Shown here: positions 1 to 64,000 of the stretch, piece after piece
How positions within the stretch are numbered: position 1 is the stretch's first letter
How the letters are laid out: each line of letters begins with the position of its first letter
From: Escherichia phage UE-M3
Reading direction: 5' to 3' (one strand)
DNA length: 64,000 nt
Sequence record: PP301342.1
Made by a program: the position numbers and the translations under genes
The notes under the pieces: generated by a model
The model's input: the letters and a program-made list of their open reading frames with translations, nothing else
What the model was told of the DNA's origin: nothing
The model's database searches: none

Positions 1-4
1 TCTT

Positions 5-2359
5 ATGAACGAAATGTTCTCACAAGGTGGTAAAGGCTCCACTGGTATTCTTACCAACAAACAAGCCATTGCCCGTAAGTTTGGTGTTAAGCAGAATGAG
101 GTTGTTTACTTTGCTGTAGGTGTAGACTTAGGGGAATACAAGGTCATTTATGATAAGACTACCCAGCGAGCTTACTCATTACCTGCAGACCTTGGTTCAG
201 GGGTTACTGCTGTAAGCCTTAATACTGCCGGTGTGTTAGTTCACTCTACTGGTAATGTTGACCTGGGTGCACTAGCTGTTTCACGAGGAGAGTTTATAAC
301 AGTCCCTGGGTCCTTCTCTTTGGGTTATGAGATTAAAGTAAAGAATGAATGTCTTGAATACCAGGGTGGGTTGTATCGATGGGATGGCGCACTGCCAAAG
401 GTTGTAGATGCTGGGTCTGTTCCTGATATTGGTACAGGAAAGTGGCTGAGCGTCGGTGATGCAGCCCTGCGCAGCCAGATTTCAGACCCGGATGGTGCGT
501 CCAGTTACCCTGAATTGCAGATGGCAAGATGGCGTGATGAGGGTGATGTTCGAGGCTGGGGTGCTAAAGGGGATGGTGTAACAGATAGTACGGAGAATAT
601 AGCTGCTTCACTAAATTCTCAAAAAGCTGTCGTAGCATCAGACGGTGTATTCTCTAGTTCTGGTATTAATAGTAATTACTGTAACTTAGACGGTAGAGGC
701 AGTGGTGTACTAAGTCACCGTTCAAGTACAGGTAACTACTTAGTATTTAACAATCTACGCTCAGGTCGCTTAAGTAATATTACGGTAGAAAGTAATAAGG
801 CGACCGATACCACTCAAGGGCAGCAGGTATCTCTTGCTGGTGGCAGTGATGTTACTATAAGTGATGTTAATTTCTCAAACGTTAAGGGCGCTGGTTTCAG
901 TTTAATCACATACCCTAATGATGCACCCTCTGATGGGCTTATGATTAAAGGCATTCGAGGTAGCTACTCCGGCTATGCTACTAATAAGGCGGCTGGATGC
1001 ATACATGCTGATTCCTCGGTTAACTCCCTCATAAATAACGTCATTGCTAAGAACTACCCTCAGTTCGGGGCTGTAGAACTGAAAGGTACAGCCAGTTATA
1101 ACATAGTCAGCAATGTTATAGGGGCAGACTGCCAGCATGTAACTTACAACGGTACAGAAGGGTCAATAGCTCCCTCTAACAACCTTATCAATGGGGTAGT
1201 GGCTAATAATCCTAAATATGCAGCGGTTGTTGCAGGCAAAGGTAGTACCAACTTAATCTCAGATGTGCTTGTAGATTTCTCAATCTCTGACGCTAGTCAG
1301 GCTCACGGTGTTACAGTAGAAGGCTCTGATAACGTAATAAGCAATGTGCTTATGTCAGGATGTGATGGTACTAACTCTTTAGGGCAAGCTCAAACTGCTA
1401 CAATTGCGCGCTTTATAGATACAGCTAATAACAACTATGCGTCTGTATTTCCTAGCTACAGTGCTACAGGTGTTATTACTTTCGAATCAGGTTCTACCCG
1501 TAACTTCGTAGAGGTAAAGCATCCGGGAAGGAGAAACGACCTTCTCAGTGCTACTGGTACTATTGAAGGTGCAGTTACTATTGACGGCACTAGTAATAGC
1601 AACGTAGTGCACGCACCTGCCTTAGGACAGTACATAGGTAGTATGTCAGGTCGGTTCGAATGGCGGATTAAGTCCATGTCACTTCCGTCAGGCGTTCTTA
1701 CCTCGGCTGATAAATACAGAATGCTTGGGGATGGTGCTGTGTCATTAGCTGTAGGCGGGGGTACTTCTTCTCAAGTTCGCCTATTTACTTCTGATGGTAC
1801 TTCTCGGAAAGTATCACTCACCAACGGTAACGTGCGTCTTCCTACCAGTAGCACAGGTTATTTGCAGTTAGGTTCTGATGCAATGACCCCAGATAGTACT
1901 AATACATACGCATTAGGTTCCGCAAGTAGAGCATGGTCTGGCGGTTTTACTCAATCAGCATTCACTGTTGTCTCAGATGCTAGGGATAAAACAGAGCCTC
2001 TTAATATCTCAGATGCTTTACTGGATGCTTGGTCTGAAGTTGACTTTGTGCAGTTTCAGTACTTGGACAGGATTGAGGAGAAGGGTGCAGACTCAGCCAG
2101 ATGGCACTTTGGTATCATCGCTCAGCGAGCTAAGGAGGCTTTCGAACGTCACGGCATAGATGCACATCGCTATGGCTTCCTGTGCTTCGACAGTTGGGAT
2201 GATGTATATGAGGAAGATGCCAATGGCTCTCGTAAACTGATTACACCAGCAGGTTCCCGCTACGGTATTCGTTACGAGGAAGTACTGATATTAGAAGCTG
2301 CGTTGATGCGGCGTACTATTAAGCGTATGCAGGAAGCATTAGCTGTTATGTCTAAGTGA
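5..2359 (+). CDS. Tail fibre/tailspike, probably 5-prime truncated at window edge; C-terminal intramolecular chaperone (peptidase S74-like) domain from ~1973
   Basis: 784-aa ORF; repetitive beta-helix-like Gly/Asn/Ser/Thr-rich core; C-terminal SDARDK...WHFGIIAQRAKEAF motif typical of self-cleaving chaperone domains of endosialidase/L-shaped tail fibres; open frame continues to position 2. Confidence 0.7.
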   Translation: MNEMFSQGGKGSTGILTNKQAIARKFGVKQNEVVYFAVGVDLGEYKVIYDKTTQRAYSLPADLGSGVTAVSLNTAGVLVHSTGNVDLGALAVSRGEFITVPGSFSLGYEIKVKNECLEYQGGLYRWDGALPKVVDAGSVPDIGTGKWLSVGDAALRSQISDPDGASSYPELQMARWRDEGDVRGWGAKGDGVTDSTENIAASLNSQKAVVASDGVFSSSGINSNYCNLDGRGSGVLSHRSSTGNYLVFNNLRSGRLSNITVESNKATDTTQGQQVSLAGGSDVTISDVNFSNVKGAGFSLITYPNDAPSDGLMIKGIRGSYSGYATNKAAGCIHADSSVNSLINNVIAKNYPQFGAVELKGTASYNIVSNVIGADCQHVTYNGTEGSIAPSNNLINGVVANNPKYAAVVAGKGSTNLISDVLVDFSISDASQAHGVTVEGSDNVISNVLMSGCDGTNSLGQAQTATIARFIDTANNNYASVFPSYSATGVITFESGSTRNFVEVKHPGRRNDLLSATGTIEGAVTIDGTSNSNVVHAPALGQYIGSMSGRFEWRIKSMSLPSGVLTSADKYRMLGDGAVSLAVGGGTSSQVRLFTSDGTSRKVSLTNGNVRLPTSSTGYLQLGSDAMTPDSTNTYALGSASRAWSGGFTQSAFTVVSDARDKTEPLNISDALLDAWSEVDFVQFQYLDRIEEKGADSARWHFGIIAQRAKEAFERHGIDAHRYGFLCFDSWDDVYEEDANGSRKLITPAGSRYGIRYEEVLILEAALMRRTIKRMQEALAVMSK

Positions 2360-2437
2360 GTAATACTGGTACGGTTAGATCAGTAGAGTTGGTTAACAGT
2401 AGCCTACGTACTACCAGGCTATTACTTATCTAGGTAT

Positions 2438-2468
2438 AAAACCCCGCTCAGGCGGGGTTTGTTTTTAT
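2438..2468. terminator. Bidirectional rho-independent terminator between convergent genes
   Basis: ccccgc-tcag-gcgggg stem-loop flanked by A-run and followed by tttgttttta. Confidence 0.6.
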
Positions 2469-2484
2469 CTATTAATAATATTTC

Positions 2485-3111
2485 TTATATAGAGTTTACT
2501 GTTTGCATTGCCCTAATTGATACTGCTGTTAGGGTAATTACTTGTCCTGAGATATTAAACATACCTAACTGAATACCGTCTACCATGAAAGGGTCAGTTG
2601 AACCAAGTGTGTAAGTAGCCAGTACGTTATCTCTGTTAGCAATGTCTGTACCCTGTACTTTAACACTAGCATCTGAACCTACTATCGTAATTCCATTGGT
2701 TCGTCTTGTTTGTGTTCTCCATTCCCTTGCTGTACCTGCACCACCTGCAATAATTCCTGATATACGAACACTGAACATTACCTGGGTATTCCTGGTTCTA
2801 ATGGGGAACTTAAGATTTCCTTCTTCAATTGTTAGTGCTGCTGTACCTCCAGGTGATTTAGTTATCCCTGGTAATGAAAAGTAATTGAACCAGGATTGGT
2901 CATTTACTGCCTGGCTCCCGGTCCATGTATACAAGTCCAGAAGAAATGTGTCTTCTAACTCTGTTGGTGGGAAAGGTAGTAGTTCTGGGGGGATCTCTGA
3001 GATGTTATTAGCAGAAACTATTCGTTCCCCATAACTTCCCACGACCAACAATCCCCCCTTCATTTTGCACACAACATCCCTACCACTTTGGAAAATATCT
3101 TTAATAGACAT
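2485..3111 (-). CDS. Hypothetical beta-rich protein, opposite orientation to surrounding late genes (possible tail/receptor-binding accessory)
   Basis: ORF track 2485..3138 starts at GTG; ATG at 3111 has GAGGT Shine-Dalgarno 5 nt upstream; no recognisable motif. Confidence 0.5.
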   Translation of the reverse strand: MSIKDIFQSGRDVVCKMKGGLLVVGSYGERIVSANNISEIPPELLPFPPTELEDTFLLDLYTWTGSQAVNDQSWFNYFSLPGITKSPGGTAALTIEEGNLKFPIRTRNTQVMFSVRISGIIAGGAGTAREWRTQTRRTNGITIVGSDASVKVQGTDIANRDNVLATYTLGSTDPFMVDGIQLGMFNISGQVITLTAVSIRAMQTVNSI

Positions 3112-3235
3112 AGTTACCTCGCAGTTGATACCAGACACTATGTCTGGATGTATCCCATCATACTAAGTATTATCTAAGAGTCATCTTATGATACGACCCT
3201 ATTGGGGTTCTTAACTTTACAACTACGGTAATATT

Positions 3236-3565
3236 ATGAATGAATCGGGCGAACTGCTTCTAGTCAGACTGGAGGAACGATTGAAGACTCTGTTTGAGAA
3301 TCAGACGAGAGACAGACAGGACCGTGAGAAACTGGAGGAAACTCTGGGAGAATTACGGGATTCAATCAATGACATAGGCAATAGACTAAAAAATGTGGAG
3401 GATAGCTTAGCTAAGAATGAACCTACTATTGAAGAGTTCATCACCATTAAGCATAAAGTTGTTGGTGCTGGAATTTTTGGTAAGTGGGTATGGGCTGGAG
3501 CAGGTGCAATTATTGGTGTATTGGCTGCTGCAAGACGGGAGATATTCGCATGGTTCGCAGGCTAA
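3236..3565 (+). CDS. Coiled-coil protein with C-terminal transmembrane segment (lysis-associated? antiholin/regulator candidate)
   Basis: 109 aa; charged helical N-terminus, C-terminal GAGIFGKWVWAGAGAIIGVLAAA hydrophobic segment; directly upstream of holin/endolysin. Confidence 0.4.
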   Translation: MNESGELLLVRLEERLKTLFENQTRDRQDREKLEETLGELRDSINDIGNRLKNVEDSLAKNEPTIEEFITIKHKVVGAGIFGKWVWAGAGAIIGVLAAARREIFAWFAG

Positions 3566-3810
3566 AAAGAAAAGTAGAGTTAGTACCTAACTGGAAAAGG
3601 TGTTGGAAGTGGGCATCCATTCAGATTAGTACACTTGGTTTAGTTCTATTTTCCGCTATAGATATTATCCAACCAATGGTGACAGGATTACCTCGTCACA
3701 TCTTGGAAGATATTCCCCATGGTTCCAATATTGCAATCGCACTGTTTGCCTTAAACATCATAGGCAGATTAATACGATTCCGACCAAAGGAAGATTCACA
3801 TGAAAGCTAA
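3550..3810 (+). CDS. Holin candidate (two predicted TM helices)
   Basis: ATG at 3550 in frame of ORF 3484..3810; hydrophobic segments ISTLGLVLFSAIDII and IAIALFALNIIGRLI; overlaps endolysin start. Confidence 0.45.
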   Translation: MVRRLKRKVELVPNWKRCWKWASIQISTLGLVLFSAIDIIQPMVTGLPRHILEDIPHGSNIAIALFALNIIGRLIRFRPKEDSHES

Positions 3811-4435
3811 ACAGAAACTTGCTGCAAAAGGTGGTGCAGTGGGAGGGGTTATCGCTGCTATTCTGGGGGCAGTGTTCTATATGGAAGGAGGTTATGTAAA
3901 CAATCCTCGTGACCCAGGTGGGGAAACTAATCATGGTATTACCCAATCAGTAGCTAAGACTCATAAAGAAGTTCTGGCTACTGAGTATGGTTGGGATGGT
4001 TCTATGAAGGGTTTATCTAAAGAGATGGCTGCTGAGATATACATTGATGACTATGTACTTAAACCTAACTTCGTAGCCTTCGCTGATATATCTCCTGCTG
4101 TAACGCATAAGCTAGTAGATGCTGGTGTTAATACTGGTGTAACCCGTCCTGCTAAGTGGTTGCAGATGTCTCTTAATGAAATGTCACGTAATGGCAAAGA
4201 CTACCCTAAAATACAGGTTGATGGTAAAGTCGGTACAAGTACTGTTAATGCATATAAAGCATTACAGAAAAAACGGGGCAAAGTTGCAGCATGTCAGGTA
4301 ATGATTAAGCTGCTTGATGCTAAACAACTGAACCACTATACCTCATTAAACATGCCAGACTTTACGTATGGTTGGGTAGCTAACCGAATAGGCAATGTGC
4401 CACTGGAGGCATGTAATGAAGATGCTAATCTCTAA
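3800..4435 (+). CDS. Endolysin, GH108-type N-acetylmuramidase, with Gly/Ala-rich weakly hydrophobic N-terminus (possible SAR signal)
   Basis: GGYVNNPRDPGGETNHGIT motif characteristic of GH108; AAGGAAG Shine-Dalgarno upstream of ATG 3800; size as recalled for N4 gp61 (208 aa). Confidence 0.8.
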   Translation: MKAKQKLAAKGGAVGGVIAAILGAVFYMEGGYVNNPRDPGGETNHGITQSVAKTHKEVLATEYGWDGSMKGLSKEMAAEIYIDDYVLKPNFVAFADISPAVTHKLVDAGVNTGVTRPAKWLQMSLNEMSRNGKDYPKIQVDGKVGTSTVNAYKALQKKRGKVAACQVMIKLLDAKQLNHYTSLNMPDFTYGWVANRIGNVPLEACNEDANL

Positions 4436-4922
4436 AGGTTGGCCTTATCTTCTGGTGGTGGTCCTTGGGGCCACCATTTACTTTTGGGGCAATTCCAATG
4501 GGCAGTCTACTGTTCAAAAGAAATGGGATGCCCAAAAGGTCGAAGACCAAAAGGCAACGCAAAAATTACAGGACAAATACAATGCTCTCCAAAGAAACCA
4601 TAGTTATGAAGTCGGGTTACTCACTTCCCGGTTGCAGACGGCTGAGAGTAATTACGCAAGCGAGCTTGCTCGCGTTAGCAGTGATTACGACAGCCGGATG
4701 CAACAGTCTGAAAGACGAGCATCGGTATATAAACGTCAAGCCGAAGCCGGAACCCTTGAGTGCAGAAGTCTTGCAAGCCATGCAGCCAGACTCGACAATA
4801 GTCTTGAAGAAGGCAGACGTTTGGTTGAAGAACTCCGGGCAACTGTTAGACTCCGTGACAGCCAACTAATTGAGTTGGGTAAACAGATTCAGGCTGACCG
4901 TAAACTTTTTGAACAGGAATAA
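4416..4922 (+). CDS. i-spanin (Rz-like): N-terminal TM anchor then coiled-coil periplasmic domain
   Basis: ATG 4416 with GGAGG 6 nt upstream; [19 protein letters not shown]; Q/E/R-rich helical remainder; position immediately after endolysin. Confidence 0.6.
4606..4869 (+). CDS. o-spanin (Rz1-like) lipoprotein embedded in +1 frame inside the i-spanin gene
   Basis: Frame +1 ORF wholly inside 4416..4922; signal-like [32 protein letters not shown] with lipobox-like TAGC then Pro-rich mature part; alternative start 4582. Confidence 0.5.
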   Translation: MKSGYSLPGCRRLRVITQASLLALAVITTAGCNSLKDEHRYINVKPKPEPLSAEVLQAMQPDSTIVLKKADVWLKNSGQLLDSVTAN

Positions 4923-4924
4923 CT

Positions 4925-7195
4925 ATGGAACACCAAGACACTTTTAAGCCTTTACCAGACCCGGCTCAATCAGAGAAGTTAACGGACTGGAAGAAGGAAC
5001 CAAGTATCCAATTACTGAAGGGTGATTTGGAATCTGCTAAACCTGCTCACGATGCAATCATGGCACAGATTCGTGAGTGGAATGATTTAATGGAAGTAAA
5101 GGGTAAGGCTAAACCCCCAAAGGTTAAGGGACGCTCGCAAGTCCAGCCTAGACTGGTTCGCCGTCAGGCAGAGTGGCGTTATGCTCCATTGTCTGAACCA
5201 TTCCTCTCGTCTAACAAACTATTTAAGGTAACTCCGGTTACTTTTGAAGATGAGTTAGCTGCACGCCAGAATGAGCTAGTTCTTAACTACCAATTCCGTA
5301 CTCAGCTTAATAAAGTAAAACTGGTAGATGATTACGTGCATAGTGTCGTAGATGACGGTACTGGTATTGCTCGTATTGGTTGGGAACGTAAGACAGTTAA
5401 GATTAAAACAGAAACACCAGTCTTCCAGTTGTACCCAATTGAGAACCAGGAACAAGCAGATATTCTTCAGCAGGCTTTGCAGCTTCAGGCAGAGAATCCT
5501 CGTGAGTATGATGAAACGATGCCAGAAGATATTAAGGAAGCTGTTAACTACTTCAATGAAACTGGAGAAGCTACTTATGCAATTCAGACAGGGGTCACTG
5601 AAGTAGAAGTAGAAAAAGCACTGGTTAACAGACCTACCGTTGAAATGCTTAATCCTAATAACGTAGTTATTGACCCAAGCTGTAATGGTGATTTGGACAA
5701 GGCTCTTTATGCAGTCATCTCATTTGAGACTTGTAAAGCAGACCTCATGAAAAACAAGGACCGTTACCACAACCTGGATAAGATTGACTGGGAAAGTTCC
5801 AGTCCTATGACTGACCCAGACCATGAAAGTAAAACTCCAGGTGACTTCCAGTTTAAGGATGCACTTCGCAAGAAAGTAATTGCTTATGAGTACTGGGGAT
5901 TCTACGACATTAACGATGATGGTTCGCTGGAACCAATTGTTGCTACCTGGATTGGTTCTACTCTTATTCGTATGGAGAAGAACCCATTCCCAGATGGTAA
6001 GTTACCATTGGTAGTTGTTCCTTATATGCCTCGTAAACGTGAACTCTATGGTGAAGCTGATGCTGAATTGCTAGGAGATAACCAAGCAATTCTTGGTGCA
6101 ACCATGCGTGGGATGATTGACCTGTTGGGCCGAAGTGCAAATGGTCAACGTGGTTATCCTAAAGGGATGTTAGATACCCTGAACCGTCGTCGATACGATG
6201 ATGGACAAGACTACGAATATAACCCAATGCAGGGCAATCCTAGTCAGGCCATTATGGAACACAAGTTCCCTGAGTTACCCCAGTCGGCAATAGTAATGAC
6301 TCAGATGCAAAACCAGGAAGCAGAAGCACTAACGGGTGTTAAAGCATTCTCGGGTGGTGTAACTGGTGAAGCTTACGGAGATGTAGCTGCTGGTATTCGT
6401 GGTGTACTAGATGCAGCATCCAAACGTGAGATGGCAATCCTTCGTCGATTAGCTAAGGGTATGGCAGACATTGGTACTAAGATTTGTGCAATGAATGCTG
6501 TGTTCTTATCTGAGAAAGAAGTAGTACGTATTACTAACGAGCAGTACGTAGAGATTAACCGTGAAGACCTTAAAGGTAATTTCGACATTGAAGTTGATAT
6601 TAATACTGCTGAGATTGATAACCAGAAATCCCAGGACTTGAGCTTCATGGTTCAAACGTTAGGTAATACGGTTGACCAGACTATTACGTTATCTCTTGTA
6701 GCTAAGATTGCAGAACTTAAACGTATGCCAGACCTTGCTCATGAGTTACGTACATGGCAACCACAACCAGACCCTATGGAAGAACAGCTTAAGCAATTGG
6801 CAATTCAGAAAGCACAGCTTGAGAACGAAGAGCTGCAAAGTAAGATTGCACTCAATATGGCTAAGGCTAAAGAGGCTGCTTCTAGTGGTGACCTTAAAGA
6901 TCTGGATTATCTGGAACAGGAATCTGGTACTAAACATGCTCGTGACATGGAAAAACAAAAAGCACAATCCCAAGGAAACCAAAACCTTCAGATAACTAAG
7001 GCGTTGACAACACCTACTAAAGAAGGTGAAACTACCCCCAACATATCTGCTGCTGTTGGATATAACGCTTTGACTAACGGGAACTCTATACCAGAACGTG
7101 ACTTAGCTGCACAACAAGACCCAGCTTATTCACTTAGTTCCCAATTCTATGACCCTAGCCAAGACCCAGCATCGGCTCTTGGCATGAACTTGTAA
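4925..7195 (+). CDS. Portal protein
   Basis: 756 aa, AGGA Shine-Dalgarno; size and position (upstream of capsid gene) match N4 gp59-like portal as recalled (~760 aa). Confidence 0.75.
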
Positions 7196-7208
7196 GGCAG
7201 ACCTTCAC

Positions 7209-7553
7209 ATGAGTAAAGAATCAACAATCGCTGGACTGGAACATCGACTGGAAGCTGCTAAAGGTGCAGTTGCACACGCAGAAGATGTACGTAAACTTCT
7301 GGAGAATCCACTGTTCCGTAAAGTAATTCTTCGCCAGTTCTGTGTAGAAGATTGTGCACGTTACGTGCAGGAGTCTGGTGACCCACTGCTTGAACCAAAT
7401 AACCGTGCAGATGCACTTAACATGGCTCAAGCTGCTGGTCACTTACGTCGTTGGCTCGACCTCGCCATTCGTATGGGCGAAAACGAAGCTGACGTTATTC
7501 TTCAGGTAGAAGAAGAACTCGATGCAGTTCGTGCTGAACCTGAAGATGAATAA
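7209..7553 (+). CDS. Hypothetical virion-module protein
   Basis: 114-aa ORF between portal and scaffold-like gene, same strand, tight spacing. Confidence 0.5.
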   Translation: MSKESTIAGLEHRLEAAKGAVAHAEDVRKLLENPLFRKVILRQFCVEDCARYVQESGDPLLEPNNRADALNMAQAAGHLRRWLDLAIRMGENEADVILQVEEELDAVRAEPEDE

Positions 7554-7572
7554 TTAACCGGAGATATTTCCT

Positions 7573-8793
7573 ATGACTACGGAAGCTGCAACCACAGCTT
7601 CCGACATTCTCGCAATGTCGGATGATGAGATTCTGAATATGGAAGCCCCAGCAGTTATCGCTGAGGAAGATACTTCCACTCAGAACAACCCAGAAACCAA
7701 CGGCGTACAGACTCCTGATGAAGAAGTTGACCCCTCTGCTGTTGAAGACCTACCAACCGAAGAAACCTCCCCTGAAACCGAACCAGTTGAAGAAGATGCA
7801 GCAAATTCTTTAACTTCTGATAAAGTTGATGATAAAGTTGTTGACACAGAAGTTGATAGTAACGGTAAGCCGATTACTAAAGCTGAACCTTCTACTGCTG
7901 AACCCGGCCAGGAACAGAAAGAAGAAGGCAAACAGTCTGAAGGTCTGCCTGCTGACTTCAACTATAAGGAAGGTTATGAGAAGTTGATGGCTCCTTTTAA
8001 AGCTAACGGCAAAATGATTACTCCCCGTTCACCGGAGGAGGCCATTAGCCTGATGCAGATGGGTGCTAACTATACTCGTAAGATGCAAGAACTTCAGCCG
8101 TACCGTAAGGTAATGCTGATGTTACAGAACAACGGTTTAATGGATGAGGACAAACTCTCTTTCCTGATTGACCTGGATAAGAAGAATCCTGAGGCCATTA
8201 AGAAGTTGCTCAAAGACTCTGGTACAGACCCTCTGGACTTTAACCCAGATGAGGAAATTAACTACCAGGGTGGCAATCACCGTGTTACCGACACCGAAGC
8301 AGATTTTGCAACCGAAATTGACGACTTAAAGTCTACTCAAGAAGGACAAGCTACATTAGGTGTTATTGGCTCGACATGGGATGCTGCCAGTAAAGATGCT
8401 CTTTATCAGAATCGTGGCTTACTCCATACGATTCACGAACAGCGTGAGAATGGTATTTATGACACCATTGCTAACGAAGTGAATCGTCTTCAGATGTTAG
8501 GTCAGATTCCGGTAGGTACTCCGTTTATTCAGGCTTATAACTACGTTGGTAATCTCCTTGCACAACAGGGAGCATTTAACCAAGTAGCTAAGCCTGAACC
8601 GGTACAAGCAGTTAAACCAGCGGTTCAGCCGGTAGTGCGTGTAGCACAACCTAAGCAGACTCTGGCTAACAACGAGCAAGCTAAAGCAGCTTCCCTTAAT
8701 CGGGCTGCTACACGCAAAGCAACACCTATTGTAAACCCACTCGCCATGAGTGATGAAGATTTCGCTAAACTCCCAGTACCGGGTAGTCTTTAA
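7573..8793 (+). CDS. Acidic structural/scaffolding-like protein
   Basis: 406 aa; highly acidic low-complexity N-terminus (E/D/P/T-rich); located immediately upstream of major capsid protein gene. Confidence 0.5.
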   Translation: MTTEAATTASDILAMSDDEILNMEAPAVIAEEDTSTQNNPETNGVQTPDEEVDPSAVEDLPTEETSPETEPVEEDAANSLTSDKVDDKVVDTEVDSNGKPITKAEPSTAEPGQEQKEEGKQSEGLPADFNYKEGYEKLMAPFKANGKMITPRSPEEAISLMQMGANYTRKMQELQPYRKVMLMLQNNGLMDEDKLSFLIDLDKKNPEAIKKLLKDSGTDPLDFNPDEEINYQGGNHRVTDTEADFATEIDDLKSTQEGQATLGVIGSTWDAASKDALYQNRGLLHTIHEQRENGIYDTIANEVNRLQMLGQIPVGTPFIQAYNYVGNLLAQQGAFNQVAKPEPVQAVKPAVQPVVRVAQPKQTLANNEQAKAASLNRAATRKATPIVNPLAMSDEDFAKLPVPGSL

Positions 8794-8809
8794 ACAGGAA
8801 TAATACGAT

Positions 8810-10012
8810 ATGTTAAACTATAACGCTCCAATTGACGGTCAGAAATCTAGCATTGATGGTGCTGGTTCCGATCAGATGAATACCTTTTACTGGCTGAAGA
8901 AAGCTATTATTCAGTCTCGTAAAGACCAGTACTTCATGCCACTGGCTAACACCATTAACATGCCTAAGAACTATGGTAAGACTGTTAAGGTGTATGAGTA
9001 CGTTCCACTGCTCGACGATAAGAACATTAACGACCAGGGCATTGATGCTAATGGTGCTACCATCGTTAATGGTAACCTGTATGGTTCTTCTAAAGACGTA
9101 GGTAACATCACTTCCAAACTGCCTCTGCTGACAGAGAATGGTGGTCGTGTTAACCGTGTAGGCTTTACCCGTCTGTCTCGTGAAGGCTCCATCCATAAGT
9201 TCGGTTTCTTCTACGAATTTACCCAAGAGTCCCTGGACTTTGATTCTGATGATCAACTGAAAGAACACCTGTCTCGCGAACTGATGAACGGTGCTGTACA
9301 GTTGACTGAAGCTGTTCTCCAGAAAGACCTGCTTGCTGCTGCTGGTACTGTATTGTATGCAGGTGCTGCTACTTCTGATGCTACCATCACCGGTGAAGGT
9401 TCTACTCCGTCTGTAGTTTCTTATAAGAACCTGATGCGTCTTGACCAGATTCTTACTGAGAACCGTACCCCGACTCAGACTACTATTATCACTGGTTCTA
9501 AACTGACTGATACCAAAGTACTTGGTGGTACTCGTGTAATGTACGTTGGTTCTGAATTGGTTCCAGAACTGAAAGCGATGAAAGATCTGTTCGGTAACAA
9601 AGCATTCATCGAAATTCAGCACTATGCTGATGCCGGTACTCTGATGAATGGTGAAGTTGGTTGTATCGACAAGTTCCGTATTATCCAGGTTCCTGAGATG
9701 CTGCATTGGGCAGGTGCTGGTGCTCAGGCTACTTCTAACCCAGGCTATCGTTCTACTATGGTTGGTGGTCAGGAACACTACGACGTATTCCCGATGCTGG
9801 TAGTTGGTGATGACTCCTTCTCTACCATTGGCTTCCAGACTGATGGTAAGTCTGTTAAGTTCTCCATCATGACTAAGATGCCTGGTAAAGAAACTGCTGA
9901 CCGTAATGACCCGTATGGTGAAACTGGCTTCAGTTCTATCAAGTGGTACTACGGTATCCTGGTTAAACGCCCAGAACGTCTGGCTATGATTAAGACTGTT
10001 GCTCCTCTGTAA
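8810..10012 (+). CDS. Major capsid protein
   Basis: 400 aa (N4 gp56 recalled as ~401 aa); strong codon bias (long antisense ORF artefact 8813..10030); followed by stable hairpin. Confidence 0.8.
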
Positions 10013-10025
10013 TAGTCCGAAATAA

Positions 10026-10055
10026 AACAAGGGGGACTAATGTCCCCCTCTTAAT
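10026..10055 (+). terminator. Stable hairpin downstream of capsid gene (terminator/attenuator)
   Basis: agggggac-taat-gtccccct 8-bp GC-rich stem; the U-tract is better on the opposite strand, so + strand termination may be partial. Confidence 0.45.
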
Positions 10056-10085
10056 AAAACTGAATGAACCACAGGAAATATGAAC

Positions 10086-10721
10086 ATGAGCATTAACGAT
10101 AAACCGACCACTGACGTAGAAGTGAACGTACAGGGCAACGAAGATACCGTTAACGATATTGCAATGCCTAGCGAACTTGAAGTTCTTAAGCAACGTGCAA
10201 CGTTGATGAATATCAAGTTCTCTAACAACATTTCCGTTGAAAAGCTTCGTGAGAAGATTGAAGCTGCACAAGTAAAAGATGAACCAGTATTAGAAGAAGC
10301 TGCCGTTAATCCGCTGGGTGAAAAACAGGAAGCTGGTGTTAAGAAGATGACTCTTGGTCAAAAGATTCGTGCAGAACAGACTCGACTGATTCGTGTACGT
10401 ATCCAGAACCTTGACCCTAAGAAGAAAGACCTGCCAGGTGAGATTATCACCGTAGCTAACGAATATATGGGTACTGTGCGTAAGTTTGTTCCATTCGGTG
10501 AAGTAACCGACAATGGTTATCACATTCCGTATTGTATCTACGAGTTCCTTAAAGAGCGTAAGTTCATCAACATTACGACCCGTAAAGGTAAGAATGGCTT
10601 ACCGGATATTCGTGCAACTGAAGCACGAGAGTTCTCCATTGAGGTACTGCCTCCGTTGACTGAAGCTGAATTAGCTCAACTAGCTCAGGCACAGATTGCT
10701 GCTGGTAGCCTGAACGATTAA
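10086..10721 (+). CDS. Hypothetical virion protein
   Basis: ORF 10080..10721; ATG 10086 better spaced from AGGAAA Shine-Dalgarno; structural-module context. Confidence 0.5.
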   Translation: MSINDKPTTDVEVNVQGNEDTVNDIAMPSELEVLKQRATLMNIKFSNNISVEKLREKIEAAQVKDEPVLEEAAVNPLGEKQEAGVKKMTLGQKIRAEQTRLIRVRIQNLDPKKKDLPGEIITVANEYMGTVRKFVPFGEVTDNGYHIPYCIYEFLKERKFINITTRKGKNGLPDIRATEAREFSIEVLPPLTEAELAQLAQAQIAAGSLND

Positions 10722-10744
10722 CGTATAAGCTACAGTTCAACACG

Positions 10745-10790
10745 GCTCACTGGGGTAACTCCGTGGGCCGTTTCTTTTTGAACCAAGAGG
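10745..10790 (+). terminator. Imperfect hairpin followed by T-run
   Basis: cacggctcac...gtgggccgt imperfect stem followed by ttctttttg. Confidence 0.3.
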
Positions 10791-10797
10791 AATGATT

Positions 10798-11634
10798 ATG
10801 TCTTGTTCTGCTGAGGTAGAAGCTAACCGACTCCTAGAAGAGTTAACTAAGGGTGATGACTTTACCCTTCCTGATGTTGATATGACTGGCCCCGAATGGG
10901 ATATCCCTGGTGGGGATGCTTCCCCAATCTTTGGTGCTATTGATAAAATATCCAATGAATCACTCACTACCCGTGAAGTTGGTGGTAGTGGTACGTTTGA
11001 TGCATTAATGGAATCTGCACACAATCATCTGAAAGCTGAGTTTAAAGCTAACCGTATTACCGGTGGTGAATATACCAAAGCATACATTGCTATGATGGAA
11101 TCTTGCATGAGCAATGCTGTTCAGTTCTTACTTGGTCGTGACCAGGCATACTGGGCTGCTGCTATGGCACAGATTCAGGCAGTTACTGCTCGTGTTCAAC
11201 TGGCAACGTCTAAAGCACAGTTTGTGCTGGCTAAGATTCAGGCACTGTCTGCTAAGAGTGAGTATGCTCTTACTAAGATGAAGATTGCTACTGAGTCTGA
11301 AACATACTGTGCTGCATTGTTTAATGTTAGTCAGATGTTACCTCAACAGCTTAAATTGCTTACTGAGCAGACTGAAGCACAACGTGCACAGACACTTGAT
11401 ACCCGTAGTGATGGAGCTACTGTTACTGGTTCTGTAGGTAAACAGAAAGAGTTGTACTCACAACAGATTACTTCTTATCAACGTGATGCAGAGGTTAAAG
11501 CATCTAAGCTGTTTACTGATGCATGGATTACTCAGAAGACTATTGATGAAGGCTTGAATCCACCAAATGGTTTCACTAACGCAAGTATTGACACCATTCT
11601 GACCAAGCTGAAGTCTAACAACGGGCTGAACTAA
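10798..11634 (+). CDS. Virion structural protein (N4 gp54-like by position)
   Basis: ORF 10792..11634; ATG 10798 is 7 nt after AAGAGG; structural-module context. Confidence 0.55.
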
Positions 11635-11635
11635 T

Positions 11636-14290
11636 ATGGGCTTATTCAGTGGGAAGACCAAAGTATACGTAGCATCCTCTGTCTATAACATGGCAGGGGA
11701 TATACATAAACGCCCTAACTATATGAAGACTGTAGTTATAGGTAATATTGTTTCCAATACAGGATTCACTATGGCAGATACTATCTCTGATAGTTATCTG
11801 AATGGGCCAGGTATTCGTATGCGACTGTTCTCCAGCTGGAGTAAGAACCACTATGATTCAGTAGTTGGTATGGCTGGTTCTTCATTGGGTGTATTGGCTA
11901 AGATTGACCCTACCGTTATAGAGGGTCAAATTACACCCCCTGCTGGTGAATCAGTCTATGTTCAGGCAGCAGAGATTGGCTTTGCTGACTTTGAGCAATG
12001 GTGTGACCAGTATCTTTATGAGAATGCTCCAAGTCGAATCATGGAACGATTCGACATAGATATTGATGAAGATACTAATGAAATCACTATGACCTCCTTA
12101 GATGGGGGCTCTACTATTACATTCACACCTACTAACTTTGAACCAGGTGCTTTATATCTCTATGCTGATTACTCATTCTATAAGACCCCTTCTACTAATC
12201 CTCCGGTAGTAGGACCGACTACTGTCTATGATGATGAGGATGACTTACCTTCCACTTTGTTATGGACTACCGTCTCAAGTGATACGACGGCTAACACAAC
12301 CAATCTTACTAAGACTATACATACTCATTCTGTTTACTCTGATGGCAGACCGGATGAAGACAGTACTGTCACAGAACCAAGTGTGGATAACTGGAACTCT
12401 TACGTTAAAGTTTATCGTAGAGGATTCACTGAGAAACCTGATGATGTGACTGTAGTTGTATCTGACAGGGTAATGACTCATACAAAATTTGGTGAGATTC
12501 AATCCAGTACTTCTGTAACTACTAATGTGGTTGATATAGGTGGAGGTGTTACTCGTACAGATACAATCACTACAACCACAGAGACACTGGTTCGTAAGTA
12601 CTCATCCCAGACTACCCGTACTGATACCGAGATGACTGCTGTTAGTACACCTAAAATGCTTATTTATAAGCAGAACTCCGGTAACGTTGCACTGGATTCT
12701 TTGTTCGAGACTGAAGCTACTGATAACCGATTCTACCCATTCATTCCAATCAGAAATGATAAGCAATGGGTAGAGAATGACCCAATCTACCCACACTGTA
12801 AGAAAGCCCTTTATAAAGCTACTGGTGGAAAAATTGATAAAGTAGTCACAGAGCTTAAGAAGAATGATGACATAGGTGATATTCAGTACATCTATGGTTC
12901 ATTTGGTGTATCCCTTAATACCCCCGAGGATAGTGCTAAGGAATACATCTATCGTTTCTTTCAGATGGCTACTGAAGCATTCCCACCTGACCCAACCTAC
13001 CCAACACTGGAAGCAGTGATTGCAGGCTATCAGGCAGCAAATGATGCAGTTGACGCATATGTGGAATGGTGGAACAGGACTGAAGGGCATATTATTGGAA
13101 CACCTCCACCACTGCCAGAATACCCAGTTATACCTAAGCGAGAGTTTAGGGTGCATAGTAATAAGCAGTACAAGTACGACATGACTATTGGCTGGAACTA
13201 TGTATCTGAAACTACCCATTCAGGTCAAGCATGGTCTGGTGCTAAGCAGGGGCAACTTCGAGCCAGGTATGCAGGAGATATAACCCTTACTCGTAAGAAC
13301 ATAAGGACAGCTTCCAACTCCGGTTCTGCTAAGAAACTTGAGGTAACATACACATTCTATTCAATGCAGGAATACGAGTTGCTTTGGCAGGATGGTAATA
13401 ATACCTATCGTAAACTTAGAGTACTGGGTCTAAATCACAACAACAGGGTATATAAAAATAAGTCAGTGCACATTGATGTTGCCGAAGCAATGGGTGATGC
13501 AGAGGAGAGTGGATTCATTATTCCACTGCACACCAATATCTACCGTTCAATGTCACTGGTTCGTAGCACTCAGTTATCCACTGCCTGCTCCTACTTAGTG
13601 ATGAACTCATATAAGAAGGTTAAGCAGAAGTGGTATCAGACTGGGGCATTTAAAATTGTTGTTGTAGTGGTAGCTGTAGTTGTCTCTGTATTTACAGCAG
13701 GTGCTGGTGGTGCAGGTATACTTGGGGCATACGGTGCAGTCGGTGCATCACTTGGTTTTGTTGGATTAGCTGCTGTAATAGTTGGTGCTGTAGCAAACGC
13801 CATAGCTGCAATGATTCTGGTATCCATTATTACTAAAGTATCTACTTCACTGTTCGGTGATAAGCTAGGTTTTATCATTGCTGCTATTGCCTCAATGGTA
13901 GCCATGAACGTTGGTACTGCTTTGTCTACTGGTACATCCTTATCCTCTTTAGCTGGTGAAATGATGAATGCTCAAAACATCATGCAACTTACCAGTTCAG
14001 TGGGTAATGGCATTAGTCAGTATATTAATGCATCCACGGCTGCTACTATTCAGAAAGCAGAGAGTGTAATGCAGCAGTACAATACTGATATGATGGCAAT
14101 CAATAAGCAGTATGAAGAGATGTTCGGTACTGCTGGACAGGGTGTGATTGACCCCATGCAATTCGTGTCAATGGAGTCGTTGGATTCATTCTTGTCACGT
14201 ACTCTCATGACTGGTTCAGATATAGCTGACTTGTCTTTAGACATGGTTGGCAACTACTCTGATATGACTCTTAATACTGACCTTGTTTAA
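11636..14290 (+). CDS. Large virion protein with C-terminal hydrophobic Gly/Ala-zipper segment (possible ejection/internal protein)
   Basis: 884 aa; segment FKIVVVVVAVVVSVFTAGAGGAGILGAYGAVGASLGFVGLAAVIVGAVANAIAAMILVSIITKV; start overlaps previous stop. Confidence 0.6.
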   Translation: MGLFSGKTKVYVASSVYNMAGDIHKRPNYMKTVVIGNIVSNTGFTMADTISDSYLNGPGIRMRLFSSWSKNHYDSVVGMAGSSLGVLAKIDPTVIEGQITPPAGESVYVQAAEIGFADFEQWCDQYLYENAPSRIMERFDIDIDEDTNEITMTSLDGGSTITFTPTNFEPGALYLYADYSFYKTPSTNPPVVGPTTVYDDEDDLPSTLLWTTVSSDTTANTTNLTKTIHTHSVYSDGRPDEDSTVTEPSVDNWNSYVKVYRRGFTEKPDDVTVVVSDRVMTHTKFGEIQSSTSVTTNVVDIGGGVTRTDTITTTTETLVRKYSSQTTRTDTEMTAVSTPKMLIYKQNSGNVALDSLFETEATDNRFYPFIPIRNDKQWVENDPIYPHCKKALYKATGGKIDKVVTELKKNDDIGDIQYIYGSFGVSLNTPEDSAKEYIYRFFQMATEAFPPDPTYPTLEAVIAGYQAANDAVDAYVEWWNRTEGHIIGTPPPLPEYPVIPKREFRVHSNKQYKYDMTIGWNYVSETTHSGQAWSGAKQGQLRARYAGDITLTRKNIRTASNSGSAKKLEVTYTFYSMQEYELLWQDGNNTYRKLRVLGLNHNNRVYKNKSVHIDVAEAMGDAEESGFIIPLHTNIYRSMSLVRSTQLSTACSYLVMNSYKKVKQKWYQTGAFKIVVVVVAVVVSVFTAGAGGAGILGAYGAVGASLGFVGLAAVIVGAVANAIAAMILVSIITKVSTSLFGDKLGFIIAAIASMVAMNVGTALSTGTSLSSLAGEMMNAQNIMQLTSSVGNGISQYINASTAATIQKAESVMQQYNTDMMAINKQYEEMFGTAGQGVIDPMQFVSMESLDSFLSRTLMTGSDIADLSLDMVGNYSDMTLNTDLV

Positions 14291-14303
14291 CAGGAGAATC
14301 CCC

Positions 14304-14747
14304 ATGGATTTGTCATTCTTAACAGGCAACCCAACTCCACAGCCAGCTGCTATGTCTTGGATGTCTAATAACAATCAGAACTTTAATACCCCGGCTATGA
14401 ACTATAACCCAGGTGCAACTATTGGTATGGGGGCAAATACAGGAGTAGCCTCCCCTACTTCTTTCCTGTCTGGTTCAGCTGATCAGTTGGGATTGAATGT
14501 ACCTACCTTCCAATTAGGACTGGGTGCACTTGGTTCATTAGCTAATATCTACAGTGGTTTCCAGGCTAATAAGTTAGCCAAAGACCAGTTGAACTTTACT
14601 AAGAGTGTTACTAACACTAACCTGAATAACCAGATTAAGTCTTATAACACTGCACTGGAAGATCGTGCTCGTAGTCGTGCTACAGCAGAGAACCGTGACC
14701 AGTCTACTGCTGATGCTTATATTGCAGCTAATAAATTAACCCGTTAA
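14304..14747 (+). CDS. Hypothetical virion protein
   Basis: ORF 14283..14747 begins at TTG; ATG 14304 has AGGAG 7 nt upstream. Confidence 0.55.
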   Translation: MDLSFLTGNPTPQPAAMSWMSNNNQNFNTPAMNYNPGATIGMGANTGVASPTSFLSGSADQLGLNVPTFQLGLGALGSLANIYSGFQANKLAKDQLNFTKSVTNTNLNNQIKSYNTALEDRARSRATAENRDQSTADAYIAANKLTR

Positions 14748-14759
14748 TAGGAAACCATC

Positions 14760-16724
14760 ATGGCTCAAATTACATGGCGTAATGTTGATGCACCTAACTT
14801 CTCTGGAGTAGGTGACAGCATTCGCACATTTGGCAACATGATTGGTAACGCCACCTCTGGCTTAAGTGATGCACTGGGTAATTTCCAGAACGCTGCCAAG
14901 CAGGAGGCTGGCAATGCCGTCATGATGAATGCTATGCAGTATCAAGATCCTACTGAGTACCGTAATGCTTTGGCATCAGGTGCACTGTTTCAGGGGGTTG
15001 ACCCTTCATTGGTAAACCAGCGTACTCTCCAGAATCTGGATGAGCGAGCAGGTACACTGCTGACTCAACAAGGACAGCAGGGAACCAATGACTACATTGC
15101 ATATCGCTTTGGTCGCTTAAAGGATATTAACTCAGCACTAGATAATGCTTCTCCGGCTATTCGTTTATTGTCTGAGGCTTATCAGTCTGGTGACCAGAAT
15201 CGTATTAATACTGCATTGGGTCAGACTCGTGAGGCATTATCTACGCTCCCAGCTGACCAACAGTTAGAATTGTTAGGTAGTTTACAAGGACAGGGTAGTG
15301 CTGCTATTAATCAGGCGAGCAATCGTTTTGATTTGGGTGTTGCTCAACGTAATGATGCCGATAGTCAGGCAGCTATGGGTGTAATGGCACAGATTACCCG
15401 TGGTGCTGAGAACCCTAATGATGCCCGTCTGTTGGCAGAAGCATACAGTAAGAACCTGTCTCCAGTTGCACAGGCACGCTTGCAGGGATTACTGGCTAAT
15501 GCTTACCCGGGTGTTTACGGTAATGGTGTAGGTGCTACGTCTGCTCCTGGTACTGCTGGTACTCGTCAGGGTTCACCTTACGATGTTACTTATCAGTTTG
15601 CTGGTACATCTACTCCTATTACTCAAATGAGTATTGGTGATGTAATTAAACACCAGGATGGTATGAAATCGAACCAGGGTGCTTCCCCTGTTGGTGCATT
15701 CCAGATTAACCAAGCTACTCTGAAAGACTTCGCTCCCAAAGTTCTTGGTTCAGATTGGCAAAGCCAGCCTCTTTCTGCTGAGAACCAGGATAAGATTGGT
15801 AAGGCTATCTTCGAGTCTCGTAAGAATGGCAACCTTAAAGATACCTGGGCTGCTCTTCCTAACTCTACCCCTGGTGCTTATAAGGATATGACTTGGGAAC
15901 AGATTAAACCTGTTATTGCCCAAGCTGAAGTAGGGGCTGACCCATTCGCTCTGATTCAGAATAATCAAGGAAATCAGGCAGTATCCACTCTGGCTCAGGG
16001 TATGATTGGTACTCGTTCTATGCAGGATAATACCGGTAGTCTTAATACTGACTTCCTTGGTACTGTCACTGATAATACTCCAGTAGGTGAAATTGCTAAC
16101 CGTCTATTAGATGGTGACTTTAAAGGTGCTGACCGTAACTGGGTACTGAACCGACTAACTGATATTTCTCAACGTGGAAATATGTCACCAGCTATGGCTG
16201 CTGCTGTTATGCAGCGTGCACAGACTGGTGTACCGGAAGGTTACATTAGCCGTGCTATTGATGCAGTTAACCCATTCATTACCAACGAAGCCGGTAATGG
16301 TATGCGTCTTAATGACCGTTTGGTAGATCAGTTAATTGAGGGTGTACAACGTGGTGAACCACTGGAAGGCAGTGTGCGTAATCTTGGACGTGCTCAAGCT
16401 ATGCAGAACATTCAGGCAGCACAGACTGCTTATGATGCTGCTGTAGCTGCACTGACAAATACTCAGAACAAGATTAACACCGGACAAACAGGACTTACTG
16501 CATTGTTACCTGCACGTCAGGAAGCTGTTACTAAAGCTGCTGCAATGCTTCAAGCTGCACAAGCCCAAGTGCAAGCAGACCCAGCTAACCTGGCTCCAAG
16601 AGGTTTTCGGTCACAGGTTAGTGTGGACAGAGCACGAGCCAAGGAAGATGAAGAACGTGCTGCACGTTATCTACGTCAGGCACAGGGTTTGCCTGAGTAT
16701 ATGCAACCAAGACAAAATCGGTAA
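14760..16724 (+). CDS. Virion protein with possible lytic-transglycosylase-like motif
   Basis: 654 aa; segment SPVGAFQINQATLKDF resembles the SLT-domain GLMQ(I/V) motif; Q/A-rich coiled C-terminus; adjacent to vRNAP. Confidence 0.55.
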   Translation: MAQITWRNVDAPNFSGVGDSIRTFGNMIGNATSGLSDALGNFQNAAKQEAGNAVMMNAMQYQDPTEYRNALASGALFQGVDPSLVNQRTLQNLDERAGTLLTQQGQQGTNDYIAYRFGRLKDINSALDNASPAIRLLSEAYQSGDQNRINTALGQTREALSTLPADQQLELLGSLQGQGSAAINQASNRFDLGVAQRNDADSQAAMGVMAQITRGAENPNDARLLAEAYSKNLSPVAQARLQGLLANAYPGVYGNGVGATSAPGTAGTRQGSPYDVTYQFAGTSTPITQMSIGDVIKHQDGMKSNQGASPVGAFQINQATLKDFAPKVLGSDWQSQPLSAENQDKIGKAIFESRKNGNLKDTWAALPNSTPGAYKDMTWEQIKPVIAQAEVGADPFALIQNNQGNQAVSTLAQGMIGTRSMQDNTGSLNTDFLGTVTDNTPVGEIANRLLDGDFKGADRNWVLNRLTDISQRGNMSPAMAAAVMQRAQTGVPEGYISRAIDAVNPFITNEAGNGMRLNDRLVDQLIEGVQRGEPLEGSVRNLGRAQAMQNIQAAQTAYDAAVAALTNTQNKINTGQTGLTALLPARQEAVTKAAAMLQAAQAQVQADPANLAPRGFRSQVSVDRARAKEDEERAARYLRQAQGLPEYMQPRQNR

Positions 16725-16731
16725 TACTAAC

Positions 16732-16753
16732 AAAAGCCCTTCGGGGCTTTTTT
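16732..16753 (+). terminator. Rho-independent terminator
   Basis: aagccc-ttcg-gggctt stem-loop followed by ttttttc. Confidence 0.6.
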
Positions 16754-16818
16754 CTTACACTGGCTTACTGTAGAGTAAGCTTTCCATATACGATATAAGT
16801 TTGAACAGGAAACATGCT

Positions 16819-19800
16819 ATGTCAACATTTGACCGTCTGGCAGGTTTCGCAGACAGCATCACTAATGCTAAGCAAGTCGATGTCTCTACTGCAACCTCTC
16901 AGAAGCAAGCTGCACAAGGGCAAAGCCCTTTCCAATTAACCCCAGAGAATGCTTACAATCTCCAAACTGGTCGTGTAGGTAATCTTGGAATCGGTGCATT
17001 CGAACCAGGTTCACTTCAGGCAGATTTCACTCAAGCCTCCCCATTAGAAATTCTTAATAAATACGGTAATGAGCAAGGTCTACAGATTCTTAATAGCCGG
17101 GCTAATGCTGCTGATGCTGTACGTCAGGACTTATCTAAACAACGTACTAACGCAGAAGCATTTGGTGATACTCTTTCTGGTGTTGGTCTTGGTGTTGCTA
17201 ATACCCTTGGGGGCATTGCTGCTCTTGGCACAGGTCTGGTCAATGATAATGCCGGGGCATCCATTGCTTCCGGTATGGATTGGCTGAATGAAGGGGTACA
17301 CAATCTACAGTCTGATGCTCTGAATGCTACCCGTAAGGTTGTTCAGAATCAGAACCAGATTTCTGCACAAAAGAACCAGAGACTCTACGAAGAAGATATT
17401 AAAAATGGTGAGAACGATTTAGTTGCCTCCCTGTCTCGTATTGGTCGTGATGCTTTTGATTCTGTTGCTAATACACTTAATAATGGTATGGCTGCTACTG
17501 ATGGGCTGAGTGAAGGTGTTGGTTCTCTCTTTACCGGTGGTCCATTAATTCGTGGTGTATCTGCACTCGGTAAAGTAATGGTAGGTGGTGATAAAGCTGT
17601 TAAGGGTATTACCTTAGCTGCTGAGTTAGGTTCACGTCCTGCACAGGTTGCATTGTCTGCTGGTCGTGTTGCTGCACCTGCTATTGCAATTGGTGGTATG
17701 GAAGCTGGTGGTGCATACCAACAGACTGCTTCCGAAATCATGAAGATGTCCCATCAAGAATTGGCAAGTAAGTCTCCTGTTTATCAACAGCATATCGCTG
17801 ATGGTTTATCTCCTGATGAAGCACGTCGCCAAACTGCATCTGAAACGGGTATCATTGCTGCTGGCTTAACTGCTCCGGTTGCTGCTGCTACTGGTCCTCT
17901 GGTATCCAAATTTGAACTTAACCCACTTAAGGTAGGTTCGCTGGCTGGTGCTGGTTCTAACATGCTACGTGAAACAGTAGAAGAAGGTATTCAGTCTGGT
18001 ACAAGTCAGTTTGCACAGAACAAGGCAATTCAGGGTAATGTAGATGCTAAGCGTGATTTGCTTAAAGGTGTCGGTGAGCAAGCAGGTCTTGGTGCACTCT
18101 ACGGCTTCGGTAGTGCTGGTGTTGCTCAGGCTCCAGGTACAACTGTTAAAGCTGTTGGTGCTTCTGCTGGGCCTGCTTTACGTACTACTCTGGCTGGTGC
18201 TTCTCTGGTTGGTAGTGCATTAGCAAAAGCTGCCTCTCCTATTACTAACATCCTGGTTCAGCGTGGCGAAGAAGTTGCTAAGCGTAATGAACAAGCTTCC
18301 CCTGTATCTGATGCTACGGTTAATGCTGCTGCACAAGAAGCTACTGCTCAAGCAGAACAAGCACAAGCAACTGTACAAGAAGCAGTAGATGCAATGGATA
18401 TTTCTCCTGAAGATAAAGCTGCTGCTACTCAGTATGCTGCTGACTTAACTCAGGCAATGAAATTTGACCCAGTAGAACTGGAACAAGCTAACCCAGCAAT
18501 CCGTGAAGCTGTTTCTGGTTCCACTAACCGTGTTGAAGCTATTCAGAAGATGGCTGACCTGGTTAATACTGCCGAAGACCCTAACGTTCAAATGGAAGCT
18601 GCAATCCAGATGTATGACAACATCATGTCTATGGATAGCTTCATTAACCGTGATCCTGGTGCTTTAGCTAATCTGGAACAGGGTTCTCCTGCTGCTAATA
18701 TTGTTGACCAGTTCTCCGGCCTGATGGCTAACGTTCAGAATACACCAAAGGTACTTCGTGCATTCCGTGCCATCCATTCTATGATTCAGGAACAGGCTGA
18801 AGCAGGTAAACTGAAAGCTACCGAAGAAGCTAACCAAGCCCAAGCAAACAACATTGCTATGGCTGCTGATATGTCTCCAGAAGTACTGGATGCAGACTCA
18901 GTGAACATGGTTCTGAAACATGCAAGTGAAGGTAAGATTACACTGGGGAATCGTCAGCGTGCTGCCCTGCAATCTGCTGCTGCTCTATTGCAAGGAGCAC
19001 GAGAATTTGACGCTAAAGCAGAAGAACTAGGCTTACGTCCTCAAGACATTGTTAGTAAACAGATTAAAACCGACGAGTCTCGTTCTAATGAAGGTCAGTA
19101 CTCTGCGTTGCAACATGCTAAACGCATTCGTTCTGCGTACAACTCTGGTAACTTCGATTTGGCTTCCGCTTACCTCGACGACTTTATGAAGTTCGCCCAG
19201 CACATGCAGAATAAGGTCGGAGCGTTGAATGAGCATCTGATTTCTGGGAATGCGGATAAGAATAAGTCTGTCCATTATCAGGCTCTTACTCCCTCCCGTG
19301 AATGGGTACGTAGTCGTACTGGTCTTGGTGTTAATCCGTATGATACCAAGTCGGTTAAGTTTGCCCAGCAAGTAGGACTGGAGGCCAAAACCGTAGCTGA
19401 TATTGCTAACGCACTTGCTACGGCTTACCCGGAGCTTAATGTTTCTCATGTGAAGGTTACTCCATTAGATTCACGTCTGGACAAGCCTGCTGCCCAGGTA
19501 GTTAAAGAGTTCCGTCAAGGTGGTCTTGATGCCACTCAGTCTCAACAGACCAATGAACCAGTGAATCAGGTTGATGAAACTCCTGCACCAGCGCAAGAGA
19601 CTACTACTACTGTACAGCCTAAAGCTAAACCAGTGGTAGAAAATAAGACTGTTCCTGTTAAAGAGGCTAGTTCAAAAGCAGAAGAAGTCTCTACTACTAA
19701 GTCTGAAACAGTAGATGCTACCCTCACCAATGAGGATACCACTCAAAAAGTAGCTGAAACTAAAACGGAAATGGAAACAGTTTTCCCTGTCTATAACAAT

Positions 19801-22800
19801 GACAAGACACCGAACCAGTTCCTGAAATCATTTACCCTGCCGGAAGAACCTAAGTCTCGCACCATTGGTTCTGAATCCCCTTTGACTGATATTAAGCAAG
19901 CACTGTCTTCTACTGCACGCTTTGAAGCATTCACTCAAAAAGAAAATAACGCTCTCACAAGTGATGTGATTAAGCGTTATCAGGACTTAATGGGCTTTGG
20001 TGAAACTCTGAAGACTACTCTGTCTGATCGTCTGGCTAAGTTTCTTGCTAATAAGAACGTTGGTAAACGCTTTGCAGAAGGCACAGAGGCTAACCGTTGG
20101 GTAGGTGGTAAGTTACTTAATATCGTAGAGAAAGACGGAGACACCTTTAAGTTCAATGACCAGTTGTTAGAGACTGCTGTACTTGCTGGTCTGCAATGGC
20201 GACTGACTGCTACACAGAATGCTGCTGTTAAAGACATGAAAGATGTAGCTGCTATTACTGGAGTAGAAGCATCCTTGTTACCTGAAGGTATCCTGGCTGA
20301 ATTTGAGAATGCTCAGACTCTGGTTGAAGCTACTAACTCACTGGCTCAAAAGATTGAATCTTACTGGGGATTGAATCGTAATCCTAATGCACCACTGGGT
20401 TATACCAAAGGTATTCCAATGGCAATGGCTACAGAGATTCTGTCTTCTCTCATTGAGATGGGTGAAGTTAAAGAGTCTATGCTTGATGTGTCTGAGATTG
20501 ACCCAGACTCTAATAAGACCGTCGGTCTGTATACCATTGAGAAGCTGGATGATAACGATGCCATTAACAAGTTCCCTACTGCTATCGAGGAAGCTGTTCT
20601 CGTAGAACCAGAAGAGAAAATGTACTTTGGTGATGATATTCCTTCCGTGGCTCAAACTCAGTTACGTAACCCTGCTGTTAAGAATACCCCAGAGCAGAAA
20701 GCTGCTCTTAAAGCAGAACAGGCTACCGAGTTCCGTGTACACATGCCGATGGTTAACTTCTATGAAGCATTAGGTCGTGACAACATTCTGGAACTGATGG
20801 GTGCTGGTACTCTTAATCCTGAACTGCTGAACGTGAACACTGCTAAGTCACTGGAGGGTAAAAACCTGTCAGTGTCTATGGCATATGATTCCCTGTTCGG
20901 TGTAATCAACCAGTTACAGGAACAGGAGAATGGTCTGGATACGCCTATTCACTATGGTTACAACATGACCCGTGTAGGTCGTATGCAGATGTTAGGTAAG
21001 AACAACCCACAGTCCAGCAAGCTGGTTCGTGAAGCAATTCTGCCAACCTTCTCTACTATCGACTTAAGTAATGAAAACAGTCAGACGTTCTCTGATTTCC
21101 AGTTAGGTCTGTCTCAGGCATTAGGTATCAAGGTTCATAATATGTCCCGTGAAGCTATGTCTGAAAAACTGACCAAAGCTCTGGAAGGTAATTTGAAACC
21201 TGCTGTTGATATGATGGTTGAGTTTGATAAGTCCGGGCACTTACCAGCCGATGCAGTAGATATTCTTAAGACATCTCTGGGTGGTGATAAATCATTCGTA
21301 GCTCTTATGGCTCTTATGGAGTATGCCCGTTACCTGAACAGTGATGACCGTGCCAACTTTAATACCCCACTGTACGTTGAAGCCGATGGTGTAACCAACG
21401 GACCAATCAACGCAATGGTATTAATGACTGGTGGTAAGTTCACTTCAGACTGGATTAAGAATACTGCTAAAGGTGGTCTGTTCTTCGGTAAAGCTGGTAA
21501 GACTATGAATGAACATCGTTCACAGGATGACAGTGTTGACCTGTATGAAGCATCTACCAATGGTCTGCAACAAGCACTTAATGAGTTACGTACTACTTAC
21601 CGTAACAACGTTCCGGTTATGAACCAAATGAATCATCTTCAGAAGTTAATGGACCTGTTTATTAAAGACTTTAACCTGAATGAAGACGGTACTCTGGACC
21701 TGAAACGTGGTATCGCTAAAAACCCACTGACCATTACCATCTATGGTTCAGGTGCTCGTGGTATTGCTGGCAAGATGGTTAGTGCAATTACTGACACCAT
21801 CTATGAACGATTCAGTGATGTTCTGCAAGCTCGTGCTGCTGACCCTAGCATTTCCCCAGCTATGGCAATGTTTGGTAAGGAGGCTGCGTCTGAGGCTGAT
21901 GCTCAGGCTATGCTGGATACTTTCCTTACTTCTATGGAAGCACTGACTGGTAATGTTCCAGTTATGCGTAAAGGTGAATTGTCTATTCAACAGGTAGAAG
22001 GTGCTCTGACTGGTAAGTTAGACCCTCAGAAGTTTACCGTATCGGGTAATGCCCTGAAGAACTTACAAGAGAACATGCTTCACCTGTTCGTTGAACCAAT
22101 GCGTACTGGTATCCGGAATACTGTTGGGGAAGGTCTGATGCATTCTACTGAGAACTTGCAGAAGGCTACCCAGATTCAGTCTTTGGTTCTACAAGACATG
22201 TTCCAACAAGCAGTACAGGCTAAGCTGGCAGAAAAAGAAAAAGACCCAACCTGGAAGAAGGGTGATTTCTTAACACAGAAAGAACTGAATGAAATTCAGG
22301 AATCATTGTCTCCACTGGCTCCAATGATTGAGACTGGTTCACAGACTTTCTATATTGCTGGTAGTGAGAATACTGATGTTGCTAACCAGGTACTGGCTAC
22401 CAACTTAGATGACCGTATGCGTGTGCCAATGAGCATCTATGCTCCTTCTCAGGCAGGCGTTGCAGGTATTCCATTTATGACCATTGGCACTGGTGATGGC
22501 ATGATGATGCAGACCCTTTCTACTATGAAAGGTGCTCCGAAGAATACCCTGAAAATCTTTGATGGTATGAACATTGGTATCGACAACATCACTGATGCAA
22601 GTCGTAAAGCTAACGAGGCTGTATACACTTCCTGGCAGGGTAACCCTATCAAGAATGTTTATGAGTCTTTTACTAAGTTCATGAAGAACGTAGACTTCAG
22701 CAAACTATCGGATGAAACCAAACAGGCTATCGCTAAATCTGCTCTGGAATATGACCAGCGTGAAGGTGCTACCGATGACCTGTTACGTGTTGGTGCTGAA

Positions 22801-25800
22801 CAGATTGAACGTAACCTGCGTAATATTGCTCTGGGTGTAGATATTCGTCACAAAGTAATGAACCAGGTACAGACTACTGTTGACCAGATGGCTGCTGTTG
22901 GTGCTCCTTATGTGAACAACGGTAAAATCTCTCTGGAAGGTCTGACCGTAGACCAACAAGTAGCTAAGCTAAATGAACTGTTCGATGCTGAATTAAACAA
23001 ACGTCGTGATGCAGTACGTGCTGCTAAAGTAGAACCAGTGAAAGAAGTGCCAGCAATGGAACAGGTTGGTCGTGTACTGAAGTCTGGTGTACGCCTACTG
23101 TCTAATACTGCTATCTCTAAGCTGGCTAAAGAGATGTCTCCGGAACAGCAAGCAGTACTGAAAGAAGTACAGAAATCCCTTGCTGCTAAAGACTATAAGG
23201 TTGTTTACGGTACACCTTCCCAACTGGATGCTTATGCTATTGAGAAGAATATTACTCGCCCAGCACCAGAAGATATTGAAGCTGCTGAAGCTGGTAATGC
23301 GTATGGTTGGACTAACTTTGAAGATAAGACCATCTACTTAGTTACCCCTTCCTTAGAGACTCTGGTTCATGAATTGGTGCATGCTTCTACTTTTGAATCT
23401 GTACTGGCTCACTATGAGGGTACTCCTAATGAAGCGGTCCAGAACATTGAAGACCTGATGAACCAGTTCCGTGCTCTGGATGTTAAGGATGAATCCCCGG
23501 CAGTTCGGGAAGCATATGCAGATGCTCTTAATACTATTAACGGTCATTTATCTAATGGCTTTATTGAGCCAGCAATGGCTAAAGCTGCTGCACTGAATGA
23601 GTACATGGCATGGGGTTTAACCAACCGTGAACTGATTAGTAAGCAGAAGAAAACCACTGCACTTAAGACTATGGTTCAGGCTGTATATGAAGCAATTAAA
23701 CGTCTGGTATTCGGGCGTAAGAAAGCACCAGCTAATGCAGATGATATGTTCTCTGGCTTACTGTTTAACTCGTCCGTAGTTATGCGTGGGCAAGCTCCTA
23801 CTGCTGCTGTAGCCAAAGATACTACTCTGTTCCATAACAAAACGTATGGTGACAATACTCGTCTGGAAGAGCTAGGGAAAACCTTCGATAAACTGATTAC
23901 TGACTACATTGGTTCTGAACCAGTACAGCAAGTAATTCGTAAAGGTAAGTTCTCTGATGCAGTGGTTAATGCGACTAAAGTAACTCGTGATGTTCAGGCT
24001 CATGGCTTCACTATGAATATGCAGGAACAACGTCTCTTTACTAACATTGTTGCTGCTCTGGCTACTGAGGCTGCTATTAATCCTGCTGCTCTGGCTCGTG
24101 CGCAGGAATACTACACACATGTTACTAAGAACCTGACCGTTGAGTCATTCATGGCTGACCCAGATAGTACTAACCCTGCTGACCGTTACTATGCACAGCA
24201 GAAGTTCGATACCATCATGGGTGCTAACAACATTGAGTTTGATTCACAAGGTCGTTCCTCCTTACTGCCTACCTTTATTGGTCTGGCGATGGTAAGTGAA
24301 GAGGTACGTAAAGTGCTGGCTGATATTCCAGTTATGAAAGTAGACAAGAAATCTGGCAATACCGCTGATGCAATGCTGACTAACATCGGTACTGCTGCAA
24401 TGGCTAGTCTGAATGCTCGTGTAGCAGGAGATACTAAAGCTACCAACGTACAGGAAGGTATGGATGCACTGGCTCAGACAATCATGCAGACCAGTCTTAA
24501 TGCACAATCCTTCTATGATTCCGTTGCTACTCCTACGGGTAATGCTATTGATCGTGCTAACCAGTATCTGGTGGACTCTATTGATGTACTGTCTACCCGT
24601 GCTTTAGAAGGTGCTCGTGAAGTTGCAGCTAATACCAAGAACCCGTTGGTTAAAGGTGCTGCCCATGCTGCACAATTAATAGCTGCTATTGCTACAGAGA
24701 AGAATGGTGCAATCGTAGCCGAAGGTGTTATGGCTGCAATGAACCAAGGTAAAGTATGGCAACCCTTTCACGATCTGGTTAATGACTTAACTGGTCGTAC
24801 TAAGAGTAATGCTTCTGTATATGATTTGATTAAGGCAGTGCGTGCCCAGGTACAGGCTGACCGTCAACAGTTCCGTGAACATCTGCCCACCACTATCGCA
24901 TCTAAGTTCAGCCGTAAGCTGACTAATGATGAGTGGAAAGCAATGCATACCGGTATGGGTAAAACCGACTTAGCTGTTCTGCGTGACACTATGTCTCTGG
25001 GTGAAATTCGTGACTTGCTGACTGACCAAAAGATTGTTGACCGTGAAGTGAATAAGCTGGAAGCAGATTTGCAGAAACAAGCAGGACGTAACTGGCCTTT
25101 GATTAGCCGTAAATCTAAGCAACTGGCTCAGTACATGATTAATGGCACAGTTGGTAATAACTTGCTGCGTAATGCTACTGCAATCTCTCGTATGCTGGGT
25201 GAACGACAGGCTGCACGTTCTACTGTAGACGTAGCTCAACTGGATAAACTGATTACTCTGTATGCACTGGAAGCAATGAGTAAGACTGACCGTGAGATGT
25301 TATCTTCACTGGCTCAATCAGAAGCTGATGGGATTGATTTTGCTACTTCTTATCTGGTTGGACAGCGTAAAGATGAAATGGCTAAAGCCAAATCTGACAT
25401 GCGTGCAACCCTGAACCAGTACAAAGGGTATATTCCTGGTGAGACTAAACAGGGTGTTAACTTGATTGTTGCTGAAGATAGTCAGTTTGCTGATTTGATT
25501 GAGAAGTCCTATGTACGTCTGGGTACTTATCAGGGTAGCTCTGCTAATCGTGGTCCAGCACGTAGCTACTACTTTGCACCGGTACAGGCACAGGCTCCAT
25601 TCTCGCAAGGTATCTTACAGAACGTTCGCAATACTGCTGGTGGTGTAGACCTTGGTACAGGCTTTACGATGGGTACAATGGTAGCTGGTCGTATCACTGA
25701 CAAGCCTTCTGTAGACCGTATCACTAAAGCACTGGCTCGCGGTGAACGTGGTAATGAACCACTGCTGCCTGTATATGATGATAAAGGCAATGTGGTTGCT

Positions 25801-27171
25801 TATGAGCAATCTATTGACCCTAACATGCTGAAGCACATTGAGGGTGAGAACCATCTCGCTCGTGCAATCGGTGTATGGCGTGGTCGTCAGGTAGAGGAAG
25901 CTAAGGCTCAGCGTTTCAACGATATGCTGATTGAGAACCTGCATAGCATGTATAAAAACGACATTAAAATGTCTGCCTCTAACAAGTCACAGTACGTTAA
26001 CCTTCTTGGTTCTAAACTGGACCCAGTAACTGCTGATGCCCTTAAGCTGATGAACAGTGAAACTCGTCAGAAAGCAGAAAGTCTGTTTGGTCCTGGTGAG
26101 TTGTGGGTACGTCGTGACATGCTGAATGATGCACTGGGCTATCGTGCAGCTTCCGTAGGTGATGCCTGGTCTGGCAATTCTCGTTGGTCACCAGAAACAC
26201 TGGATACCTTCAAGAAAGCTATGTTGGGTGTATTCGGCAACCGTGCTTATAAGTATGTAATGGGTGGTGAGAACCTGGTTCAAAACTTAGTTAAAGAAGC
26301 TAAGACTCTGATTGTAGTTAAATCAGTAGTTGTTCCTGCTGTTAACTTCCTGGCTAACCTTTACCAGATGGTTGGTCGTGGTGTACCTGTTAAGAACATT
26401 GCTAAGAGCATTCCACAGAAGACTGCTGAGATTAACCAGTACCTGAAATCTCGTCTGCGTCAGGTAGATGCAGAAGCAGAATTACGTGCAGCTACTAACC
26501 CGAACCAGATTCGTAAGCTTAAGGCTGAAATTCAGTCCATCACTGATAGTCATAAGCGTATGAGTATCTGGCCTCTGTTAGAAGCTGGTGAGTTTTCTTC
26601 AATTGCAGATGCTGGTATTGGACGAGATGACATCCTGATTACTGAAGGTAAACTTCACGAATACATGGATAAACTGGTTGATAAGTTACCTAAGTCTGTA
26701 CGTAATGCTGGACGTTATGCCCTTATCACCAAGGATACTGCTTTATTCCAGGGTATCCAGAAGACGGTTGAGTACTCTGACTTTATTGCTAAAGCAATCA
26801 TCTATGATGATTTGACTCAGCGTAAAGGTAAGACTCGTGAAGAAGCACTTGGACGTGTAACGGAAGAGTTCATTAACTATGACCGTCTGCCTGGTCGCTT
26901 CCGTGGGTATATGGAAAGTGTTGGTCTTATGTGGTTCTATAACTTTAAGATTCGTTCTGCAAAAATTGCAGTATCCATGATTCGTAACAACCCGGTACAC
27001 GCAGCTATGGCTATGTTGGCTCCAACTCCTACCATGTTTGGTAATGTTGGTTTACCTATTCAGGACAACATCTTCAGTATTGCTGCACAAGGCAATCTCG
27101 GTTACTCCTGGGGCTTCGGTCAGGGACTTCGTGCCCATAACCTTAACCCTTGGCTCAATCTAGCTAACTAA
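16819..27171 (+). CDS. Giant virion RNA polymerase (N4 gp50-like vRNAP)
   Basis: Uninterrupted ~10.4 kb ORF (3450 aa from ATG 16819; track start 16801 is TTG); size and position after capsid/virion genes match N4 vRNAP (~3500 aa as recalled); hairpin promoters for such an enzyme found elsewhere in window. Confidence 0.85.
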   Translation: MSTFDRLAGFADSITNAKQVDVSTATSQKQAAQGQSPFQLTPENAYNLQTGRVGNLGIGAFEPGSLQADFTQASPLEILNKYGNEQGLQILNSRANAADAVRQDLSKQRTNAEAFGDTLSGVGLGVANTLGGIAALGTGLVNDNAGASIASGMDWLNEGVHNLQSDALNATRKVVQNQNQISAQKNQRLYEEDIKNGENDLVASLSRIGRDAFDSVANTLNNGMAATDGLSEGVGSLFTGGPLIRGVSALGKVMVGGDKAVKGITLAAELGSRPAQVALSAGRVAAPAIAIGGMEAGGAYQQTASEIMKMSHQELASKSPVYQQHIADGLSPDEARRQTASETGIIAAGLTAPVAAATGPLVSKFELNPLKVGSLAGAGSNMLRETVEEGIQSGTSQFAQNKAIQGNVDAKRDLLKGVGEQAGLGALYGFGSAGVAQAPGTTVKAVGASAGPALRTTLAGASLVGSALAKAASPITNILVQRGEEVAKRNEQASPVSDATVNAAAQEATAQAEQAQATVQEAVDAMDISPEDKAAATQYAADLTQAMKFDPVELEQANPAIREAVSGSTNRVEAIQKMADLVNTAEDPNVQMEAAIQMYDNIMSMDSFINRDPGALANLEQGSPAANIVDQFSGLMANVQNTPKVLRAFRAIHSMIQEQAEAGKLKATEEANQAQANNIAMAADMSPEVLDADSVNMVLKHASEGKITLGNRQRAALQSAAALLQGAREFDAKAEELGLRPQDIVSKQIKTDESRSNEGQYSALQHAKRIRSAYNSGNFDLASAYLDDFMKFAQHMQNKVGALNEHLISGNADKNKSVHYQALTPSREWVRSRTGLGVNPYDTKSVKFAQQVGLEAKTVADIANALATAYPELNVSHVKVTPLDSRLDKPAAQVVKEFRQGGLDATQSQQTNEPVNQVDETPAPAQETTTTVQPKAKPVVENKTVPVKEASSKAEEVSTTKSETVDATLTNEDTTQKVAETKTEMETVFPVYNNDKTPNQFLKSFTLPEEPKSRTIGSESPLTDIKQALSSTARFEAFTQKENNALTSDVIKRYQDLMGFGETLKTTLSDRLAKFLANKNVGKRFAEGTEANRWVGGKLLNIVEKDGDTFKFNDQLLETAVLAGLQWRLTATQNAAVKDMKDVAAITGVEASLLPEGILAEFENAQTLVEATNSLAQKIESYWGLNRNPNAPLGYTKGIPMAMATEILSSLIEMGEVKESMLDVSEIDPDSNKTVGLYTIEKLDDNDAINKFPTAIEEAVLVEPEEKMYFGDDIPSVAQTQLRNPAVKNTPEQKAALKAEQATEFRVHMPMVNFYEALGRDNILELMGAGTLNPELLNVNTAKSLEGKNLSVSMAYDSLFGVINQLQEQENGLDTPIHYGYNMTRVGRMQMLGKNNPQSSKLVREAILPTFSTIDLSNENSQTFSDFQLGLSQALGIKVHNMSREAMSEKLTKALEGNLKPAVDMMVEFDKSGHLPADAVDILKTSLGGDKSFVALMALMEYARYLNSDDRANFNTPLYVEADGVTNGPINAMVLMTGGKFTSDWIKNTAKGGLFFGKAGKTMNEHRSQDDSVDLYEASTNGLQQALNELRTTYRNNVPVMNQMNHLQKLMDLFIKDFNLNEDGTLDLKRGIAKNPLTITIYGSGARGIAGKMVSAITDTIYERFSDVLQARAADPSISPAMAMFGKEAASEADAQAMLDTFLTSMEALTGNVPVMRKGELSIQQVEGALTGKLDPQKFTVSGNALKNLQENMLHLFVEPMRTGIRNTVGEGLMHSTENLQKATQIQSLVLQDMFQQAVQAKLAEKEKDPTWKKGDFLTQKELNEIQESLSPLAPMIETGSQTFYIAGSENTDVANQVLATNLDDRMRVPMSIYAPSQAGVAGIPFMTIGTGDGMMMQTLSTMKGAPKNTLKIFDGMNIGIDNITDASRKANEAVYTSWQGNPIKNVYESFTKFMKNVDFSKLSDETKQAIAKSALEYDQREGATDDLLRVGAEQIERNLRNIALGVDIRHKVMNQVQTTVDQMAAVGAPYVNNGKISLEGLTVDQQVAKLNELFDAELNKRRDAVRAAKVEPVKEVPAMEQVGRVLKSGVRLLSNTAISKLAKEMSPEQQAVLKEVQKSLAAKDYKVVYGTPSQLDAYAIEKNITRPAPEDIEAAEAGNAYGWTNFEDKTIYLVTPSLETLVHELVHASTFESVLAHYEGTPNEAVQNIEDLMNQFRALDVKDESPAVREAYADALNTINGHLSNGFIEPAMAKAAALNEYMAWGLTNRELISKQKKTTALKTMVQAVYEAIKRLVFGRKKAPANADDMFSGLLFNSSVVMRGQAPTAAVAKDTTLFHNKTYGDNTRLEELGKTFDKLITDYIGSEPVQQVIRKGKFSDAVVNATKVTRDVQAHGFTMNMQEQRLFTNIVAALATEAAINPAALARAQEYYTHVTKNLTVESFMADPDSTNPADRYYAQQKFDTIMGANNIEFDSQGRSSLLPTFIGLAMVSEEVRKVLADIPVMKVDKKSGNTADAMLTNIGTAAMASLNARVAGDTKATNVQEGMDALAQTIMQTSLNAQSFYDSVATPTGNAIDRANQYLVDSIDVLSTRALEGAREVAANTKNPLVKGAAHAAQLIAAIATEKNGAIVAEGVMAAMNQGKVWQPFHDLVNDLTGRTKSNASVYDLIKAVRAQVQADRQQFREHLPTTIASKFSRKLTNDEWKAMHTGMGKTDLAVLRDTMSLGEIRDLLTDQKIVDREVNKLEADLQKQAGRNWPLISRKSKQLAQYMINGTVGNNLLRNATAISRMLGERQAARSTVDVAQLDKLITLYALEAMSKTDREMLSSLAQSEADGIDFATSYLVGQRKDEMAKAKSDMRATLNQYKGYIPGETKQGVNLIVAEDSQFADLIEKSYVRLGTYQGSSANRGPARSYYFAPVQAQAPFSQGILQNVRNTAGGVDLGTGFTMGTMVAGRITDKPSVDRITKALARGERGNEPLLPVYDDKGNVVAYEQSIDPNMLKHIEGENHLARAIGVWRGRQVEEAKAQRFNDMLIENLHSMYKNDIKMSASNKSQYVNLLGSKLDPVTADALKLMNSETRQKAESLFGPGELWVRRDMLNDALGYRAASVGDAWSGNSRWSPETLDTFKKAMLGVFGNRAYKYVMGGENLVQNLVKEAKTLIVVKSVVVPAVNFLANLYQMVGRGVPVKNIAKSIPQKTAEINQYLKSRLRQVDAEAELRAATNPNQIRKLKAEIQSITDSHKRMSIWPLLEAGEFSSIADAGIGRDDILITEGKLHEYMDKLVDKLPKSVRNAGRYALITKDTALFQGIQKTVEYSDFIAKAIIYDDLTQRKGKTREEALGRVTEEFINYDRLPGRFRGYMESVGLMWFYNFKIRSAKIAVSMIRNNPVHAAMAMLAPTPTMFGNVGLPIQDNIFSIAAQGNLGYSWGFGQGLRAHNLNPWLNLAN

Positions 27172-27175
27172 ATGA

Positions 27176-27206
27176 AAAAGCCCCTCATTAGAGGGGCTTT
27201 AATTTT
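27176..27206. terminator. Bidirectional terminator between convergent vRNAP gene and minus-strand genes
   Basis: aaagcccctc-atta-gaggggcttt stem-loop flanked by A-run and T-run. Confidence 0.6.
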
Positions 27207-27208
27207 TA

Positions 27209-27709
27209 CTAAACTAACACCCAGTCTTCAGCTAATATATCTGATTGGGATGGGACCCAAGGCATAAACTGGTCATCAACAGTTTTGATTCCTAACCATG
27301 GACGAGGTTTCAATTCATCAGCAAGTCCTGGACGCTCTAAGCTACTGCTATTCCATTCTTGAGCAGCAACGTACTCAATGTACATTCCTTTACCATTCCA
27401 GCCTTTACGGGCTAGTTTGAAGCCGGATTTGAGAAGCTCTACTGCATGACCAAAGGTGCAACCTTTTTCTACGTCATGGTACGCAGTTTCAAATGCAGAT
27501 TTAGGTGACCAGCTAATATAGCCACGGAACTGAGGATGGTTAGACTTAGAGTCTGGGTACTCTACTAAGTAACCTTCTTCTAATGGGTCTTCATTAGCAG
27601 GTACATCCCAGCCACGAAGTTTGCAGTATGTTTCTTTGTTCATTCGGAAACCATTTACACACTTGGTTCCGATATAATTGGTAAAATGGACTTTAATTTC
27701 TTCTGACAT
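27209..27709 (-). CDS. Two-domain conserved phage protein; C-terminal part resembles DUF2829-type motif
   Basis: ORF track start 27736 is GTG; ATG 27709 has GAGG Shine-Dalgarno; motifs KGWNGKGMYIEY and WVPSQSDILAEDWVLV. Confidence 0.5.
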   Translation of the reverse strand: MSEEIKVHFTNYIGTKCVNGFRMNKETYCKLRGWDVPANEDPLEEGYLVEYPDSKSNHPQFRGYISWSPKSAFETAYHDVEKGCTFGHAVELLKSGFKLARKGWNGKGMYIEYVAAQEWNSSSLERPGLADELKPRPWLGIKTVDDQFMPWVPSQSDILAEDWVLV

Positions 27710-27726
27710 AACTACCTCAAATGAGA

Positions 27727-27757
27727 AAGCCCTCACTAGGAGGGCTTGTTTTGTTTT
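27727..27757 (+). terminator. Terminator-like hairpin with + strand polarity inside a minus-strand gene block
   Basis: aagccctc-actag-gagggctt perfect 8-bp stem followed by gttttgtttt on + strand; lies in leader of gene 27209..27709. Confidence 0.35.
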
Positions 27758-27827
27758 GGCTTCATGAGCCTTACCACATGTCGGGTAGTTCAGTACCTTT
27801 CGGTAAAAACTACCTTACACTTTTGAA

Positions 27828-28208
27828 TCAGATTGTACAACCACCACCATCACAGGTGTTGTTTTCTGCAAAGGAAGCCAGAGCTTTAGCAGTCTCTTCT
27901 TTCTCATGCAGTGCCTGACGTAGCAGGTAACCTTCTAATTCCCAAATCTTATTGAATGCATTTTCATATGCATACTGACGGCCTTTTTGCTCATCATAGA
28001 TAGCTGGGTCAACACAGGCAGATACACCTTCAACTTTGAAGCCATTTTCCAAGATGATAATGCAATAGGTTATCAGACCCAGGTTAGCCAAATCATCTGC
28101 CGGGAGTGCAGATGGATCAACAAATGCAGACTTCACTGCATCAGCTCCATTAAAATAGTAGACGCTCTTAATCTTAGCTTCGATTGCTTCTTTACTTACT
28201 GTTGCCAT
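27828..28208 (-). CDS. Conserved phage protein (possibly N4 gp49-like family)
   Basis: ATG 28208 with GAGG Shine-Dalgarno; family assignment from memory of Phage_gp49_66-like pattern, unverified. Confidence 0.45.
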   Translation of the reverse strand: MATVSKEAIEAKIKSVYYFNGADAVKSAFVDPSALPADDLANLGLITYCIIILENGFKVEGVSACVDPAIYDEQKGRQYAYENAFNKIWELEGYLLRQALHEKEETAKALASFAENNTCDGGGCTI

Positions 28209-28377
28209 TATTAGCCTCATAGAGTGGTTTGAGTTTGTACTTAAACATGACTGCGTTGTTATAGGCTACGCTACCTGCAAACACCAAAGACTTGCGTCCT
28301 CGATTATCCGTTACCTCATAGGCATACGGGGTTGAGATTAGGTCAATCATATTGATTATCCAATTATTAATACTCAA
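28192..28377 (-). CDS. Small hypothetical protein
   Basis: 61-aa ORF overlapping downstream gene start; preceded by terminator hairpin. Confidence 0.4.
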   Translation of the reverse strand: MSINNWIINMIDLISTPYAYEVTDNRGRKSLVFAGSVAYNNAVMFKYKLKPLYEANNGNSK

Positions 28378-28380
28378 ATA

Positions 28381-28420
28381 AAAAAGTCCCCCAGAGTGAC
28401 GGCTCCAGGGGACTTAGTAC
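28381..28420 (-). terminator. Hairpin with T-run on minus strand, downstream of tRNA cluster
   Basis: agtcccc...ggggact stem with long loop, A-run on + side (T-run for minus transcripts). Confidence 0.4.
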
Positions 28421-28658
28421 TATTTACCCATAGCTGGGAGGCTTTTGGTTCTTACCACGAAGACAGTCCACGCTGACTAGACTTGGGATTGATAGTCCCG
28501 TTCCTGTGGTAATTACTCAGGCTAGGATTTAAGGAGTTCCTATTCTCCAGCGAAATTCCCGTCGAGGGGAATAACAATACAATAGCAGTCACTGGACTGT
28601 CTTACCAGTGTTGTCTTTAGAGTGCGATGCAATCAGGACTATGTTACTGCTGAATGGG

Positions 28659-28732
28659 TGTCCACTACTGGATTTGAACCAGTGACTTTCCGATTATTAG
28701 TCGGTTGCTTTCCCCGTCTAAGCTAAGCGGAC
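28659..28732 (-). tRNA. tRNA, canonical cloverleaf; anticodon loop CUAAUAA (anticodon AAU, isotype tentative Ile)
   Basis: Minus strand folds with acceptor GTCCGCT/AGTGGAC, D-arm GCTT/AAGC, anticodon stem ACCGA/TCGGA, T-arm ACTGG-TTCAAAT-CCAGT; CCA not encoded. Confidence 0.6.
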
Positions 28733-28738
28733 ATAATA

Positions 28739-28814
28739 TGGTTACCCGGACAGGATTCGAACCTGCGTCCTAGTTGGTTTACTAGTGGGGCTTTACCACT
28801 AAGCCTACCGGGTA
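28739..28814 (-). tRNA. tRNA-like gene with encoded CCA but non-canonical anticodon loop (6- or 8-nt)
   Basis: Acceptor TACCCGG/CCGGGTA, D-arm GGCT-TAGTGGTAA-AGCC, T-arm GCAGG-TTCGAAT-CCTGT, 3-prime ACCA; anticodon region CTAGT-AAACCA-ACTAG cannot form a 7-nt loop. Confidence 0.55.
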
Positions 28815-29115
28815 TTAATAGGTGAGTCATGCCAGACTCTAACTGGCTCCTTCTTCGCAATCCTTACATACCCCTACATAATTATTGCGTTAAGCTTTTT
28901 TGTTTAAGTTTAAGTGAAGGCGTTCTTGCTGACTCATAATTGGGTTGGGCGTTTGACGAATGACTAGTTCGTTACTACCCGTTTGCCATAAGTACCTGGC
29001 GACTTTGGTTTGAGGTGGGAGTCCGAGTCCTGTACAGCCTTACCGTTCACACATTGGCAGCGTATCTAGAGTTGCACTTCCGGCAACTGGATTTAACTGT
29101 TACACCTCAAATAGG

Positions 29116-29215
29116 CAGTGGGGGATGGAATCGAACCATCAGTATTAAGTCTTATTCGTGCACCAAGCACGCTAGTAGATTACTCTACCGGAGGGAATCG
29201 AACCCTATCTACTTC
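29116..29215 (-). other. Two adjacent tRNA-like T-arm motifs with no canonical cloverleaf resolved by eye
   Basis: Minus strand GATGG-TTCGATT-CCATC and TAGGG-TTCGATT-CCCTC plus D-loop-like GGTAGAG; acceptor pairing not found at canonical distance. Confidence 0.3.
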
Positions 29216-29322
29216 ACCAGACCCACCATAATTCTTCCAATTTAGAGTAGCATTGTCACGGTGGGTGCTTTAAATGCCGGGAAACATTTAAATATACAAT
29301 GCTACTTTGAATTGGTTATCAG

Positions 29323-29436
29323 TGAAGGATTCGAACCTCCGGTTGGAGTCTATAGCTTACCGCAGCAGCCCTCCAATCTAGCGGTGTCACACTTAGTCCA
29401 AACTTGAACATGTCAAGCCATCTCGTGCAACTGATA
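29323..29436 (-). other. tRNA-like element with encoded CCA, unusually long (~114 nt)
   Basis: T-arm GGAGG-TTCGAAT-CCTTC, 3-prime ACTGATA-A-CCA; only complementary 5-prime strand TATCAGT lies 110 nt away; internal TTGGAG/CTCCAA stem. Confidence 0.35.
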
Positions 29437-29438
29437 AT

Positions 29439-29504
29439 TGGTTCCGGCGTCTGGACTCGAACCAGAACACTCATGCCGTGCACGACACTAGTACCTACAC
29501 CGGA
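29439..29504 (-). other. tRNA-like element with encoded CCA, unusually short or mis-delimited
   Basis: T-arm TCTGG-TTCGAGT-CCAGA, acceptor TCCGGTG/CGCCGGA, CCA encoded; body too short for a canonical tRNA. Confidence 0.3.
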
Positions 29505-29571
29505 ATTAATTGCCAGGGATTCCACCTGGCTCCATCTGTTTTTATAGTCACTCAGATATCGTCTGGACTGT

Positions 29572-29649
29572 AGGCATGGGTGGGAATCGAACCCACAAAC
29601 CATTCAGCACTGTAGCCTCACGCTCTACCTATTTGAGCTATCACATACC
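29572..29649 (-). other. tRNA-like element (T-arm and D-arm-like motifs, anticodon arm not canonical)
   Basis: GTGGG-TTCGATT-CCCAC T-arm, AGCTCAAATAGGTAGAGC D-arm-like, acceptor GGTATGT/CCATGCC with one mismatch. Confidence 0.35.
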
Positions 29650-30329
29650 ATTGATTAACTCCCCGTTTCTAATACATGGACGGGGACACTCCACGGTCGT
29701 TTGATAATCAGGACGACTCACTCCTGACTGACGCTTGGCTTATTAGGCTGCCATCAGAACAACATCATCGTTTGCATTTATGTTATTGGTTCGTTTCTAA
29801 AAAACCGCATAATCGCTTACGAAAACTATCAAAGAGTACACTAGCTCTGGGCCACGCTTGTGGACATCGGCCTACCTTCCACAGCTAATCAACTAATGCA
29901 CTCACTGATAGCCCATAATAGGGGGGAGGGGACGAATCCTCCCTTTATACCCTATATTGCATGTAAGATCTAACAGTTCGATGTTGTAGGTAGCTAGGCT
30001 ATCCGACATTTAACCCAGCCCATATAGGGGCTTATGTGATTAGAATGCTCAACATTGAGCGGTTAGTTTGATAAGGGATCTGAAGCCTTATCCTAAAGAT
30101 ACTAACCTTTGGGATATAGCCTAAGATTCAGAAATGGCCCCTATAGGGAGAGGCCATTGATTAACCCGAATGTTGCTTTACATTTGCTGTGATAACCAAT
30201 TCTTAAAATAGTCTGTCTGACGGATGGGGGTCCACCCCTAGCGTCAGTGCCATACGGCAAAGATTAAGTTAAGAAAGGTTATGATAGGAGTTCCTATCTC
30301 AAAGGATTCTAACAGAACCCTTCACGATA

Positions 30330-30500
30330 TTAACTACTCTTTTTTAATGCCTTTACTTCACCATCTTTATACCAAGCATATGGTATTAAGATTTTGCAAC
30401 CTTCTGAATCAATGTGGAATGCTTTGTTCCCTTCAACAGGTTCTCCACCCACGAAAGAACTAACCTTTCCATTGAGCCAGTGAATAGTAAATTTGTTCAT
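30330..30500 (-). CDS. Small ORF (56 aa) below ORF-track cutoff
   Basis: ATG 30500 to stop 30330 on minus strand; protein-like composition; weak Shine-Dalgarno. Confidence 0.25.
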   Translation of the reverse strand: MNKFTIHWLNGKVSSFVGGEPVEGNKAFHIDSEGCKILIPYAWYKDGEVKALKKSS

Positions 30501-30731
30501 GTTAACCCTGTTTGAACCAATCCCCTTCAGAGAGTATTAAAGGGGACTGGTTCGGTTGTTGTTATTCTGGCGGCTTGTCACCACCGTGTTTACCACTGCA
30601 TTTCCACAGGATAATGACAGTGATGATAAAAGCTATGTATGGAGCCGACACGTCTATAATCCTGACCAGTAGTAGCATCAGGACTATAAACACTACCACA
30701 CCTAGCAGCAGCTTCTGAGCCACCTACCAGA

Positions 30732-31175
30732 TTAACTACGTTTAAGGCCAGCGAACAGTGAAGGTTTCGCAGCAGGTTTCTCTGCTGGTTCTTCAGCCTT
30801 AACCTCTTCCTGCACAACTTCTTCTTGTGCTTCTGGTTCAGTTACTGCTTCTTCTTCAGGTTCCGGCGTAGAACTCTCGTTCGGACCACCAGTAGAGGTC
30901 TGGATTTCTTCTCCCTTTACCTCTTCAACCACTTCTTCTGGTTCCGGTTCTACCGGACGGTGTTTAGCTTCCTGAGGGTTCTTACGAGAACGACGTGTCT
31001 TCTTCTCTACCAAGGGCGGAGTATCATCGTTATGACTTACCTCTTCGTTAATACCAACGGAGGCTGTACCATCTGCATTGATGACAATACTAATGTCTCC
31101 AGCAAGATTGATTTGATCATCGACATAAGCCTGTACAGCAGCTTCTACTTCGGACTGGTTCAAAATGATTTGCAT
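30732..31175 (-). CDS. Acidic Pro/Glu-rich low-complexity protein
   Basis: 147 aa; C-terminal half E/P/V-rich repeats; adjacent to RuvC-like gene. Confidence 0.5.
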   Translation of the reverse strand: MQIILNQSEVEAAVQAYVDDQINLAGDISIVINADGTASVGINEEVSHNDDTPPLVEKKTRRSRKNPQEAKHRPVEPEPEEVVEEVKGEEIQTSTGGPNESSTPEPEEEAVTEPEAQEEVVQEEVKAEEPAEKPAAKPSLFAGLKRS

Positions 31176-31176
31176 A

Positions 31177-31731
31177 TTACGCCTTTATTAAATTAAGAAG
31201 GTTTTGGAAAGCTGGGAGATTTACACCAGCGTGGATTGCACCGATTGCATCTGCTAAGTGCTCATTCTTATTCAGAAGTTTACCTTTTTTATCTGTGAGC
31301 CAGTTGGCTTCTGGATAGATAGCATGGGCAGCACGAATCATCGTGTCTTTGGATGCAGTTTTATCACCGACCAGTGCAAGTTTATTTTCAATTGGGGATA
31401 CTTCAAAGATTGGACAACCCAATGCACGAAATGCACCAATTAATCCTACGCATACGCCATAGGATTTCATACCGTTAGCAGACTGAGAGCCTACTGGTAC
31501 TTCTACGAATACTGCTTTAGCAGACCGTAACCATTCTTCACAACCAAGAAACAAATCGTGAGCGGCTTGTATATCTTTGGAGTTGGTTCGAACTTGTTTG
31601 TTGTGGTCAACTTCAGTTTGAACCAGTTTAAGTTCGACCTGCTCGAAGACGCCGGACTCAATGTCCAGCATCCCACGAGCTAAACCCCAATTGCGGAGAC
31701 TAATGTCTGCACCAACAATTGGGATTTTCAT
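31177..31731 (-). CDS. RuvC-like Holliday junction resolvase (RNase H fold) candidate
   Basis: 184 aa; N-terminal MKIPIVGADIS and C-terminal ADAIGAIHAG resemble RuvC catalytic motifs. Confidence 0.45.
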   Translation of the reverse strand: MKIPIVGADISLRNWGLARGMLDIESGVFEQVELKLVQTEVDHNKQVRTNSKDIQAAHDLFLGCEEWLRSAKAVFVEVPVGSQSANGMKSYGVCVGLIGAFRALGCPIFEVSPIENKLALVGDKTASKDTMIRAAHAIYPEANWLTDKKGKLLNKNEHLADAIGAIHAGVNLPAFQNLLNLIKA

Positions 31732-32528
31732 TAACGTTTACCGAACAGTGATTTACCACCAGCAGGAGCAGTACCCGTGCCAGCACTTGGTTTAGGAGGC
31801 AAGCCACCTTTGCCATTACCACCAGCAGAACCCTTGGTCTTATCACGGGTTTTACCCTTGTTCTTTTCTAACCATGCTGCATAAAATACAGCCAGTTCTG
31901 GGGTCAGTTCTTTCTCAGCCTTCTCTGCTTCCTGAGCCTCGACGACTGTGACCAGCAGTTCCGGGTGAAACACTTTCTGAATCTCGTTTACTTCACGGGT
32001 TTCACCGGAATCAACGTAACCGTTGTCACCCTTAACCTGCTTAGATTCCAGAACCTTTTCCAGGGCGAAGGTAACAGTCTGACCAACCAGGTCTACTGGA
32101 ACCATGACAGATTTATTAACTTCTGCTTTAGCATCGAAGTCATAGACTTTAACAATCTTCTCTTCGAAGTCAGCTTCAGGCAGTTCCGTACCGGTAGCCA
32201 TCAGCATCATGTCGTTAATGACGGTGTATCCCGGCAGGAAGTATTCTTTACCGTTCTTCTCGTAAGTAGGCTTATTGCCTTTAGAATTACCAGAAGTGAA
32301 GTACACCTGTGAACGGAACTCGCCAGCATCATTACCATCAGAACCTTTCAGGTTTTCAATGATTAACTGCATCCAGTCTGCACCAGAGTCAGCTTTACCT
32401 ACGTAAGCTACTTTTACAGTACCGGTGTAGATATCTGACTCCTTTGCACCGAAGCCACCACCACCAAGGGAGTCTTTTACAGCTTCAACGTTTTTGGTTT
32501 TTTCTTTCAAGTTACTGAACAGTGACAT
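31731..32528 (-). CDS. Single-stranded DNA-binding protein (N4 gp45-like by size and position)
   Basis: 265 aa (N4 SSB recalled as 265 aa); Gly-rich basic C-terminal tail; sits in replication module. Confidence 0.5.
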   Translation of the reverse strand: MSLFSNLKEKTKNVEAVKDSLGGGGFGAKESDIYTGTVKVAYVGKADSGADWMQLIIENLKGSDGNDAGEFRSQVYFTSGNSKGNKPTYEKNGKEYFLPGYTVINDMMLMATGTELPEADFEEKIVKVYDFDAKAEVNKSVMVPVDLVGQTVTFALEKVLESKQVKGDNGYVDSGETREVNEIQKVFHPELLVTVVEAQEAEKAEKELTPELAVFYAAWLEKNKGKTRDKTKGSAGGNGKGGLPPKPSAGTGTAPAGGKSLFGKR

Positions 32529-32568
32529 AATATTTTTCCTAATAAGTGATTAACAACCAGGCAAACGC

Positions 32569-33321
32569 TTAAGCGTAGTATTCAGCCAGATGGTCTAAGA
32601 GTTTCTGGGCATCATTATCAATGTAAGTCTCAGACTTATCGAACATACCCATTGGGGAACGTAGACGTTTACCAACAGACTTCTTGGTTGGGCGAGTCTG
32701 GAATACGTGCTTATAACCTAAGTCACGTTCTTCTTCGGTAATTTCAAGCATCTTGTTGCCATACTTCTCCAGCTCTTTAATGTCTACACGCTCTGCGTAA
32801 ACCACTGTAGAGAAGTAAGCCTCAAGACCATTGTTCTTCAGAGAACCTTTCACTGGGATGAATGTTTTAATCACACCAGCAGCTTCGTCGAGTTCATCTT
32901 TGGCATGGGCAGTAATAATTACTGGCTTACCAAATTTAACAACTTTCTGTTGCAGCAGTATTTTAAAGAACTGTGCAAAATCTCCCCATGCCTTCTGAGT
33001 ATTAGCAGATGGCAGTACATACTGAGATTCCAGCATATCCATCATGAAGGTAGCAGAGTCGATAATGATTCCATCAACATCGTCTGCCATTTCACCACCT
33101 GGGGATGCAACATCAAATGCTTCCCAAATCTGATATGGGTCTTCAATGTTGTAGGTATTGAATTTGTTACGGAAGGGTAGACGTTTGCCCGCTTCAGTAT
33201 TCAGATATAGCCAGCGTTCCTGGTTCCTGATGTTACGCAGTGATGCTGATTTACCACTCGCTGAGAATCCTGCAATCAGGATTAGCTGAGTGTTCATATC
33301 ATTGGAGATTTCTTCGGACAT
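32569..33321 (-). CDS. P-loop ATPase, AAA_24/Sak4-like RecA-fold
   Basis: Walker A GFSASGKSASL and Walker B-like IIIDSATF. Confidence 0.5.
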   Translation of the reverse strand: MSEEISNDMNTQLILIAGFSASGKSASLRNIRNQERWLYLNTEAGKRLPFRNKFNTYNIEDPYQIWEAFDVASPGGEMADDVDGIIIDSATFMMDMLESQYVLPSANTQKAWGDFAQFFKILLQQKVVKFGKPVIITAHAKDELDEAAGVIKTFIPVKGSLKNNGLEAYFSTVVYAERVDIKELEKYGNKMLEITEEERDLGYKHVFQTRPTKKSVGKRLRSPMGMFDKSETYIDNDAQKLLDHLAEYYA

Positions 33322-33377
33322 TATTTTTCCTCGTTTAATTTAGGAGTCCTTCAAACCAAAGAAAGACTCCTGTTTAC

Positions 33378-35531
33378 TTATTTGCCAGCGTAGCGTTTAG
33401 CCACGGTGACCATTACGGTTGCATTCAATTCATCATCTGGTAATGGATTAGCCAGTTTCTTATTGAATGTGTGGACGGCTTGCTGTACTTGAGCAAAGTC
33501 CCAACCACTGTCAACCAATGCCAGTGCGTACTTAATCATTTGATTATTACGATTACCGGAGGCAATACGACTAGCGAACCAACGCTCCAGATTATCCAAC
33601 GACTGTACTTCCTTCATCTGGTTCTGGAACTGCTCGTTCTTACTAGTACGAGGAATAAAGTCACGCACATCTAACAGATTCGCATCAAGATTGTAATGAT
33701 AGGAACCAGTCTCACAGGACATCCACTTCTTGGCTCGTTGGTTAGCAGACTCATCTGTTTCAAATGGTAGCCAAGCCATAACGTTATTCATGAACTCTTT
33801 GTATTCCTCAGTGTCGAGGTGTAACTCATAGTTCATTGGAATAATCAGACGGAAGCGGTTCTCTTCATCAGTATGACGCTTGGTGGTATAGGTCATGAAC
33901 TTATATTCCTTCATTAGTTCATGGCACGTATGCAGGGGTACTCCACCATCACAGTCAATAACAATCATGTTAAATCCTGGGATAACATTTTCTTCAGAAC
34001 GATGCCCATTCTTCATGTGATGGTTTACCCAGTGCATACCGGGAGCTTGGGTTAATACATGCAACTGGTCGAACGGTACACGTTCACCAATGTAGTCATA
34101 AGCAAAGCTATCACTATACGCCACAATCATCTCATTGATGTCTGTCTCTTTAAGAGTTTCACCACGGAAGAACTCAATACCTTCATTGAAGGTCTTCTTA
34201 ATGATGATGTGCTGCTTGTAACCCCATGCTGTAGCAAGAGTCATCATCTCATTACGAGCTGCATTACCACTCTTATAGAATGGTAAAGACTCCACCAAAT
34301 CAGCATGGGTTACTTCTTTACCTACAGAAGCAATGTACTTAGCCAGCTTCACATAAGCCTTCTCACGATTGAGGATTGTCTGAAATGCTGCTCCAGATTC
34401 TTCTACAAGCAGAATTGCTTGTTTAAGGTGGGTCATCTCAATGAATGAACTTTGGTCAACAAACGCCAGTGCACCTGCCAGCTTAAGTGCTTTGAAATAA
34501 CGGTGAGAAATTTCAGCTTTACGAATATCTTCATGGTCAGCCATAGCTTCTGCTTGCTTCTCACAATCAATTTTGTAAGCAATCAGAGCAATACCCACGG
34601 CATCTTCTACAACCATCTTAAAACCAAACAGGTTTGGGTCAGCCAGACTATGGAAATGGTTAGCCCACTTACCAAGAGTCTGTACGTTATCTTGTTTAAT
34701 CAGGTTACGGTAGATTTCTTCCGGGGTTAGTGTTGCATGTGCTCTCTTGTCTAAGTGACCAGTAGCAAACAGACAGCGACGTGCATACCCTATATCGAGA
34801 AAGCCATAGAACTGGTCTTCAGTCTGACCACCATCCAGCAGCTTACTCGGAGTACCGAACAGCAGCAGGTTAGTTGGAGTTTTTCCATCCAATTCTTCAC
34901 CACGAACGCTTTCAGCAGTATTCTTGGTTAGCTTCTGTTTTACTTTTCCCTGGTCATATAACTCCAGGAATAGGGTTAGTACATCCATGTTAGCCAACAG
35001 GTTCGAACCAATTTCATCAATCTGAAGATTGATTGAACCACACCCAGCCATTAACAGCTTATGCCGTAGCTGTTTAACTGCTGGTGGAGTACCAGAGTCA
35101 AACGTAAACGGATATGCCCCGGCACGTTTATACTCTGCTTCAACTTTATCAAACTCTTCCTGCTGGTCAGTACCCTGACGAGCAGAACGTTCGTTAGCAA
35201 TCTTCCATAGACGATCATTTGCAATGACGGGCATGGTGTCTTCCATAAAGCGTTTACGGAAGCCAGACATGAACCCGTCTTCAATGATATTTACTGAGTG
35301 ACCTTTACCGAAACCAGATGTAGCCAACGCTATAGCGTAGATGTTTACCGGCAGGTCACCACGGTCTTTAGTTACAATGGTTGCACCCATGCAGGATGCC
35401 ATTTTAGCCAAGAAGTAGGCTACTTCGACACGGAAGAATCCCCGGTCATTATTCTGGGTTTTATTGCAGAGCACATCTACGATTTCTTCAATCGCCTGAT
35501 GATGCACTACTCCGGTAAGGTCAATACTCAT
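33378..35531 (-). CDS. Primase/helicase-like replication protein
   Basis: ORF track start 35588 is TTG; ATG 35531 overlaps upstream stop (ATGA); P-loop-like GFGKGHS; C-terminal primase-C-like region; N4 gp43-like position. Confidence 0.5.
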   Translation of the reverse strand: MSIDLTGVVHHQAIEEIVDVLCNKTQNNDRGFFRVEVAYFLAKMASCMGATIVTKDRGDLPVNIYAIALATSGFGKGHSVNIIEDGFMSGFRKRFMEDTMPVIANDRLWKIANERSARQGTDQQEEFDKVEAEYKRAGAYPFTFDSGTPPAVKQLRHKLLMAGCGSINLQIDEIGSNLLANMDVLTLFLELYDQGKVKQKLTKNTAESVRGEELDGKTPTNLLLFGTPSKLLDGGQTEDQFYGFLDIGYARRCLFATGHLDKRAHATLTPEEIYRNLIKQDNVQTLGKWANHFHSLADPNLFGFKMVVEDAVGIALIAYKIDCEKQAEAMADHEDIRKAEISHRYFKALKLAGALAFVDQSSFIEMTHLKQAILLVEESGAAFQTILNREKAYVKLAKYIASVGKEVTHADLVESLPFYKSGNAARNEMMTLATAWGYKQHIIIKKTFNEGIEFFRGETLKETDINEMIVAYSDSFAYDYIGERVPFDQLHVLTQAPGMHWVNHHMKNGHRSEENVIPGFNMIVIDCDGGVPLHTCHELMKEYKFMTYTTKRHTDEENRFRLIIPMNYELHLDTEEYKEFMNNVMAWLPFETDESANQRAKKWMSCETGSYHYNLDANLLDVRDFIPRTSKNEQFQNQMKEVQSLDNLERWFASRIASGNRNNQMIKYALALVDSGWDFAQVQQAVHTFNKKLANPLPDDELNATVMVTVAKRYAGK

Positions 35532-36508
35532 GATGGAAAATATCTCTCTCTTTGTTTGCAAATGGATGCGACAGGGCAGTATAAACAACGCTTAACCTGC
35601 CCCTCCACGACCTTGATAGCACCCTTGCCACCTTTTTCAGCCATGAAGATACGAGCAGATGCCATATCGTCAAAGTTTTTGGTACTTCTGGCTCCAGGCA
35701 TATCTACCTTAGAAGCATCAGAGAAGTATTTGAACTGTGGCTCTGTTCGCCACAACTCCTCGTCAGTACATTCAGGAATTTCCTCTTCAGGAGCATCCCA
35801 GTACTTTTCGATGAGATGTATCTTCTCTTCTACCCAACGTTCAGTCTTATCGACAGATAACAACGGAATATCCTTATGCATAATACGATTAGCAGGATAG
35901 TTCGGATTGCTATTAGCCATGTGTTTCATGAAGTCAGTGAAGATGTAGTTAATACGGATTACATCCTCGGTAATGATGTCGTTGTGAATCCAACGGTACA
36001 AGCTACCTTGCATCTTGTGTTCATCATCACGGGAACCAGCAACCCAGGAATAGGTTGAGGTAGACTTAAAGTCTTGCAATAGACCTTCTGTTACGATGTC
36101 GAACTTACCCCCGATAGTCCAACCCTTAACTACCCTGGTTCCACGTTGTTCAATGTAGATTGGGATAAGGTCAGGGTTAGCATCAAAGTCTGCTTTGGTT
36201 GGGTTAATGACTACTGCATCAATTACTCGCTGAGGATAGCCCAGCTTCTTCAATGCAGTCTTATGACCCAGCTTCCAGGCTTTCTCAATAGAATCGTGTA
36301 AGCCAGTACCCATTGATGTGGAGACAAAATCCATAACATCAATTGACTGGTCACTGAGGTCTACACGATGCTTCATGACGATTTGCTTAAGTGGCTTAAG
36401 CAGTGTGGTTACAGACAGATACTTAGGATTGTCTACATAATCATACTCGTCATGTAATAGCCATACAGCCAGGGCCAGCGAGACATCATGGTTGTTGGTT
36501 ATCTTCAT
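35528..36508 (-). CDS. Nuclease-like protein with C-terminal Cys cluster (PD-(D/E)xK / Cas4-RecB-like?)
   Basis: 326 aa; C-terminal CLYCPVASIC; replication-module context. Confidence 0.4.
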   Translation of the reverse strand: MKITNNHDVSLALAVWLLHDEYDYVDNPKYLSVTTLLKPLKQIVMKHRVDLSDQSIDVMDFVSTSMGTGLHDSIEKAWKLGHKTALKKLGYPQRVIDAVVINPTKADFDANPDLIPIYIEQRGTRVVKGWTIGGKFDIVTEGLLQDFKSTSTYSWVAGSRDDEHKMQGSLYRWIHNDIITEDVIRINYIFTDFMKHMANSNPNYPANRIMHKDIPLLSVDKTERWVEEKIHLIEKYWDAPEEEIPECTDEELWRTEPQFKYFSDASKVDMPGARSTKNFDDMASARIFMAEKGGKGAIKVVEGQVKRCLYCPVASICKQRERYFPS

Positions 36509-36975
36509 CAGTAAGTAATCCTGTATCTATGCACCTGGTTCCAACGAATACTCTCTACCTCATCGAAGCTATAGCTGACTATGTTATCTAGTTCACCTTT
36601 GTACGCTACCTCAATGAACTGAAAGTTCACTGTTAGATAAGGCTTTCCATTCCCCGGGTAATGCCAGCATCTCCCAGTAGCAGTGATATCTGTGGCAGGT
36701 AATTCATCTACTAACTTCTCTTTAGTAAGAATACGATTAGCGTAATGAACCAATTTCTCACAGTCATAAACTGAAGTGTTTCCAGGTTTACCATTACCCA
36801 TACGGGCAGCAGCATTTCGCCATAGAGCTTTAAAGGCACAACCTTCATCGAAGGTCATGCCCAGCGCTTGGATAATATCCTCACACTCTGCTTGGTATGG
36901 CTCTTGCTCTTTCCGTTGGGGATTCTTAATTGTAACTACATAGTAGTTATTAAGACCACCGGAGAGCTTAGTCAT
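36508..36975 (-). CDS. Hypothetical protein
   Basis: 155-aa ORF tightly packed in operon. Confidence 0.5.
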   Translation of the reverse strand: MTKLSGGLNNYYVVTIKNPQRKEQEPYQAECEDIIQALGMTFDEGCAFKALWRNAAARMGNGKPGNTSVYDCEKLVHYANRILTKEKLVDELPATDITATGRCWHYPGNGKPYLTVNFQFIEVAYKGELDNIVSYSFDEVESIRWNQVHRYRITY

Positions 36976-37280
36976 TATTCCCCCTTGGGAATCATGTTTG
37001 CCTGGAACTCTGGTTCAGACATCAGGCCCAGGTTGTTAATAGATAGATAAACAATATCTTTCAAATCAACTGAGGTATCGAAACGCTGATCCAGACTAAT
37101 CTTCAGTGAGTGATTGGCACGAGCCAAATCTTTATAGGTCACATGAGGTTCGTCAGTGAGCAGCATTGTGTTCATGGTAAGCAGGGAGCCATCATCAGCT
37201 TTAGGAAGCTGGAAGATTACCTGTGCTGCCACCATCCAATGATACTTTTTGACTACAGTTTCTTTAGTACTTTTGGTCAT
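36975..37280 (-). CDS. Hypothetical protein
   Basis: 101-aa ORF, start overlaps DNA polymerase stop. Confidence 0.45.
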   Translation of the reverse strand: MTKSTKETVVKKYHWMVAAQVIFQLPKADDGSLLTMNTMLLTDEPHVTYKDLARANHSLKISLDQRFDTSVDLKDIVYLSINNLGLMSEPEFQANMIPKGE

Positions 37281-39856
37281 GCGAATGCCTTTTGAATTAT
37301 TTGATGAACTTCTTCTGGGGTAGCGTGATTTGGAATTTCAATCTCGTTAGCCCACGTTGGGTAAAACAAGGATAGTTCCCCACCCAAACCAACTTCTGGA
37401 TGAGCAATATCAGGATGATCCTGCCAGTTAACGGCTTCAACCAAGTGCTTGTTCGTATACTGCAAGGTGTCCATGTTATCGCGAATCATGAAGTATTGGG
37501 CATCATGAATGTGAATACAAGGGCGTATATCTAACCTGAACTCACTGGTTCTGACTTTACGCATAAACTCTGAGCCAGCACGGTTATTCAGTAGACACCA
37601 GCTTTGACCTAATGCGTTACCAGCAGTTCTGCCTTCTGCTTCTGCTTCATATGGAGTCTTACATGTCCCACGTAATACCTGAGCCAGTAAAGGAGTACGC
37701 ACTCTCAAACCAAATGCAGCAGTTACATAACCAGTCTTAGCAGCTTCATCTAGCTTAGCCTGAACCCACATATCACTAACTACATAGAGATCGTGATAAC
37801 GTTTCTCTGTAGTCTTAGCCTTCTCTTCGGAGAAGCCACAGTTTTTCATTAAGCCCATATAAGTACCACCATAGGTAAGTAAGAAGGTTGGAGCCTTCGA
37901 GTCACTACGCAATGATTTGTACTTATGCTGAATGGAGTTAATGGATTCTACTGTGTCTTCAATGTCTGGCATCTGCTCACCAAAATAAGCATATGCGCGA
38001 AGACTATGACCGTCATAACCATCGGTATATACCTTAAGCTTCTGTGGGTCTTTAGTCGTCAGTGCAGAGATTCTGTCTTCCAGCGAGGCGAAATCCAAGC
38101 CGCAAAATATCCAGCCTGGAGGAGCTTCGAAGCATTTCTTAATCTTCTTGGCATATTTAGAGCCGGATGGAATTGTTTGTAGATTTGGCTCTGAAGCCGA
38201 TAACCTACCGGAGACTGTGCCTCCCAGATTGAGGTTACCGAACAGGTAGTGCCAGCCATCTGGTCCCGGTTGGGCATTCCTGAAAGCTGGTATAAAGCTA
38301 GTGATAATCTTATCCACGAGCTTATAGTCGATAAGTGCATTGAGCAGTTCCTTAACATCTTCACTCTGCGTATGTGTACGCAGTGCTTTAATAGTGTCAC
38401 CGTCAGTAGCAGGTTGCTTGCTCTTAGTAAGACCAAGAACCGGTAAGCCGATATAATCAAATAACAACTTCTGTAGTTGTGGACCAGAGTTAGGATTAAA
38501 CTCGATGTCACAATCAGCCAGTGTTACCTGTTTCTTTTTCAACTTAGCATTCTTATCGTCTACCCATTCCTGACGAAGCATCAGGGTAAAGTTCTTCATG
38601 AGGTTAGACTCACGAATAGTTTTCAGAGCCTGGTTCCTGTCAGTTTCCATTTCTTCAGCTACTTGGTTAACGGTTTCCATATTCATGGGCATACCGGTTA
38701 ACTGCATCTGAATAATGTCTTCACAGGCTGGTTTAAAGATGTTGTTGTAAACATCTAGTTGGTCATCGGCAATGAGAGTATCCCAGTGCTTCTCATAAGT
38801 GTACCAAGTACACAATCCATCAATGAGGTTGTAGCGTAGCAATTGCTCATTGGGTATAAGACGTATGTCTTTAATATCATCCTGAGCATAGTTACCAGCA
38901 TATTCCTGAGCCTGGTCTTTCAGACTAAGGTGATTACCAGCACAACTGTTAGTAGCCAAGTAGGTAATTAACTTAGTACAGTCCCAATTGCGTAGCATGA
39001 TCTCCATGCCGTGCAGTAAGCCTTCCGTATCAATCAGGTTATCCATGAACAGCTGATAGATAAGTATGTACACGTCATAGCTAATGTTGTGATACATCTG
39101 CCGTTGGGTGTACTTAATGAAGAACTCACGCAGAAGGTTTCGAACAATATCATTACGGTTGATACGCCCGTATGGTGCTTCTGTAGCCCCAGGAATTGGC
39201 TCGTAGTCCACATTAAAGGCTATGCCTTGTGTCTTACTCCAACAGAATGTAATTGTTCCTATACCAGCGTTATAATGCTTTAAACCGAATGCTTCGATGT
39301 CTATAGCCAAAGGCTTATTCATCTCAAGCAACTGGTCTAACCAGGCTTTAATCTTCTCAGGAGTATCTGGATAGGCTTCAAACTCAATGATTCCCTGACC
39401 TGGTTCAGCATACTGCCCACGTATATGGTTGAGTAATGCATCCATACCCTGAGCAATCTTGGATTTCACTACAGGTGGGTCATAAAATACCTGCCTGTAG
39501 CTAGGCGTATAGATAACCTTCTGCTTACCCCATACTGAGTCACAAACATAGCCGAGGTTAGCCTCTGCTTTAGCTTCCTTAGTCAGTATTTTAAAGTAGT
39601 CAGAATCGGTACAGATAATGTATTGAGTTTCCGCATCATCCAGTACTTGTTGCAGTTCCTGCTGTATGAACTCCTTAATCTCCCTTGCAGGAGTCTTCTT
39701 CTTGCCTGGAGCAGAATGAAGTTCAATGAAGATGAAGTCTTCCATGCTTAGGTCATAAGGCAGCAGGTAGGTTTTAATCATCTCCTCCCTTCGGATTTGA
39801 TGACCGAGGATAGCAATAGGATACTTACCAGTATCCTGAGAGGTGATGTAACGCAT
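37277..39856 (-). CDS. DNA polymerase, family A, with 3-prime-5-prime exonuclease domain
   Basis: 859 aa; Exo I LAIDIEAFG; motif A LDFASLEDRISA; motif B KAPTFLLTYGGT; motif C IHIHDAQYF. Confidence 0.9.
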   Translation of the reverse strand: MRYITSQDTGKYPIAILGHQIRREEMIKTYLLPYDLSMEDFIFIELHSAPGKKKTPAREIKEFIQQELQQVLDDAETQYIICTDSDYFKILTKEAKAEANLGYVCDSVWGKQKVIYTPSYRQVFYDPPVVKSKIAQGMDALLNHIRGQYAEPGQGIIEFEAYPDTPEKIKAWLDQLLEMNKPLAIDIEAFGLKHYNAGIGTITFCWSKTQGIAFNVDYEPIPGATEAPYGRINRNDIVRNLLREFFIKYTQRQMYHNISYDVYILIYQLFMDNLIDTEGLLHGMEIMLRNWDCTKLITYLATNSCAGNHLSLKDQAQEYAGNYAQDDIKDIRLIPNEQLLRYNLIDGLCTWYTYEKHWDTLIADDQLDVYNNIFKPACEDIIQMQLTGMPMNMETVNQVAEEMETDRNQALKTIRESNLMKNFTLMLRQEWVDDKNAKLKKKQVTLADCDIEFNPNSGPQLQKLLFDYIGLPVLGLTKSKQPATDGDTIKALRTHTQSEDVKELLNALIDYKLVDKIITSFIPAFRNAQPGPDGWHYLFGNLNLGGTVSGRLSASEPNLQTIPSGSKYAKKIKKCFEAPPGWIFCGLDFASLEDRISALTTKDPQKLKVYTDGYDGHSLRAYAYFGEQMPDIEDTVESINSIQHKYKSLRSDSKAPTFLLTYGGTYMGLMKNCGFSEEKAKTTEKRYHDLYVVSDMWVQAKLDEAAKTGYVTAAFGLRVRTPLLAQVLRGTCKTPYEAEAEGRTAGNALGQSWCLLNNRAGSEFMRKVRTSEFRLDIRPCIHIHDAQYFMIRDNMDTLQYTNKHLVEAVNWQDHPDIAHPEVGLGGELSLFYPTWANEIEIPNHATPEEVHQIIQKAFA

Positions 39857-39865
39857 AGCTTTACC

Positions 39866-40396
39866 TTAGAAAATCAGATGGGAAGCTGCATAGTACTCAA
39901 TAGAAGGCAGAATCTTCTCATACTGCTTAATTGCCATAGCATCACCAGCAAGTGTCCAGGCTGCTTCACGAATACGTGGCAGTTCCTTGTACTTACCAGT
40001 CTGGTCTTGGGCTACCAGACACTCAGGTAAAGCATCACGTACATCCTGATAGGACATACAACCACGAACCAGACGATATACAGTCTGGTTCACAAGGTGT
40101 ACTTCCATAATCAAACGACTGGAGGCTTTCAGATACTTGTCCATTGCAGGCCATAGTTCTGGATTAAGAGTTAGCCGCTCACCGTAGGTGGGAGGTCTGG
40201 TAGCATTAGAACGCTGATAGAACTCTCCCTGGTGAAGGAATCCAGCCGATACATCTACACCGTTAATACGGTCATTCTTATCAATAATACTGTTTAACAC
40301 ACCATCAAGACGAACCAGTTCTGCTAAGAACAGATGCTTGACTATCTCGCTACTATTGGCAACCTGACCAATAGTCGCTGAACCAATCTGAGGCAT
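39866..40396 (-). CDS. Hypothetical protein
   Basis: 176-aa ORF between polymerase and helicase genes. Confidence 0.5.
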   Translation of the reverse strand: MPQIGSATIGQVANSSEIVKHLFLAELVRLDGVLNSIIDKNDRINGVDVSAGFLHQGEFYQRSNATRPPTYGERLTLNPELWPAMDKYLKASSRLIMEVHLVNQTVYRLVRGCMSYQDVRDALPECLVAQDQTGKYKELPRIREAAWTLAGDAMAIKQYEKILPSIEYYAASHLIF

Positions 40397-40406
40397 ATAT
40401 CCTCCC

Positions 40407-41717
40407 TTAGAAAGTTAGACCACCGTACTTACTGGCAAGATTGCCATAGAACACTACTCGCTTACGGGCACGAGACACAGCGACGTAAAGCAGACGGGCA
40501 ACCATATCTGGTTGGCGACAGCTTGAGAGGTCATTTGCATCAATGAAGATTGTGTCGTAAGTAGAGCCTTGTGATTTATGGACAGTACATGCATGAGTAG
40601 CACGCAGGTCTGGAATGGTTTCTTTAAGACGGAAGTAAGGTTCCCAGTTCTTCTCCTTACCTAACCACTTAACCAAACGGTTGAAGTAGTCTGGGTCAGT
40701 AGGTACTGGAACTTCACTTACAATGCCACCATAGCCTAGGTCAAGAGTACTATCACGAACTTCCAGTTCCAGGTCACCTGTAACCTTAATCATGCGAGTA
40801 CTACTATCCTGGTCAATGAGTTTTACGTCCTGTTCAATAGATAAACGATTATCCACACCCAAGCGAACAGCAGAGTTAGAAACTAACTGTTCACCGATGG
40901 AGTATTCACCCACATAACCGTTAGCTTCACGAATGTAGTTATTGTAATTAATAACCTGGTCATTTGTGTAAGCAACAATACGGCTGTTGGTAGGTTGAGT
41001 GAAGTGACTGAGAACCAATTTCTCCATCTCTTCCTCCTGTACCCAGTCAATGATACCTGGGATACATTTAATTGGCAGGAAGCCTGTCTTACCTTCCACC
41101 GTATCACGCAATTGCTGGTGCAATACTTTAAGTTCCGGTGCATCAGTACGCATCTGTTCAGTCAGATAGTGTGTTGGGATATTACCTGCGTATACCGGAG
41201 ACTTATTCTCTTTAACAGGCAAAAGCTGAGAAGCATCACCTACAAATACCAGTTTGCACTGGTGAGTACCTTCACGAGCATACTTAAGTAACTGACGGTC
41301 AATCATGGATGCTTCGTCTACGAAGATGATTTTGTTCTTCTTAATATTGAATGATTTAGATGGTACGACATTAGCCTCGCCAGTCTTAAAATCATTCTTA
41401 ACAATCAGACCCTGGAAGGAGTGATAGGTAGATGTTGGACGTCCTGTAGCTTGAGCCAGAACTTCAGCAGCTTTGTTCGTGGTCGCAGTCATGACGACTT
41501 CGTTATACAGGGGCTTGGTTCCCATGAGAGAACAAGTTTCCATGTATGCAGGCATAGTGTCATCAATGAGGTGCGACATCAGGAATGTCTTACCAGTACC
41601 ACCTGGGCCTGAAATTCCAAATTCGGTAGCATTAGGGTCGAGCAGGAAGTCGAAGAACTCCTTCGCAACCGCTTCTTGCCCCTTGTTCAGTGGGGCTTTG
41701 GTAGGTTTGGAAAACAT
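40407..41717 (-). CDS. SF1 DNA helicase (Dda/RecD-like)
   Basis: Walker A GPGGTGKTF; Walker B FVDEASM; C-terminal TVHKSQGSTYDTIFI motif. Confidence 0.85.
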   Translation of the reverse strand: MFSKPTKAPLNKGQEAVAKEFFDFLLDPNATEFGISGPGGTGKTFLMSHLIDDTMPAYMETCSLMGTKPLYNEVVMTATTNKAAEVLAQATGRPTSTYHSFQGLIVKNDFKTGEANVVPSKSFNIKKNKIIFVDEASMIDRQLLKYAREGTHQCKLVFVGDASQLLPVKENKSPVYAGNIPTHYLTEQMRTDAPELKVLHQQLRDTVEGKTGFLPIKCIPGIIDWVQEEEMEKLVLSHFTQPTNSRIVAYTNDQVINYNNYIREANGYVGEYSIGEQLVSNSAVRLGVDNRLSIEQDVKLIDQDSSTRMIKVTGDLELEVRDSTLDLGYGGIVSEVPVPTDPDYFNRLVKWLGKEKNWEPYFRLKETIPDLRATHACTVHKSQGSTYDTIFIDANDLSSCRQPDMVARLLYVAVSRARKRVVFYGNLASKYGGLTF

Positions 41718-41750
41718 TAAAATCTCCAGTAAAAAACCCTCCGTAGAGGG

Positions 41751-42212
41751 TTAGATGTAAGGGGTTAAATCCGGGGGAGTGTAGTCTTTCCCCTTCATGA
41801 CTTTCTTATTCTCATTGAAGACAGGTTCCCCATCTTCAAACTTAGAATAGTTAGAGCGATTGACTTCATTCAATGCTCCAGGGACATTCATCCCAAGGAA
41901 AGTACCGACGCCGGTTGCTGTAACAATCTGGTCAGCAAGACTATCAAGGATAGCTAAACGATGGCTGTTCGGTGCATATACCTCTTTGTCATCTTTTTTC
42001 ATTAAATCAGACAATTCGGTTAATGCTGCAATGGCATTGTGAAGAATATCGTAAGCATCTTCTGAGTTAGCGTATAACTCGTCTAGCATCTCTACTACTT
42101 CTTCCAGATGACAACCAATCTGGGTACTAATATTCTTACTCGTCGGATTTGGTACTGCTTTCCGGAACCAGGCTTCCGTATTTGCCAGCGTACAAACGGA
42201 TGAACTTGTCAT
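41751..42212 (-). CDS. Hypothetical protein, possibly MazG-like all-alpha NTP pyrophosphohydrolase; start uncertain
   Basis: EEVVEMLDEL acidic helix motif; track start is GTG at 42218 and overlaps upstream gene by ~80 nt. Confidence 0.35.
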   Translation of the reverse strand: MTSSSVCTLANTEAWFRKAVPNPTSKNISTQIGCHLEEVVEMLDELYANSEDAYDILHNAIAALTELSDLMKKDDKEVYAPNSHRLAILDSLADQIVTATGVGTFLGMNVPGALNEVNRSNYSKFEDGEPVFNENKKVMKGKDYTPPDLTPYI

Positions 42213-42561
42213 GCTCACTCTCTTGGTTAAGGTGGCGATTATTATATGCCTCCAGAATTAAGTCTCTTACGTATGAGCGAATCTCATAAGCAGGACCAAC
42301 TTGTTCTGATAGCCAATCAGCCACATGGGTTGGTAAAGGACGTAATACGTTTTCCATGAATGTCCGACGTGTGTCGGCTGGTTCAATGTTTAAAGAACGC
42401 AATCGCAAAGTAACCGTAGTGGGGTGAACCCCCAACGTCTTAGCGATAGTTGCGAGGGATAGCCCAACAGCATTCATACGAATGATGTCTTCATCAGTTG
42501 CTTTGCGATTACTTCTGAATACTTTACTCATAGTACAATTCCTCTTCAAATTTACCCTCAC
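42136..42561 (-). CDS. Helix-turn-helix DNA-binding protein
   Basis: NAVGLSLATIAKTLGVHPTTVTLRLRS HTH-like segment. Confidence 0.45.
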   Translation of the reverse strand: MRVNLKRNCTMSKVFRSNRKATDEDIIRMNAVGLSLATIAKTLGVHPTTVTLRLRSLNIEPADTRRTFMENVLRPLPTHVADWLSEQVGPAYEIRSYVRDLILEAYNNRHLNQESEHDKFIRLYAGKYGSLVPESSTKSDE

Positions 42562-42593
42562 TTTATTACAAGTGAGGGCATTTGAACAGGCTA

Positions 42594-44654
42594 TTACTTA
42601 ACTGCTTTAACCAGCTTGGTAGCTAATTTAGCTTCTTCTTCAGTCAGACCCATTGCAGTGAATGACTTCTTAGCATGACGTTTATAGTCTTGCAGAGCAT
42701 GGCCTTTCTGATAGTCAGAATATGACGTATCGTTCAGGATGCTACGCAGATTATCAACGTGTTTACCAGAAGGAGCTACTTTAGAAGCAGCAGCAGAACG
42801 TGTAGGTTTAACTGTCTTATCCTGCTTAACAGCTTTAGGTTTACCAATAGGCTTAATTGTATAGGTAGCACGTACATCAGCAATCTTAGCTACCACGTCA
42901 CTACCTACATCAAATGCAGCCCAAGGCTTACGAGCTTTGGAACGCAGTTCTACCAGAAGGTCAGCAGCAGCTAACTTATCTTCTGGTGTTGTTGCATTAA
43001 GGAACTCTTTAACCAGTTCCTGGATTTGTTCTTTCACAGTAGGAGCCTTCTTAATAACGGGTTTAAGGTCAGTAGCCTTCACTGGTTCAGCAGCTACAGC
43101 TTCATTCAGTGACTCTTCCATGTCCAGTGCTTCTTTGCTAGCAACTGTACGGAATTGTTCTACAGAACCAGATGTGAGATTGGTGTATTTGAGGTTAGTA
43201 CCACGATGTCCACCAACCATAATAAGTGTGGTAGGTGAACTATGGTTCCCAACGATGGCATCATTAAGTAGTTTCTTACCTACTTCAGTTTTAGACAAAT
43301 AGATACCACTGTTAACGTTATTACGTTCCTCTTCCGGCAGTTCAGCAATAATGTGATACGCAGATACACGCATCTTATTAGTGCTGTACTGAGGAACAGC
43401 AAATACATCTTCTGGTGCTACTTTACCAAGGATAGTTACGTTACCACCGAAGCTACGAATATAGCTCATGGATGCTACATGCAGACCGTTAGAACAGTCC
43501 TGACGACGGTCAGGATCTACCAGGTCTTCCCGTACCTGCACTTTACAGCCTACCCACTGTTTGATGTTACCTGAGTGACAGTCAACGAATACACGTTTAC
43601 CATCTTCTTTCCCTTTATACTGAAGGCGTTTAAGGAACAGGATTGAACCATCATCAGCGATAGGCAATTCAGCAGTTTCCATGAACTTCATCAGGTCTTC
43701 TACTGAGTGCAGACGGTCTTTAATAACCGGAGCCAGACGCTCAAGGAACTTAGTGAAGCCCTTGTAGTCTTTCAACTTGGCAGACTGACGTAAGTGACGT
43801 TGCAGGTTCTCAACTCCAGGGATAACCCCATCGTTGGTAACAGCAACAACCACTTCATCTTCCTTCACATCAGTGTGAAAGTTAGCGTTATCAGTACTAA
43901 TAGCACCTAATGCAGCTAATTTCTCGGATGCAGCAGCCAGCTTATCCTGGTTCGTAGTTTTAGCTACTTCAATGTAAGGTGGTGGGGTATGTTTACGGCT
44001 GGTAAATACAATATGTACACCTTTGATATGCTTGGCTTGTTTAGCAAACTCACCCATTTCATCATCGGATACTGCACGAACTGCAACAGGCCATTCCTGT
44101 CTGAGCATGGTGTTGGTTTGTTCATACCCCCAACCCATTACGTCGTTAATAAAACGAACCAGTGCAGGATAGTTATGGTCCTTATCCCAGCCAGTAATCC
44201 ACATCAGATTGTCACGTCTGTCGTAGCAACCATCTGATACTGTTACTTCTGGTTCATTAGCTTGTACAGCCAGGAATGTATCCATAGCTTTAGATACTAA
44301 TGTCTTGGTGGGATTGCCTAGCTTAATATCAGAAACGGCTTGGGTAGGTTGAACATCTGTACCATCCTGGAAGAACTCTTTGAGTTTAGCTTTAGCTACC
44401 TTGAAGAAACGGACGAATCCATTAGTGTTCTTCTCTGCTTCCAGATACTCATTACGCAGTGATACTTCTGGTGCAATGTTTACTTCTATCAGGTCTTTGG
44501 TAATTCCCAAGCCTTTGGTTTGTGCTTCAGATACGATACGAGCAACCCGTGGGTCGCTCTGTGGATATACAATTGTGGAGCCATCAGGCTTCCACAATGT
44601 TAAGTTTCGACTGTCAACTGCCAGTGCGATGATAGAAATCAGTTCGATTTTCAT
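42594..44654 (-). CDS. rIIB: rIIB-like protein
   Basis: 686 aa immediately downstream of rIIA-like gene; assignment by synteny and size only. Confidence 0.45.
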   Translation of the reverse strand: MKIELISIIALAVDSRNLTLWKPDGSTIVYPQSDPRVARIVSEAQTKGLGITKDLIEVNIAPEVSLRNEYLEAEKNTNGFVRFFKVAKAKLKEFFQDGTDVQPTQAVSDIKLGNPTKTLVSKAMDTFLAVQANEPEVTVSDGCYDRRDNLMWITGWDKDHNYPALVRFINDVMGWGYEQTNTMLRQEWPVAVRAVSDDEMGEFAKQAKHIKGVHIVFTSRKHTPPPYIEVAKTTNQDKLAAASEKLAALGAISTDNANFHTDVKEDEVVVAVTNDGVIPGVENLQRHLRQSAKLKDYKGFTKFLERLAPVIKDRLHSVEDLMKFMETAELPIADDGSILFLKRLQYKGKEDGKRVFVDCHSGNIKQWVGCKVQVREDLVDPDRRQDCSNGLHVASMSYIRSFGGNVTILGKVAPEDVFAVPQYSTNKMRVSAYHIIAELPEEERNNVNSGIYLSKTEVGKKLLNDAIVGNHSSPTTLIMVGGHRGTNLKYTNLTSGSVEQFRTVASKEALDMEESLNEAVAAEPVKATDLKPVIKKAPTVKEQIQELVKEFLNATTPEDKLAAADLLVELRSKARKPWAAFDVGSDVVAKIADVRATYTIKPIGKPKAVKQDKTVKPTRSAAASKVAPSGKHVDNLRSILNDTSYSDYQKGHALQDYKRHAKKSFTAMGLTEEEAKLATKLVKAVK

Positions 44655-44658
44655 CAGA

Positions 44659-47226
44659 TTAGTTACCTTTCAGTTTATTTAGACGATTACGGTAGAGGGA
44701 CTTAAACCCAGGAATATCCTCTGGATTTTTCTTGAGGTGTTTAACTAAACTCCCCAAGTCCAGACTCTGTAGTATGTCACCAGCACTCCAGCTATAGCTG
44801 AATAACCCCTTGTACTGATTAAGTATTTCAAAGTACTTATGATTACGCGGATTAACCATCATTGTATATGGCTCTAAGTCATCAACTGACTTAATACAAC
44901 CCATTTCAACAAGTTTTTCTTTGTTGTTATGTGGTCGATTCCGTAGAAAGTCATATGCCCATTCATACTCTGGTTTAAAAATCAGATTCTGTAATGGTTT
45001 GAATGTTAGACCAAGAATATCGAGGATTTCCCAGTATTCCCTGTCATCTAATCCTACATATTCCAGAATACCAATACGGTGTTCAGTAACATATTTCTTG
45101 AAGCCTTTGCTGGTAATAACTGGCATCAGCTCCATAAAACGAACGTCATCAATGTGAATAGCACCACGTCGTTTAGCTTTGTTAGCTTCAATTTGATTGC
45201 GACAGACAACAGTCTCTGCTTTCATCTCGTCAGATAACTCATACCATTTCCACATGGTTCCAATCCGAGCAGTTACAGGACTACCAGAACTAACCTGATT
45301 GGCTAGTACGTAGTACTTAGGCTGTTCCACTTCAACGAAACCGTACTTCTCATGGAAGCTTGGGTCAGTAAAATCCTTGTCAATGTACGGCTTAGAATCC
45401 CAATCCCCACTTTTATTTCGTACAGGAGTAGTACCGAGAACTGCATTCAACGAAATCAGAGCATTAGTTTTACCCCCTGCTTTGGTTTTATTGGCAGCTA
45501 TCGTCTTAGCTCGTTTCTCAGCAGCTATCTTAGCTTGTTCTCTGCGGTAGTTAGTTGGTTTGTCCCACTCATTATATTGAGTGAGGTCAATTACCCGATA
45601 ACCCATAGCAGTGAACTTAGCTACAGCTTCTTCTGCTGCACCCTTTTTAGGACTAACGACGTGAACAAAAGCTGTACGCTCCAGGTCACCTCGGTTGTAC
45701 TCAGGGAAGTATGAGAAAGAGTCTGCACAGTCAGATAAACGTCGAGTAACTACAACGTTCTTGGTAGTGAATATACCAATACTCTGGTGGGAGTTATGGT
45801 ACATCTTAAAGTAGTCAGTAAGTTTGCCTTTTATCAGGTCTACAAAGTTACCCTGGTTCATTATGTAACCAGACCATTTAATGCCAGTAGCTTTTAAATC
45901 AGCAAGCTGAGGTAAGTGCAGATGACGATATACTAATTCCTGGAATGAGGAATATGTATTTGCTTCACGAGTATCCTTAAGGGCACGCATAGCCTTACCA
46001 TACAACTTCTTAAGACCTGCATATTCGGGACGAGCTAGTAATGCTTTGTTAGATAAGTTACGCCAGTGCTTGATGTGATGCTTACGTTGCTTAGCCCATA
46101 AACTAGAGGACATATAACTTTGAACAATTGGGTCTGTAACAGCAAGTAGGAAAGATGGATACTCCCAAAAGCGAGTAGAGGATTTAGAGGCGTATTCTTC
46201 AACCTGCTTAATAGCTTCAGGAATTTTAGCCCTAATCTCTTTCTCCATACGGTCTACTAAATCTACACACAGAGTAGTAATACCATCGTCAGTTAACTTC
46301 TGGTTAGACAGTGTTTCTCGACTAGGAGCAATAGCTAGAGTATCAGGTGCAGCCTGAACCACCAGATTAGAAGCACCAATGATATTCATAAAGTTGAGGA
46401 TAAGACCTACAGCCTCTTCACTAGCTGGGCTGGATACAATTGGGTACATTACGTTACCGTAACGAACGAATATGTTACTGTTACCCATATAGCCTTGATA
46501 CCATCTATCAGACATATCGTATGAACCAGGTTCAAATGACATTCCTAGTGTATTCAGTAGAGTGTAGTCACCTTGCTGAATACTATTACCTTCTTCTGTT
46601 TTAACGAGTTTAGGGATACTAAGTTCAGCTTTAATCTCACCGTTAAATACTATTGATGTGATGTAATGTACAAAGGTATTTAAATCATGCTTGCCTAACT
46701 GGAATTTAACTTCCAGCCCAGATTCCTCAGTAGGAATATTAGTAACAATAGGAACAATGCCTGGTTTACCGTCATTCTCAATCGCAGCTTTAGCTACGTT
46801 ATATACCGACATCTTTCCCTGGTTCCATGAAGTAACCTGGAAGCTATCTGTATAAGCGAACGGGGATTTACATCCCAGACCAAAACCACCAGTAACACTA
46901 CTGTTGGCTTTCTTAGTAGATGCACCATAGACACCATAAATGGAACCAATGAGTTCATCGGGGATGCCATTACCAAAGTCACGGAAGGTAATAAAGTTGT
47001 CTGTATCAATAGTGATACGAATAGGGGTATCAGTCTTACCTGCTTCAATATGAGCATCCCAACTGTTACAGATAGTCTCACGGACTACTGCCAGAGTAGG
47101 ATTGTTATATAAGGAAGTACTTAATACATGGAAGAATGCCGGGTCATCAGAGATGCCAAAGGCAATTGTTTCTTTGCCACCCAGTGTCGCTGAGGTAGCT
47201 ACTTCATTGGTATCTGCAACTAACAT
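44659..47226 (-). CDS. rIIA: rIIA-like protein with N-terminal GHKL-type ATPase fold
   Basis: 855 aa; ICNSWDAH and GGFGLGCKSPFAY motifs of histidine-kinase-like ATPase domain. Confidence 0.6.
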   Translation of the reverse strand: MLVADTNEVATSATLGGKETIAFGISDDPAFFHVLSTSLYNNPTLAVVRETICNSWDAHIEAGKTDTPIRITIDTDNFITFRDFGNGIPDELIGSIYGVYGASTKKANSSVTGGFGLGCKSPFAYTDSFQVTSWNQGKMSVYNVAKAAIENDGKPGIVPIVTNIPTEESGLEVKFQLGKHDLNTFVHYITSIVFNGEIKAELSIPKLVKTEEGNSIQQGDYTLLNTLGMSFEPGSYDMSDRWYQGYMGNSNIFVRYGNVMYPIVSSPASEEAVGLILNFMNIIGASNLVVQAAPDTLAIAPSRETLSNQKLTDDGITTLCVDLVDRMEKEIRAKIPEAIKQVEEYASKSSTRFWEYPSFLLAVTDPIVQSYMSSSLWAKQRKHHIKHWRNLSNKALLARPEYAGLKKLYGKAMRALKDTREANTYSSFQELVYRHLHLPQLADLKATGIKWSGYIMNQGNFVDLIKGKLTDYFKMYHNSHQSIGIFTTKNVVVTRRLSDCADSFSYFPEYNRGDLERTAFVHVVSPKKGAAEEAVAKFTAMGYRVIDLTQYNEWDKPTNYRREQAKIAAEKRAKTIAANKTKAGGKTNALISLNAVLGTTPVRNKSGDWDSKPYIDKDFTDPSFHEKYGFVEVEQPKYYVLANQVSSGSPVTARIGTMWKWYELSDEMKAETVVCRNQIEANKAKRRGAIHIDDVRFMELMPVITSKGFKKYVTEHRIGILEYVGLDDREYWEILDILGLTFKPLQNLIFKPEYEWAYDFLRNRPHNNKEKLVEMGCIKSVDDLEPYTMMVNPRNHKYFEILNQYKGLFSYSWSAGDILQSLDLGSLVKHLKKNPEDIPGFKSLYRNRLNKLKGN

Positions 47227-47269
47227 TTATTTACTCTCCAGATTAAATGTTGCTTCTTGGTTATGACTA

Positions 47270-47464
47270 TTAAGAATCTAATGCTGATTTACAGGCTTCA
47301 AAGATTACTTTACGTAATTCCCGTTCTTTTTCCGGTTCCTCGTGGGGACTGTAACCAAAGGGACTGTTTTGCATAAAACTAGCCAGAATTAGTAAATCTT
47401 CTTCAGATAGACCATCAATAGCGATGGAGTATTGGTTTTTGCTTTTTACTGTAGCGTTAGCCAT
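47270..47464 (-). CDS. Small hypothetical protein
   Basis: Track start 47494 is TTG; ATG 47464 has GGAGA Shine-Dalgarno. Confidence 0.4.
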   Translation of the reverse strand: MANATVKSKNQYSIAIDGLSEEDLLILASFMQNSPFGYSPHEEPEKERELRKVIFEACKSALDS

Positions 47465-47771
47465 TTCGTTTCTCCGCCATTGCTTGTAGTACAAATACTA
47501 CAGCATCTGAAATTTGGTCATCGGTTGGTTCAACTAATTGACCATTCTCATCATACATTTCTTTCAGAAGTGCATTCAGTTCAGCCATACCAGCCAATAC
47601 CATTTCCTTACTTGGTTCCAGCCATAACTTACGTTCCTCTGCCAATGCAGCAATGCACATACACAGGGACGCAATATTTGCTGGGCAAGCAGCAATATCA
47701 CCAGTTACCACAATTTCACTAAGTGGAACAGCTTTACCGGTTTTACTATGAATAACTTCAGGATTAATCAT
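47457..47771 (-). CDS. Small hypothetical protein
   Basis: ATG 47771 with GGAG Shine-Dalgarno, 2 nt after upstream stop. Confidence 0.45.
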   Translation of the reverse strand: MINPEVIHSKTGKAVPLSEIVVTGDIAACPANIASLCMCIAALAEERKLWLEPSKEMVLAGMAELNALLKEMYDENGQLVEPTDDQISDAVVFVLQAMAEKRNG

Positions 47772-47976
47772 GGATTTGCTCCAGGTTATGAGCAGGAATA
47801 GGGAAGCATGGATAGTCACCGGTAGGGTCCAGTGTTACTGATACATGCAGTGTATTTGTCATTTGGGTTAACATCAGAGCAGCATTGAAATCGTCCTGGA
47901 TACAGGCATATACAATGTCACCCTTCTCTCCCTCACACATTACAGGTGTGTCTTTGATACGGTATTTAGCAGGCAT
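47764..47976 (-). CDS. Small hypothetical protein
   Basis: ATG 47976 with AGGAGG Shine-Dalgarno 5 nt upstream. Confidence 0.45.
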   Translation of the reverse strand: MPAKYRIKDTPVMCEGEKGDIVYACIQDDFNAALMLTQMTNTLHVSVTLDPTGDYPCFPIPAHNLEQIHD

Positions 47977-48002
47977 ATGCCCTCCTAAAAGAGTTAATAG
48001 AA

Positions 48003-48030
48003 TCAAAAAAAGACCTCCCGGAGGAGGTCT
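48003..48030 (-). terminator. Rho-independent terminator (minus strand)
   Basis: agacctcc-cgga-ggaggtct stem-loop with A7 run on + side. Confidence 0.55.
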
Positions 48031-48035
48031 TAGGT

Positions 48036-48275
48036 TTACTTACGACTTCCTTCTACGAAAAGTCGTATTTGTTTTTTCACTTCTTCTTTCTCACGTATTG
48101 CTTCGTAGTCACGAGCAAAGTAGTAAACACACCATAATCCAATTTCACTTACAAAGAACAGAATACTAGCTCGAATGAACTGCATATCTGTTTCTACTAC
48201 AAAGGCAACTTTGTATGCGTAGGTAAGTGTTAATAGGGTACTAATTAGCATTGCGTACAGAGCTAGTTTTTTCAT
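48036..48275 (-). CDS. Small membrane protein (two TM helices)
   Basis: 79 aa; hydrophobic segments ALYAMLISTLLTLTYAY and ILFFVSEIGLWCVYYF. Confidence 0.45.
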   Translation of the reverse strand: MKKLALYAMLISTLLTLTYAYKVAFVVETDMQFIRASILFFVSEIGLWCVYYFARDYEAIREKEEVKKQIRLFVEGSRK

Positions 48276-49216
48276 TCAGTAATAGTCTCACCAGGAATTA
48301 ACTTACGGAATTGGATAAAGTGAAGCAGGTTACCTGAGTACAGATTCCCTTCTTTATCCATGGATGTAACACCTTGTTCCCATGTAACTGGGTTCATGTT
48401 ATTTACATACTTCTCACCAAGGTTCATAGGTGTAGCCTGATGTTCCGTTGGGGAAGCATGAATAGGTTGGTTTTCCACTAACTTAGCGAATAAGCCAAGG
48501 TCTTCCTCGATAGTAGATGGTCGTCCTTCGAAGTTGTTATAGGAAGCACGAGCACAGCGTGCAGCACTTACTTTGAGAAGTAGTCCATGCACTTCTGCAT
48601 CACTTGGTTCATCGCGTGTAACTCGATTGCGTTTGCAGAAATTGTAAGCCCCAACACGGTCAATATGAGCAATATATGGCAGATGCCATTGCCCATATGG
48701 TAATGCTCTCGGTGTACTTTCTTCCTGTGCCTTACGCATTGCTTGAGCCAGTTCACGAATCTCTGGTTGTGCATCTTTGTGGTCACGCAGTCCATAGAAA
48801 TTAGCCCAGCTGGTTGAAGTTACCACTACACGAATATGCGTGAATGGTTCCAGAATACGGTTAACAATCTGCTTATGTACTTGCCCACGTCGTAGCTGTT
48901 CTGCATACACAGCAGCAGCAGATGCAGCGTTATCCCAGATAAACTTAGCATCCTCAATCTCCATAGGAGTGAGTTCTTCTTCTGCTTGCATACCTTTCTG
49001 GTTCTTGCCCCAGTGACTAGGCATCACTGGTTCATTACGAACTTGTTCGATGAACTTAGCCGTGGGAATAGCACGACTGCTTGAGGCATTACGGTTGAAT
49101 ACACGGTGGGTCATAAACTCACTGTGAATGAATCGGGGATAAACCAATTCAAAGGTAGTAATACGAGTTCCTGTTTCTGGGTGAACGGAATCTGCAATGA
49201 CAGTTGCCTTAATCAT
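48272..49216 (-). CDS. thyX: Flavin-dependent thymidylate synthase (ThyX-like)
   Basis: 314 aa; HRVFNRNASSSRAIP resembles ThyX RHR...S signature (imperfect). Confidence 0.5.
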   Translation of the reverse strand: MIKATVIADSVHPETGTRITTFELVYPRFIHSEFMTHRVFNRNASSSRAIPTAKFIEQVRNEPVMPSHWGKNQKGMQAEEELTPMEIEDAKFIWDNAASAAAVYAEQLRRGQVHKQIVNRILEPFTHIRVVVTSTSWANFYGLRDHKDAQPEIRELAQAMRKAQEESTPRALPYGQWHLPYIAHIDRVGAYNFCKRNRVTRDEPSDAEVHGLLLKVSAARCARASYNNFEGRPSTIEEDLGLFAKLVENQPIHASPTEHQATPMNLGEKYVNNMNPVTWEQGVTSMDKEGNLYSGNLLHFIQFRKLIPGETITE

Positions 49217-49659
49217 TAGAATGACCTTAGATAGTTGGTGATACCACTACGGTTTTCTGTAATTTTCTTAACCTGAACATATACCAGCTTAAACTCACTA
49301 CGGGGTAGTTCTTGTAATACTGCTACACCTTCAGTAAGGGCCACAGAACACGCTACAGCGGTTTCTTTTTTAAAGGAGTATAAGTCTTCATACATGAGGG
49401 CTTCATACTCCCTGCGGAGCATACAGAGAGCATCTCTTGCCTTATCACTTACTTCTTGTGAACCAGCAGACATAGCTAAGCTGTATATGATAAAGATTTG
49501 TTCAAAAACAAAGTCCAGTAATCTATCAGGATTGTTAGTCCCCATGAATAATTTTGATGTGTAGGAACGGGCTTTACGGTTGAGTTCATACTCATCCTCT
49601 ATGCCTTTATTGTAAAGAACAGGATTTCGTTCCCTTTTCCGTAGGAATGGGATACGCAT
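49216..49659 (-). CDS. Hypothetical protein
   Basis: 147-aa ORF, start adjacent to upstream stop. Confidence 0.5.
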   Translation of the reverse strand: MRIPFLRKRERNPVLYNKGIEDEYELNRKARSYTSKLFMGTNNPDRLLDFVFEQIFIIYSLAMSAGSQEVSDKARDALCMLRREYEALMYEDLYSFKKETAVACSVALTEGVAVLQELPRSEFKLVYVQVKKITENRSGITNYLRSF

Positions 49660-50048
49660 TAGTATTTACTACCTCTTCTATACCAAGGGTAATGATGGGT
49701 AGTGCTCTTGCCTTTGAACACATCCTTAGTACGAGGATTCTTTTGTATTTGAGCCAGGTAAAGATGCATTTCGTCGTAACACGGACTAAGCCAGAACTTA
49801 TCTATGATTCGGTCTACCTTAGATTTCAGATGAGGTTCTGGTGGAATATATGAAGAAGTATTAAAAGGTTTTCTAGTAGTCCAATTCTTCATAATAATAT
49901 TTTGCATTACTGCATAAACATCAGGACCAATTCCATTCTCTTCTACTTGATCATGGATAGTTTTACCCAAAGTAAGCATTGCAGTTTGTTCCAGCTTACT
50001 TAAGTCCAGTCCTTGCAGGATAGACTTACCATTTTGTCTGCTTGACAT
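49659..50048 (-). CDS. Hypothetical protein
   Basis: Track start 50150 lies upstream of a terminator hairpin; ATG 50048 chosen downstream of it. Confidence 0.4.
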   Translation of the reverse strand: MSSRQNGKSILQGLDLSKLEQTAMLTLGKTIHDQVEENGIGPDVYAVMQNIIMKNWTTRKPFNTSSYIPPEPHLKSKVDRIIDKFWLSPCYDEMHLYLAQIQKNPRTKDVFKGKSTTHHYPWYRRGSKY

Positions 50049-50061
50049 AAGAGTACCTGTA

Positions 50062-50090
50062 AATAAAAAAGCCCACGGGTTAGGTGGGCT
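50062..50090 (-). terminator. Rho-independent terminator (minus strand)
   Basis: gcccac-gggttag-gtgggc hairpin with aaataaaaaa on + side. Confidence 0.5.
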
Positions 50091-50165
50091 TGGGTTAGGA
50101 GATGGATAAGCAATGAGCTGGAAGTAACTTCCGCAAGCACCACTATGCAATGATGCTTAGGTTAG

Positions 50166-50444
50166 TTACTCTGCTTTACTGCCACCATTGGTTTGAACAA
50201 CAGTTACGTTTGTAACTTGGTTCTGACCTTTGTTGGACAGTGACCAAATCAGTGCTACTACCCAGAAGACTAAAGACCAGCCTAATACAATATTAAGCAC
50301 ACCAATGCCCCACTTGGAGGCATGGCCTCGTGCAAAAGCAATGATAGTAGGGATGAGGTATACAGCTAATACAAACAACATAACAAGGATTGCTGCTAAA
50401 GATTCCATGATGGTTCCTATGTGAGGTTGAGTTAGTTTCTTCAC
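50166..50444 (-). CDS. Small inner-membrane protein resembling superinfection-immunity (Imm-like) family
   Basis: 92 aa; motif YLIPTIIAFARGHASKWGIGVLNIVLGWSLVFWVVALIWSL. Confidence 0.45.
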   Translation of the reverse strand: MKKLTQPHIGTIMESLAAILVMLFVLAVYLIPTIIAFARGHASKWGIGVLNIVLGWSLVFWVVALIWSLSNKGQNQVTNVTVVQTNGGSKAE

Positions 50445-50481
50445 AAATAGCCCAACTATGCTGGGCTATTTAGGCAGCTAC

Positions 50482-50691
50482 TTACTCAGCATCTTTGCTT
50501 GCAGGAGCAAGAGCTTTCTTCAGGTAATTGCGTACTGAACGATAGGTTTCTTTAGTATCCATAGCACTATCATTTACGAAAGTGATACGTGCACAATCAG
50601 ACAGCGGAATCTGCTCCACTGCAATTACATTTGCAGCATTAATGGTTACACGTACATCTGAGGTTGCATGAGTTACTTGAAATACTGACAT
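50482..50691 (-). CDS. Small hypothetical protein
   Basis: 69-aa ORF. Confidence 0.4.
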   Translation of the reverse strand: MSVFQVTHATSDVRVTINAANVIAVEQIPLSDCARITFVNDSAMDTKETYRSVRNYLKKALAPASKDAE

Positions 50692-50721
50692 GTTGTTTCC
50701 TTAATTAAGCCGGATAGCCTT

Positions 50722-51228
50722 TTATTTTGAAGGTCTAGCAGCTACTGGTTTGTTTTCCTGATTCTGATACTTACCATTGTAATTAGCAGGTTCTTGAACC
50801 AGATGAAATAATACTTGAGCTATCCCAGCACCAGCCGGGATATGCAATTTCTTACGACCGTGATAGACCAGTTCGAGGGTAAGATACCCTTTCCATCCTG
50901 GTTCTATTACGGTATTGAACACTGATAATGCACGTCTTGCCCATGTAGACTTATCGTGAACGATTGCTACACAGGACGGGGACATGTTGAACTTCTCAAT
51001 TGCTGAGGCCAAGGCGAACTTACCGAGATGGCGTGATACTTGATTTCCATCAACGACTTTCACCATTGGAATCAGCCCAAATAAGCGATAGAAGGTAATA
51101 TCTTGTTTGATACGAATATCATAACCAGCTTCACCTAATCCATAGCTTACACCATGCTCTGATACCTTATGGTCTGGGACATCCAGCAACTGAGATGAAC
51201 GGTATAGAGAATTACCATTAACAACCAT
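50722..51228 (-). CDS. dCTP deaminase / dUTPase-fold protein
   Basis: 168 aa; IEPGWKGYLTLELVYHG matches dCTP deaminase (V/I)DPGY.G.LTLEL motif. Confidence 0.65.
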   Translation of the reverse strand: MVVNGNSLYRSSQLLDVPDHKVSEHGVSYGLGEAGYDIRIKQDITFYRLFGLIPMVKVVDGNQVSRHLGKFALASAIEKFNMSPSCVAIVHDKSTWARRALSVFNTVIEPGWKGYLTLELVYHGRKKLHIPAGAGIAQVLFHLVQEPANYNGKYQNQENKPVAARPSK

Positions 51229-52403
51229 TATTTCATTCCTTTAGGGATATGAACTACCTCCCCAAAAGGTACGGTAGCATTGGGATTATTCAGAACACAC
51301 CAGATGATAGGAATATCAAATGGTAATTCTTCCATTGGACGAACATACATATCGGAGAATATGATTGCAGCGGTTGGTTTATTCTTAATAATCCACTCGC
51401 GTACTGGTTCCAGGTTTGTACCACCACGACCGGTAATCTTAATCTCTTCAAAAGTATCTTCTTCAGTGATGTCTATCTCTTCTTGGATAATATCGTCGAA
51501 GGTAATTAAGGACATCTTCTTAGGATTGAACTGGCTCTTAACGTAGGCAACCTCTGAGTTAAAACGCAGAGAGTCAGCACTACTAATAGAACCAGATACA
51601 TCCTCAAAGTAGGCTAAGTGTCGTAAGCGTCCTTCATCATCTTCCATGGAAGGTAGATAGATGTCAGTAAAACGACGGTTAGGTCTGGCCCACGTATAAT
51701 GAGTATCGTCAATGTCGGTAAAGAAGTTCATGAGGACTTCCTGCCATGGAACCACTGGTTTAAGGAATTGGGTAATAACCTCTTCCATACGACCAGCACC
51801 CTTACCGGGCATCTGTCCACCAGCCATTTTCTGGCTCTGCATTGCTCGTACTACGTTGTTGACGACAGCACCCTGGGACTGCCCCGAAGTGGGGGATTTC
51901 ATGTCGCCAGCAAGACCTGCTCCAGCACCCCCTGACGGCTTCTGCCTTTTCTGAGGGTTCTTCATCAGGTCATCGTAGATGTCTTCTTCGACCCATCCTT
52001 TATATTGAGGGTCTTTGCAAATACCTTTATCAATGCCAGTGAACTTATAACCATCTTCTTCTAACTGAAGGTTAATGAAGTGGTCACACGCCTGGTTCCA
52101 GATTTCTGGGTCACGGCTTCCACGACGGATGCCATGCAGATATGCCACATGCCAAAGTTCATGCATTAACACTGTTTCTCTGGCATCTGGACACATCCAG
52201 ATAAAGAAATCTGGATTGAAGTGAAGTTCTATCCCATCAGTACATGCAGTGGGACAATTCTCACGTTTCCATGAGAACTTAAGACTACATAGTAATGAAC
52301 CAAAGAACGCAGCACTGCGTCCGAGAAATGCGTTGGCCTGTATTCTATCGTATTCCCTCATTAACTGTTCATCAGTGAGGTTATGTGGTGGTATGTTATT
52401 CAT
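51228..52403 (-). CDS. vWA-domain protein with N-terminal HExxH metallopeptidase-like domain (DUF2201-like)
   Basis: 391 aa; HELWHVAYLH motif; C-terminal vWA-like SGSISS...GRGGTNL...IIFSDMY; partner of adjacent MoxR-like ATPase. Confidence 0.55.
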   Translation of the reverse strand: MNNIPPHNLTDEQLMREYDRIQANAFLGRSAAFFGSLLCSLKFSWKRENCPTACTDGIELHFNPDFFIWMCPDARETVLMHELWHVAYLHGIRRGSRDPEIWNQACDHFINLQLEEDGYKFTGIDKGICKDPQYKGWVEEDIYDDLMKNPQKRQKPSGGAGAGLAGDMKSPTSGQSQGAVVNNVVRAMQSQKMAGGQMPGKGAGRMEEVITQFLKPVVPWQEVLMNFFTDIDDTHYTWARPNRRFTDIYLPSMEDDEGRLRHLAYFEDVSGSISSADSLRFNSEVAYVKSQFNPKKMSLITFDDIIQEEIDITEEDTFEEIKITGRGGTNLEPVREWIIKNKPTAAIIFSDMYVRPMEELPFDIPIIWCVLNNPNATVPFGEVVHIPKGMK

Positions 52404-52879
52404 TAAGATGCTCCATGATTTATATGGTAACCCAATAATTTTTCTGCTTCCTTTCTGGCTGTAATGGCCTCTTGTTTACTGTTAAACTTTCCTAAGTAAA
52501 TTTGTTTACCATTATCATTTATATGGGCAGCCCAGATTTTATCTCGGGTGTGCCAGTAAACTCCTGTCACACCTGATGTATTTGTAATTCTCTTGGTTTG
52601 ATTTTTGCAATTAATCGAGTTTGTTACTAAACGGAAATTGCTTGGGTAATTATTTAATCTATTATGGTCAATATGGTCTACCTGCATACCGTCAGGAATT
52701 GGTCCAATCTCCATTTCATAAATTATGCGGTGAACTAAATGCATTTTCTTGTTACATTTAACACGCAAATACCCACTGTTATCCAAACAACCGGCAATGG
52801 CACCTGCTTTTACGCAGCCCCTGCTTACTTTCCAGTAGAGGGAACCATTGCTATAAACAAATAGTTCATGCCAATTCAT
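52403..52879 (-). CDS. HNH homing endonuclease with AP2-like DNA-binding domain
   Basis: 158 aa; VDHIDHNRLNNYPSNFRLVTNSINCKNQ HNH motif; SGVTGVYWHTRDKIWAAHI AP2-like; inserted between AAA ATPase and vWA genes with 1-nt overlap. Confidence 0.75.
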   Translation of the reverse strand: MNWHELFVYSNGSLYWKVSRGCVKAGAIAGCLDNSGYLRVKCNKKMHLVHRIIYEMEIGPIPDGMQVDHIDHNRLNNYPSNFRLVTNSINCKNQTKRITNTSGVTGVYWHTRDKIWAAHINDNGKQIYLGKFNSKQEAITARKEAEKLLGYHINHGAS

Positions 52880-52883
52880 TATT

Positions 52884-53936
52884 TTATCCGTGAATGTAAC
52901 GAGAGATATTAGCAGCAGCCTTACGCCATTCAGGTGTAGCCTGAAGTTCTGGCAATGCTCTGCCTACTGTACGGAAGTACAGAATCTTATGGGTGAACGT
53001 TTTAAAGCGTTCAATGTACTGAAGAACATCAGAGAAGTTTTCTTCAGTAGTTTTGTTAGCCAGGTGGTTAACAGTAGCCCAACACAGGTTGTTATCTTCC
53101 GGTAGTGCACAGCCCAGAGGGTCTTTGACTACTTTCTCAATCGTAATCATACGATTGTATACCTGAGTGAATTGAACAAACTCTGTAGCCTTACCAGCAG
53201 TAACATGTCCTGCGTAGTAGATAGAATCTTCATCTGGCAGAGCACCTTCAGGACGGTTCTTGAGGTCTTTGTTAACAAAGTCCCAGGTGCGTGGGCAACA
53301 GAACGTTTTGTTCTTATGGGCTGGGTCGAAGTCATGCAGATAACCTGGGTTAGCATGTAAGAATGCAACCAGACGTTCATCCCATTCTTGTGGAATCATT
53401 ACATCTTCAACAAAGATGTCGAAGTTAAGTTCCATTTCGAAGTGAACCACGCGAGACTGCATTGCAGTGCCCAGTGGGTTAACAATGGCACGGTCAGTAG
53501 CTTTGTTACCAGCACATATAATCATCACATTAGGATGGAGTTTTTTCTGACCAGTCATACGGTCCAGAATCAGTTTGTATGCAGCAGCTACTACTTCTTT
53601 TCTGGCTGAGTTGAACTCATCAAGGAACAGGAGCCAACCATTATATCCTTCCGGTATCTCATCCCCCTCAATAGGGAATAAGTCAGCGAATGGGATAAAC
53701 TCTGCACGGTCACCATTACGGAATGGTAGACCAGACAAATCCTCTGGGGCAGAAGTAGACAGACGATGGTCTATCAGTTTCATACCAAATTCTTCTGCAA
53801 CAGAGCGAATAATTGCAGATTTACCCATTCCCGGTGATGAAGTCAGGAACGGTACGTTACCTGCTTGCAGGGCACGGATAATAAAGTTACGGGCCTGACG
53901 TGTATTACATATGGTCAGTGAGTCAATGCTCGCCAT
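52884..53936 (-). CDS. AAA+ ATPase, MoxR-like (AAA_5)
   Basis: 350 aa; Walker A SSPGMGKSAI; Walker B LLFLDEFN; arginine finger region. Confidence 0.7.
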   Translation of the reverse strand: MASIDSLTICNTRQARNFIIRALQAGNVPFLTSSPGMGKSAIIRSVAEEFGMKLIDHRLSTSAPEDLSGLPFRNGDRAEFIPFADLFPIEGDEIPEGYNGWLLFLDEFNSARKEVVAAAYKLILDRMTGQKKLHPNVMIICAGNKATDRAIVNPLGTAMQSRVVHFEMELNFDIFVEDVMIPQEWDERLVAFLHANPGYLHDFDPAHKNKTFCCPRTWDFVNKDLKNRPEGALPDEDSIYYAGHVTAGKATEFVQFTQVYNRMITIEKVVKDPLGCALPEDNNLCWATVNHLANKTTEENFSDVLQYIERFKTFTHKILYFRTVGRALPELQATPEWRKAAANISRYIHG

Positions 53937-53970
53937 TTACTTACTCTCCTAAAGTTAATGGAATTACTAA

Positions 53971-54297
53971 TTAAGATTTAATACATGGGTAGGCTGTATC
54001 AATTGCCATCAGAACCATGTCTGATGGTACTTTTACTGCATTAACCTTTCTGTCATACAGAATAATAGTGGCTACTTTGTCAAAGACATTTCCTAACTTC
54101 AAACTATCTGGTACGCAGTTCTTACCTGCTTCTACACCCATAGTAACCATGCCCATAAAGTAACCCTGGTTCACAAAGTTTGCATTATTGGCTTTGTAGT
54201 CAGCAGCAGCGTCTAACAGAGTTTCACGGCTGGATGCTTGAGCATTGAATGACAGAACTGATAAAGCTACTACAGCAACAGCAATTAAAGTTTTCAT
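53971..54297 (-). CDS. Small secreted/periplasmic protein with signal peptide
   Basis: 108 aa; N-terminal MKTLIAVAVVALSVLSFNAQA-S signal-peptide-like with AXA site. Confidence 0.5.
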   Translation of the reverse strand: MKTLIAVAVVALSVLSFNAQASSRETLLDAAADYKANNANFVNQGYFMGMVTMGVEAGKNCVPDSLKLGNVFDKVATIILYDRKVNAVKVPSDMVLMAIDTAYPCIKS

Positions 54298-54483
54298 TTA
54301 GTTACCTTTTAACTCGTTGAGTTGAAGTACTCCAGTAGGGGTTAATGACCACCCAAGACCAGCATTGAACTGCACTAAGCCCAGTTTCTTAAGAGACTGT
54401 GCGGTTTTATTATTGCGGTTGCTGGTGGCAGAACCACCTTGAACCATACGAAGGAAGATTGCTTGGGACTGGGTTAATTTCAC
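54298..54483 (-). CDS. Small hypothetical protein
   Basis: 61-aa ORF, abutting neighbours. Confidence 0.4.
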   Translation of the reverse strand: MKLTQSQAIFLRMVQGGSATSNRNNKTAQSLKKLGLVQFNAGLGWSLTPTGVLQLNELKGN

Positions 54484-54740
54484 TCATCTTCTCCTTCATC
54501 TGGGAGTGGTGATAAATCTACACATAAATGCTCAAAGCGTTTTTCTAAGACAGCAATTCTCTTTTGATAAAATGACAGCAGTTCAGGAAGTATTCTTGTA
54601 CGAGCTTGCGGTCCTAAATCCGTACCATTGAATGATACTTTCACCATATGTGGTGACTTCTTCAAACTAGCTAATTGCTGTCGGTTGTCGTTGTATTCTT
54701 CGTACAGTTTCTCAACCAAACGTAGATTGTGGATATTCAT
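54480..54740 (-). CDS. Small hypothetical protein
   Basis: 86-aa ORF with 4-nt overlaps typical of translational coupling. Confidence 0.4.
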   Translation of the reverse strand: MNIHNLRLVEKLYEEYNDNRQQLASLKKSPHMVKVSFNGTDLGPQARTRILPELLSFYQKRIAVLEKRFEHLCVDLSPLPDEGEDE

Positions 54741-54925
54741 TTTTTCTCCGGTACGAACTGCATTACACAGTTTTGATTACGAGGGATATTCAATTCACAT
54801 TCATGCTTGAGGGTTTGTGTTACAGAATTTGGAGTAGAACCAAAGTAGGTATTAGAAATAGCTACAAATCCTGCACCTAATAAACCGCCTAGTAAGAATG
54901 AGAAAAATGCAATCTCTTTATACAT
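54737..54925 (-). CDS. Small membrane protein
   Basis: 62 aa; N-terminal hydrophobic FFSFLLGGLLGAGFVAI. Confidence 0.4.
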   Translation of the reverse strand: MYKEIAFFSFLLGGLLGAGFVAISNTYFGSTPNSVTQTLKHECELNIPRNQNCVMQFVPEKK

Positions 54926-54949
54926 TTCCTGGCTCCAGAATGTTTAAGT

Positions 54950-54980
54950 CAAAAAAAGACCTCCCTTCATCTGGGAGGTC
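54950..54980 (-). terminator. Rho-independent terminator (minus strand)
   Basis: gacctccc-ttcatct-gggaggtc stem with A7 on + side. Confidence 0.55.
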
Positions 54981-55030
54981 AAGCTTGGGAGTTTTATATC
55001 AGGGTTTACAACCCCAAATAAAGGCTACCT

Positions 55031-55864
55031 TTATTCTACAACAGTAATAGCGATGGTTACATCGACCTTACCGTTGGTAACTACTACAGAAGTAGCTTCA
55101 CCAGCAGCCACTGGTTTAACCGTCAATACGTTACCGGCAATGGTAGCCGTAGCACGGGCAGAATCTGGGGTAGTCTTAATAGACAAAGTACCAGCAGATG
55201 AACCAACAGGCATAGCAGCAATGGTTACAGTCTTACCGGCAGCAGTATCATCAGCAACAGACAGAGCCAGTGAATCAGGAGTAGCTACCAGTGAGCTTGC
55301 TTCATAGTAGCCTACTGCCAGCAACGACGTATCTTCTACAGTGGTTCCATTGGCATCAGTAACAATCACTTTATAAGTACCAGCAGAAGCAGCGGTTACG
55401 TCATTAAGGGTTAATGTTGCAGTAGCAGCAGATGGGTTAGTACTAGAGCTAATATCAGTGAATGCTGCACCAGCAGTATCAGCTTTGAACTGCCATTTAT
55501 AAGTAAATGGTGCTTTACCGCCTGCTACATCAACATGCCAGTTAATATCTTCGCCTTCGATAGCAGAGATTACACGAGGCAGTTTAGTAGCAACAGTCAG
55601 TCGTGGAGTAGCTTTCATGTCAATAGAGATGGCTTGCATATCCACGATGTTGTTAGGCCAGAAGCCTGCTTCAGCAGGGTTTTTAGCAGAACGTTTATAC
55701 AGCAGATCACGTACACCGTGAAAGATAACTAAACTATCCGGGTAAGTGGCATCCGGATGCACAAAAGTACCTACCTCTACGGAACCACCCGGGATAGAAC
55801 CCCCTGCATCCAGTACAGTTGCAACATTGGTGGTTTTGTTAAAACCTACTTTTAAAGTTGGCAT
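55031..55864 (-). CDS. Ig-like domain protein, probable capsid decoration protein (N4 gp17-like by position)
   Basis: Track ORF to 55993; ATG 55864 preceded by GAGGA; Thr/Ala/Val-rich beta-strand repeats incl. FTYKWQFK...AGTYKVIVTD Ig-like. Confidence 0.55.
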   Translation of the reverse strand: MPTLKVGFNKTTNVATVLDAGGSIPGGSVEVGTFVHPDATYPDSLVIFHGVRDLLYKRSAKNPAEAGFWPNNIVDMQAISIDMKATPRLTVATKLPRVISAIEGEDINWHVDVAGGKAPFTYKWQFKADTAGAAFTDISSSTNPSAATATLTLNDVTAASAGTYKVIVTDANGTTVEDTSLLAVGYYEASSLVATPDSLALSVADDTAAGKTVTIAAMPVGSSAGTLSIKTTPDSARATATIAGNVLTVKPVAAGEATSVVVTNGKVDVTIAITVVE

Positions 55865-55911
55865 ATGAATTTCCTCATAAGTAAATAGCAGGATTAGTAT
55901 ACATGACATGT

Positions 55912-55940
55912 AAAAAAATAAACCCTCCGTTAAGAGGGTT
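55912..55940 (-). terminator. Rho-independent terminator (minus strand)
   Basis: aaccctc-cgttaa-gagggtt stem with A-rich run on + side. Confidence 0.5.
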
Positions 55941-56136
55941 AGTTGTTTACACAGTAGATAGCAAAAGCTATCCATCCTGCCATTACAAAGCATCCTAGTG
56001 AGTATGCTCCATAGTAGCAGTAAGCAAACTTAGACTTGTGGGCACGAACTATCGTAGCCAGAATCAGTACAGATAAAACTATCAGTATTAGCTGAGAGAT
56101 TACTTCAAAATTGATAAGCATAGTTGCTACCTCCAA
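55939..56136 (-). CDS. Small membrane protein
   Basis: 65 aa, two hydrophobic segments. Confidence 0.4.
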   Translation of the reverse strand: MEVATMLINFEVISQLILIVLSVLILATIVRAHKSKFAYCYYGAYSLGCFVMAGWIAFAIYCVNN

Positions 56137-56179
56137 GCAAAAAATAAAGCCCCACTCCCGAAGGAATGAGGCTAGTTTA

Positions 56180-57397
56180 TTAACTTAATGCATAATCTGT
56201 TTCTAGAATGTCTTGCCAGAGGCTGTCATCCAGCTTACCAGCAGAGAACTCTTGTCCCAGTACTTGAGACAGAATGAAGCCCAGTAAGTCACTCTTAGCA
56301 ATGTCAGACAGAATCTGATTGTACTGACGACGCAGGTCATTACCATAGTTAGGGTGGCAACGGAAGCAATCATGTACAGTCATTACAGGGAATGGTTTCT
56401 TAGGCATAGTGTCGATCATATCTGCTACTACTTGACGGTCTACCAATGCAATAGTATTCGGGTCAAGGAAGTCTAGGATAGACAGCGACAGGAATCCTGA
56501 CCTTTCATAATGATTCCAGATTTCCATAGTCTTCTCTTGGTTCCCCTCAATAACGGGGTATTCACTTGGCCCGATATCGCACAGTTCCCGTACATAGGCA
56601 ACCAGTTTAGGGTCGAAGTTACAACGACGTAGCATCTCACGTACTACCATCCCATCAATAGAGTGAGTGATGTTAGCAGAGAGCATACGGGTCTTCTCTT
56701 CAGTACCCTGAACCATACGAGTGATGTCAAATGGTTTACCCAAGAAGTTAACAGTCTGTACTTCAAGAACCATGACTTTAATGACAGCATGGAAGTTGTC
56801 AGGGAGTACCCATATGTAACGGTTAGCATCCGGGTTACCACATTGCAGTAAGAACTTGTTAAGTGCCCAAGGACCACTTGCAACTGTTTCCATTACATTT
56901 TCAAAAGTCTTGAGACGGATACCTTCCCCGAATACTTCTTTAGGTTTGGCTTCTGAACCGTAGAATGCAGTCATAACTGCCTGCTTGGTATCACTACGTT
57001 TAATACGGGATGCTTCACCAAGGATGTCCAGCATCTTGTGATATATAACTGTATAAGCATCACGTCGTAATGGCTTACCATTCTCTCCCATGTAATTAAC
57101 TACGTTACACAGTTCAGCAGCAGAGCGGTCACCAGTCAGGCAGGCCAGTAACTGCAAGCCTGATGATGTAGCATCCAGGGCTACGGCATATCCGATAGGC
57201 TTACCAGCTTTCATATCTTTCCATGCGTTTACACCAGCATAGAACAGTGCAGATTCCTCAGCTTCATCTACCAGATTAAGCAAGTTAGCTTCATTCTCAT
57301 CGAACCAAGCAATACGCTCATCCCAGGTCTTTTTATCCAGACCATAGTTATTGGCGATGTCTACTTTCAGGTATTCTTTAGCGGTTAACAGTTGCAT
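56180..57397 (-). CDS. Phage RNA polymerase II catalytic subunit (T7-like single-subunit RNAP palm/fingers)
   Basis: Track start 57478 overlaps HNH gene; ATG 57397 has AAGGA Shine-Dalgarno giving 405 aa (N4 p7 recalled ~404 aa); motifs VALDATSSGLQ, KQAVMTAFYGS, TVHDCF. Confidence 0.75.
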   Translation of the reverse strand: MQLLTAKEYLKVDIANNYGLDKKTWDERIAWFDENEANLLNLVDEAEESALFYAGVNAWKDMKAGKPIGYAVALDATSSGLQLLACLTGDRSAAELCNVVNYMGENGKPLRRDAYTVIYHKMLDILGEASRIKRSDTKQAVMTAFYGSEAKPKEVFGEGIRLKTFENVMETVASGPWALNKFLLQCGNPDANRYIWVLPDNFHAVIKVMVLEVQTVNFLGKPFDITRMVQGTEEKTRMLSANITHSIDGMVVREMLRRCNFDPKLVAYVRELCDIGPSEYPVIEGNQEKTMEIWNHYERSGFLSLSILDFLDPNTIALVDRQVVADMIDTMPKKPFPVMTVHDCFRCHPNYGNDLRRQYNQILSDIAKSDLLGFILSQVLGQEFSAGKLDDSLWQDILETDYALS

Positions 57398-57443
57398 TTT
57401 ATGTTCCTTAGCGTCTGAGCCATTTGGCTCGCATAGTGGGTAG

Positions 57444-57950
57444 TTATTGACCGTGACGGTTAGTATAGCCAGCACCATTCTGGTTCAAGGCTTCTAACAT
57501 GTCGGCTCGTGCATCACATGCTTGTTGGAATGCGAACTCGTAGCCGTATTTCTTAACTGAGAATACTTTACACCTCTGTTTCTTTGTGATGTTGTCCGTA
57601 CATGTAGCACGCCAGAATAACCCCTTTGGTGAATCCCATAGAGATACACCAGTTACCCCAGATTTATTGTCTGAACGTTTAGTAGAGTTACGCAGGTTGA
57701 CTACAATGGGAACACATCGCAAGTTACACCAGCGGCAGTCCGTTCTGATACCGTTGATGTGGTCAATTGTATAACCAGCAGGGATAGATCTATGCTTCAT
57801 TTCCCACAACCAACGGTGAAGGTATAAGATTTTATTTCCACGAGAGATGCGAATGTACCCAGTGGCACTATTCGCTGCCTCCGGTGGATGGGCTACAGCA
57901 AGTTCATCAACTGACTTGTTCCAGTAGCCCATTGGCATACGCTCTTTCAT
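57444..57950 (-). CDS. HNH homing endonuclease with AP2-like domain, inserted between the two RNAP II subunit genes
   Basis: 168 aa; IDHINGIRTDCRWCNLR HNH motif and SGVTGVSLWDSPKGLFWRA AP2-like; start overlaps upstream stop. Confidence 0.75.
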   Translation of the reverse strand: MKERMPMGYWNKSVDELAVAHPPEAANSATGYIRISRGNKILYLHRWLWEMKHRSIPAGYTIDHINGIRTDCRWCNLRCVPIVVNLRNSTKRSDNKSGVTGVSLWDSPKGLFWRATCTDNITKKQRCKVFSVKKYGYEFAFQQACDARADMLEALNQNGAGYTNRHGQ

Positions 57951-58768
57951 TAATCCTCATTAACAAGTTCTTTTTCTGCAAATTCTAGGACTGCTTTATT
58001 CCAAGAAGTCCCTTGGTAGTTACAGTGATAGCCCTGAGCGTAAGTACGCCCACGTTTGTCATATTTGTGACCCAGTGAGAAGTTATTACCTTCTTTGGTC
58101 ACTAACTCCATTACTTCCTTAGCAGTACGGCTGTACTTCTCAAAGGCTTTAACACGTTTCTCATATTCCTGACGGGTTTCACCCTCTTTGGGCTTATCCA
58201 TATTAGGACGAGAGTCTTTTACATAGTTAGCAACGTCCCAGTTGATACTTAGACGCTGATTATTCATACGGTTGATGTGATCAAGACAGACATCCATCTC
58301 ATGATGGTTCTTCTTGAGGATGATACTTCCCCTGCTCTCGTAGTAACCTGTATCACGGTTACACAGAACAGGCTTAGGAGCACTTACGATAGGTAATGGA
58401 TACTGGAATGCTTCCAGTTCCATCTGAACATCTTCACTAATCTCGTAGATAACACCGAACTTGTCGATGGTAGGGTCATAGTTGAAGCAGTCATTCTCTG
58501 CCATCTTATACAGACAGTCAGCGATGTACTGAGCATCATCTGAATGGCTCATAAGAGAGCCAATCATAGTCTGAAGGTCAGCACGTTTATGTAGGGCAAT
58601 CTGCACCATTGCATCAATGAGCAGCTTATAATCAATTTCCAAATAGGCAGCGAATGCCTTAAAGTCAATTTCTTCGGAGTCCTCAAATTCCTTCCTCATG
58701 CGAGGGAGTAATTGATTTTTGTTGAAAAGAATTTCGAGTTGCTTCTGATGTTCAATGGATGAGTACAT
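57950..58768 (-). CDS. Phage RNA polymerase II small subunit (N-terminal-domain-like)
   Basis: 272 aa (N4 p4 recalled ~269 aa); AGGAGA Shine-Dalgarno; directly downstream of hairpin promoter. Confidence 0.55.
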   Translation of the reverse strand: MYSSIEHQKQLEILFNKNQLLPRMRKEFEDSEEIDFKAFAAYLEIDYKLLIDAMVQIALHKRADLQTMIGSLMSHSDDAQYIADCLYKMAENDCFNYDPTIDKFGVIYEISEDVQMELEAFQYPLPIVSAPKPVLCNRDTGYYESRGSIILKKNHHEMDVCLDHINRMNNQRLSINWDVANYVKDSRPNMDKPKEGETRQEYEKRVKAFEKYSRTAKEVMELVTKEGNNFSLGHKYDKRGRTYAQGYHCNYQGTSWNKAVLEFAEKELVNED

Positions 58769-58790
58769 CGCTTATTCTCCTAAATGTGAT

Positions 58791-58816
58791 TAATAACCAA
58801 AAGCTGCGGAGCAGCT
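58791..58816 (-). promoter_or_regulatory. Hairpin promoter of N4 virion-RNAP type (P3-like), driving the RNAP II operon
   Basis: agctgc-GGA-gcagct 6-bp stem / 3-nt GGA loop preceded by aaccaaa; 34 nt upstream of gene start 58768. Confidence 0.6.
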
Positions 58817-58821
58817 ATTAC

Positions 58822-59082
58822 CTAACGTTTAGTCCAAAAGGTAATACGAATACTGTTCTCTTGACCAAGGTAGTCAATACGTACATATAAACCATTACCA
58901 CTAAACTCGTTATTTTTCTTCTGGTAAGGCCATACCAGACTACGCATAGGTATTTTAATTAAACCAGATATGTGACCTAGTTTAGTACGATCCTTTAGTT
59001 CGTTTTGTAATGCACAATAGATATCATGCCGTGTAAGTGCTCTGGCTCTGACTTGAGCAGTCCACAGTTCTTCATAAGTCAT
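58822..59082 (-). CDS. Small early hypothetical protein
   Basis: 86-aa ORF. Confidence 0.45.
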   Translation of the reverse strand: MTYEELWTAQVRARALTRHDIYCALQNELKDRTKLGHISGLIKIPMRSLVWPYQKKNNEFSGNGLYVRIDYLGQENSIRITFWTKR

Positions 59083-59084
59083 TA

Positions 59085-59435
59085 TTAACTCCAGTAGTTG
59101 TAAGCATCGCCTAAGTGTTTACGCCATGCTTCGGGTAACAGTACATTTCCGGTTACATTAATGAACTGGTATGGGTCCAGGTAGTCATTACTCATGACTT
59201 TGAAATCCCATTGTGGATTGGCAGATGCATAAGCAATAAAGCCCTCAATGAAGCCATAGATAGCACCCTCTTTGATACGGTTACCATTGCCATCTCTTAC
59301 TGGAATAGCAAAGCTATTACCATAATGACCATAGGCCATACCCCAACGAGCACCATGCTTCTTATAAGCTAACTTGGCAGAAGCATTGGTATGTTGTCCT
59401 AGTGTATTGGTAGTGAATACGAATATTTCTTTCAT
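59085..59435 (-). CDS. Early hypothetical protein
   Basis: 116-aa ORF. Confidence 0.45.
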   Translation of the reverse strand: MKEIFVFTTNTLGQHTNASAKLAYKKHGARWGMAYGHYGNSFAIPVRDGNGNRIKEGAIYGFIEGFIAYASANPQWDFKVMSNDYLDPYQFINVTGNVLLPEAWRKHLGDAYNYWS

Positions 59436-59438
59436 TAG

Positions 59439-59819
59439 TTACCCCTTTGGATTCTCCACAAAGTAGTTATACATAGCTTTTACTAGCTTCTCTTTAATAA
59501 CCTCACCATGACATGGTTTCGGATAACAGAAGCACTGTAAGGCCAACCCTTTCTCATCAATGGCTTTATTACCAAGACGATTAAGTTCATCCAATACAGC
59601 TTGATTCTTCCTCATGATTTGTTCATTAAGCCATACTCGATATTTGGTTATAACCTGTTCTCTTGAACCGTCTTTACCAATAACGAATGGATTTCCTAAT
59701 GGTGAACCACGTCCGATATACTCACCGGATTTACCGTGATGTTTATTAACAATGATAATTGGACGTGCAGCTACACCCAGCAAAGCATTGGTGTCGTCCC
59801 CTAATGTAATAGTCTTCAT
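59439..59819 (-). CDS. DUF4326-like protein (GNPF and C-x-P-x-x-CHG motifs)
   Basis: 126 aa; GRGSPLGNPFVIG and CYPKPCHG. Confidence 0.45.
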   Translation of the reverse strand: MKTITLGDDTNALLGVAARPIIIVNKHHGKSGEYIGRGSPLGNPFVIGKDGSREQVITKYRVWLNEQIMRKNQAVLDELNRLGNKAIDEKGLALQCFCYPKPCHGEVIKEKLVKAMYNYFVENPKG

Positions 59820-60058
59820 GGTTTTAATGCCTCAATAGATGTACTTACTTTACATACAGTAGTTCCTTCTAATGCGTCTATTTTGTAAGCTAACCCTCTT
59901 GTTAACATTACCCCGTTCATTACTTTATTAACCTCTTCTAGGTTAGGTACAGAAAATGCTTCATTTAATACGGGAGTTGTATGCCAATCTATATAATCAT
60001 CCGGCATAGCTATAAAATCATCCCCCTTTTTGAATACATAATATTCTTCATAAATCAT
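59816..60058 (-). CDS. Small early hypothetical protein
   Basis: 80-aa ORF, 4-nt overlaps both sides. Confidence 0.45.
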   Translation of the reverse strand: MIYEEYYVFKKGDDFIAMPDDYIDWHTTPVLNEAFSVPNLEEVNKVMNGVMLTRGLAYKIDALEGTTVCKVSTSIEALKP

Positions 60059-60369
60059 GGCTTAAGTACCTGGAATGCGAACACAGGACGTTTACTACGC
60101 CACTGGTTCATAGCTAGTTCACTAGTTTCAGAACCATCATGTAAGTCATAAATGAATGAGATTACATAGTCTGGTTCTTCCGGGAAGTTCTCTGTAGAGA
60201 ATGGTAGACCTGATTCTTTAAGGATAGGAACCAGTGGAGATTCAGCATTGCAGTAGAGGGTAAATTCTTCATTGAATGCCTGGCTTGTTTGAGATACATA
60301 ATCAATATTACGCATCATTTTATCTACATCTGTAAATGTAGAATCATGAACTACTAGAATAGTTTTCAT
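60055..60369 (-). CDS. Early hypothetical protein
   Basis: 104-aa ORF, coupled overlaps. Confidence 0.45.
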   Translation of the reverse strand: MKTILVVHDSTFTDVDKMMRNIDYVSQTSQAFNEEFTLYCNAESPLVPILKESGLPFSTENFPEEPDYVISFIYDLHDGSETSELAMNQWRSKRPVFAFQVLKP

Positions 60370-60620
60370 ACCTTTCTCAATGTCCCATAGATGTTATTAT
60401 CGACAATACTCAAATCACAAAAACCAATTTCTTCTTGTCTCCCAGAGGATACCCAGATATTGTTTTCTGTTAGCTTAGGCTTCTTAGAGAATCCTATTAA
60501 TGAGGTATTAGCACTTTTATATTGACGTGGTAATAAAGCTATATACTTAACCCAGTGAGGTACTTGAATGGTGTGCTTCATATATTCCACAGTCTTGCCT
60601 GTAGGATATGTAATAATCAT
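60366..60620 (-). CDS. Early hypothetical protein
   Basis: 84-aa ORF. Confidence 0.45.
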   Translation of the reverse strand: MIITYPTGKTVEYMKHTIQVPHWVKYIALLPRQYKSANTSLIGFSKKPKLTENNIWVSSGRQEEIGFCDLSIVDNNIYGTLRKV

Positions 60621-60977
60621 TTAGTACCTCACAACGTATACGGGTTTATTAAGCCTATACATGATATCAATCATGTGCTTGGTTCCTTTGGAATTACCAT
60701 CCCAGAAACATACAGCAGCATCTGCAAATTCACCCATTTCCAGGTTACGTTTATAACCAGCACATTTACCATGTTTATCCCAGTTTGCTGGGAAATTATG
60801 AATAGGCATTTTGTTATTAGCCCATAGACTATATGCAAGCATATCTGCTCCACGAGCCATACCACATACTAATTCCGGACATTCAGGTATATTCCCTGAA
60901 TTTACTAACTTCTGTAATTCCTCAATCATAAGATTGGTATTTACGAAGTCTCTTCCACCAGCTACGATTAGTCTCAT
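60621..60977 (-). CDS. SLOG/DprA-like Rossmann-fold protein (DUF2493-like)
   Basis: 118 aa; LIVAGGRDF...LVCGMARGADMLAYSLWA resembles DprA/LOG-like nucleotide-binding loop. Confidence 0.4.
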   Translation of the reverse strand: MRLIVAGGRDFVNTNLMIEELQKLVNSGNIPECPELVCGMARGADMLAYSLWANNKMPIHNFPANWDKHGKCAGYKRNLEMGEFADAAVCFWDGNSKGTKHMIDIMYRLNKPVYVVRY

Positions 60978-61195
60978 TTCTGATACCCCTGTATATAGTT
61001 AATACGGCGAATACGTTGAGTAGATGCCTTAACAGCCATCTGTTGATTTTCTTCTTTACGCTGGTTTTCCAACAGCTTATCCCATTCTTTCTGGTTCCGT
61101 TGTTTCTGTAATATACGACTACAACGCTTATGATTAGCAACTCCTTTACGTTTGTTACATACAGGGCAAACACCATAATCAGTTGAGTACATCAT
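60974..61195 (-). CDS. Small basic Cys-containing protein (possible zinc ribbon)
   Basis: 73 aa; CPVCNKRKGVANHKRC. Confidence 0.4.
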   Translation of the reverse strand: MMYSTDYGVCPVCNKRKGVANHKRCSRILQKQRNQKEWDKLLENQRKEENQQMAVKASTQRIRRINYIQGYQK

Positions 61196-61196
61196 T

Positions 61197-61442
61197 TTAG
61201 TTGAATCCGTAATAGTTAAAGTAAGGAGCCTTTCTGTCTTCAGTTGATTTGATAATCACTGATTCATCTAGAAAGTACATCTCATTATTAATACGTACTT
61301 CTCTGTAAGATAACTTACCAAAGTTACGTATATATACCTTTCTAACATATACCTTACGGGTATGCTTTAGCATGAACCAGGCATACCCTTTGGGATTTAC
61401 TAATATTGTTTTATCTACGATGACATCACTAAGATTGTTCAC
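61197..61442 (-). CDS. Small early hypothetical protein
   Basis: 81-aa ORF. Confidence 0.45.
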   Translation of the reverse strand: MNNLSDVIVDKTILVNPKGYAWFMLKHTRKVYVRKVYIRNFGKLSYREVRINNEMYFLDESVIIKSTEDRKAPYFNYYGFN

Positions 61443-61743
61443 CGAGTGCCTCCATCAGTATTTTACGAATAACGTTAACATCAGATTCAGTACCAATTAA
61501 ACCAACAGGTTTACCTGTACTATCAGTTACAAAGCCAGCAATCCTTTCCATCTCTGCTGTAATTAACTTGTCACCATTAATAAGACGATTACGAAGGTAA
61601 GCTTCATAAGCTACCTCTATATCTTCTACTGTGGTTCTTTCATTACGAGCAAATGGATTACTTAATGGGAATGGTAAATGTACCCGTATATTCCTGTCAG
61701 CTACTTTAGCTTGGTGAGGAAGTATACATACTATTTCATTCAA
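61429..61743 (-). CDS. Early protein with NPF motif resembling N-terminus of the DUF4326-like protein
   Basis: 104 aa; PFPLSNPFARNERTTVEDIEVAYEAYLRNRL parallels GSPLGNPFVIGKDGSREQVITKYRVWLNEQI of 59439..59819. Confidence 0.4.
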   Translation of the reverse strand: MNEIVCILPHQAKVADRNIRVHLPFPLSNPFARNERTTVEDIEVAYEAYLRNRLINGDKLITAEMERIAGFVTDSTGKPVGLIGTESDVNVIRKILMEALGEQS

Positions 61744-61779
61744 GATTATTTCTCCTATTTAAATACATATCTAACTATT

Positions 61780-61818
61780 CAAAAATAAAAAATAGGAGCC
61801 TCCTATTGGAGGACTCCT
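61780..61818 (-). terminator. Rho-independent terminator (minus strand), imperfect stem
   Basis: aggagcctcc-tatt-ggaggactcct with A-rich run on + side. Confidence 0.45.
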
Positions 61819-61820
61819 TA

Positions 61821-61949
61821 CTATTTGATACATGGATGATTGTAAGTAACAATCTTACGTACTGGTTCAGATGTCTGTTGCTTAGCAGCCAGACGTTCCT
61901 TCATCTTCTGTACGTCAGCTTTGGTTCCCATGATTAATGACTTACGCAT
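61821..61949 (-). CDS. Small ORF (42 aa) with Shine-Dalgarno, below track cutoff
   Basis: ATG 61949 with GGAG 8 nt upstream; basic peptide MRKSLIMGTKADVQKMKERLAAKQQ...; just downstream of tandem repeat. Confidence 0.3.
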   Translation of the reverse strand: MRKSLIMGTKADVQKMKERLAAKQQTSEPVRKIVTYNHPCIK

Positions 61950-61992
61950 GTTTGGTACTCCACATAAAGTTAAAAGGCTTGTTGTTGTTACG

Positions 61993-62102
61993 TACAATTC
62001 TTACAACCATTTGATAGCCATTGAGTTGTACAACACCATAGTGTCGTTACAATTCTTACAACCATTTGATAGCCATTGAGTTGTACAACACCATAGTGTC
62101 GT
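61993..62102. repeat. Perfect 55-bp tandem direct repeat (2 copies), each containing palindrome gttgtacaac
   Basis: 61993-62047 identical to 62048-62102 (tacaattcttacaaccatttgatagccattgagttgtacaacaccatagtgtcgt). Confidence 0.85.
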
Positions 62103-62169
62103 TTCTGTACACCAGTGTGATATCTACGAAAGATACATTCTTCAATGGCATCCTCAATGTTAGTGAATA

Positions 62170-62388
62170 TCACTGGTTCCTCTTTGCAAACTCTTCTGCT
62201 TCTTTAGCCCAGAGTTGCTTACGTACCTCTTTAGCTATGATGGAAGCAAACAGACACTTAACGAATACAACTGGTAACTTACAAATAAGTACCAGCTTAG
62301 TTCTTACCCACTTGGCTCCATTGAGAATGTAACCACGTAGGCGATACAGCACATAACAGAGTATTACAAACGCAATGAAGTCCAACAT
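62170..62388 (-). CDS. Small membrane protein
   Basis: 72 aa; hydrophobic N-terminus LDFIAFVILCYVLY. Confidence 0.35.
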   Translation of the reverse strand: MLDFIAFVILCYVLYRLRGYILNGAKWVRTKLVLICKLPVVFVKCLFASIIAKEVRKQLWAKEAEEFAKRNQ

Positions 62389-62392
62389 AGTC

Positions 62393-62578
62393 TTACACCT
62401 TATGAAGTTTACGGATTTGTTTACGAGTAGGTTTAGCTACAAAGAAGTGGTCATAATGCTGACCATTCTTATCTTCTACAGATACCTGCCAACGAGCATT
62501 AAGAGACATCTTACTACCCCAAGGTTGTAACATAACAATCAACTTTTGTGAGTTATAACGGTTACATACTGTACGCAT
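62393..62578 (-). CDS. Small hypothetical protein
   Basis: 61-aa ORF. Confidence 0.35.
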   Translation of the reverse strand: MRTVCNRYNSQKLIVMLQPWGSKMSLNARWQVSVEDKNGQHYDHFFVAKPTRKQIRKLHKV

Positions 62579-62680
62579 AATGGTTACTCCTTCATCTAAT
62601 ATAAATCTATATCTATCTGGTTACTGTTTCAGTACCCTTCGTCTAAAGATACTCAAAAAGTAGAAATAGATTATCGTCTA

Positions 62681-62712
62681 GTTAAAAATAAAAGACTCCC
62701 CGAAGGGAGTCT
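62681..62712 (-). terminator. Rho-independent terminator (minus strand)
   Basis: agactccc-cgaa-gggagtct stem with gttaaaaataaa on + side. Confidence 0.6.
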
Positions 62713-62721
62713 AGTGGTTGA

Positions 62722-63105
62722 TTAGAAAGTCAGTTTACGAGCATATTTATTCTCGTCTGCTGGGATGTCAGCAGCCTCTGCTTTCACACGACGAAGTTGA
62801 ACTTGCAGGTTAATGATACCTTCTTCACCAGGTTCCAGGTTCTGAGCATATTCAATTAACTGTTCCAACAGGTCGTTCTGTGCACAACGCATAGCACGGA
62901 AGTCAGCATTGCTGCTATTAGTAGGCAGCGGCTCCTGAGTATCCAAAGGAATACCAGTAGGCAATGAGATGAATTTCTCATCATCAGAGCCTTCATTAGC
63001 TACATAACCAATGTTCAGCCAGAACTGAGCTTTAGGCTTATCAGTTTTAGCAGTAGAAGTAGCAGCAGCGTTAGATTGACCGAAAGTGAATTTTTGAATA
63101 GACAT
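62722..63105 (-). CDS. Early protein, first gene downstream of P2-like hairpin promoter
   Basis: Track start 63204 lacks Shine-Dalgarno; ATG 63105 has GGAGAG 6 nt upstream; 127 aa, acidic C-terminal half. Confidence 0.5.
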
Positions 63106-63210
63106 TTTGTACTCTCCAGATAAATGATTGTTTGATTTATGGGTTTGTCCGTCGGTGACTAAACCCAAGAAAAGACTTAAGATTTCAATGATTAGTGGAT
63201 GCATTTAAAT

Positions 63211-63234
63211 CATCCATAAGACGCGGAGCGTCTT
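63211..63234 (-). promoter_or_regulatory. Hairpin promoter of N4 virion-RNAP type (P2-like)
   Basis: catccat-aagacgc-GGA-gcgtctt: 7-bp stem, GGA loop, conserved CCATAA flank; closely resembles recalled N4 early promoter CATCCAAAAGAAGCGGAGCTTCTT. Confidence 0.65.
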
Positions 63235-63238
63235 GGTT

Positions 63239-63442
63239 TTAACTGTTATTAGGTCGGTGCTGTTTGATAGCTTTAAGCAAGGCTATCATGTCATCAATTT
63301 CTTTCTCGTTAAGTTTCCATAATATGGAATCCCCATCAGGGTAACCTTTAGCGGAACCATGATTCACGAGAACTACCCCGTCTACAATTGCTCCAAATAG
63401 TTTTCCTCTTTGGATAGCAATCTTCTCTATGTTAAATGCCAT
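63239..63442 (-). CDS. Small early hypothetical protein
   Basis: 67-aa ORF ending 5 nt before the P2-like hairpin. Confidence 0.45.
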   Translation of the reverse strand: MAFNIEKIAIQRGKLFGAIVDGVVLVNHGSAKGYPDGDSILWKLNEKEIDDMIALLKAIKQHRPNNS

Positions 63443-63498
63443 AAATAGGATTCTCTTAAAGTAGAATAACTATCTACTTTTGACTATCTATCTAATGT

Positions 63499-63527
63499 TC
63501 AAAACAGGAGACTCCGAAGAGCCTCCT
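63499..63527 (-). terminator. Imperfect hairpin terminator (minus strand)
   Basis: ggagactc-cgaa-gagcctcc with short A-run on + side. Confidence 0.4.
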
Positions 63528-63534
63528 AGGTGAC

Positions 63535-63858
63535 TTAGTTTTTAGTCAGGATGTCAATTACTTTTGAATATTCTGCGTTATAGATACGAGCGTTTTCTTT
63601 ATCCTTGCAGAATTCTTCAATACTTTTCTTACGCAGAGTCTCAGTCATAGCTGTCTCCTCTGCCAGTTTATTAACAAAGGTATGCATTTCTAATTTAGTA
63701 CGGATGGCTTGTTTCTCTGCCATAGTACTTACATATGAATTAAGCATACCTACTGCTTTAGTTGCTGTACCGAATGTATCTGCAACAGTAGTAGCAGCTG
63801 AGTTAACAGTACCAAGTAAAGTTCCTGCGGTCATACGTACAGTAGCTTGAGTAGTCAT
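63535..63858 (-). CDS. Early protein, first gene downstream of P1-like hairpin promoter
   Basis: 107 aa; ATG 63858 with GGAG 8 nt upstream; 43 nt from hairpin. Confidence 0.5.
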   Translation of the reverse strand: MTTQATVRMTAGTLLGTVNSAATTVADTFGTATKAVGMLNSYVSTMAEKQAIRTKLEMHTFVNKLAEETAMTETLRKKSIEEFCKDKENARIYNAEYSKVIDILTKN

Positions 63859-63890
63859 GATGATAGCTCCAATAGTTGATGATAGGACGA

Positions 63891-63915
63891 CATGTCCATA
63901 ACATGCGGAGCATGT
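63891..63915 (-). promoter_or_regulatory. Hairpin promoter of N4 virion-RNAP type (P1-like)
   Basis: catgtccata-acatgc-GGA-gcatgt: 6-bp stem, GGA loop, CCATAA flank. Confidence 0.6.
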
Positions 63916-64000
63916 GTAACGTGTAAGGTGGGGTAGGGTAGTGGCTACACCGTCAACATACCGGGGGGGCTAGTTGAGTGTAAGGGTGTAGCCCCAGCCA

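What the first reader, a model, noticed from the sequence alone, without database searches (positions are those of the whole stretch)
28659..29649. tRNA cluster with one canonical tRNA and several non-canonical tRNA-like elements
Only 28659..28732 folds as a standard cloverleaf, and its anticodon reads AAU (A34 is unusual). 28739..28814 has perfect acceptor, D- and T-arms and encoded CCA, but its anticodon region can only form a 6- or 8-nt loop. Further T-arm motifs have acceptor partners at non-standard distances (114 nt and ~66 nt) or no canonical anticodon arm. These could be tRNAs with insertions, altered-loop suppressors, decayed pseudo-tRNAs or tRNA-like processing signals.
Basis: seen in the sequence. 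Interest (0 to 1): 0.6.

Follow-up and report, generated by a model that had tools for sequence, protein, structure and literature searches.

The report
Phage tRNA-like RNA array with tmRNA-like module
A G7C/N4-like coliphage carries a 1.5-kb non-coding RNA operon holding one normal tRNA, five conserved tRNA look-alikes that mostly cannot decode, and a previously unannotated piece of a ribosome-rescue RNA (tmRNA) that is also present in P1, lambda-like and many other enterobacterial phages.

Summary
The window is Escherichia phage UE-S5a (Gamaleyavirus, N4-like), and everything described lies on the minus strand.

- **T-loop motifs:** seven GGTTCRADTCC motifs fall within 28670-29593, against 0.11 expected.
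- **Predictors:** ARAGORN and Rfam accept only two tRNAs. One is tRNA-Ile(AAU). The other is a cloverleaf whose anticodon loop is 6 or 8 nt.
- **Other T arms:** these belong to e1 (a weak tRNA-Cys(ACA)-like element), e2 (a 66-nt mini tRNA-like with ACCA), e3 (124 nt with ACCA) and e45 (114 nt with two T arms).
- **Not decayed pseudogenes:** relatives show compensatory changes in the acceptor, T and internal stems of e2, e3, e45 and the odd-loop tRNA.

Directly upstream (29826-29660) lies a tmRNA-derived module that I did not expect. It has a GCA resume codon, the 10-codon tag ANDDVVLMAA with two stops, a helix-5-like stem and two covarying H-type pseudoknots. It has no tRNA-like domain of its own.

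I collected 126 copies plus three relatives from P1, lambdoid prophages, Ackermannviridae, siphophages and N4-likes. All keep exactly 10 codons plus a stop, across 15 tag variants. The module is unannotated, falls below Rfam's cut-off, and I found no paper on it.

How either kind of RNA works remains inferred.

The parts
29660..29826 (-). tmRNA-derived module without its own tRNA-like domain, read 29826 to 29660 on the minus strand. In N4-like phages a conserved flank extends up to about 29911. It contains a 5' region resembling PK1 and the D loop (GUUUUCGU..GCGAUUAUGCGG..UUUAGAAACGAACC), the tag ORF, a helix-5-like stem and two H-type pseudoknots.
   Evidence: - Rfam tmRNA_permuted scores 32.7 bits against a gathering score of 47.
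- ARAGORN at relaxed settings reports the tag.
- Homologues occur in 469 phage records and in at least 120 IMG/VR contigs.
- Covariation is shown.
- A local alignment matches E. coli ssrA nt 54-125.
29740..29775 (-). Tag reading frame, read 29775 to 29740: GCA AAC GAU GAU GUU GUU CUG AUG GCA GCC UAA UAA, encoding ANDDVVLMAA followed by two stops. There is no start codon, and an in-frame UAG lies 8 codons upstream.
   Evidence: - Sequence read directly.
- 126 instances, 27 nucleotide versions and 14 peptides were found, plus ANEEAYLMVA in three relatives.
- All are 10 codons plus a stop; one copy has UAG instead of UAA.
- Entropy by codon position is 0.64 / 0.32 / 0.88.
29728..29757 (-). Helix-5-like stem (CUGA at 29757-29754 with UCAG at 29731-29728) that places the stop codons in its loop.
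   Evidence: 98% of cells are paired over 35 sequences, with AU/GC swaps. Shifted controls give 13-31%.
29696..29727 (-). Pseudoknot PK2. S1 is UCAGGA (29727-29722) with UCCUGA (29713-29708). S2 is GUCG (29717-29714) with CGAC (29699-29696).
   Evidence: - S1 variants: ACGGGG/CCCCGU, GCAAGG/CCUUGU, GUGAGG/CCUCAU and others.
- S2 variants: GUCG/CGAC, CCGA/UCGG, CCAG/CUGG, CCAA/UUGG.
- The Rfam beta_tmRNA alignment covers the tag and this pseudoknot.
29660..29695 (-). Pseudoknot PK3. Stem a is CGUGGA (29695-29690) with UCCAUG (29680-29675). Stem b is UCCCCG (29686-29681) with CGGGGA (29665-29660). The third loop is A-rich.
   Evidence: - Stem a variants: CGCAG/CUGUG, CGCAC/GUGUG, CGCAUU/GAUGUG, CGGAGU/ACUCUG.
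- Stem b variants: GCCC/GGGC, GGCGGGAG/CUCCCGCC and others.
29572..29649 (-). e1, a weak tRNA-Cys(ACA)-like element.
- 6 of 7 acceptor pairs form, including U3.G70.
- The D and T arms are canonical.
- Only 3 of 5 anticodon-stem pairs form.
- The discriminator is U73 and no CCA is encoded.
   Evidence: - ARAGORN finds it only at -ps80.
- There is no Rfam tRNA hit at E<=10; only the T arm matches tmRNA, at 15.5 bits.
- GenBank labels it tRNA-Cys.
- Relatives are near-identical, so they are uninformative.
29505..29571 (-). Conserved spacer module of about 60 nt that precedes e2. It contains the hairpin GCCAGG-UGGAAUC-CCUGGC.
   Evidence: It also precedes e2 in KKP 3715 and Bas96.
29439..29504 (-). 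e2, a 66-nt mini tRNA-like RNA.
- 7-bp acceptor stem.
- One long hairpin with a UGCA tetraloop in place of the D and anticodon arms.
- A T arm.
- Encoded ACCA.
   Evidence: - Fold.
- 8 distinct homologues show 2 compensatory pairs in the inner hairpin and 2 in the T stem, with none broken.
- It is annotated tRNA-OTHER or tRNA-Undet in other phages.
29313..29436 (-). e3, a 124-nt tRNA-like RNA.
- 7-bp acceptor stem.
- A T arm.
- Encoded ACCA.
- An invariant interior of about 60 nt.
- It starts only 2 nt after the CCA of e2.
   Evidence: 3 compensatory acceptor pairs and 1 in hairpin 1 across 9 homologues. ARAGORN calls it only as a relaxed-mode 'intron' tRNA.
29114..29227 (-). e45, a 114-nt RNA. 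It is closed by GGUGGG/CCCACU and contains two T-arm hairpins and two other hairpins. Its tail is GCC.
   Evidence: - 4 of 6 closing pairs are compensatory.
- There are 2 compensatory pairs in each T stem and 1 in hairpin 3.
- A homologue lies between tRNA-Met and tRNA-Arg in the T4-like phage VR5.
28739..28814 (-). Cloverleaf tRNA-like RNA with a non-7-nt anticodon loop (AAACCA or UAAACCAA). ACCA is encoded.
   Evidence: - Detected.
- Family members have other loops: 8 nt in KP8 and L118, and 9 nt in SonariX, SABI and 05F01.
- There are 3 compensatory pairs in the acceptor stem and 3 in the anticodon stem.
28659..28732 (-). Canonical tRNA-Ile with anticodon AAU.
   Evidence: - 63 bits against the Rfam tRNA model.
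- The anticodon loop CUAAUAA is conserved in the 7 Gamaleyavirus-type sequences compared, with a compensatory C-G to U-A change in the anticodon stem.
- AUU is 62% of the phage's Ile codons.
28384..28415 (-). Intrinsic terminator ending the RNA operon: a 13-bp stem followed by a U run.
   Evidence: It also accounts for the weak His_leader match.

Best explanation
**What it is.** The stretch 28659-29649 is the downstream two thirds of a minus-strand non-coding RNA operon of about 1.5 kb. The operon runs from roughly 29911 to the terminator at 28415-28384, in a G7C-type N4-like phage.

**What is shown.**
- It encodes one ordinary decoder, tRNA-Ile(AAU). This tRNA pairs by Watson-Crick rules with the phage's favourite Ile codon, AUU.
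- It encodes five tRNA look-alikes that keep the acceptor-stem/T-arm 'top half' of a tRNA. Three have an encoded CCA. In each, the anticodon domain is replaced (e2, e3, e45), weakened (e1) or given a loop of 6 or 8 nt (28739-28814).
- e2, e3, e45 and the odd-loop tRNA are under selection for their folds.
- Directly upstream lies a tmRNA-derived tag-template RNA with the tag ANDDVVLMAA.

**What is inferred.**
- The array is transcribed as one precursor. Host tRNA-maturation enzymes (RNase P, 3' trimming, the CCA-adding enzyme) cut it at the tRNA-like top halves, as in the T4 tRNA cluster.
- This would release stable small RNAs that enter tRNA-handling pathways but mostly cannot decode. It would also give the tmRNA-like RNA defined ends. 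In every lineage examined, its last pseudoknot is followed within a few nucleotides by an acceptor-type stem.
- The tag template is probably read by ribosomes in a trans-translation-like reaction. That reaction would have to borrow an acceptor domain and SmpB from elsewhere. Which RNA supplies the acceptor is unknown.
For: **Predictors and motif enrichment.**
- Only two elements pass the tRNA predictors.
- Seven T-loop motifs occur against 0.11 expected.

**Array layout.**
- Spacing is tight and typical of a tRNA gene array. e3 starts 2 nt after the CCA of e2, and 6 nt separate the last two genes.
- A single strong terminator closes the array.
- The overlapping ORFs have no PHROG match.

**Selection on the folds.** Compensatory double changes:

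| Element | Compensatory pairs |
|---|---|
| e2 | 4 |
| e3 | 4 |
| e45 | 9 |
| odd-loop tRNA | 6 |

**Modularity.**
- The modules appear in a different order in KP8, L118 and PhAPEC5.
- Individual modules occur in T4-like phages and in Klebsiella and Salmonella phages, many of them not N4-like. Each therefore appears to work on its own.

**Precedent.** T4 species 1 and 2 RNAs (rnaC, rnaD) lie in the T4 tRNA cluster, and rnaC carries a T arm.

**tmRNA-like module.**
- Sub-threshold tmRNA_permuted, beta_tmRNA and tmRNA matches occur in five unrelated phages.
- The tag is always 10 codons plus a stop, in 126 copies plus three relatives. There are 15 peptide variants, several with synonymous nucleotide versions. 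One copy has UAA changed to UAG. Variability by codon position follows 3 > 1 > 2.
- The helix-5-like stem and both pseudoknots covary.
- The sequence aligns to E. coli ssrA from PK1 through the tag.
- An acceptor-type stem follows directly in all lineages examined.
Against: **No expression or processing data.** RNase P cleavage, CCA addition, stability and charging are all inferred from shape.

**The tag module lacks what defines a working tmRNA.**
- No tRNA-like domain with G3:U70 and CCA is joined to it in any family.
- P1 has only a plain hairpin after it.
- The element that follows differs between lineages, so no fixed partner exists.
- It scores below Rfam's gathering cut-off.

**Other weak points.**
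- An RNA that only binds SmpB or ribosomal protein S1 could retain much of this structure.
- The covariation sets for e45 (4 sequences) and the odd-loop tRNA (5 sequences) are small and phylogenetically uneven.
- e1 has no informative relatives, so it may be a failing tRNA-Cys.
- The invariant interior of e3 implies a specific function that mere 'punctuation' does not explain.
Confidence: 0.55

Rival explanations
1. The extra T-arm elements are decaying tRNA pseudogenes left over from a once larger tRNA cluster. They have no function.
For: - e1 looks like a tRNA-Cys with two mismatches in its anticodon stem and no CCA.
- In KKP 3715 the odd-loop tRNA has lost its CCA, which reads UCA.
- tRNA clusters in phages turn over quickly.
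Against: - e2, e3, e45 and the odd-loop family keep all stems through compensatory changes over 75-90% sequence identity and across phage families.
- About 60 nt of e3 are invariant.
- The elements are spread as intact modules.
Confidence: 0.1
2. The elements are real decoding tRNAs in disguise. They could be intron-containing or split genes that mature to cloverleaves. The 6- to 9-nt-loop tRNA could be a frameshift or stop suppressor.
For: - Relaxed intron-mode ARAGORN reads e3 as tRNA-Thr(GGU) with a 45-nt intron.
- ARAGORN at -ps90 reads the SonariX, SABI and 05F01 relatives as 'tRNA-Stop(UUA)'.
- Expanded anticodon loops are the classic feature of frameshift suppressors (own knowledge).
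Against: - 45 nt is too short for a group I intron, and no intron model hits.
- Bacteria lack a bulge-helix-bulge splicing endonuclease (own knowledge).
- e2 has only 29 nt between its acceptor and T stems.
- Loop length and sequence differ completely between family members (AAACCA, CAGGCAUG, AACUUAAGA).
- At least the two 8-nt readings lack U at the position of U33.
Confidence: 0.12
3. The tmRNA-like module is a decoy rather than a template. It would soak up SmpB, ribosomal protein S1 or RNase R and so damp host trans-translation. The tRNA-like RNAs would similarly be decoys for enzymes or defence nucleases that act on tRNA acceptor ends.
For: - No tRNA-like domain is attached to the module.
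- The TLD-only tmRNA of mycobacteriophage DS6A is described as a likely inhibitor that titrates SmpB (PMC4131195, PMC11915505).
- e2, e3 and e45 keep exactly the part of a tRNA that acceptor-end enzymes see.
Against: - A decoy would not need a reading frame of fixed length, a conserved stop codon (with one UAA to UAG change) or a 3 > 1 > 2 pattern of codon-position variability.
- SmpB binds the tRNA-like domain, which is exactly what is missing (own knowledge).
Confidence: 0.2
4. The conservation reflects DNA-level or protein-coding function: a promoter or origin, attachment sites, or the 68-aa ORF annotated in GenBank across e2 and e3.
For: GenBank annotates a hypothetical protein across window 29319-29525. 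T-arm sequences are common in phage attachment sites (own knowledge).
Against: - The ORFs have no family match.
- Substitutions come as base-pair swaps in stems, not at codon third positions.
- The phage is lytic.
- The same modules sit inside tRNA arrays in unrelated phages.
Confidence: 0.03

Closest known systems
Phage T4 species 1 and species 2 stable RNAs (rnaC, rnaD) in the T4 tRNA gene cluster
   Same: - They are non-tRNA small stable RNAs of 139 and 119 nt, encoded inside a tightly packed phage tRNA array.
- rnaC ends with a canonical T arm and an acceptor-like closing stem.
- They mature with the tRNAs, and their function is still unknown (own knowledge).
   Different: - There is no sequence similarity beyond the T loop.
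- The elements here form several distinct families (e2, e3, e45), including one with two T arms.
- They are shared among N4-like, T4-like and other phages.
tmRNA (ssrA; Rfam RF00023, RF01850 beta_tmRNA, RF04321 tmRNA_permuted)
   Same: - GCA resume codon preceded by an A/U-rich stretch.
- A 10-codon AND... tag ending in AA or VA, compared with E. coli ANDENYALAA.
- Stop codons in the loop of a helix-5-like stem.
- H-type pseudoknots after the tag. The PK2 linker UUACCAAA matches the betaproteobacterial consensus.
- The sequence aligns to E. coli ssrA nt 54-125.
   Different: - No acceptor stem with G3:U70, no T arm and no CCA belong to it.
- Only two downstream pseudoknots are present, and PK1 is reduced or unclear.
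- It scores 22-33 bits against a gathering score of 47.
- It is encoded in phage tRNA arrays and in operon leaders.
Two-piece (permuted) tmRNAs of alpha- and betaproteobacteria and cyanobacteria, and the TLD-only tmRNA of mycobacteriophage DS6A
   Same: - They show that tmRNA function can be divided between separate RNAs cut out by tRNA-processing enzymes.
- They show that phages can carry partial tmRNAs (PMC11915505, PMC4131195).
- Genuine permuted tmRNAs with the tag ANDEQFALAA were seen in viral contigs L167, L184 and L203.
   Different: - In two-piece tmRNAs the coding piece still begins with the 5' acceptor strand, and an acceptor piece lies just upstream. Neither is present here.
- DS6A keeps the opposite half, the TLD without a tag.
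Bacterial Y RNA-like YrlA and other tRNA-like modules
   Same: A tRNA-like domain with a T arm and acceptor-like stem is fused to a non-tRNA domain.
   Different: - There is no Rfam YrlA match in the window.
- No Ro/Rsr partner is known in E. coli (own knowledge).
- The elements here have free CCA ends.

Membership tests
tRNA (Rfam RF00005) | Covariance-model score at or above 29 bits, or an ARAGORN call at default settings | tested here: not met
   This is met only by 28659-28732 (63 bits) and 28742-28814 (40.7 bits). e1, e2, e3 and e45 give no tRNA match even at E<=10.
tRNA (Rfam RF00005) | Anticodon arm with a 5-bp stem and a 7-nt loop containing U33 | tested here: not met
   - 28739-28814 has a 6- or 8-nt loop.
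- e1 forms only 3 of 5 stem pairs.
- e2 has a tetraloop hairpin.
- e3 and e45 have no such arm.
- Only tRNA-Ile(AAU) meets the feature.
tRNA (Rfam RF00005) | 7-bp acceptor stem, T arm with a UUCRANY loop, and a 3' NCCA | tested here: met
   - All seven elements have the T arm.
- Acceptor stems are 6-7 bp.
- ACCA is encoded in e2, e3 and 28739-28814.
- e45 has GCC, and e1 has none.
tmRNA | tRNA-like domain: acceptor stem with G3:U70, T arm and CCA, physically part of the RNA | tested here: not met
   - No such domain adjoins the module in the window, P1, lambdoid, Ackermannviridae-like, SE131 or siphophage copies.
- e1 has U3.G70.
- The P1 hairpin has a G.U at its third pair but no T arm and no CCA.
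tmRNA | Tag reading frame that starts at a resume codon without a start codon, ends in a stop, and encodes a degron-like C-terminus | tested here: met
   GCA...UAA UAA encodes ANDDVVLMAA. All 126 copies plus three relatives have 10 codons plus a stop, and variability follows a coding pattern.
tmRNA | Helix 5 around the stop codon, and pseudoknots flanking the tag | tested here: met
   The helix-5-like stem, PK2 and PK3 are supported by covariation. A PK1 equivalent could not be settled.
tmRNA | Rfam gathering score (47 for RF00023 and RF04321; 84 for RF01850) | tested here: not met
   32.7 bits in the window, and 22.8-29.5 bits in P1, 3M, SE131 and STGO-35-1.
tmRNA | Alanylation, SmpB binding and tagging of stalled nascent chains | not testable with these tools
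   This needs aminoacylation assays, SmpB pull-down and mass spectrometry of tagged proteins.
T4 species 1 and 2 RNAs | Sequence homology to T4 rnaC or rnaD | tested here: not met
   BLAST finds only T-loop-sized matches of 11-25 nt.
T4 species 1 and 2 RNAs | A non-decoding stable RNA inside a phage tRNA array, matured by RNase P with CCA addition | not testable with these tools
   Location and shape fit. Processing is untested.

The most novel reading that the evidence does not exclude
Enterobacterial phages of many families carry a split ribosome-rescue system. These include N4-like, P1, lambdoid, Ackermannviridae and several siphophages.

- A free-standing tag-template RNA, derived from tmRNA but lacking its tRNA-like domain, would be released from tRNA-like arrays by tRNA-processing enzymes.
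- It would cooperate in trans with a separate acceptor RNA. That RNA could be one of the neighbouring top-half tRNA mimics or a host RNA. Host SmpB would also be needed.
- Stalled proteins would then be tagged with phage-specified peptides such as ANDDVVLMAA, ANDDLMMVAA, ANDEQFLAVA and ANEEAYLMVA.

This would be a topology of trans-translation not seen before. It would also give a function to the non-decoding tRNA-like RNAs.
Probability: 0.2. Interest if true: 0.92.

Novelty: new variant of a known kind. Interest (0 to 1): 0.78.

Why it matters
**Annotation.** Phage tRNA clusters are usually annotated gene by gene. Anything that fails tRNAscan is ignored, or is overwritten with small 'hypothetical protein' ORFs, as happened here.

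**The tRNA-like RNAs.**
- This locus shows that several of those leftovers are conserved, modular, structured RNAs.
- They are shared across phage families that are otherwise unrelated.

**The tmRNA-derived module.**
- It is present in P1-type plasmids in about 10% of complete E. coli genomes, in lambdoid prophages and in many therapeutic-candidate phages.
- It is absent from their annotations and from Rfam.

**If the tag is used.**
- Phages would be reprogramming, or supplying, ribosome rescue during infection.
- This is directly testable by searching infected-cell proteomes for the predicted tags.
- It bears on old observations that some phages need host tmRNA.

**If the tag is not used.**
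- The module is a natural inhibitor or mimic of tmRNA.

**Practical consequence.** The tRNA-like modules and the tag module give concrete new covariance models for phage genome annotation.

Tried and rejected
**Relaxed ARAGORN modes (intron, mitochondrial, -ps80).** The calls were inconsistent and of low quality. Examples are tRNA-Ser(GGA) versus intron tRNA-Thr for e3, and tRNA-Phe at 29040-29117. I did not use them as evidence.

**A standard one-piece tmRNA made of the module plus the T arm of e1.**
- ARAGORN at -ps80 proposes this.
- A distal 5' strand, GCGUGG (29853-29848), can pair with CCAUGC of e1 and gives a G.U at the third pair.
- A 6-mer of this kind is expected by chance about 12% of the time within 120 nt (my estimate).
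- It is not conserved in ECBP1 or Uz-1, and the D-loop spacing is wrong. Rejected.

**A permuted tmRNA with an acceptor piece upstream.**
- The upstream sequence is a DicF-like terminator in P1, a sigma-70-like promoter ending about 10 nt before the module in STGO-35-1, a long hairpin in the Ackermannviridae-like contigs and a tRNA in KP8.
- None of these is an acceptor piece.

**The 'tRNA-Ala(CGC)' in ECBP1 and Uz-1 upstream of the module as an Ala-accepting domain.** It has U3-A70, not G3:U70.

**The long stem after the module (CAACAGGUAAGAGCAUUG...CAGUGCUCUUUCCGUUGUG) as a conserved acceptor stem.**
- It also occurs in phage lambda itself, without the module.
- Its G.U position is not conserved, and its insert is highly variable.

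**A PK1 fold for the 5' region.** Several candidate helices were examined by eye and with RNAalifold. None had consistent covariation.

**Pairing of the module with host tmRNA (duplexfold).** The output was not interpretable and was not used.

**The IMG/VR scan with the e3 T-arm pattern.** It returned unrelated tRNAs and was of no use for e3.

**Literature searches.** Seven searches found no description of these elements. The supplements of the tmRNA database paper that are held as text do not list phage entries.
Full report
**Source and context**

- The window is 100% identical over the tested 1.8 kb to Escherichia phage UE-S5a (PP175015; Schitoviridae, Gamaleyavirus), a G7C-type N4-like phage.
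- The finding lies on the minus strand in a gene-poor stretch of about 2 kb. On one side is the 3456-aa virion RNA polymerase gene (16801-27171, +); on the other are the replication genes.
- A strong intrinsic terminator on the minus strand at 28415-28384 closes the region.
- The small ORFs that overlap it have no PHROG match. One of them is annotated as a hypothetical protein in GenBank.

**Check of the observation**

- The first is tRNA-Ile(AAU) at 28659-28732, at 63 bits.
- The second is a cloverleaf at 28739/28742-28814, at 40.7 bits. Its anticodon arm the covariance model simply skips, and ARAGORN gives it a two-base 'anticodon'.
- The T-loop motif GGTTCRADTCC occurs seven times in the window, all on the minus strand within 28670-29593. 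Shuffles give 0.11 expected.
- Reading the minus strand and folding each piece gives the following elements:

| Element | Coordinates (minus strand) | Features |
|---|---|---|
| e1 | 29649-29572 | Normal D and T arms, 6 of 7 acceptor pairs, 3 of 5 anticodon-stem pairs, anticodon ACA, discriminator U, no CCA |
| e2 | 29504-29439 | 66 nt; acceptor UCCGGUG/CGCCGGA, one long hairpin with a UGCA tetraloop, T arm, ACCA |
| e3 | 29436-29313 | 124 nt; acceptor UAUCAGU/ACUGAUA, T arm, ACCA, large interior |
| e45 | 29227-29114 | Closing stem GGUGGG/CCCACU around two T-arm hairpins and two other hairpins; tail GCC |

- Relaxed and intron modes of ARAGORN give only weak and mutually inconsistent calls.
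- Rfam finds no tRNA match for e1 to e45 even at E<=10.
- The observation therefore stands as written.

**Are the odd elements junk?**

No. Homologous segments came from other Gamaleyaviruses (ECBP1, Uz-1, PhAPEC5, KKP 3715, Bas96), Klebsiella phage KP8, IMG/VR contigs and a T4-like phage. They differ by 5-25% and keep the stems through paired changes.

- **e2:** two compensatory pairs in the inner hairpin and two in the T stem.
- **e3:** three in the acceptor stem (UAUCAGU/ACUGAUA, UACCAGU/ACUGGUA, UACUGGU/ACCAGUA) and one in a hairpin. About 60 nt of its interior never change.
- **e45:** four of six closing pairs, two pairs in each T stem and one in a further hairpin.
  - A homologue of e45 with a different closing stem lies between tRNA-Met and tRNA-Arg in the T4-like phage VR5.
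- **The odd-loop tRNA:** it belongs to a family with members in KP8 and L118 (loop CAGGCAUG, 8 nt) and in SonariX, SABI and 05F01 (loop AACUUAAGA, 9 nt).
  - Acceptor and anticodon stems covary, with three compensatory pairs each, and CCA is encoded.
  - The loop has no conserved length or sequence, and at least the two 8-nt readings lack U at the U33 position.
- **e1:** its only relatives are near-identical, so its status is open.

The modules appear in a different order in KP8, L118 and PhAPEC5. Pieces turn up in T4-like phages and in Klebsiella and Salmonella phages, many of them not N4-like. Each module is therefore a self-contained unit.

**The canonical tRNA**

- Anticodon AAU is conserved in all seven Gamaleyavirus-type homologues, with a compensatory change in the anticodon stem. 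A close relative in another phage carries CAU.
- AUU makes up 62% of Ile codons, and UGU 72% of Cys codons, in the 26 long ORFs of the window.
- A34 therefore gives Watson-Crick reading of the phage's preferred U-ending codons. This would also fit e1 (ACA) if that element is functional.

**What lies just upstream**

An E-value-mode Rfam scan gave a sub-threshold match to tmRNA_permuted at 29743-29845, at 32.7 bits against a gathering score of 47. Relaxed ARAGORN reported the tag ANDDVVLMAA.

The sequence is GCA AAC GAU GAU GUU GUU CUG AUG GCA GCC UAA UAA (29775-29740). It has no start codon, and an in-frame UAG lies eight codons upstream. The E. coli tag is ANDENYALAA.

BLAST of this stretch hits 469 phage records of very different kinds, almost all unannotated there. 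They include N4-likes of Escherichia and Klebsiella, Ackermannviridae, Moazamivirus SE131, phage P1 and siphophages of about 46-49 kb.

- In P1 it lies in the ban operon leader, between the 'dicF-like region' and tRNA-Asn.
- In lambdoid prophages it lies in the late leader, after PR'/tR'.
- In KP8 it lies inside the tRNA array, 5 nt after a tRNA-like gene.
- The P1-type copy is present in 561 of 5426 complete E. coli genomes. PGAP leaves it unannotated in nearly all listed records.

**Evidence that this is a tmRNA-type tag template and not a chance resemblance**

- *Reading frame:* 126 instances give 27 nucleotide versions and 14 peptides. ANEEAYLMVA in Bas96, PhAPEC5 and KKP 3715 adds a fifteenth.
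  - Every one has exactly ten codons followed by a stop. One copy has UAG in place of UAA, and several peptides have synonymous versions.
  - Variability by codon position is 0.64 / 0.32 / 0.88 bits.
- *Helix-5-like stem:* the stop codons sit in the loop of a stem that is 98% paired and shows AU/GC swaps.
- *Pseudoknots:* two H-type pseudoknots follow, each supported by several compensatory variants of both stems.
  - PK2 resembles the betaproteobacterial tmRNA consensus down to its UUACCAAA linker.
- *Alignment:* the region from GCGGUU to the tag aligns with E. coli ssrA nt 54-125, that is, from the 3' half of PK1 through the resume region and the tag.

**What is missing**

The tRNA-like domain is missing.

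- No acceptor stem with G3:U70, T arm and CCA is attached in any family. P1 has only a plain hairpin after the module.
- In STGO-35-1 a good sigma-70-type promoter (TTGACA, 17 nt, TAGATT, read by eye) ends about 10 nt before the conserved GUUUUCG. That leaves no room for an upstream acceptor piece.
- What is constant is that the last pseudoknot is followed within a few nucleotides by an acceptor-type stem:
  - e1 in the window.
  - e3 in KP8 and L118.
  - Another tRNA-like (UAUGACC...GGUCAUA) in KKP 3715 and Bas96.
  - A tRNA-Ser-like element in SE131.
  - The long stem CAACAGG(U/A)AAGAGCAUUG...CAGUGCUCUUUCCGUUGUG in P1, lambdoid prophages, STGO-35-1 and PhAPEC5.
- That long stem also exists in phage lambda itself, without the module. 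It is therefore a separate unit with a variable insert.

**How it most likely works**

*Shown:*
- The anatomy.
- The selection on the folds and on the reading frame.
- The modularity of the elements.

*Inferred:*
- The array is one transcript that host RNase P, 3' trimming and the CCA-adding enzyme cut at the tRNA-like top halves. The nearest known precedent is the T4 tRNA cluster with its species 1 and 2 RNAs.
- This would give stable small RNAs that enter tRNA-handling pathways without decoding. It would also give the tag-template RNA defined ends.
- The frame conservation argues that ribosomes read the tag. That requires an aminoacylated acceptor and SmpB from elsewhere, and I could not identify the partner.
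- The main alternative is a decoy for the tmRNA machinery. It explains the missing domain but not the conserved frame.

**Comparison with what is known**

- The tRNA-like RNAs work like T4 species 1 and 2 RNAs and other tRNA-like modules, but share no sequence with them.
- The module shares the coding half of tmRNA but fails the defining test of a tmRNA, the tRNA-like domain. It also falls below Rfam's cut-offs.
- It is the mirror image of the TLD-only tmRNA of mycobacteriophage DS6A (PMC4131195, PMC11915505).
- No Rfam family at gathering score covers any of these elements in nine further loci.
- Seven literature searches found no description. The held library is incomplete, so earlier notice cannot be excluded.

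**Verdict**

Noticed in passing
L003 (P1, AF234173) 1501-1664; L009, L010, L011, L115 and L125 (lambdoid prophage contigs): The same tag module lies in the P1 ban-operon leader, between the 'dicF-like region' and tRNA-Asn. It also lies in lambdoid late leaders after PR'/tR'. The tags differ (ANDDLMMVAA, ANDEQFLAVA, ANDDLMLMAA and others). The P1-type copy is in 561 of 5426 complete E. coli genomes and is unannotated in nearly all listed records.
   Followed up: yes
L256 (lambda NC_001416) record about 44785-44868; also P1, STGO-35-1 and PhAPEC5 (L246): A long stem of about 20 bp, CACAACAGGUAAGAGCAUUG...CAGUGCUCUUUCCGUUGUG, carries a highly variable insert that is sometimes a T-arm hairpin. It occurs in lambda right after tR' and recurs as a flanking unit of the tag module in unrelated phages. 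It looks like an insertion hot spot or a processing stem.
   Followed up: partly
window 29505-29571 (-): A module of about 60 nt (AGUCCAGACGAUAUCUGAGUGACUAUAAAAACAGAUGGAGCCAGGUGGAAUCCCUGGC) always precedes e2 in the loci where I looked. It is found at 85-98% identity in Klebsiella and Salmonella phages, many of them not N4-like, including 9NA. Function unknown.
   Followed up: partly
window 29846-29893 (-): The hairpin GCUGUGGA-AGGUAGGCCGAUG-UCCACAAGC, upstream of the tag module, is 87-92% identical to an unannotated stretch in many ViI-like (Ackermannviridae) Salmonella, Escherichia, Klebsiella and Serratia phages.
   Followed up: no
window 28821-29113 (-): About 300 nt between e45 and the odd-loop tRNA are 90-96% conserved in Bas96, KKP 3715 and PhAPEC5. 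They fold into a long-range stem (UUUGAGGUG...CACCUCAAA) around further hairpins. No family match. Possibly more structured RNAs.
   Followed up: no
window 29319-29525 (-): GenBank's hypothetical protein UES5a031 overlaps e2 and e3, has no PHROG match, and is almost certainly a spurious ORF call over RNA genes. In Bas96 the same region is tiled with nine tiny 'hypothetical proteins'.
   Followed up: partly
L080 11041-11112 (ECBP1) and L248 (Uz-1): Where UE-S5a has about 72 nt upstream of the tag module, ECBP1 and Uz-1 have about 172 nt. That stretch contains yet another non-canonical tRNA-like element, which ARAGORN calls 'tRNA-Ala(CGC)'. It has an 8-bp acceptor stem with a mismatch and no G3:U70.
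   Followed up: partly
L146, L149, L154, L156, L168, L169, L177, L179, L185, L207, L210, L226; L167, L184, L203: Unrelated IMG/VR contigs, many of them large, were fetched by a T-arm pattern. They carry bona fide tmRNA genes by default ARAGORN, with tags such as AKTNSSRNFQLAA. Three contigs carry permuted tmRNAs with the tag ANDEQFALAA, close to the lambdoid phage tag ANDEQFLAVA.
   Followed up: no
window, 26 ORFs of at least 200 aa: Codon usage strongly favours U-ending codons: AUU 62% of Ile, UGU 72% of Cys, GCU 56% of Ala. This matches the A34 anticodons AAU and ACA encoded in the cluster.
   Followed up: partly
L023: One IMG/VR copy of the P1-type module has lost its 5' region and PK2 but keeps the tag. 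This shows that degenerate copies exist alongside intact ones.
   Followed up: no

Follow-up and report, generated by a model that had tools for sequence, protein, structure and literature searches.

The window, i.e., the whole stretch of 64,000 nucleotides analyzed here (Escherichia phage UE-M3, PP301342.1), shows 100% identity with the N4-like Escherichia phage UE-S5a (Gamaleyavirus). The deposited record PP175015.1 has no annotation between window positions 29650 and 30330. Since the minus strand carries every flanking gene as well as both tRNAs, we regard it as the strand to read. On this strand an RNA cluster of approximately 1.9 kb begins at a promoter-like site near 30333 and ends with a terminator at 28415-28384, and the hairpin-rich interval is its upstream half. 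From upstream to downstream the features are:

30306..30333, minus strand: sigma-70-like promoter candidate (TTAATA, 16 nt, TAGAAT with an upstream TG; 9/12 matches)
29909..30300, minus strand: structured multi-hairpin leader (MFE z -5.58 and inverted repeats), with hairpins at 30247-30217, 30158-30133, ~30107-30061, 30063-30046, 30032-30016, and 29944-29925
29829..29908, minus strand: X hairpin (inverted repeat and fold), a 16-bp stem UCAGUGAGUGCAUUAG / CUAGUGUACUCUUUGA with a hypervariable tip
29650..29828, minus strand: core small RNA of ~180 nt, a member of an unannotated RNA family, here named anti-tmRNA tag RNA
29572..29649, minus strand: degenerate tRNA-like element adjoining the tag RNA, "tRNA-Cys" at relaxed thresholds only
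28655..28814, minus strand: tRNA-Ile and a second tRNA
28384..28415, minus strand: strong intrinsic terminator (13-bp stem, then UUUUUUAUUU) closing the RNA and tRNA cluster

The promoter candidate directly follows the stop codon of an upstream 56-aa ORF and may initiate or boost the transcription of the cluster; it is a consensus match only, and the number of such sites is no higher than in shuffled sequences. The tag RNA is contiguous with the tRNA and tRNA-like genes, on the same strand, and lies between one promoter-like site and one terminator. An earlier note on this DNA proposed processing sites for the tRNA transcript; the part of this suggestion that is plausible is the common strand and the apparent shared unit from 30333-30306 to 28415-28384.

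The element at 29572-29649 is labeled tRNA-Cys in the deposited record and is 89.7% identical to tRNA-Gln of Klebsiella T4-like phages. ARAGORN detects it with the -ps option only, and the Rfam tmRNA model (RF00023) matches its T arm alone (15.5 bits against a gathering score of 47). Its 5' end is likely an RNase P site, which would set the 3' end of the tag RNA. On the other side, the X hairpin belongs to a family of hairpins that bracket RNA cassettes and occur in many phages: its core GAGCAUU...AGUGCUC is also found flanking the tag cassette of prophages and downstream of tR' in lambda. ECBP1, IME11, and the window have different tips. The X hairpin is a probable processing signal setting the 5' end of the tag RNA.

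All three inverted repeats described previously are present in the interval. The first, ccccg 29661-29665 / cgggg 29681-29685, was confirmed by direct reading. The second (atggcc/ggccat) lies inside aatggcccct 30133-30142 / agaggccatt 30149-30158, and the third (gggg-tcca-cccc, 30226-30238) is within a longer pair, ctgacggatgggg 30217-30229 / cccctagcgtcag 30235-30247. A further, longer repeat of 19 nt (29826-29844 / 29893-29911) was absent from the earlier note, which read the plus strand, where the nature of the RNA is not visible. We agree that there is no convincing ORF: those of the interval are of 35-70 aa, none is conserved in frame, and none has a match in Pfam. The 35-aa ORF at 29905-30009 (minus strand) matches phrog_37481 (unknown function), but was rejected as a conserved gene, since its frame is broken in IME11, ZQ2, and IME267.

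The suggestion of a structured non-coding RNA is right. The minimum free energy of 29905-30300 (minus strand) is -124.9 kcal/mol compared with -98.5 +/- 4.7 for dinucleotide shuffles (z -5.58), none of the 100 shuffles being as good. Within the leader, segment 30098-29909 is a module in common with podophages of the Suseptimavirus/Kuravirus group. It is 78% identical to IME267, with a compensatory change from GAUAAGG/CCUUAUC to GAUAGGA/UCCUAUC, and has no match among 5426 E. coli genomes.

The tag RNA itself is composed of the following elements:

29787..29828, minus strand: antisense ("anti-tmRNA") domain, UAGUUUUCGU-AA-GCGAUUA-UGCGGUUUUUUA-G-AAACGAACCA
29776..29786, minus strand: single-stranded spacer of 11 nt, AUAACAUAAAU, whose positions -5 and -4 relative to the resume codon are U and A
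29740..29775, minus strand: tag frame GCA AAC GAU GAU GUU GUU CUG AUG GCA GCC UAA UAA (ANDDVVLMAA and two stops)
29737..29752, minus strand: weak helix-5-like hairpin (GGC / GCC; fold) with the stop codons in its loop
29696..29727, minus strand: pseudoknot PK2, stem 1 UCAGGA 29727-29722 / UCCUGA 29713-29708, stem 2 GUCG 29717-29714 / CGAC 29699-29696
29661..29694, minus strand: pseudoknot PK3, stem 1 GUGGA 29694-29690 / UCCAU 29680-29676, stem 2 CCCCG 29685-29681 / CGGGG 29665-29661 (the first inverted repeat above)

Trans-translation by tmRNA and SmpB is the main bacterial pathway of ribosome rescue and quality control, and it is a drug target. The 3' two-thirds of the tag RNA is tmRNA-like: U(-5)A(-4) precede a resume codon, the tag of 10 codons closes with two stops, and a pair of covarying pseudoknots follows. 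The host tmRNA has a spacer of equal length (A79-C89) and the same U85/A86. The latter are positions -5/-4 in E. coli, and A86 has a role in frame selection. In the family A(-4) is present in 87/87 members and U(-5) in 85/87.

The tag frame lacks a start codon, and there is none between it and an in-frame UAG 21 nt upstream. Family tags comprise 17 peptides (29 nucleotide variants), each exactly 10 codons long and closed by a stop. In the tag region, internal stops interrupt the other two frames in 28/29 and 25/29 variants; the differences between family tags include synonymous ones (GCA AAC / GCU AAU; GUU/GUA/GUC). Translation as a conventional small ORF, or by read-through from a UUG upstream, was rejected because the frame relation varies among members. 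An IRES-like start at the alanine codon was also rejected, since the spacing suits tmRNA geometry and not an adjacent pseudoknot.

The earlier note had called for covariance across related genomes, and it is found in both pseudoknots. In 32 family members, PK2 stem 1 covaries (CG/UA, GC/AU/GU, AU/GC/CG), as does stem 2 (GC/AU, AU/GC); pairing is observed in 99.2% of cells of this covariation test versus 33-58% with the partner slid. PK3 stem 1 covaries across the family (CAC/GUG, CAG/CUG, CAU/AUG) and also within the subtype of the window: GUGGA/UCCAU in the window, GCAGA/UCUGU in P1, and AUGGA/UCCGU in L079 and 2050H1. MAFFT alignments are not structure-consistent for helix 5 and PK3 stem 2, and both were judged by eye. 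By this assessment PK3 stem 2 differs between subtypes in sequence and length with complementarity kept, and other subtypes have GGCU/AGCC, GCC/GGC, or AGCC/GGCU at the helix-5 position, in a register that varies between subtypes. No intramolecular PK1 was found in the tag RNA; the nearly invariant antisense domain stands upstream instead.

Could the RNA be a tmRNA in its own right? The Rfam model of permuted tmRNA (RF04321) aligns across the tag with 32.7 bits (E 2.5e-4), below the gathering score of 47; the alignment leans on the tag sequence, and its helices contain non-canonical pairs. ARAGORN finds no tmRNA in the window at default settings and names the tag (ANDDVVLMAA followed by two stops) at relaxed thresholds only. 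Nothing else tmRNA-like was found within the window. A canonical tmRNA or tRNA was thus rejected, as ARAGORN (default and relaxed) and Rfam (gathering and E-value) give only sub-threshold matches.

A self-contained divergent tmRNA, one- or two-piece, in which the neighboring tRNA-like element serves as the acceptor/T-arm domain (29572-29858 in the relaxed ARAGORN prediction), is very improbable. Such a molecule is what ARAGORN calls with -ps90, with a T arm at 29580-29596, also matched by the Rfam tmRNA model, and a 5' strand GCGUGG at ~29857. However, the call needs lowered thresholds, and the proposed 5' acceptor strand falls in the hypervariable tip of the X hairpin. This tip differs in ECBP1 and IME11, which have the same tag RNA as the window, and is the same in IME267, which has no tag. 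ARAGORN detects no tRNA-like domain in 39 + 10 family loci, nor any tmRNA in these 49 at default settings; most members have no nearby T arm, the T arm being absent or at inconsistent positions, and the tag RNA has no G3-U70 pair with a CCA end. Furthermore, judging by promoter positions, transcripts of T1-like phages and Sf16 start at the antisense domain. In Sf11 and Sf16 a near-consensus promoter puts +1 on the first antisense nucleotide, which leaves no room for a 5' acceptor strand. The upstream acceptor piece of a two-piece tmRNA was looked for and not found; the X hairpin with its hypervariable tip is in this place. An acceptor-like pairing NAGUUUU/GAAACNN followed by ACCA was considered separately and rejected: position 71 varies uncompensated, and pair 3:70 is G-C.

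The 5' domain is colinearly complementary to E. coli tmRNA nucleotides 97-106 (tag codons 3-6) and 85-91 (U85 A86 to G90 C91, resume codon), with further colinear blocks at 68-79 (the 3' half of pseudoknot 1) and ~57-62. The whole target, nucleotides ~55-107, thus comprises pseudoknot 1, the spacer, the resume codon, and codons 2-6. For the window, RNAduplex gives -41.5 kcal/mol at tmRNA 56-107 (z -4.8). The Smith-Waterman score against the reverse complement of tmRNA is 26 versus 15.8 +/- 2.6, with 6/1000 shuffles reaching 26. The same tmRNA site is targeted in all 12 of the 12 subtypes tested. Duplex energies are from -41 to -51 kcal/mol in seven subtypes with a full-length 5' domain, from -37.6 to -44.9 in three further members, and from -23 to -24 in two members with a short 5' domain. 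Local-alignment scores across subtypes are 24-42 against ~16 +/- 2.6, and are equalled by 0-10/1000 shuffles. The RNAduplex z-scores are of moderate size (-2.6 to -4.8), as the query is U-rich and the target A-rich. With the whole RNA as the query the energies are no better than those of shuffles, and only the run restricted to the 5' domain is informative.

Diverged 5' domains (GCGACUUUGCGG, GCGAUUAUGCGG, GCGUCUAUUUU, GAGUCGAUUAUUUUU) keep the complementarity via different subsets of the target. The antisense domain is no more complementary to the RNA's own tag than background. Among 120 Enterobacterales ssrA copies the target hardly varies, and it is present in 5426/5426 E. coli genomes. By sequence, the tag RNA is a candidate trans-acting antisense RNA against a host RNA, with the complementarity conserved in homologues. 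Erwinia phage Y2 has GAAGUUUUCGU at the place of AUAGUUUUCGU in E. coli phages; the difference would be compensatory if the Erwinia tag had AAC UUC instead of AAC UAC.

Three other readings of pairing in this RNA were discarded. A PK1 or a closing helix formed by the 5' domain (GUUUU/GAAAC, UCG/CGA, GUCA/UGAC, UGCG/CGCA) shows no covariation, and antisense pairing explains the invariance better. The idea that the 5' domain is a relic of a permuted tmRNA minus its tRNA-like domain was given up once the antisense relation was recognized. Between the PK3 loop and tmRNA there is just a 7-nt match, and it is not conserved.

The family is found in 495 phage records from at least nine phage groups (unrelated families), i.e., in ~1% of sequenced phages, and in 657/5426 complete E. 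coli genomes (12%). A scan of genome contigs for the family returned chance matches only. The family is conserved and horizontally mobile in phages of Enterobacterales, prophages, and P1-like plasmids. The contexts of the cassette are unrelated: a lambda-type late leader, the P1 tRNA operon, and tail-gene regions of T1-like phages. In P1, Sf11, Sf16, and many prophages it is located just upstream of tRNA genes or amid them. A literature search returned no prior description of the tag RNA.

This distribution bears on two alternatives. A replication origin or packaging signal, the third option of the earlier note, scarcely deserves consideration: the density of inverted repeats is all that speaks for it. 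There are no iteron-like or multi-copy direct repeats, the conserved features (reading frame, covarying pseudoknots) are strand-specific features of an RNA, and the contexts of the cassette are unrelated. It is also improbable that the cassette represents decaying debris of captured tRNA or tmRNA genes, or processing spacers of a tRNA operon, with no function in trans. The neighborhood of the tag RNA is indeed full of degenerate tRNA-like elements, and the region is mosaic among relatives. A close relative, ZQ2, has no cassette, so it is dispensable in at least one close relative. Nevertheless, debris is hard to reconcile with the occurrence in hundreds of records of unrelated phages and 12% of E. 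coli genomes, or with covarying pseudoknots, a maintained reading frame, and a nearly invariant 5' domain.

Our preferred reading comes in two parts. There is about an even chance that the tag RNA binds host tmRNA by base pairing, covers the tag template of the host, and supplies a template of its own. The wider proposal is more tentative: host ribosome rescue may be taken over by a hybridizing phage RNA, so that the tethered surrogate template is read and stalled proteins receive a phage-specified tag. Both parts are derived from sequence comparison. The tag RNA would be freed from the operon transcript, or, in T1-like phages, made from its own promoter. Its 5' domain would nucleate on the single-stranded tag region of host tmRNA and then zip into pseudoknot 1 (~33 bp in UE-S5a). 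The duplex would hide the host resume codon and tag, and the phage template would be tethered 11 nt past the new helix, the same distance as that of the host resume codon past pseudoknot 1. When host Ala-tmRNA-SmpB rescues a ribosome, translation would continue on the phage template, adding AANDDVVLMAA and ending at UAA UAA. The net effect would be an exchange of the rescue tag and not a simple block of rescue. We know of no precedent for a ribosome resuming on an mRNA-like domain provided in trans via an RNA duplex.

A simpler possibility is that the RNA is an antisense inhibitor only: pairing with tmRNA stops tagging and rescue or triggers RNase III cleavage, and the 3' part is an untranslated leftover or a stabilizing scaffold. 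We regard this as unlikely. It draws on the same complementarity to tmRNA as the exchange of tags, and synthetic antisense oligonucleotides are enough to block trans-translation (PMC3384345, PMC7038980), with a reduction in vitro of >95% (PMC7038980). However, it leaves unexplained why the tag always has 10 codons and a stop, why the other frames are closed, the synonymous changes, the invariant A(-4), and the 11-nt spacer. Moreover, the phage needs ribosomes for itself, and a block alone would leave them stranded. Anti-tmRNA oligonucleotides keep nascent chains on stalled ribosomes (PMC3384345); therefore an unaccompanied block would be expected to trap ribosomes, which provides a rationale for a surrogate template. 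On the other hand, the phage tags end in AA or VA, and such ends are probably still ClpXP degrons (bioRxiv 10.1101/2024.01.29.576913). The gain from exchanging the tag is thus questionable, and this counts against the exchange, as do the moderate RNAduplex z-scores and the lack of the cassette in ZQ2.

The RNA might alternatively be a decoy, i.e., an mRNA-like domain without the tRNA-like part that titrates a host factor (S1, RNase R, or secondary SmpB sites), as a counterpart of the tmRNA of mycobacteriophage DS6A, which has the tRNA-like domain only. The tag region and two pseudoknots are kept, as a decoy would require, and a truncated phage tmRNA that inhibits tmRNA is a precedent (PMC4131195). 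We consider a decoy distinctly improbable, since it leaves unexplained both the constraint on the tag at the codon level and the colinear antisense domain.

If the exchange of tags is true, a widespread phage RNA directed against the tmRNA tag template would be a new kind of viral interference with host translation. It would also be the first anti-tmRNA known from nature and the first natural mRNA-like domain working in trans, giving a two-piece tmRNA that is a chimera of host and virus; this would bear on the way in which the tmRNA template is loaded by the ribosome. The unannotated RNA gene is present in ~500 phage and >650 E. coli genomes, and its carriers include P1-type plasmids, lambdoid prophages, and candidates for therapeutic phages (N4-like, T1-like, and Vi1-like). 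The family may offer a natural design for tmRNA inhibitors.

Among known systems, the tag RNA most invites comparison with bacterial tmRNA (SsrA; RF00023, permuted RF04321). Both have a GCA alanine resume codon without a start codon, U(-5)A(-4), and a 10-residue tag that opens with ANDD/ANDE and ends in hydrophobic residues and AA or VA. Also shared are the double stops in a small hairpin, the H-type pseudoknots after the tag, and a spacer of 11 nt that separates the resume codon from a helical element. Unlike bacterial tmRNA, the tag RNA has no acceptor stem, T arm, or CCA end, and hence would be neither chargeable nor able to enter the ribosome on its own. It has an antisense domain in place of pseudoknot 1 and two downstream pseudoknots, not three; it is under the Rfam gathering threshold (32.7 vs 47 bits) and is not called by ARAGORN at default. 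In the two-piece (circularly permuted) tmRNAs of cyanobacteria and of alpha- and beta-proteobacteria, a single gene gives rise to both pieces, which pair via the acceptor stem and helix 2. In contrast, the partners proposed here are a host RNA and a phage RNA, paired via the host tag region and pseudoknot 1.

AgvB and AsxR of enterohaemorrhagic E. coli prophages, reported by Tree et al. in 2014, are said to be phage-encoded anti-sRNAs, or RNA sponges. Like them, the tag RNA is a (pro)phage RNA proposed to base-pair with an abundant host non-coding RNA. Unlike them, it would target tmRNA and not Hfq-dependent sRNAs, its predicted pairing is much longer (~33-40 bp in colinear blocks), and it would bring a replacement for the function that it masks. 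Synthetic anti-tmRNA oligonucleotides of cell-free translation (PMC3384345, PMC7038980) are likewise antisense to the tag-template region. They are man-made DNA with no surrogate template, whereas the phage RNA would be their natural equivalent, joined to a tag module of its own.

Known phage tmRNAs (mycobacteriophages Bxz1, Catera, and others; Bacillus phage G) are complete, while the DS6A type consists of the tRNA-like half only (PMC4131195). The latter, named after mycobacteriophage DS6A, inhibits host tmRNA, and the phage tmRNAs listed in 2014 include none from Enterobacterales phages (PMC4131195). Like the DS6A RNA, the tag RNA is a phage-borne partial derivative of tmRNA. Unlike all known phage tmRNAs, the tag-RNA family keeps the mRNA-like half only, joins it to an antisense domain, and belongs to phages of Enterobacterales hosts.

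Over 28400-31200 the window matches Escherichia phage UE-S5a, an N4-like Gamaleyavirus of the Schitoviridae, with 100% identity, and parts of the region are common to approximately 200 related phages. The minus strand carries every neighbouring ORF (27209-28377; 30330-32528) as well as the two tRNAs detected (28655-28733; 28739-28814), and it is therefore the strand on which the finding is read. The deposited record has no annotation within 29650-30330. The earlier note described this gap as hairpin-rich and devoid of a convincing ORF, and both observations were confirmed. All three of its inverted repeats were found (two of them are I8 and I10 among the numbered repeat pairs), together with a longer one, I1, of 19 nt (29826-29844 / 29893-29911). 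Only short ORFs are present, and none matches Pfam. One ORF of 35 aa matches a PHROG of unknown function; its frame is not intact in IME11, ZQ2 and IME267, being disrupted in the IME267 alignment by indels of 7, 5 and 11 nt. The minimum free energy of 29905-30300 (minus strand) is -124.9 kcal/mol vs -98.5 +/- 4.7 in dinucleotide shuffles (z -5.58). A repeat search revealed no iteron-like repeats in the region.

The features used below are as follows.
30333-30306, minus: promoter-like site, upstream boundary of the RNA cluster
29908-29829, minus: X hairpin, a 16-bp stem with a hypervariable tip
29828-29787, minus: 5' antisense domain of the tag RNA
29775-29740, minus: tag frame
29727-29722 with 29713-29708, minus: stem 1 of pseudoknot PK2
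29717-29714 with 29699-29696, minus: stem 2 of PK2
29694-29690 with 29680-29676, minus: stem 1 of pseudoknot PK3
29685-29681 with 29665-29661, minus: stem 2 of PK3, the ccccg/cgggg repeat of the earlier note
28415-28384, minus: strong terminator, downstream boundary of the RNA cluster

Besides the gene-poor region, the cluster of about 1.9 kb between the promoter-like site and the terminator contains the two tRNAs and five degenerate tRNA-like elements.

An Rfam E-value scan gave a sub-threshold match to permuted tmRNA at 29743-29845 (minus). It is based on cauaaauGCAAACGAUGAUGUUGUUCUGAUGGCAGCCUAAUAA, which codes for ANDDVVLMAA followed by two stops; ARAGORN reports this tag at relaxed thresholds only. 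We collected family members with BLAST plus two IMG/VR pattern scans, which yielded 495 phage records of what we call the tag RNA (by first word of organism name: Salmonella 192, Klebsiella 107, Escherichia 100, Shigella 26, Erwinia 20, and others). They belong to N4-like, Ackermannviridae, T1-like/Cedarrivervirus, Webervirus, lambdoid, P1-like, Ounavirinae, Grimontviridae and Chaseviridae phages. The tag RNA is also found in 657 of 5426 complete E. coli genomes, at 555 plasmid and 150 chromosome places, and is unannotated almost everywhere.

As far as can be judged from sequence, the tag acts as a coding sequence. The family has 17 tag peptides (ANDDVVLMAA, ANDDLMMVAA, ANDEQFLAVA, ANEEMYLAVA, ANDSEVLMAA and ANDNTFLAVA, for example) from 29 nucleotide variants, all of exactly 10 codons plus a stop, and diverged members add five more 10-codon variants (ANDNVFLAVA, ANDNAFRVAA, ANDNEMRAAA, ANDNAYLMVA, ANEEAYLMVA). 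The remaining two frames contain internal stops in 28 and 25 of the 29 variants. Some variants are synonymous (GCA AAC / GCU AAU; GUU/GUA/GUC). The frame has no start codon, and nearly all members have an in-frame stop 21 nt upstream. Before the resume codon, all family members have A(-4) and nearly all have U(-5); E. coli tmRNA, with its resume codon at nt 90, has U85/A86 at the same places, and A86 has a role in frame selection.

Two H-type pseudoknots, PK2 and PK3, are located downstream of the tag. In a 32-sequence alignment their pairing holds in 99.2% of cells, with compensatory changes in 7 of 12 pairs, and falls to 33-58% if the partner is slid. A complete tmRNA would also need a tRNA-like domain. 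ARAGORN found no tmRNA in 49 family loci, T-arm motifs near family members are absent or inconsistent in position, and no other tmRNA-like sequence is present elsewhere in the 64-kb window. In Sf11 (TTGACA, 17 nt, TAGATT) and Sf16 (TTGACA, 17 nt, TAAGAT), the start set by a near-consensus promoter coincides with nucleotide 1 of the conserved element. With relaxed settings ARAGORN did assemble a tmRNA in the window, for which the neighbouring tRNA-like element supplied the T arm and the X hairpin tip the 5' strand. This candidate was rejected: the tip differs in ECBP1 and IME11 despite the same tag RNA, and the same tip occurs in IME267, which has no tag RNA.

The most conserved part of the family is the 5' domain, UAGUUUUCGU..GCGA..UGCGG..UUUUUA..GAAAC..ACCA. 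It has no internal covariation and is the reverse complement of tmRNA, as compared with a real E. coli ssrA, in colinear blocks.
tmRNA nt 96/97-106: block UAGUUUUCGU(C)
tmRNA nt 85/87-91: block GCGAC or GCGAUUA
tmRNA nt 75-81: block UUUGCGG
tmRNA nt 68-74: block CUUUUUA
tmRNA nt 57-62: block UGACC

RNAduplex placed the domain at the same site of the whole tmRNA in 7 of 7 subtypes (-41.5 to -51.2 kcal/mol). Local alignment to the tmRNA reverse complement scored 26-42 vs approximately 16 +/- 2.6 in dinucleotide shuffles; the observed score was matched by 0-6 of 1000 shuffles for the subtypes first tested, and by 0-10 of 1000 for five more diverged members (Sf16, 7-11, Y2, 2050H1, PhAPEC5), which target the same site. 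The target subsets vary among the latter: Sf16 and Y2 pair through an A-rich spacer skipped by others. "Long-form" inserts of the domain pair with AAACGA. Against its own tag the domain gave background only (scores 10-17, duplexes -20 to -31 kcal/mol), and the codons targeted by the first block differ between the phage and host tags. The target is almost invariant in 120 Enterobacterales ssrA copies. The spacing from the antisense domain to the phage resume codon is 11 nt, or 12 nt in a few members; pseudoknot 1 of the host tmRNA likewise lies 11 nt from the host resume codon. Erwinia phage Y2 (L333 395-480) has the block GAAGUUUUCGU in place of AUAGUUUUCGU of E. coli phages, which would be compensatory if the Erwinia tmRNA tag is AAC UUC instead of AAC UAC; genera related to Erwinia presumably have the tag ANDENF...

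The cassette is mobile and mosaic. Its neighbours in P1 are dmt on one side and the tRNA-Asn/Thr genes on the other; it is upstream of tRNA-Ser/Arg in Sf11, between tRNA genes in Sf16, in the late leader after tR' in lambdoid prophages, and within a CDS-free stretch of about 2.2 kb in Ackermannviridae. In IME11 (L455 1190-1480) a 5' half of the window type, antisense domain and tag, is joined to pseudoknots of the Sf11 type. PhAPEC5 (L454 1020-1300) has a different tag, ANEEAYLMVA, changed mainly in the middle codons. ZQ2 (L456) lacks 29894-29569 wholly, the cassette included; an HNH homing endonuclease gene is immediately upstream of the region there. The Ackermannviridae stretch of Klebsiella phage KpS110 (L003 776-3014) is dense in structured RNA. 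Besides the tag RNA it has X-type hairpins and tRNA-like elements, and a sequence there matches STnc100 (Salmonella sRNA family, RF02076) over the full length at 48.7 bits, above the gathering score. P1 has a partial STnc100 match downstream of its tRNA genes (L002 2683-2803).

Hairpins of the X family (core GAGCAUU...AGUGCUC) occur on both sides of the cassette in prophages and after tR' in lambda. Long hairpins built on the stem core GGUAAGAGCAUU...AGUGCUCUUUCC, with tips that are hypervariable and in some cases hold a T arm, are found in the window (29829-29908), in lambda (NC_001416 44788-44860; L458 289-361), as a single copy immediately after tR', and in prophages L017, L048, L072, L130 and L141. 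They bracket RNA cassettes in the lambdoid late leader and in P1, T1-like, N4-like and Ackermannviridae phages, and might serve as a processing site or as a scaffold for the variable tips. Upstream, the hairpin module 30098-29909 (minus) has 78% identity with compensatory changes to Suseptimavirus/Kuravirus-group podophages (IME267, L005 1501-1795), where the counterpart is likewise non-coding and homology stops at the start of the tag RNA; the upstream leader, this module included, has no counterpart in the 5426 E. coli genomes. Prophage loci L017, L048, L051, L072 and L130 have a conserved domain about 200-330 nt downstream of the tag, with the closing pair GUUGUGGUG / CACCACAAC enclosing hairpins GCGCAGGCUGAUGCGC and GCCGGAGAUCAGCACCGGC. 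In lambdoid late leaders its place is behind the X hairpin, and a related version exists in lambda.

The interval 29100-29650 (minus) is occupied by five tRNA-like elements whose T arms are good (near 29140, 29205, 29340, 29460 and 29590); neither ARAGORN with default settings nor Rfam calls them as tRNAs. Some are annotated in relatives as tRNA-Thr (flagged tRNA-Pseudo-ACA in ECBP1), tRNA-Val and tRNA-Cys, and UE-S5a has a "hypothetical protein" CDS across them. Either decay of former tRNAs or purposeful mimicry of tRNAs could explain them. The tRNA at 28739-28814 (minus) is normal in acceptor stem, D arm and T arm. Its anticodon loop is abnormal, with a 2-nt "anticodon" ac according to ARAGORN and the label "tRNA-OTHER" in the record. 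The 12-mer GUUAAUCAAUGG is present twice (30154-30165 and 29648-29659, minus), ending at the first G's of a stem, that of a GGCCUC...GGGGCC hairpin and that of a tRNA-like element; the two copies may mark a common context, either of a 5' leader or for RNase P.

We propose that the tag RNA is cut out of the operon transcript, plausibly by RNase III at the upstream X hairpin and by RNase P at the downstream tRNA-like element. It would pair with the single-stranded tag region of the host tmRNA and then invade pseudoknot 1, hiding the host resume codon and keeping the phage template tethered at the equivalent position. With synthetic antisense oligonucleotides to tmRNA, trans-translation is abolished and nascent chains are retained on stalled ribosomes (PMC7038980, PMC3384345), therefore antisense alone would trap ribosomes; a surrogate template with two terminal stops would spare them. 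This tethered-template model is the only one found to account for the codon-level constraint as well as for the absence of a tRNA-like domain. Since an AA or LVA ending makes a tag a good ClpXP degron (bioRxiv 10.1101/2024.01.29.576913), the proposed tag swap probably changes the recruitment of adaptors or nucleases rather than prevents degradation.

Phage tmRNAs listed in 2014 were complete forms in mycobacteriophages and Bacillus phage G, plus one with the tRNA-like domain only (PMC4131195); a tmRNA database of 2025 has 79 phage sequences. We found neither a natural anti-tmRNA nor a description of the tag RNA family in the literature, and the chance of a categorically new mechanism is substantial. 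The tag RNA would work partly as tmRNA does but has no tRNA-like domain, the defining feature of tmRNA. Its proposed action through base pairing is shared with phage anti-sRNAs, and the proposed division of two functions between chains with two-piece tmRNAs.

Follow-up and report, generated by a model that had tools for sequence, protein, structure and literature searches.

The window, i.e. the whole stretch of 64,000 nucleotides analysed here, contains a small gene for an HNH-AP2 endonuclease between the gene of an AAA ATPase and that of a vWA-like protein, and the locus raises the question of how this gene came to be there and whether it still moves. UE-S5a is a Gamaleyavirus, i.e. an N4-like Escherichia phage, and its HNH gene at the AAA|vWA junction is UES5a059. 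We consider, with a probability of about 0.85, that UES5a059 is a homing endonuclease gene of the HNH_3 + AP2 type, functional and free-standing ('intronless'), its activity being predicted from the features described below.

All features described here are located on the minus strand. The HNH gene (52403..52879) is an ORF of 158 aa with an ATG start and is recognized by Pfam, by PHROG 99 (E=2.4e-63) and by the annotation of the record, where it already bears the label "HNH homing endonuclease". The ATPase gene ends with TAA at 52886..52884, followed by the 4-nt spacer AATA (52880..52883) and the ATG of the HNH gene at 52879. At the other end, the HNH stop codon TAA (52405..52403) and the ATG of the vWA-like gene have base 52403 in common, which gives TAATG with an overlap of 1 nt. 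The position between the two genes and the 1-nt overlap, both given in the first-pass annotation, were confirmed when ORF, stop and start codons and domains were checked. In a junction alignment of 20 genomes, in which the spacer was also located, the vWA ATG of gene-free genomes occupies exactly the position of the HNH ATG in carriers. The 3' end of the HNH gene (52403..52414) provides a replacement Shine-Dalgarno sequence together with the TAATG stop/start; GGAG is found at 52414..52411, 7 nt ahead of the vWA-like ATG, and the new ribosome-binding site of the vWA-like gene thus comes from the HNH gene. The motif AATCATGGAGCAYCYTAATGAA at this end is kept in all carrier alleles, divergent ones included.

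Both flanking genes are complete and intact in UE-S5a. The downstream gene (51228..52403) encodes a homologue of N4 gp25, as also annotated in G7C, which consists of a metallopeptidase-like DUF2201_N part, a putative metallopeptidase domain (Pfam, E=3.3e-56), and a VWA-like DUF2201 part (E=1.7e-34). The upstream gene (52884..53936) encodes an AAA+ ATPase homologous to N4 gp24 and assigned to PHROG 1297. Pfam AAA is matched with E=2e-6 and 28.7 bits, AAA_5 stays below threshold, and the sole PDB match is the AAA module of midasin (E=9.6e-5). The pair had been described as a MoxR-like ATPase with its vWA partner; the VWA-like partner is borne out, and the MoxR label fits loosely only, the ATPase matching generic AAA in Pfam but not MoxR/AAA_3. 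NCBIfam gave zero matches for the ATPase, the vWA protein and both HNH proteins of the genome.

The equivalent of UES5a059 in phage G7C is gp24.1, which shows 94% amino acid identity, and the proteins of UE-S5b and UE-M6 are 100% identical; all are located at the same junction. In comparison with the G7C allele dN/dS is 0.095. Purifying selection acts on the gene, and on sequence evidence it is a conserved gene, a chance ORF being excluded. The GC content is 36.9%, versus 44-45% in the flanks, and is of foreign composition. The 476-nt insert is wholly filled by the ORF, with no non-coding intron-like sequence, and the gene possesses its own start and stop, between genes and outside any intron or intein, as is typical of free-standing (intronless) elements. 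A group I intron-encoded gene is ruled out, since the insertion is intergenic and no ribozyme was detected by Rfam, which gave no match in 50000..59000 at gathering thresholds. A promoter and terminator scan of 51000..54400 delivered fewer promoter-like sites than shuffled sequences and none associated with the HNH gene. RNA folding at the starts of both the HNH and the vWA gene and at one empty junction gave z-scores of 0.05-0.64, which leaves a regulatory hairpin unsupported.

The protein consists of three parts. The N-terminal beta-hairpin region (aa 1-47; 52739..52879) corresponds by homology, according to profile and model, to the DNA-binding N-terminus of I-HmuI, with profile positions 2-100 aligned to I-HmuI residues 1-105 (E=1.8e-9); in the AlphaFold model, which is confident (pLDDT 91.6), its strands comprise residues 7-10, 13-16, 38-42 and 45-48. 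The HNH (beta-beta-alpha-metal) nuclease core (aa 48-90; 52610..52738) matches Pfam HNH_3 (PF13392) with E=2.6e-18 and 65.8 bits, the cutoff being 24.8, and is modelled as strand 65-69, strand 82-86 and helix 87-92. Among 58 homologues H69 is invariant and D68, N81 and N90 are conserved in at least 90%, so that the catalytic His and the metal-binding Asp/Asn motif of HNH_3 / I-HmuI-like enzymes are present. The AP2-type DNA-binding domain (aa 102-149; 52433..52576), a three-stranded sheet with a helix, reaches 31.2 bits in Pfam (E=2.8e-7), slightly under the gathering score of 33.3. A 9-sequence profile searched against the PDB found, besides I-HmuI, the AP2 domains of WRI1 (4.8e-5), TEM1 (0.003) and PfAP2, and AP2 is matched in 8 of 9 aligned relatives. 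In Foldseek residues 107-149 of the model superpose on the AP2 domains of AtERF1/TEM1 with an rmsd of 1.1-1.6 A and a probability of 1.00, and the predicted C-terminal AP2 fold is confirmed despite the sub-threshold Pfam score. The C-terminal AP2 domain that characterizes the HNH-AP2 family is thus recovered by profile and by fold, and missed by the Pfam sequence threshold alone.

The closest solved structure is I-HmuI of Bacillus phage SPO1 (PDB 1U3E; single-sequence E=1.3e-5), which is also the best PDB fold match of the model (Foldseek E=1.6e-4). Both proteins share the N-terminal beta-hairpin region and the HNH core, and both possess an 'HNN'-type motif without the last His (D74, H75 and N96 in I-HmuI, aligned with D68, H69 and N90 in UES5a059). 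I-HmuI is encoded in a group I intron and ends in a helix-turn-helix, whereas UES5a059 is free-standing and has AP2 instead. I-HmuI nicks a single strand only. Proteins with HNH and AP2 are a recognised family of homing endonucleases (PMC10448857), and the combination of an N-terminal HNH with a C-terminal AP2 is known from phages, cyanobacteria and protists (Magnani et al. 2004, as cited in PMC10448857); UES5a059 has the same domain order. It differs from the 'IPA-HNH' proteins of ICP1, in which the HNH part is too divergent for Pfam HNH_3 (PMC10448857), in being a canonical HNH_3 member. Among free-standing homing endonucleases UES5a059 is a textbook case, with the 5' end of the vWA gene as its predicted target; a new kind of element is not revealed, the gene being already annotated and its family known.

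The AAA|vWA junction was surveyed in 42 related phages, which are non-independent samples; 9 carry the gene and 33 have a clean, contiguous empty site. Insertion boundaries are identical in all carriers. On a tree of the flanking genes the carriers are polyphyletic, with UE-S5a as sister to the gene-free phage PGN829.1, whereas a tree of nt 1-72 of the vWA gene splits carriers cleanly from non-carriers. The gene is therefore polymorphic at one exact site and discordant with the tree of its flanks, as homing endonuclease genes are. Since part of the lineage lacks the insertion, the gene is mobile or has been so recently, and mobility between genomes is strongly supported by these sequence comparisons. 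Gene frameshifts in phage Bp4, whose record looks error-prone throughout the region, were left uninterpreted.

The carriers are further distinguished by a recoded tract with which the vWA-like gene begins (nt 1-72; 52332..52403), delimited by fixed differences, pS and linkage, which is the predicted homing target or immunity tract. In the 42 phages linkage is perfect, the vWA gene being recoded over its initial ~50-72 nt in all carriers and in zero empty genomes, and metagenomic carriers have the same linked tract. Fixed differences between carriers and empty genomes occur solely at vWA nt 7, 9, 17, 21, 29, 39, 42, 46 and 48 (nt 7-48 = 52356..52397), with none in the 650 nt upstream and none in about 1650 nt further downstream. 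Within vWA nt 1-60 pS is about 1.0-1.25, versus 0.04-0.36 beyond; essentially all synonymous sites and a few amino acids are altered. A contig from a distant genus shows 90% identity to the empty-site version (73% over the gene as a whole), which makes this stretch the most conserved of 19 60-nt windows. A donor of the recoded tract from a nearby genus was rejected, as three more distant relatives (L013, L014 and L025) have the empty-site version, with 79-89% identity to it versus 61-69% to the recoded one.

The comparison of UE-S5a with PGN829.1 shows the gene and the tract as one recombinant patch of ~570 nt (52332..52899), defined by identity profile and difference list. The two phages are about 100% identical on both sides, the exceptions being the gene and vWA nt 1-72; the difference list contains the 476-nt gap and clustered substitutions, with 0 substitutions over the following 516 nt on the downstream side and 3 over about 930 nt on the upstream side. 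The association of the fixed differences with this patch is the pattern of co-conversion. The tract of PGN829.1 matches that of the other gene-free phages closest to it by flanks. This speaks for acquisition by the UE-S5a lineage, the direction (gain versus replacement loss) being given by parsimony alone. The exact donor is absent from the databases; the HNH gene is nearest to G7C (92% at the nucleotide level) and the tract to Moonfish (93%).

The same data bear on the possibility that the insertion is old, was inherited vertically and has repeatedly been lost by decay or deletion, the present copy being an inert passenger. The alleles at the site are very divergent: between the types of UE-S5a, Mimir124 and PD38 synonymous sites are saturated, whereas dS of the flanks is 0.3-0.44, so the association of the alleles with the site is probably old; in addition, the Moonfish copy carries a frameshifting deletion. 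Deletion, however, would leave the recoded tract behind in empty genomes; no such genome was found among the 33, and loss by simple deletion is therefore not seen. The carriers are moreover scattered on the flanks tree, UE-S5a and PGN829.1 differ by one discrete patch, and strong purifying selection with an intact catalytic motif does not fit an inert copy. We consider repeated loss improbable.

For a functional homing endonuclease the following course is proposed. In a mixed infection with a gene-free relative the enzyme would recognise the highly conserved 5' end of the vWA gene of the empty allele, with a target roughly inside the first 50 nt of the gene, just downstream of the insertion point, and would nick or cut this allele. 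Repair by recombination off the carrier genome would then copy the 476-nt gene together with ~50-72 nt of the downstream tract into the recipient. Carrier genomes would be protected because their vWA tract is recoded. The cost to the phage would be low, as the gene starts at the old position of the vWA ATG and its 3' end rebuilds GGAG and TAATG, so that the vWA gene would stay translationally coupled. Cleavage activity, the exact recognition site, a nick as opposed to a double-strand break, and immunity conferred by the tract are what we infer in this scheme; a literature search yielded no cleavage biochemistry for the UES5a059 protein or close relatives. The recoded tract could instead be a hitch-hiking co-conversion tract from the donor and not the determinant of immunity, and insertion alone, by altering the ATG-proximal junction, might destroy a site that spans it.

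Co-conversion and intronless homing are established for the free-standing endonucleases of T4 (PMC2988022). The T4 Seg proteins and MobE resemble UES5a059 in being encoded between conserved genes and in being present in some related phages and absent from others; flanking sequence is co-converted with their genes, and they cleave in the adjacent conserved gene (PMC2988022, PMC2790892). Their nuclease and DNA-binding families are different ones, Seg being GIY-YIG enzymes and the Mob proteins having HNH with other C-terminal regions. Cleavage sites of the T4 free-standing enzymes are offset from the insertion, while those of intron-encoded enzymes are within 25 bp (PMC2988022); unlike the offset T4 sites, the tract linked to UES5a059 extends no further than about 50-72 nt from where the gene is inserted.

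A further-reaching but doubtful possibility is that the AAA|vWA junction is a long-lived homing site at which anciently diverged HNH-AP2 alleles coexist, the recoded leader of ~50 nt being an evolved immunity cassette. Three allele types occur at the junction, namely UE-S5a/G7C, Mimir124 and PD38/Moonfish. Immunity tracts specific for each allele were considered and rejected, since tract subtypes cross HNH types: by tract, UE-S5a and Moonfish form one group, with HNH alleles of types A and B, respectively, and G7C (type A) and PD38 (type B) form another. If true, the junction would be a natural and testable system for the co-evolution of endonucleases and resistant targets, might include competition of allelic nucleases with one another, for which I-HmuI and I-HmuII are the described example, and would make the AAA/vWA module a hot spot of invasion at several sites.

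Domestication, in which the endonuclease would have acquired a function for the phage such as exclusion of competitors or markers, assistance to AAA/vWA or DNA processing, is very unlikely. [quoted passage not shown] However, the gene is dispensable, since 33 of the 42 close relatives lack it and have intact AAA and vWA genes, no functional tie of the gene to its neighbours was found, and competitive exclusion would be a by-product of homing and not an alternative to it.

A second HNH-AP2 gene at the junction of another gene pair, as noted in the first-pass annotation, does exist: HNH1 (57444..57950; 168 aa, HNH_3 + AP2) lies at the RNAP1/RNAP2 junction and is missing from the sibling isolate UE-S5b. 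Its protein shares 34% identity over 138 aa with UES5a059 (HNH2 in this comparison), with about 51% at the nucleotide level. The flanking DNA of the two genes is no more similar than shuffled sequences (the score of the real sequences was equalled or exceeded by 154, 16 and 28 of 300 shuffles), and no target motif common to both flanks was found above chance. At the same junction other Gamaleyaviruses have alleles with 94/81/58% identity to HNH2, genes of unrelated siphophages reach about 50%, and all alleles of the HNH2 lineage with at least 58% identity are located at the vWA junction. HNH1 has 78% identity to a gene adjoining RNAP1 of phage Jura and 56% to one adjoining RNAP1 of a Burkholderia phage. 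The claim that the genes are paralogues that moved recently within this genome, one copied from the other, is scarcely credible: they share the two-domain architecture, PHROG 99 and a position at conserved gene-pair junctions where each starts at or overlaps the stop of the upstream gene, but their mutual identity is below that to relatives elsewhere (50-94% for HNH2, 47-78% for HNH1), their flanks are unrelated, their GC contents differ (36.9% vs 45.6%), and each lineage keeps to its own site, HNH1 to RNAP1 (also in the Burkholderia phage) and HNH2 to the vWA junction. As judged from these comparisons, HNH1 and HNH2 represent two independent lineages within the large PHROG 99 family, each specific for its own site. 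The mobility seen in the data is homing, between genomes at a fixed site, and not a transposition from junction to junction. This replaces the idea of an intragenomic duplication by that of several independent site-specific HNH-AP2 lineages in N4-like coliphages.

The entries of G7C gp24.1, UE-S5a, UE-S5b and UE-M6 represent the same gene at the same junction and are annotations only. A published analysis of target, linked tract or distribution of gp24.1-type genes was not found, and a population study of G7C mentions module swapping related to homing endonucleases in general terms only (bioRxiv 10.1101/542787). The present analysis provides a concrete prediction for the gp24.1-type enzyme, i.e. 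a proposed target of ~50 nt in the initial part of the vWA-like gene. UE-S5a is a phage of uropathogenic E. coli (UPEC) under evaluation, and because HNH elements mark recombination boundaries in such therapeutic candidates they are relevant when these genomes are compared or engineered.

Two observations concern the neighbouring genes. In PHROG 1314 as well as several RefSeq records the DUF2201 vWA-like protein bears the label 'HNH endonuclease', a misannotation that has been passed on. Some relatives, among them U1G and NAN33P5, contain HNH-bearing inserts within the AAA gene itself; Rfam gave nothing at gathering thresholds in four relatives with interrupted AAA genes, the sole match among them being a weak one to Intron_gpI in the insert of U1G (23.7 bits, E=0.0013).

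From comparative sequence analysis HNH2, a 158-aa HNH-AP2 reading frame at 52403..52879 on the minus strand, appears to be a mobile homing endonuclease gene that is polymorphic in its lineage, and not a recent intragenomic paralogue. All computationally testable hallmarks of such a gene were found, namely a nuclease motif, a DNA-binding domain, site-specific polymorphism, tree discordance and a linked tract; HNH2 is free-standing, with neither intron nor intein. The 3.6-kb region around it is 100% identical to the G7C-like, N4-like coliphage Escherichia phage UE-S5a (PP175015.1; Schitoviridae, Enquatrovirinae, Gamaleyavirus). The UE-S5a record labels the gene 'HNH homing endonuclease' (UES5a059), and G7C, the type phage, carries the equivalent gene as gp24.1 ('putative HNH homing endonuclease'). 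HNH2 is already annotated and represents a well-known kind of element; the present analysis adds a specific prediction of the target site and, in the cassette of gene and presumed immunity tract, a clean example from nature.

As the first-pass annotation noted, HNH2 lies between an AAA ATPase gene (52884..53936, minus strand) and a vWA-like gene (51228..52403, minus strand), and overlaps the vWA start by 1 nt. The ATPase stop is followed by 4 nt (AATA) and the HNH2 start, and base 52403 is common to the HNH2 TAA stop and the vWA ATG. The neighbours had been described as a MoxR-like ATPase/vWA pair, which holds for the VWA-like partner, whose only Pfam domains are DUF2201_N (putative metallopeptidase, 3.3e-56) and DUF2201 (VWA-like, 1.7e-34). 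The ATPase is a generic AAA+ protein (Pfam AAA, 28.7 bits; AAA_5 below cutoff) with the midasin AAA module as sole PDB match (E=9.6e-5); it matched no MoxR-specific model and no NCBIfam model, and the label 'MoxR-like' is therefore plausible but unproven. In PHROG 1314 and several records (among them PGN829.1 gp13, PBM-3 and Mimir124; L002, L005, L028) the DUF2201 protein itself is labelled 'HNH endonuclease', apparently a misannotation that has spread from record to record and may have arisen from the neighbouring HNH gene. Directly upstream of the ATPase a 108-aa protein (53971..54297, minus strand) is annotated 'tai4', which is odd in a lytic phage; its Pfam match to Rap1a (type VI secretion amidase immunity protein) is weak, at 19 bits against a cutoff of 27.7.

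Residues 48-90 of HNH2 match Pfam HNH_3 (E=2.6e-18) and residues 102-138 match AP2 (E=2.8e-7), the latter at 31.2 bits, a little short of the 33.3 gathering score. Three checks of the AP2 assignment were made. A profile built from nine relatives matched, besides I-HmuI (1.8e-9, profile positions 2-100), the AP2 domains of WRI1 (4.8e-5), TEM1 (0.003) and Plasmodium AP2 (0.027) at positions ~99-154; Pfam AP2 was matched by 8 of the 9 relatives; and in a confident AlphaFold model (58 homologues, mean pLDDT 91.6) the C-terminal sheet and helix superimpose on the AP2 domains of TEM1 and AtERF1 at 1.1-1.6 A. The top PDB fold match of the model, and the nearest structure, is I-HmuI (E=1.6e-4), which has its own C-terminal region where HNH2 has the AP2 domain. 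D68, H69 and N90 align with the I-HmuI active-site residues D74, H75 and N96; among the 58 homologues H69 never varies, and conservation is at least 90% at D68, N81 and N90. The domain matches, the active-site alignment and the conserved residues mark the product as a canonical HNH_3-AP2 endonuclease, a member of a recognised homing endonuclease family (PMC10448857).

Probes for the empty (PhAPEC7) and the filled junction (UE-S5a) were run on a set of 50,697 phage records. In 33 distinct Gamaleyavirus-type phages the AAA|vWA junction is contiguous and empty, and nine carriers have an HNH gene there (UE-S5a, UE-S5b, UE-M6, G7C, Mimir124, Moonfish, Bp4, Uz-1 and PD38), with further carriers among metagenomic contigs. 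The insertion is polymorphic in the lineage and the gene mobile, and to this extent the first-pass interpretation is right. The ATPase stop and the vWA ATG are 4 or 7 nt apart in empty genomes, and in carriers the HNH ATG occupies the exact position of that ATG; the inserted element therefore takes over the former vWA translation start. Both genes start ATGAA(C/T), and every insert terminates in ...AATCATGGAGCAYCYTAATGAA. The HNH2 3' end supplies vWA with a new Shine-Dalgarno sequence (GGAG, 52414..52411, 7 nt upstream) in addition to the stop/start overlap.

The insertion is linked to a recoded tract at the 5' end of the vWA gene. When 6 carriers were aligned with 13 empty genomes, the two classes lacked a common allele only at vWA nt 7, 9, 17, 21, 29, 39, 42, 46 and 48; neither 650 nt upstream nor the rest of the downstream sequence (~1650 nt) contained a fixed difference. 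Between carriers and empty genomes essentially all synonymous sites of vWA nt 1-60 differ (pS about 1.0-1.25; for example CGT to AGG or AGA) and pN is also elevated (0.16-0.21); past nt 60 pS is 0.04-0.36 and pN 0.01-0.03. In the survey of 33 empty genomes and nine carriers the ancestral tract never occurred together with the gene, nor the recoded tract without it; the absence of the second combination argues against loss of the gene by simple deletion.

In a neighbour-joining tree of the flanks the carriers are scattered, with UE-S5a as sister to the gene-free PGN829.1, whereas the tree of vWA nt 1-72 splits cleanly into carriers and non-carriers. On either side of gene and tract UE-S5a matches PGN829.1 at about 100% identity (0 differences in 516 nt past the tract, 3 in ~930 nt upstream), and the two are separated by a patch at 52332..52899, comprising the 476-nt gene and vWA nt 1-72. 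The PGN829.1 tract is of the type found in PBM-3, ECBP1-like L008 and L016, gene-free phages from the same region of the flanks tree, and parsimony therefore favours a gain of HNH2 in the UE-S5a lineage.

The empty-site version of the tract is ancestral and unusually conserved: its first 60 nt are 90% identical to a distant-genus contig (73% over the whole gene), the best of 19 windows, while the recoded tract is only 61-69% identical to every non-carrier. Conserved stretches are typical targets of homing endonucleases. On these grounds the site that the enzyme recognises or cleaves is predicted to lie within about nt 1-50 of vWA in empty genomes, and the recoded tract would be the immunity determinant that shields carriers.

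Between UE-S5a and G7C, HNH2 shows a dS of 0.37 (flanks 0.33-0.38) and a dN/dS of 0.095, which indicates that the protein is maintained by selection. Its GC content of 36.9%, against 44-45% in the flanks, suggests foreign ancestry. Synonymous sites are saturated between the UE-S5a allele and those of Mimir124 and PD38 (pS 0.76-0.82) despite a dS of only 0.3-0.44 in the flanking genes; several old allelic lineages thus share this one site. Tract subtypes and HNH allele types are discordant (UE-S5a groups with Moonfish, G7C with PD38), which suggests that the alleles share one target specificity and that immunity is not allele-specific. The copy in the Shigella phage Moonfish (L007 2170-2621) has a ~30-nt deletion and a frameshift inside the AP2 domain, with the downstream vWA gene and linked recoded tract both intact; it is either decaying, as expected in the decay phase of homing elements, or a sequencing error. 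Searches for promoters, terminators, RNA structures and Rfam families linked to the element were all negative. Proteins detected by LC-MS/MS in the UE-S5a paper include an 'HNH endonuclease', which one not being specified (PMC11927229).

The first-pass annotation had also taken HNH2 for a paralogue of HNH1, the other HNH_3-AP2 gene (57444..57950, minus strand, between RNAP1 and RNAP2), recently mobile within this genome. Pairwise comparison does not support this: the proteins share 34% identity over 138 residues and the genes ~51%, and the flanking DNA shows no likeness beyond shuffled sequence. The nearest relatives of HNH2 are same-junction alleles in other Gamaleyaviruses (G7C 94%, Mimir124 81%, PD38/Bp4/Moonfish 57-60%), followed at ~50% identity by genes at unrelated loci in unrelated siphophages (Nonagvirus, Seuratvirus, Klebsiella phages); those of HNH1 adjoin RNAP1 (phage Jura 78%, Burkholderia phage HN03 56%). 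HNH1 and HNH2 are therefore two independent, site-faithful lineages.

HNH2 relatives also occur at other junctions in N4-like phages. One of 50% identity was seen in a metagenomic Gamaleyavirus, where it separates the DNA polymerase from a 176-aa gene; the corresponding junction in the window (39857..39865) is empty. One of 56% precedes RNAP1 in a contig that is more distant and has an HNH1-like gene after RNAP1; coordinates listed for these copies are L045 2501-2977 and L044 1080-1556. The ATPase gene is intact in the window, but relatives carry HNH-containing inserts within it at aa 67/68 (IMG contig L016), aa 106 (U1G, L004 2852-3790; NAN33P5, L027) and aa 216/217 (NAN33P5; metagenome L039 1276-2092, a NUMOD4+HNH_3 ORF), which makes the AAA/vWA module a hot spot for invasion at several sites. 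Rfam reported nothing at gathering thresholds in the interrupted genes; the best that the U1G insert gave was a weak match to a group I intron (23.7 bits, E=0.0013).

The RNAP1|RNAP2 junction (57398..58024; L032, L033, L034) is a cassette site. It holds a 168-aa HNH gene in UE-S5a and UE-M6, a different 168-aa HNH gene in Mimir124, a 193-aa gene annotated 'endonuclease VII' in PGN829.1, and a 79-aa ORF in place of the HNH gene in the sibling isolate UE-S5b, where the replaced block (window 57410..58024) takes in the last ~75 nt of RNAP1. The longest RNAP2 ORF (56180..57478, minus strand, 432 aa) would overlap HNH1 by 35 nt; with the GenBank start at 57397 (405 aa) the two genes are 46 nt apart, and the gap contains AAGGA, a plausible ribosome-binding site. 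A 3456-aa ORF at 16801..27171 (plus strand) has the size expected of the giant virion RNA polymerase typical of N4-like phages, consistent with the taxonomic assignment.
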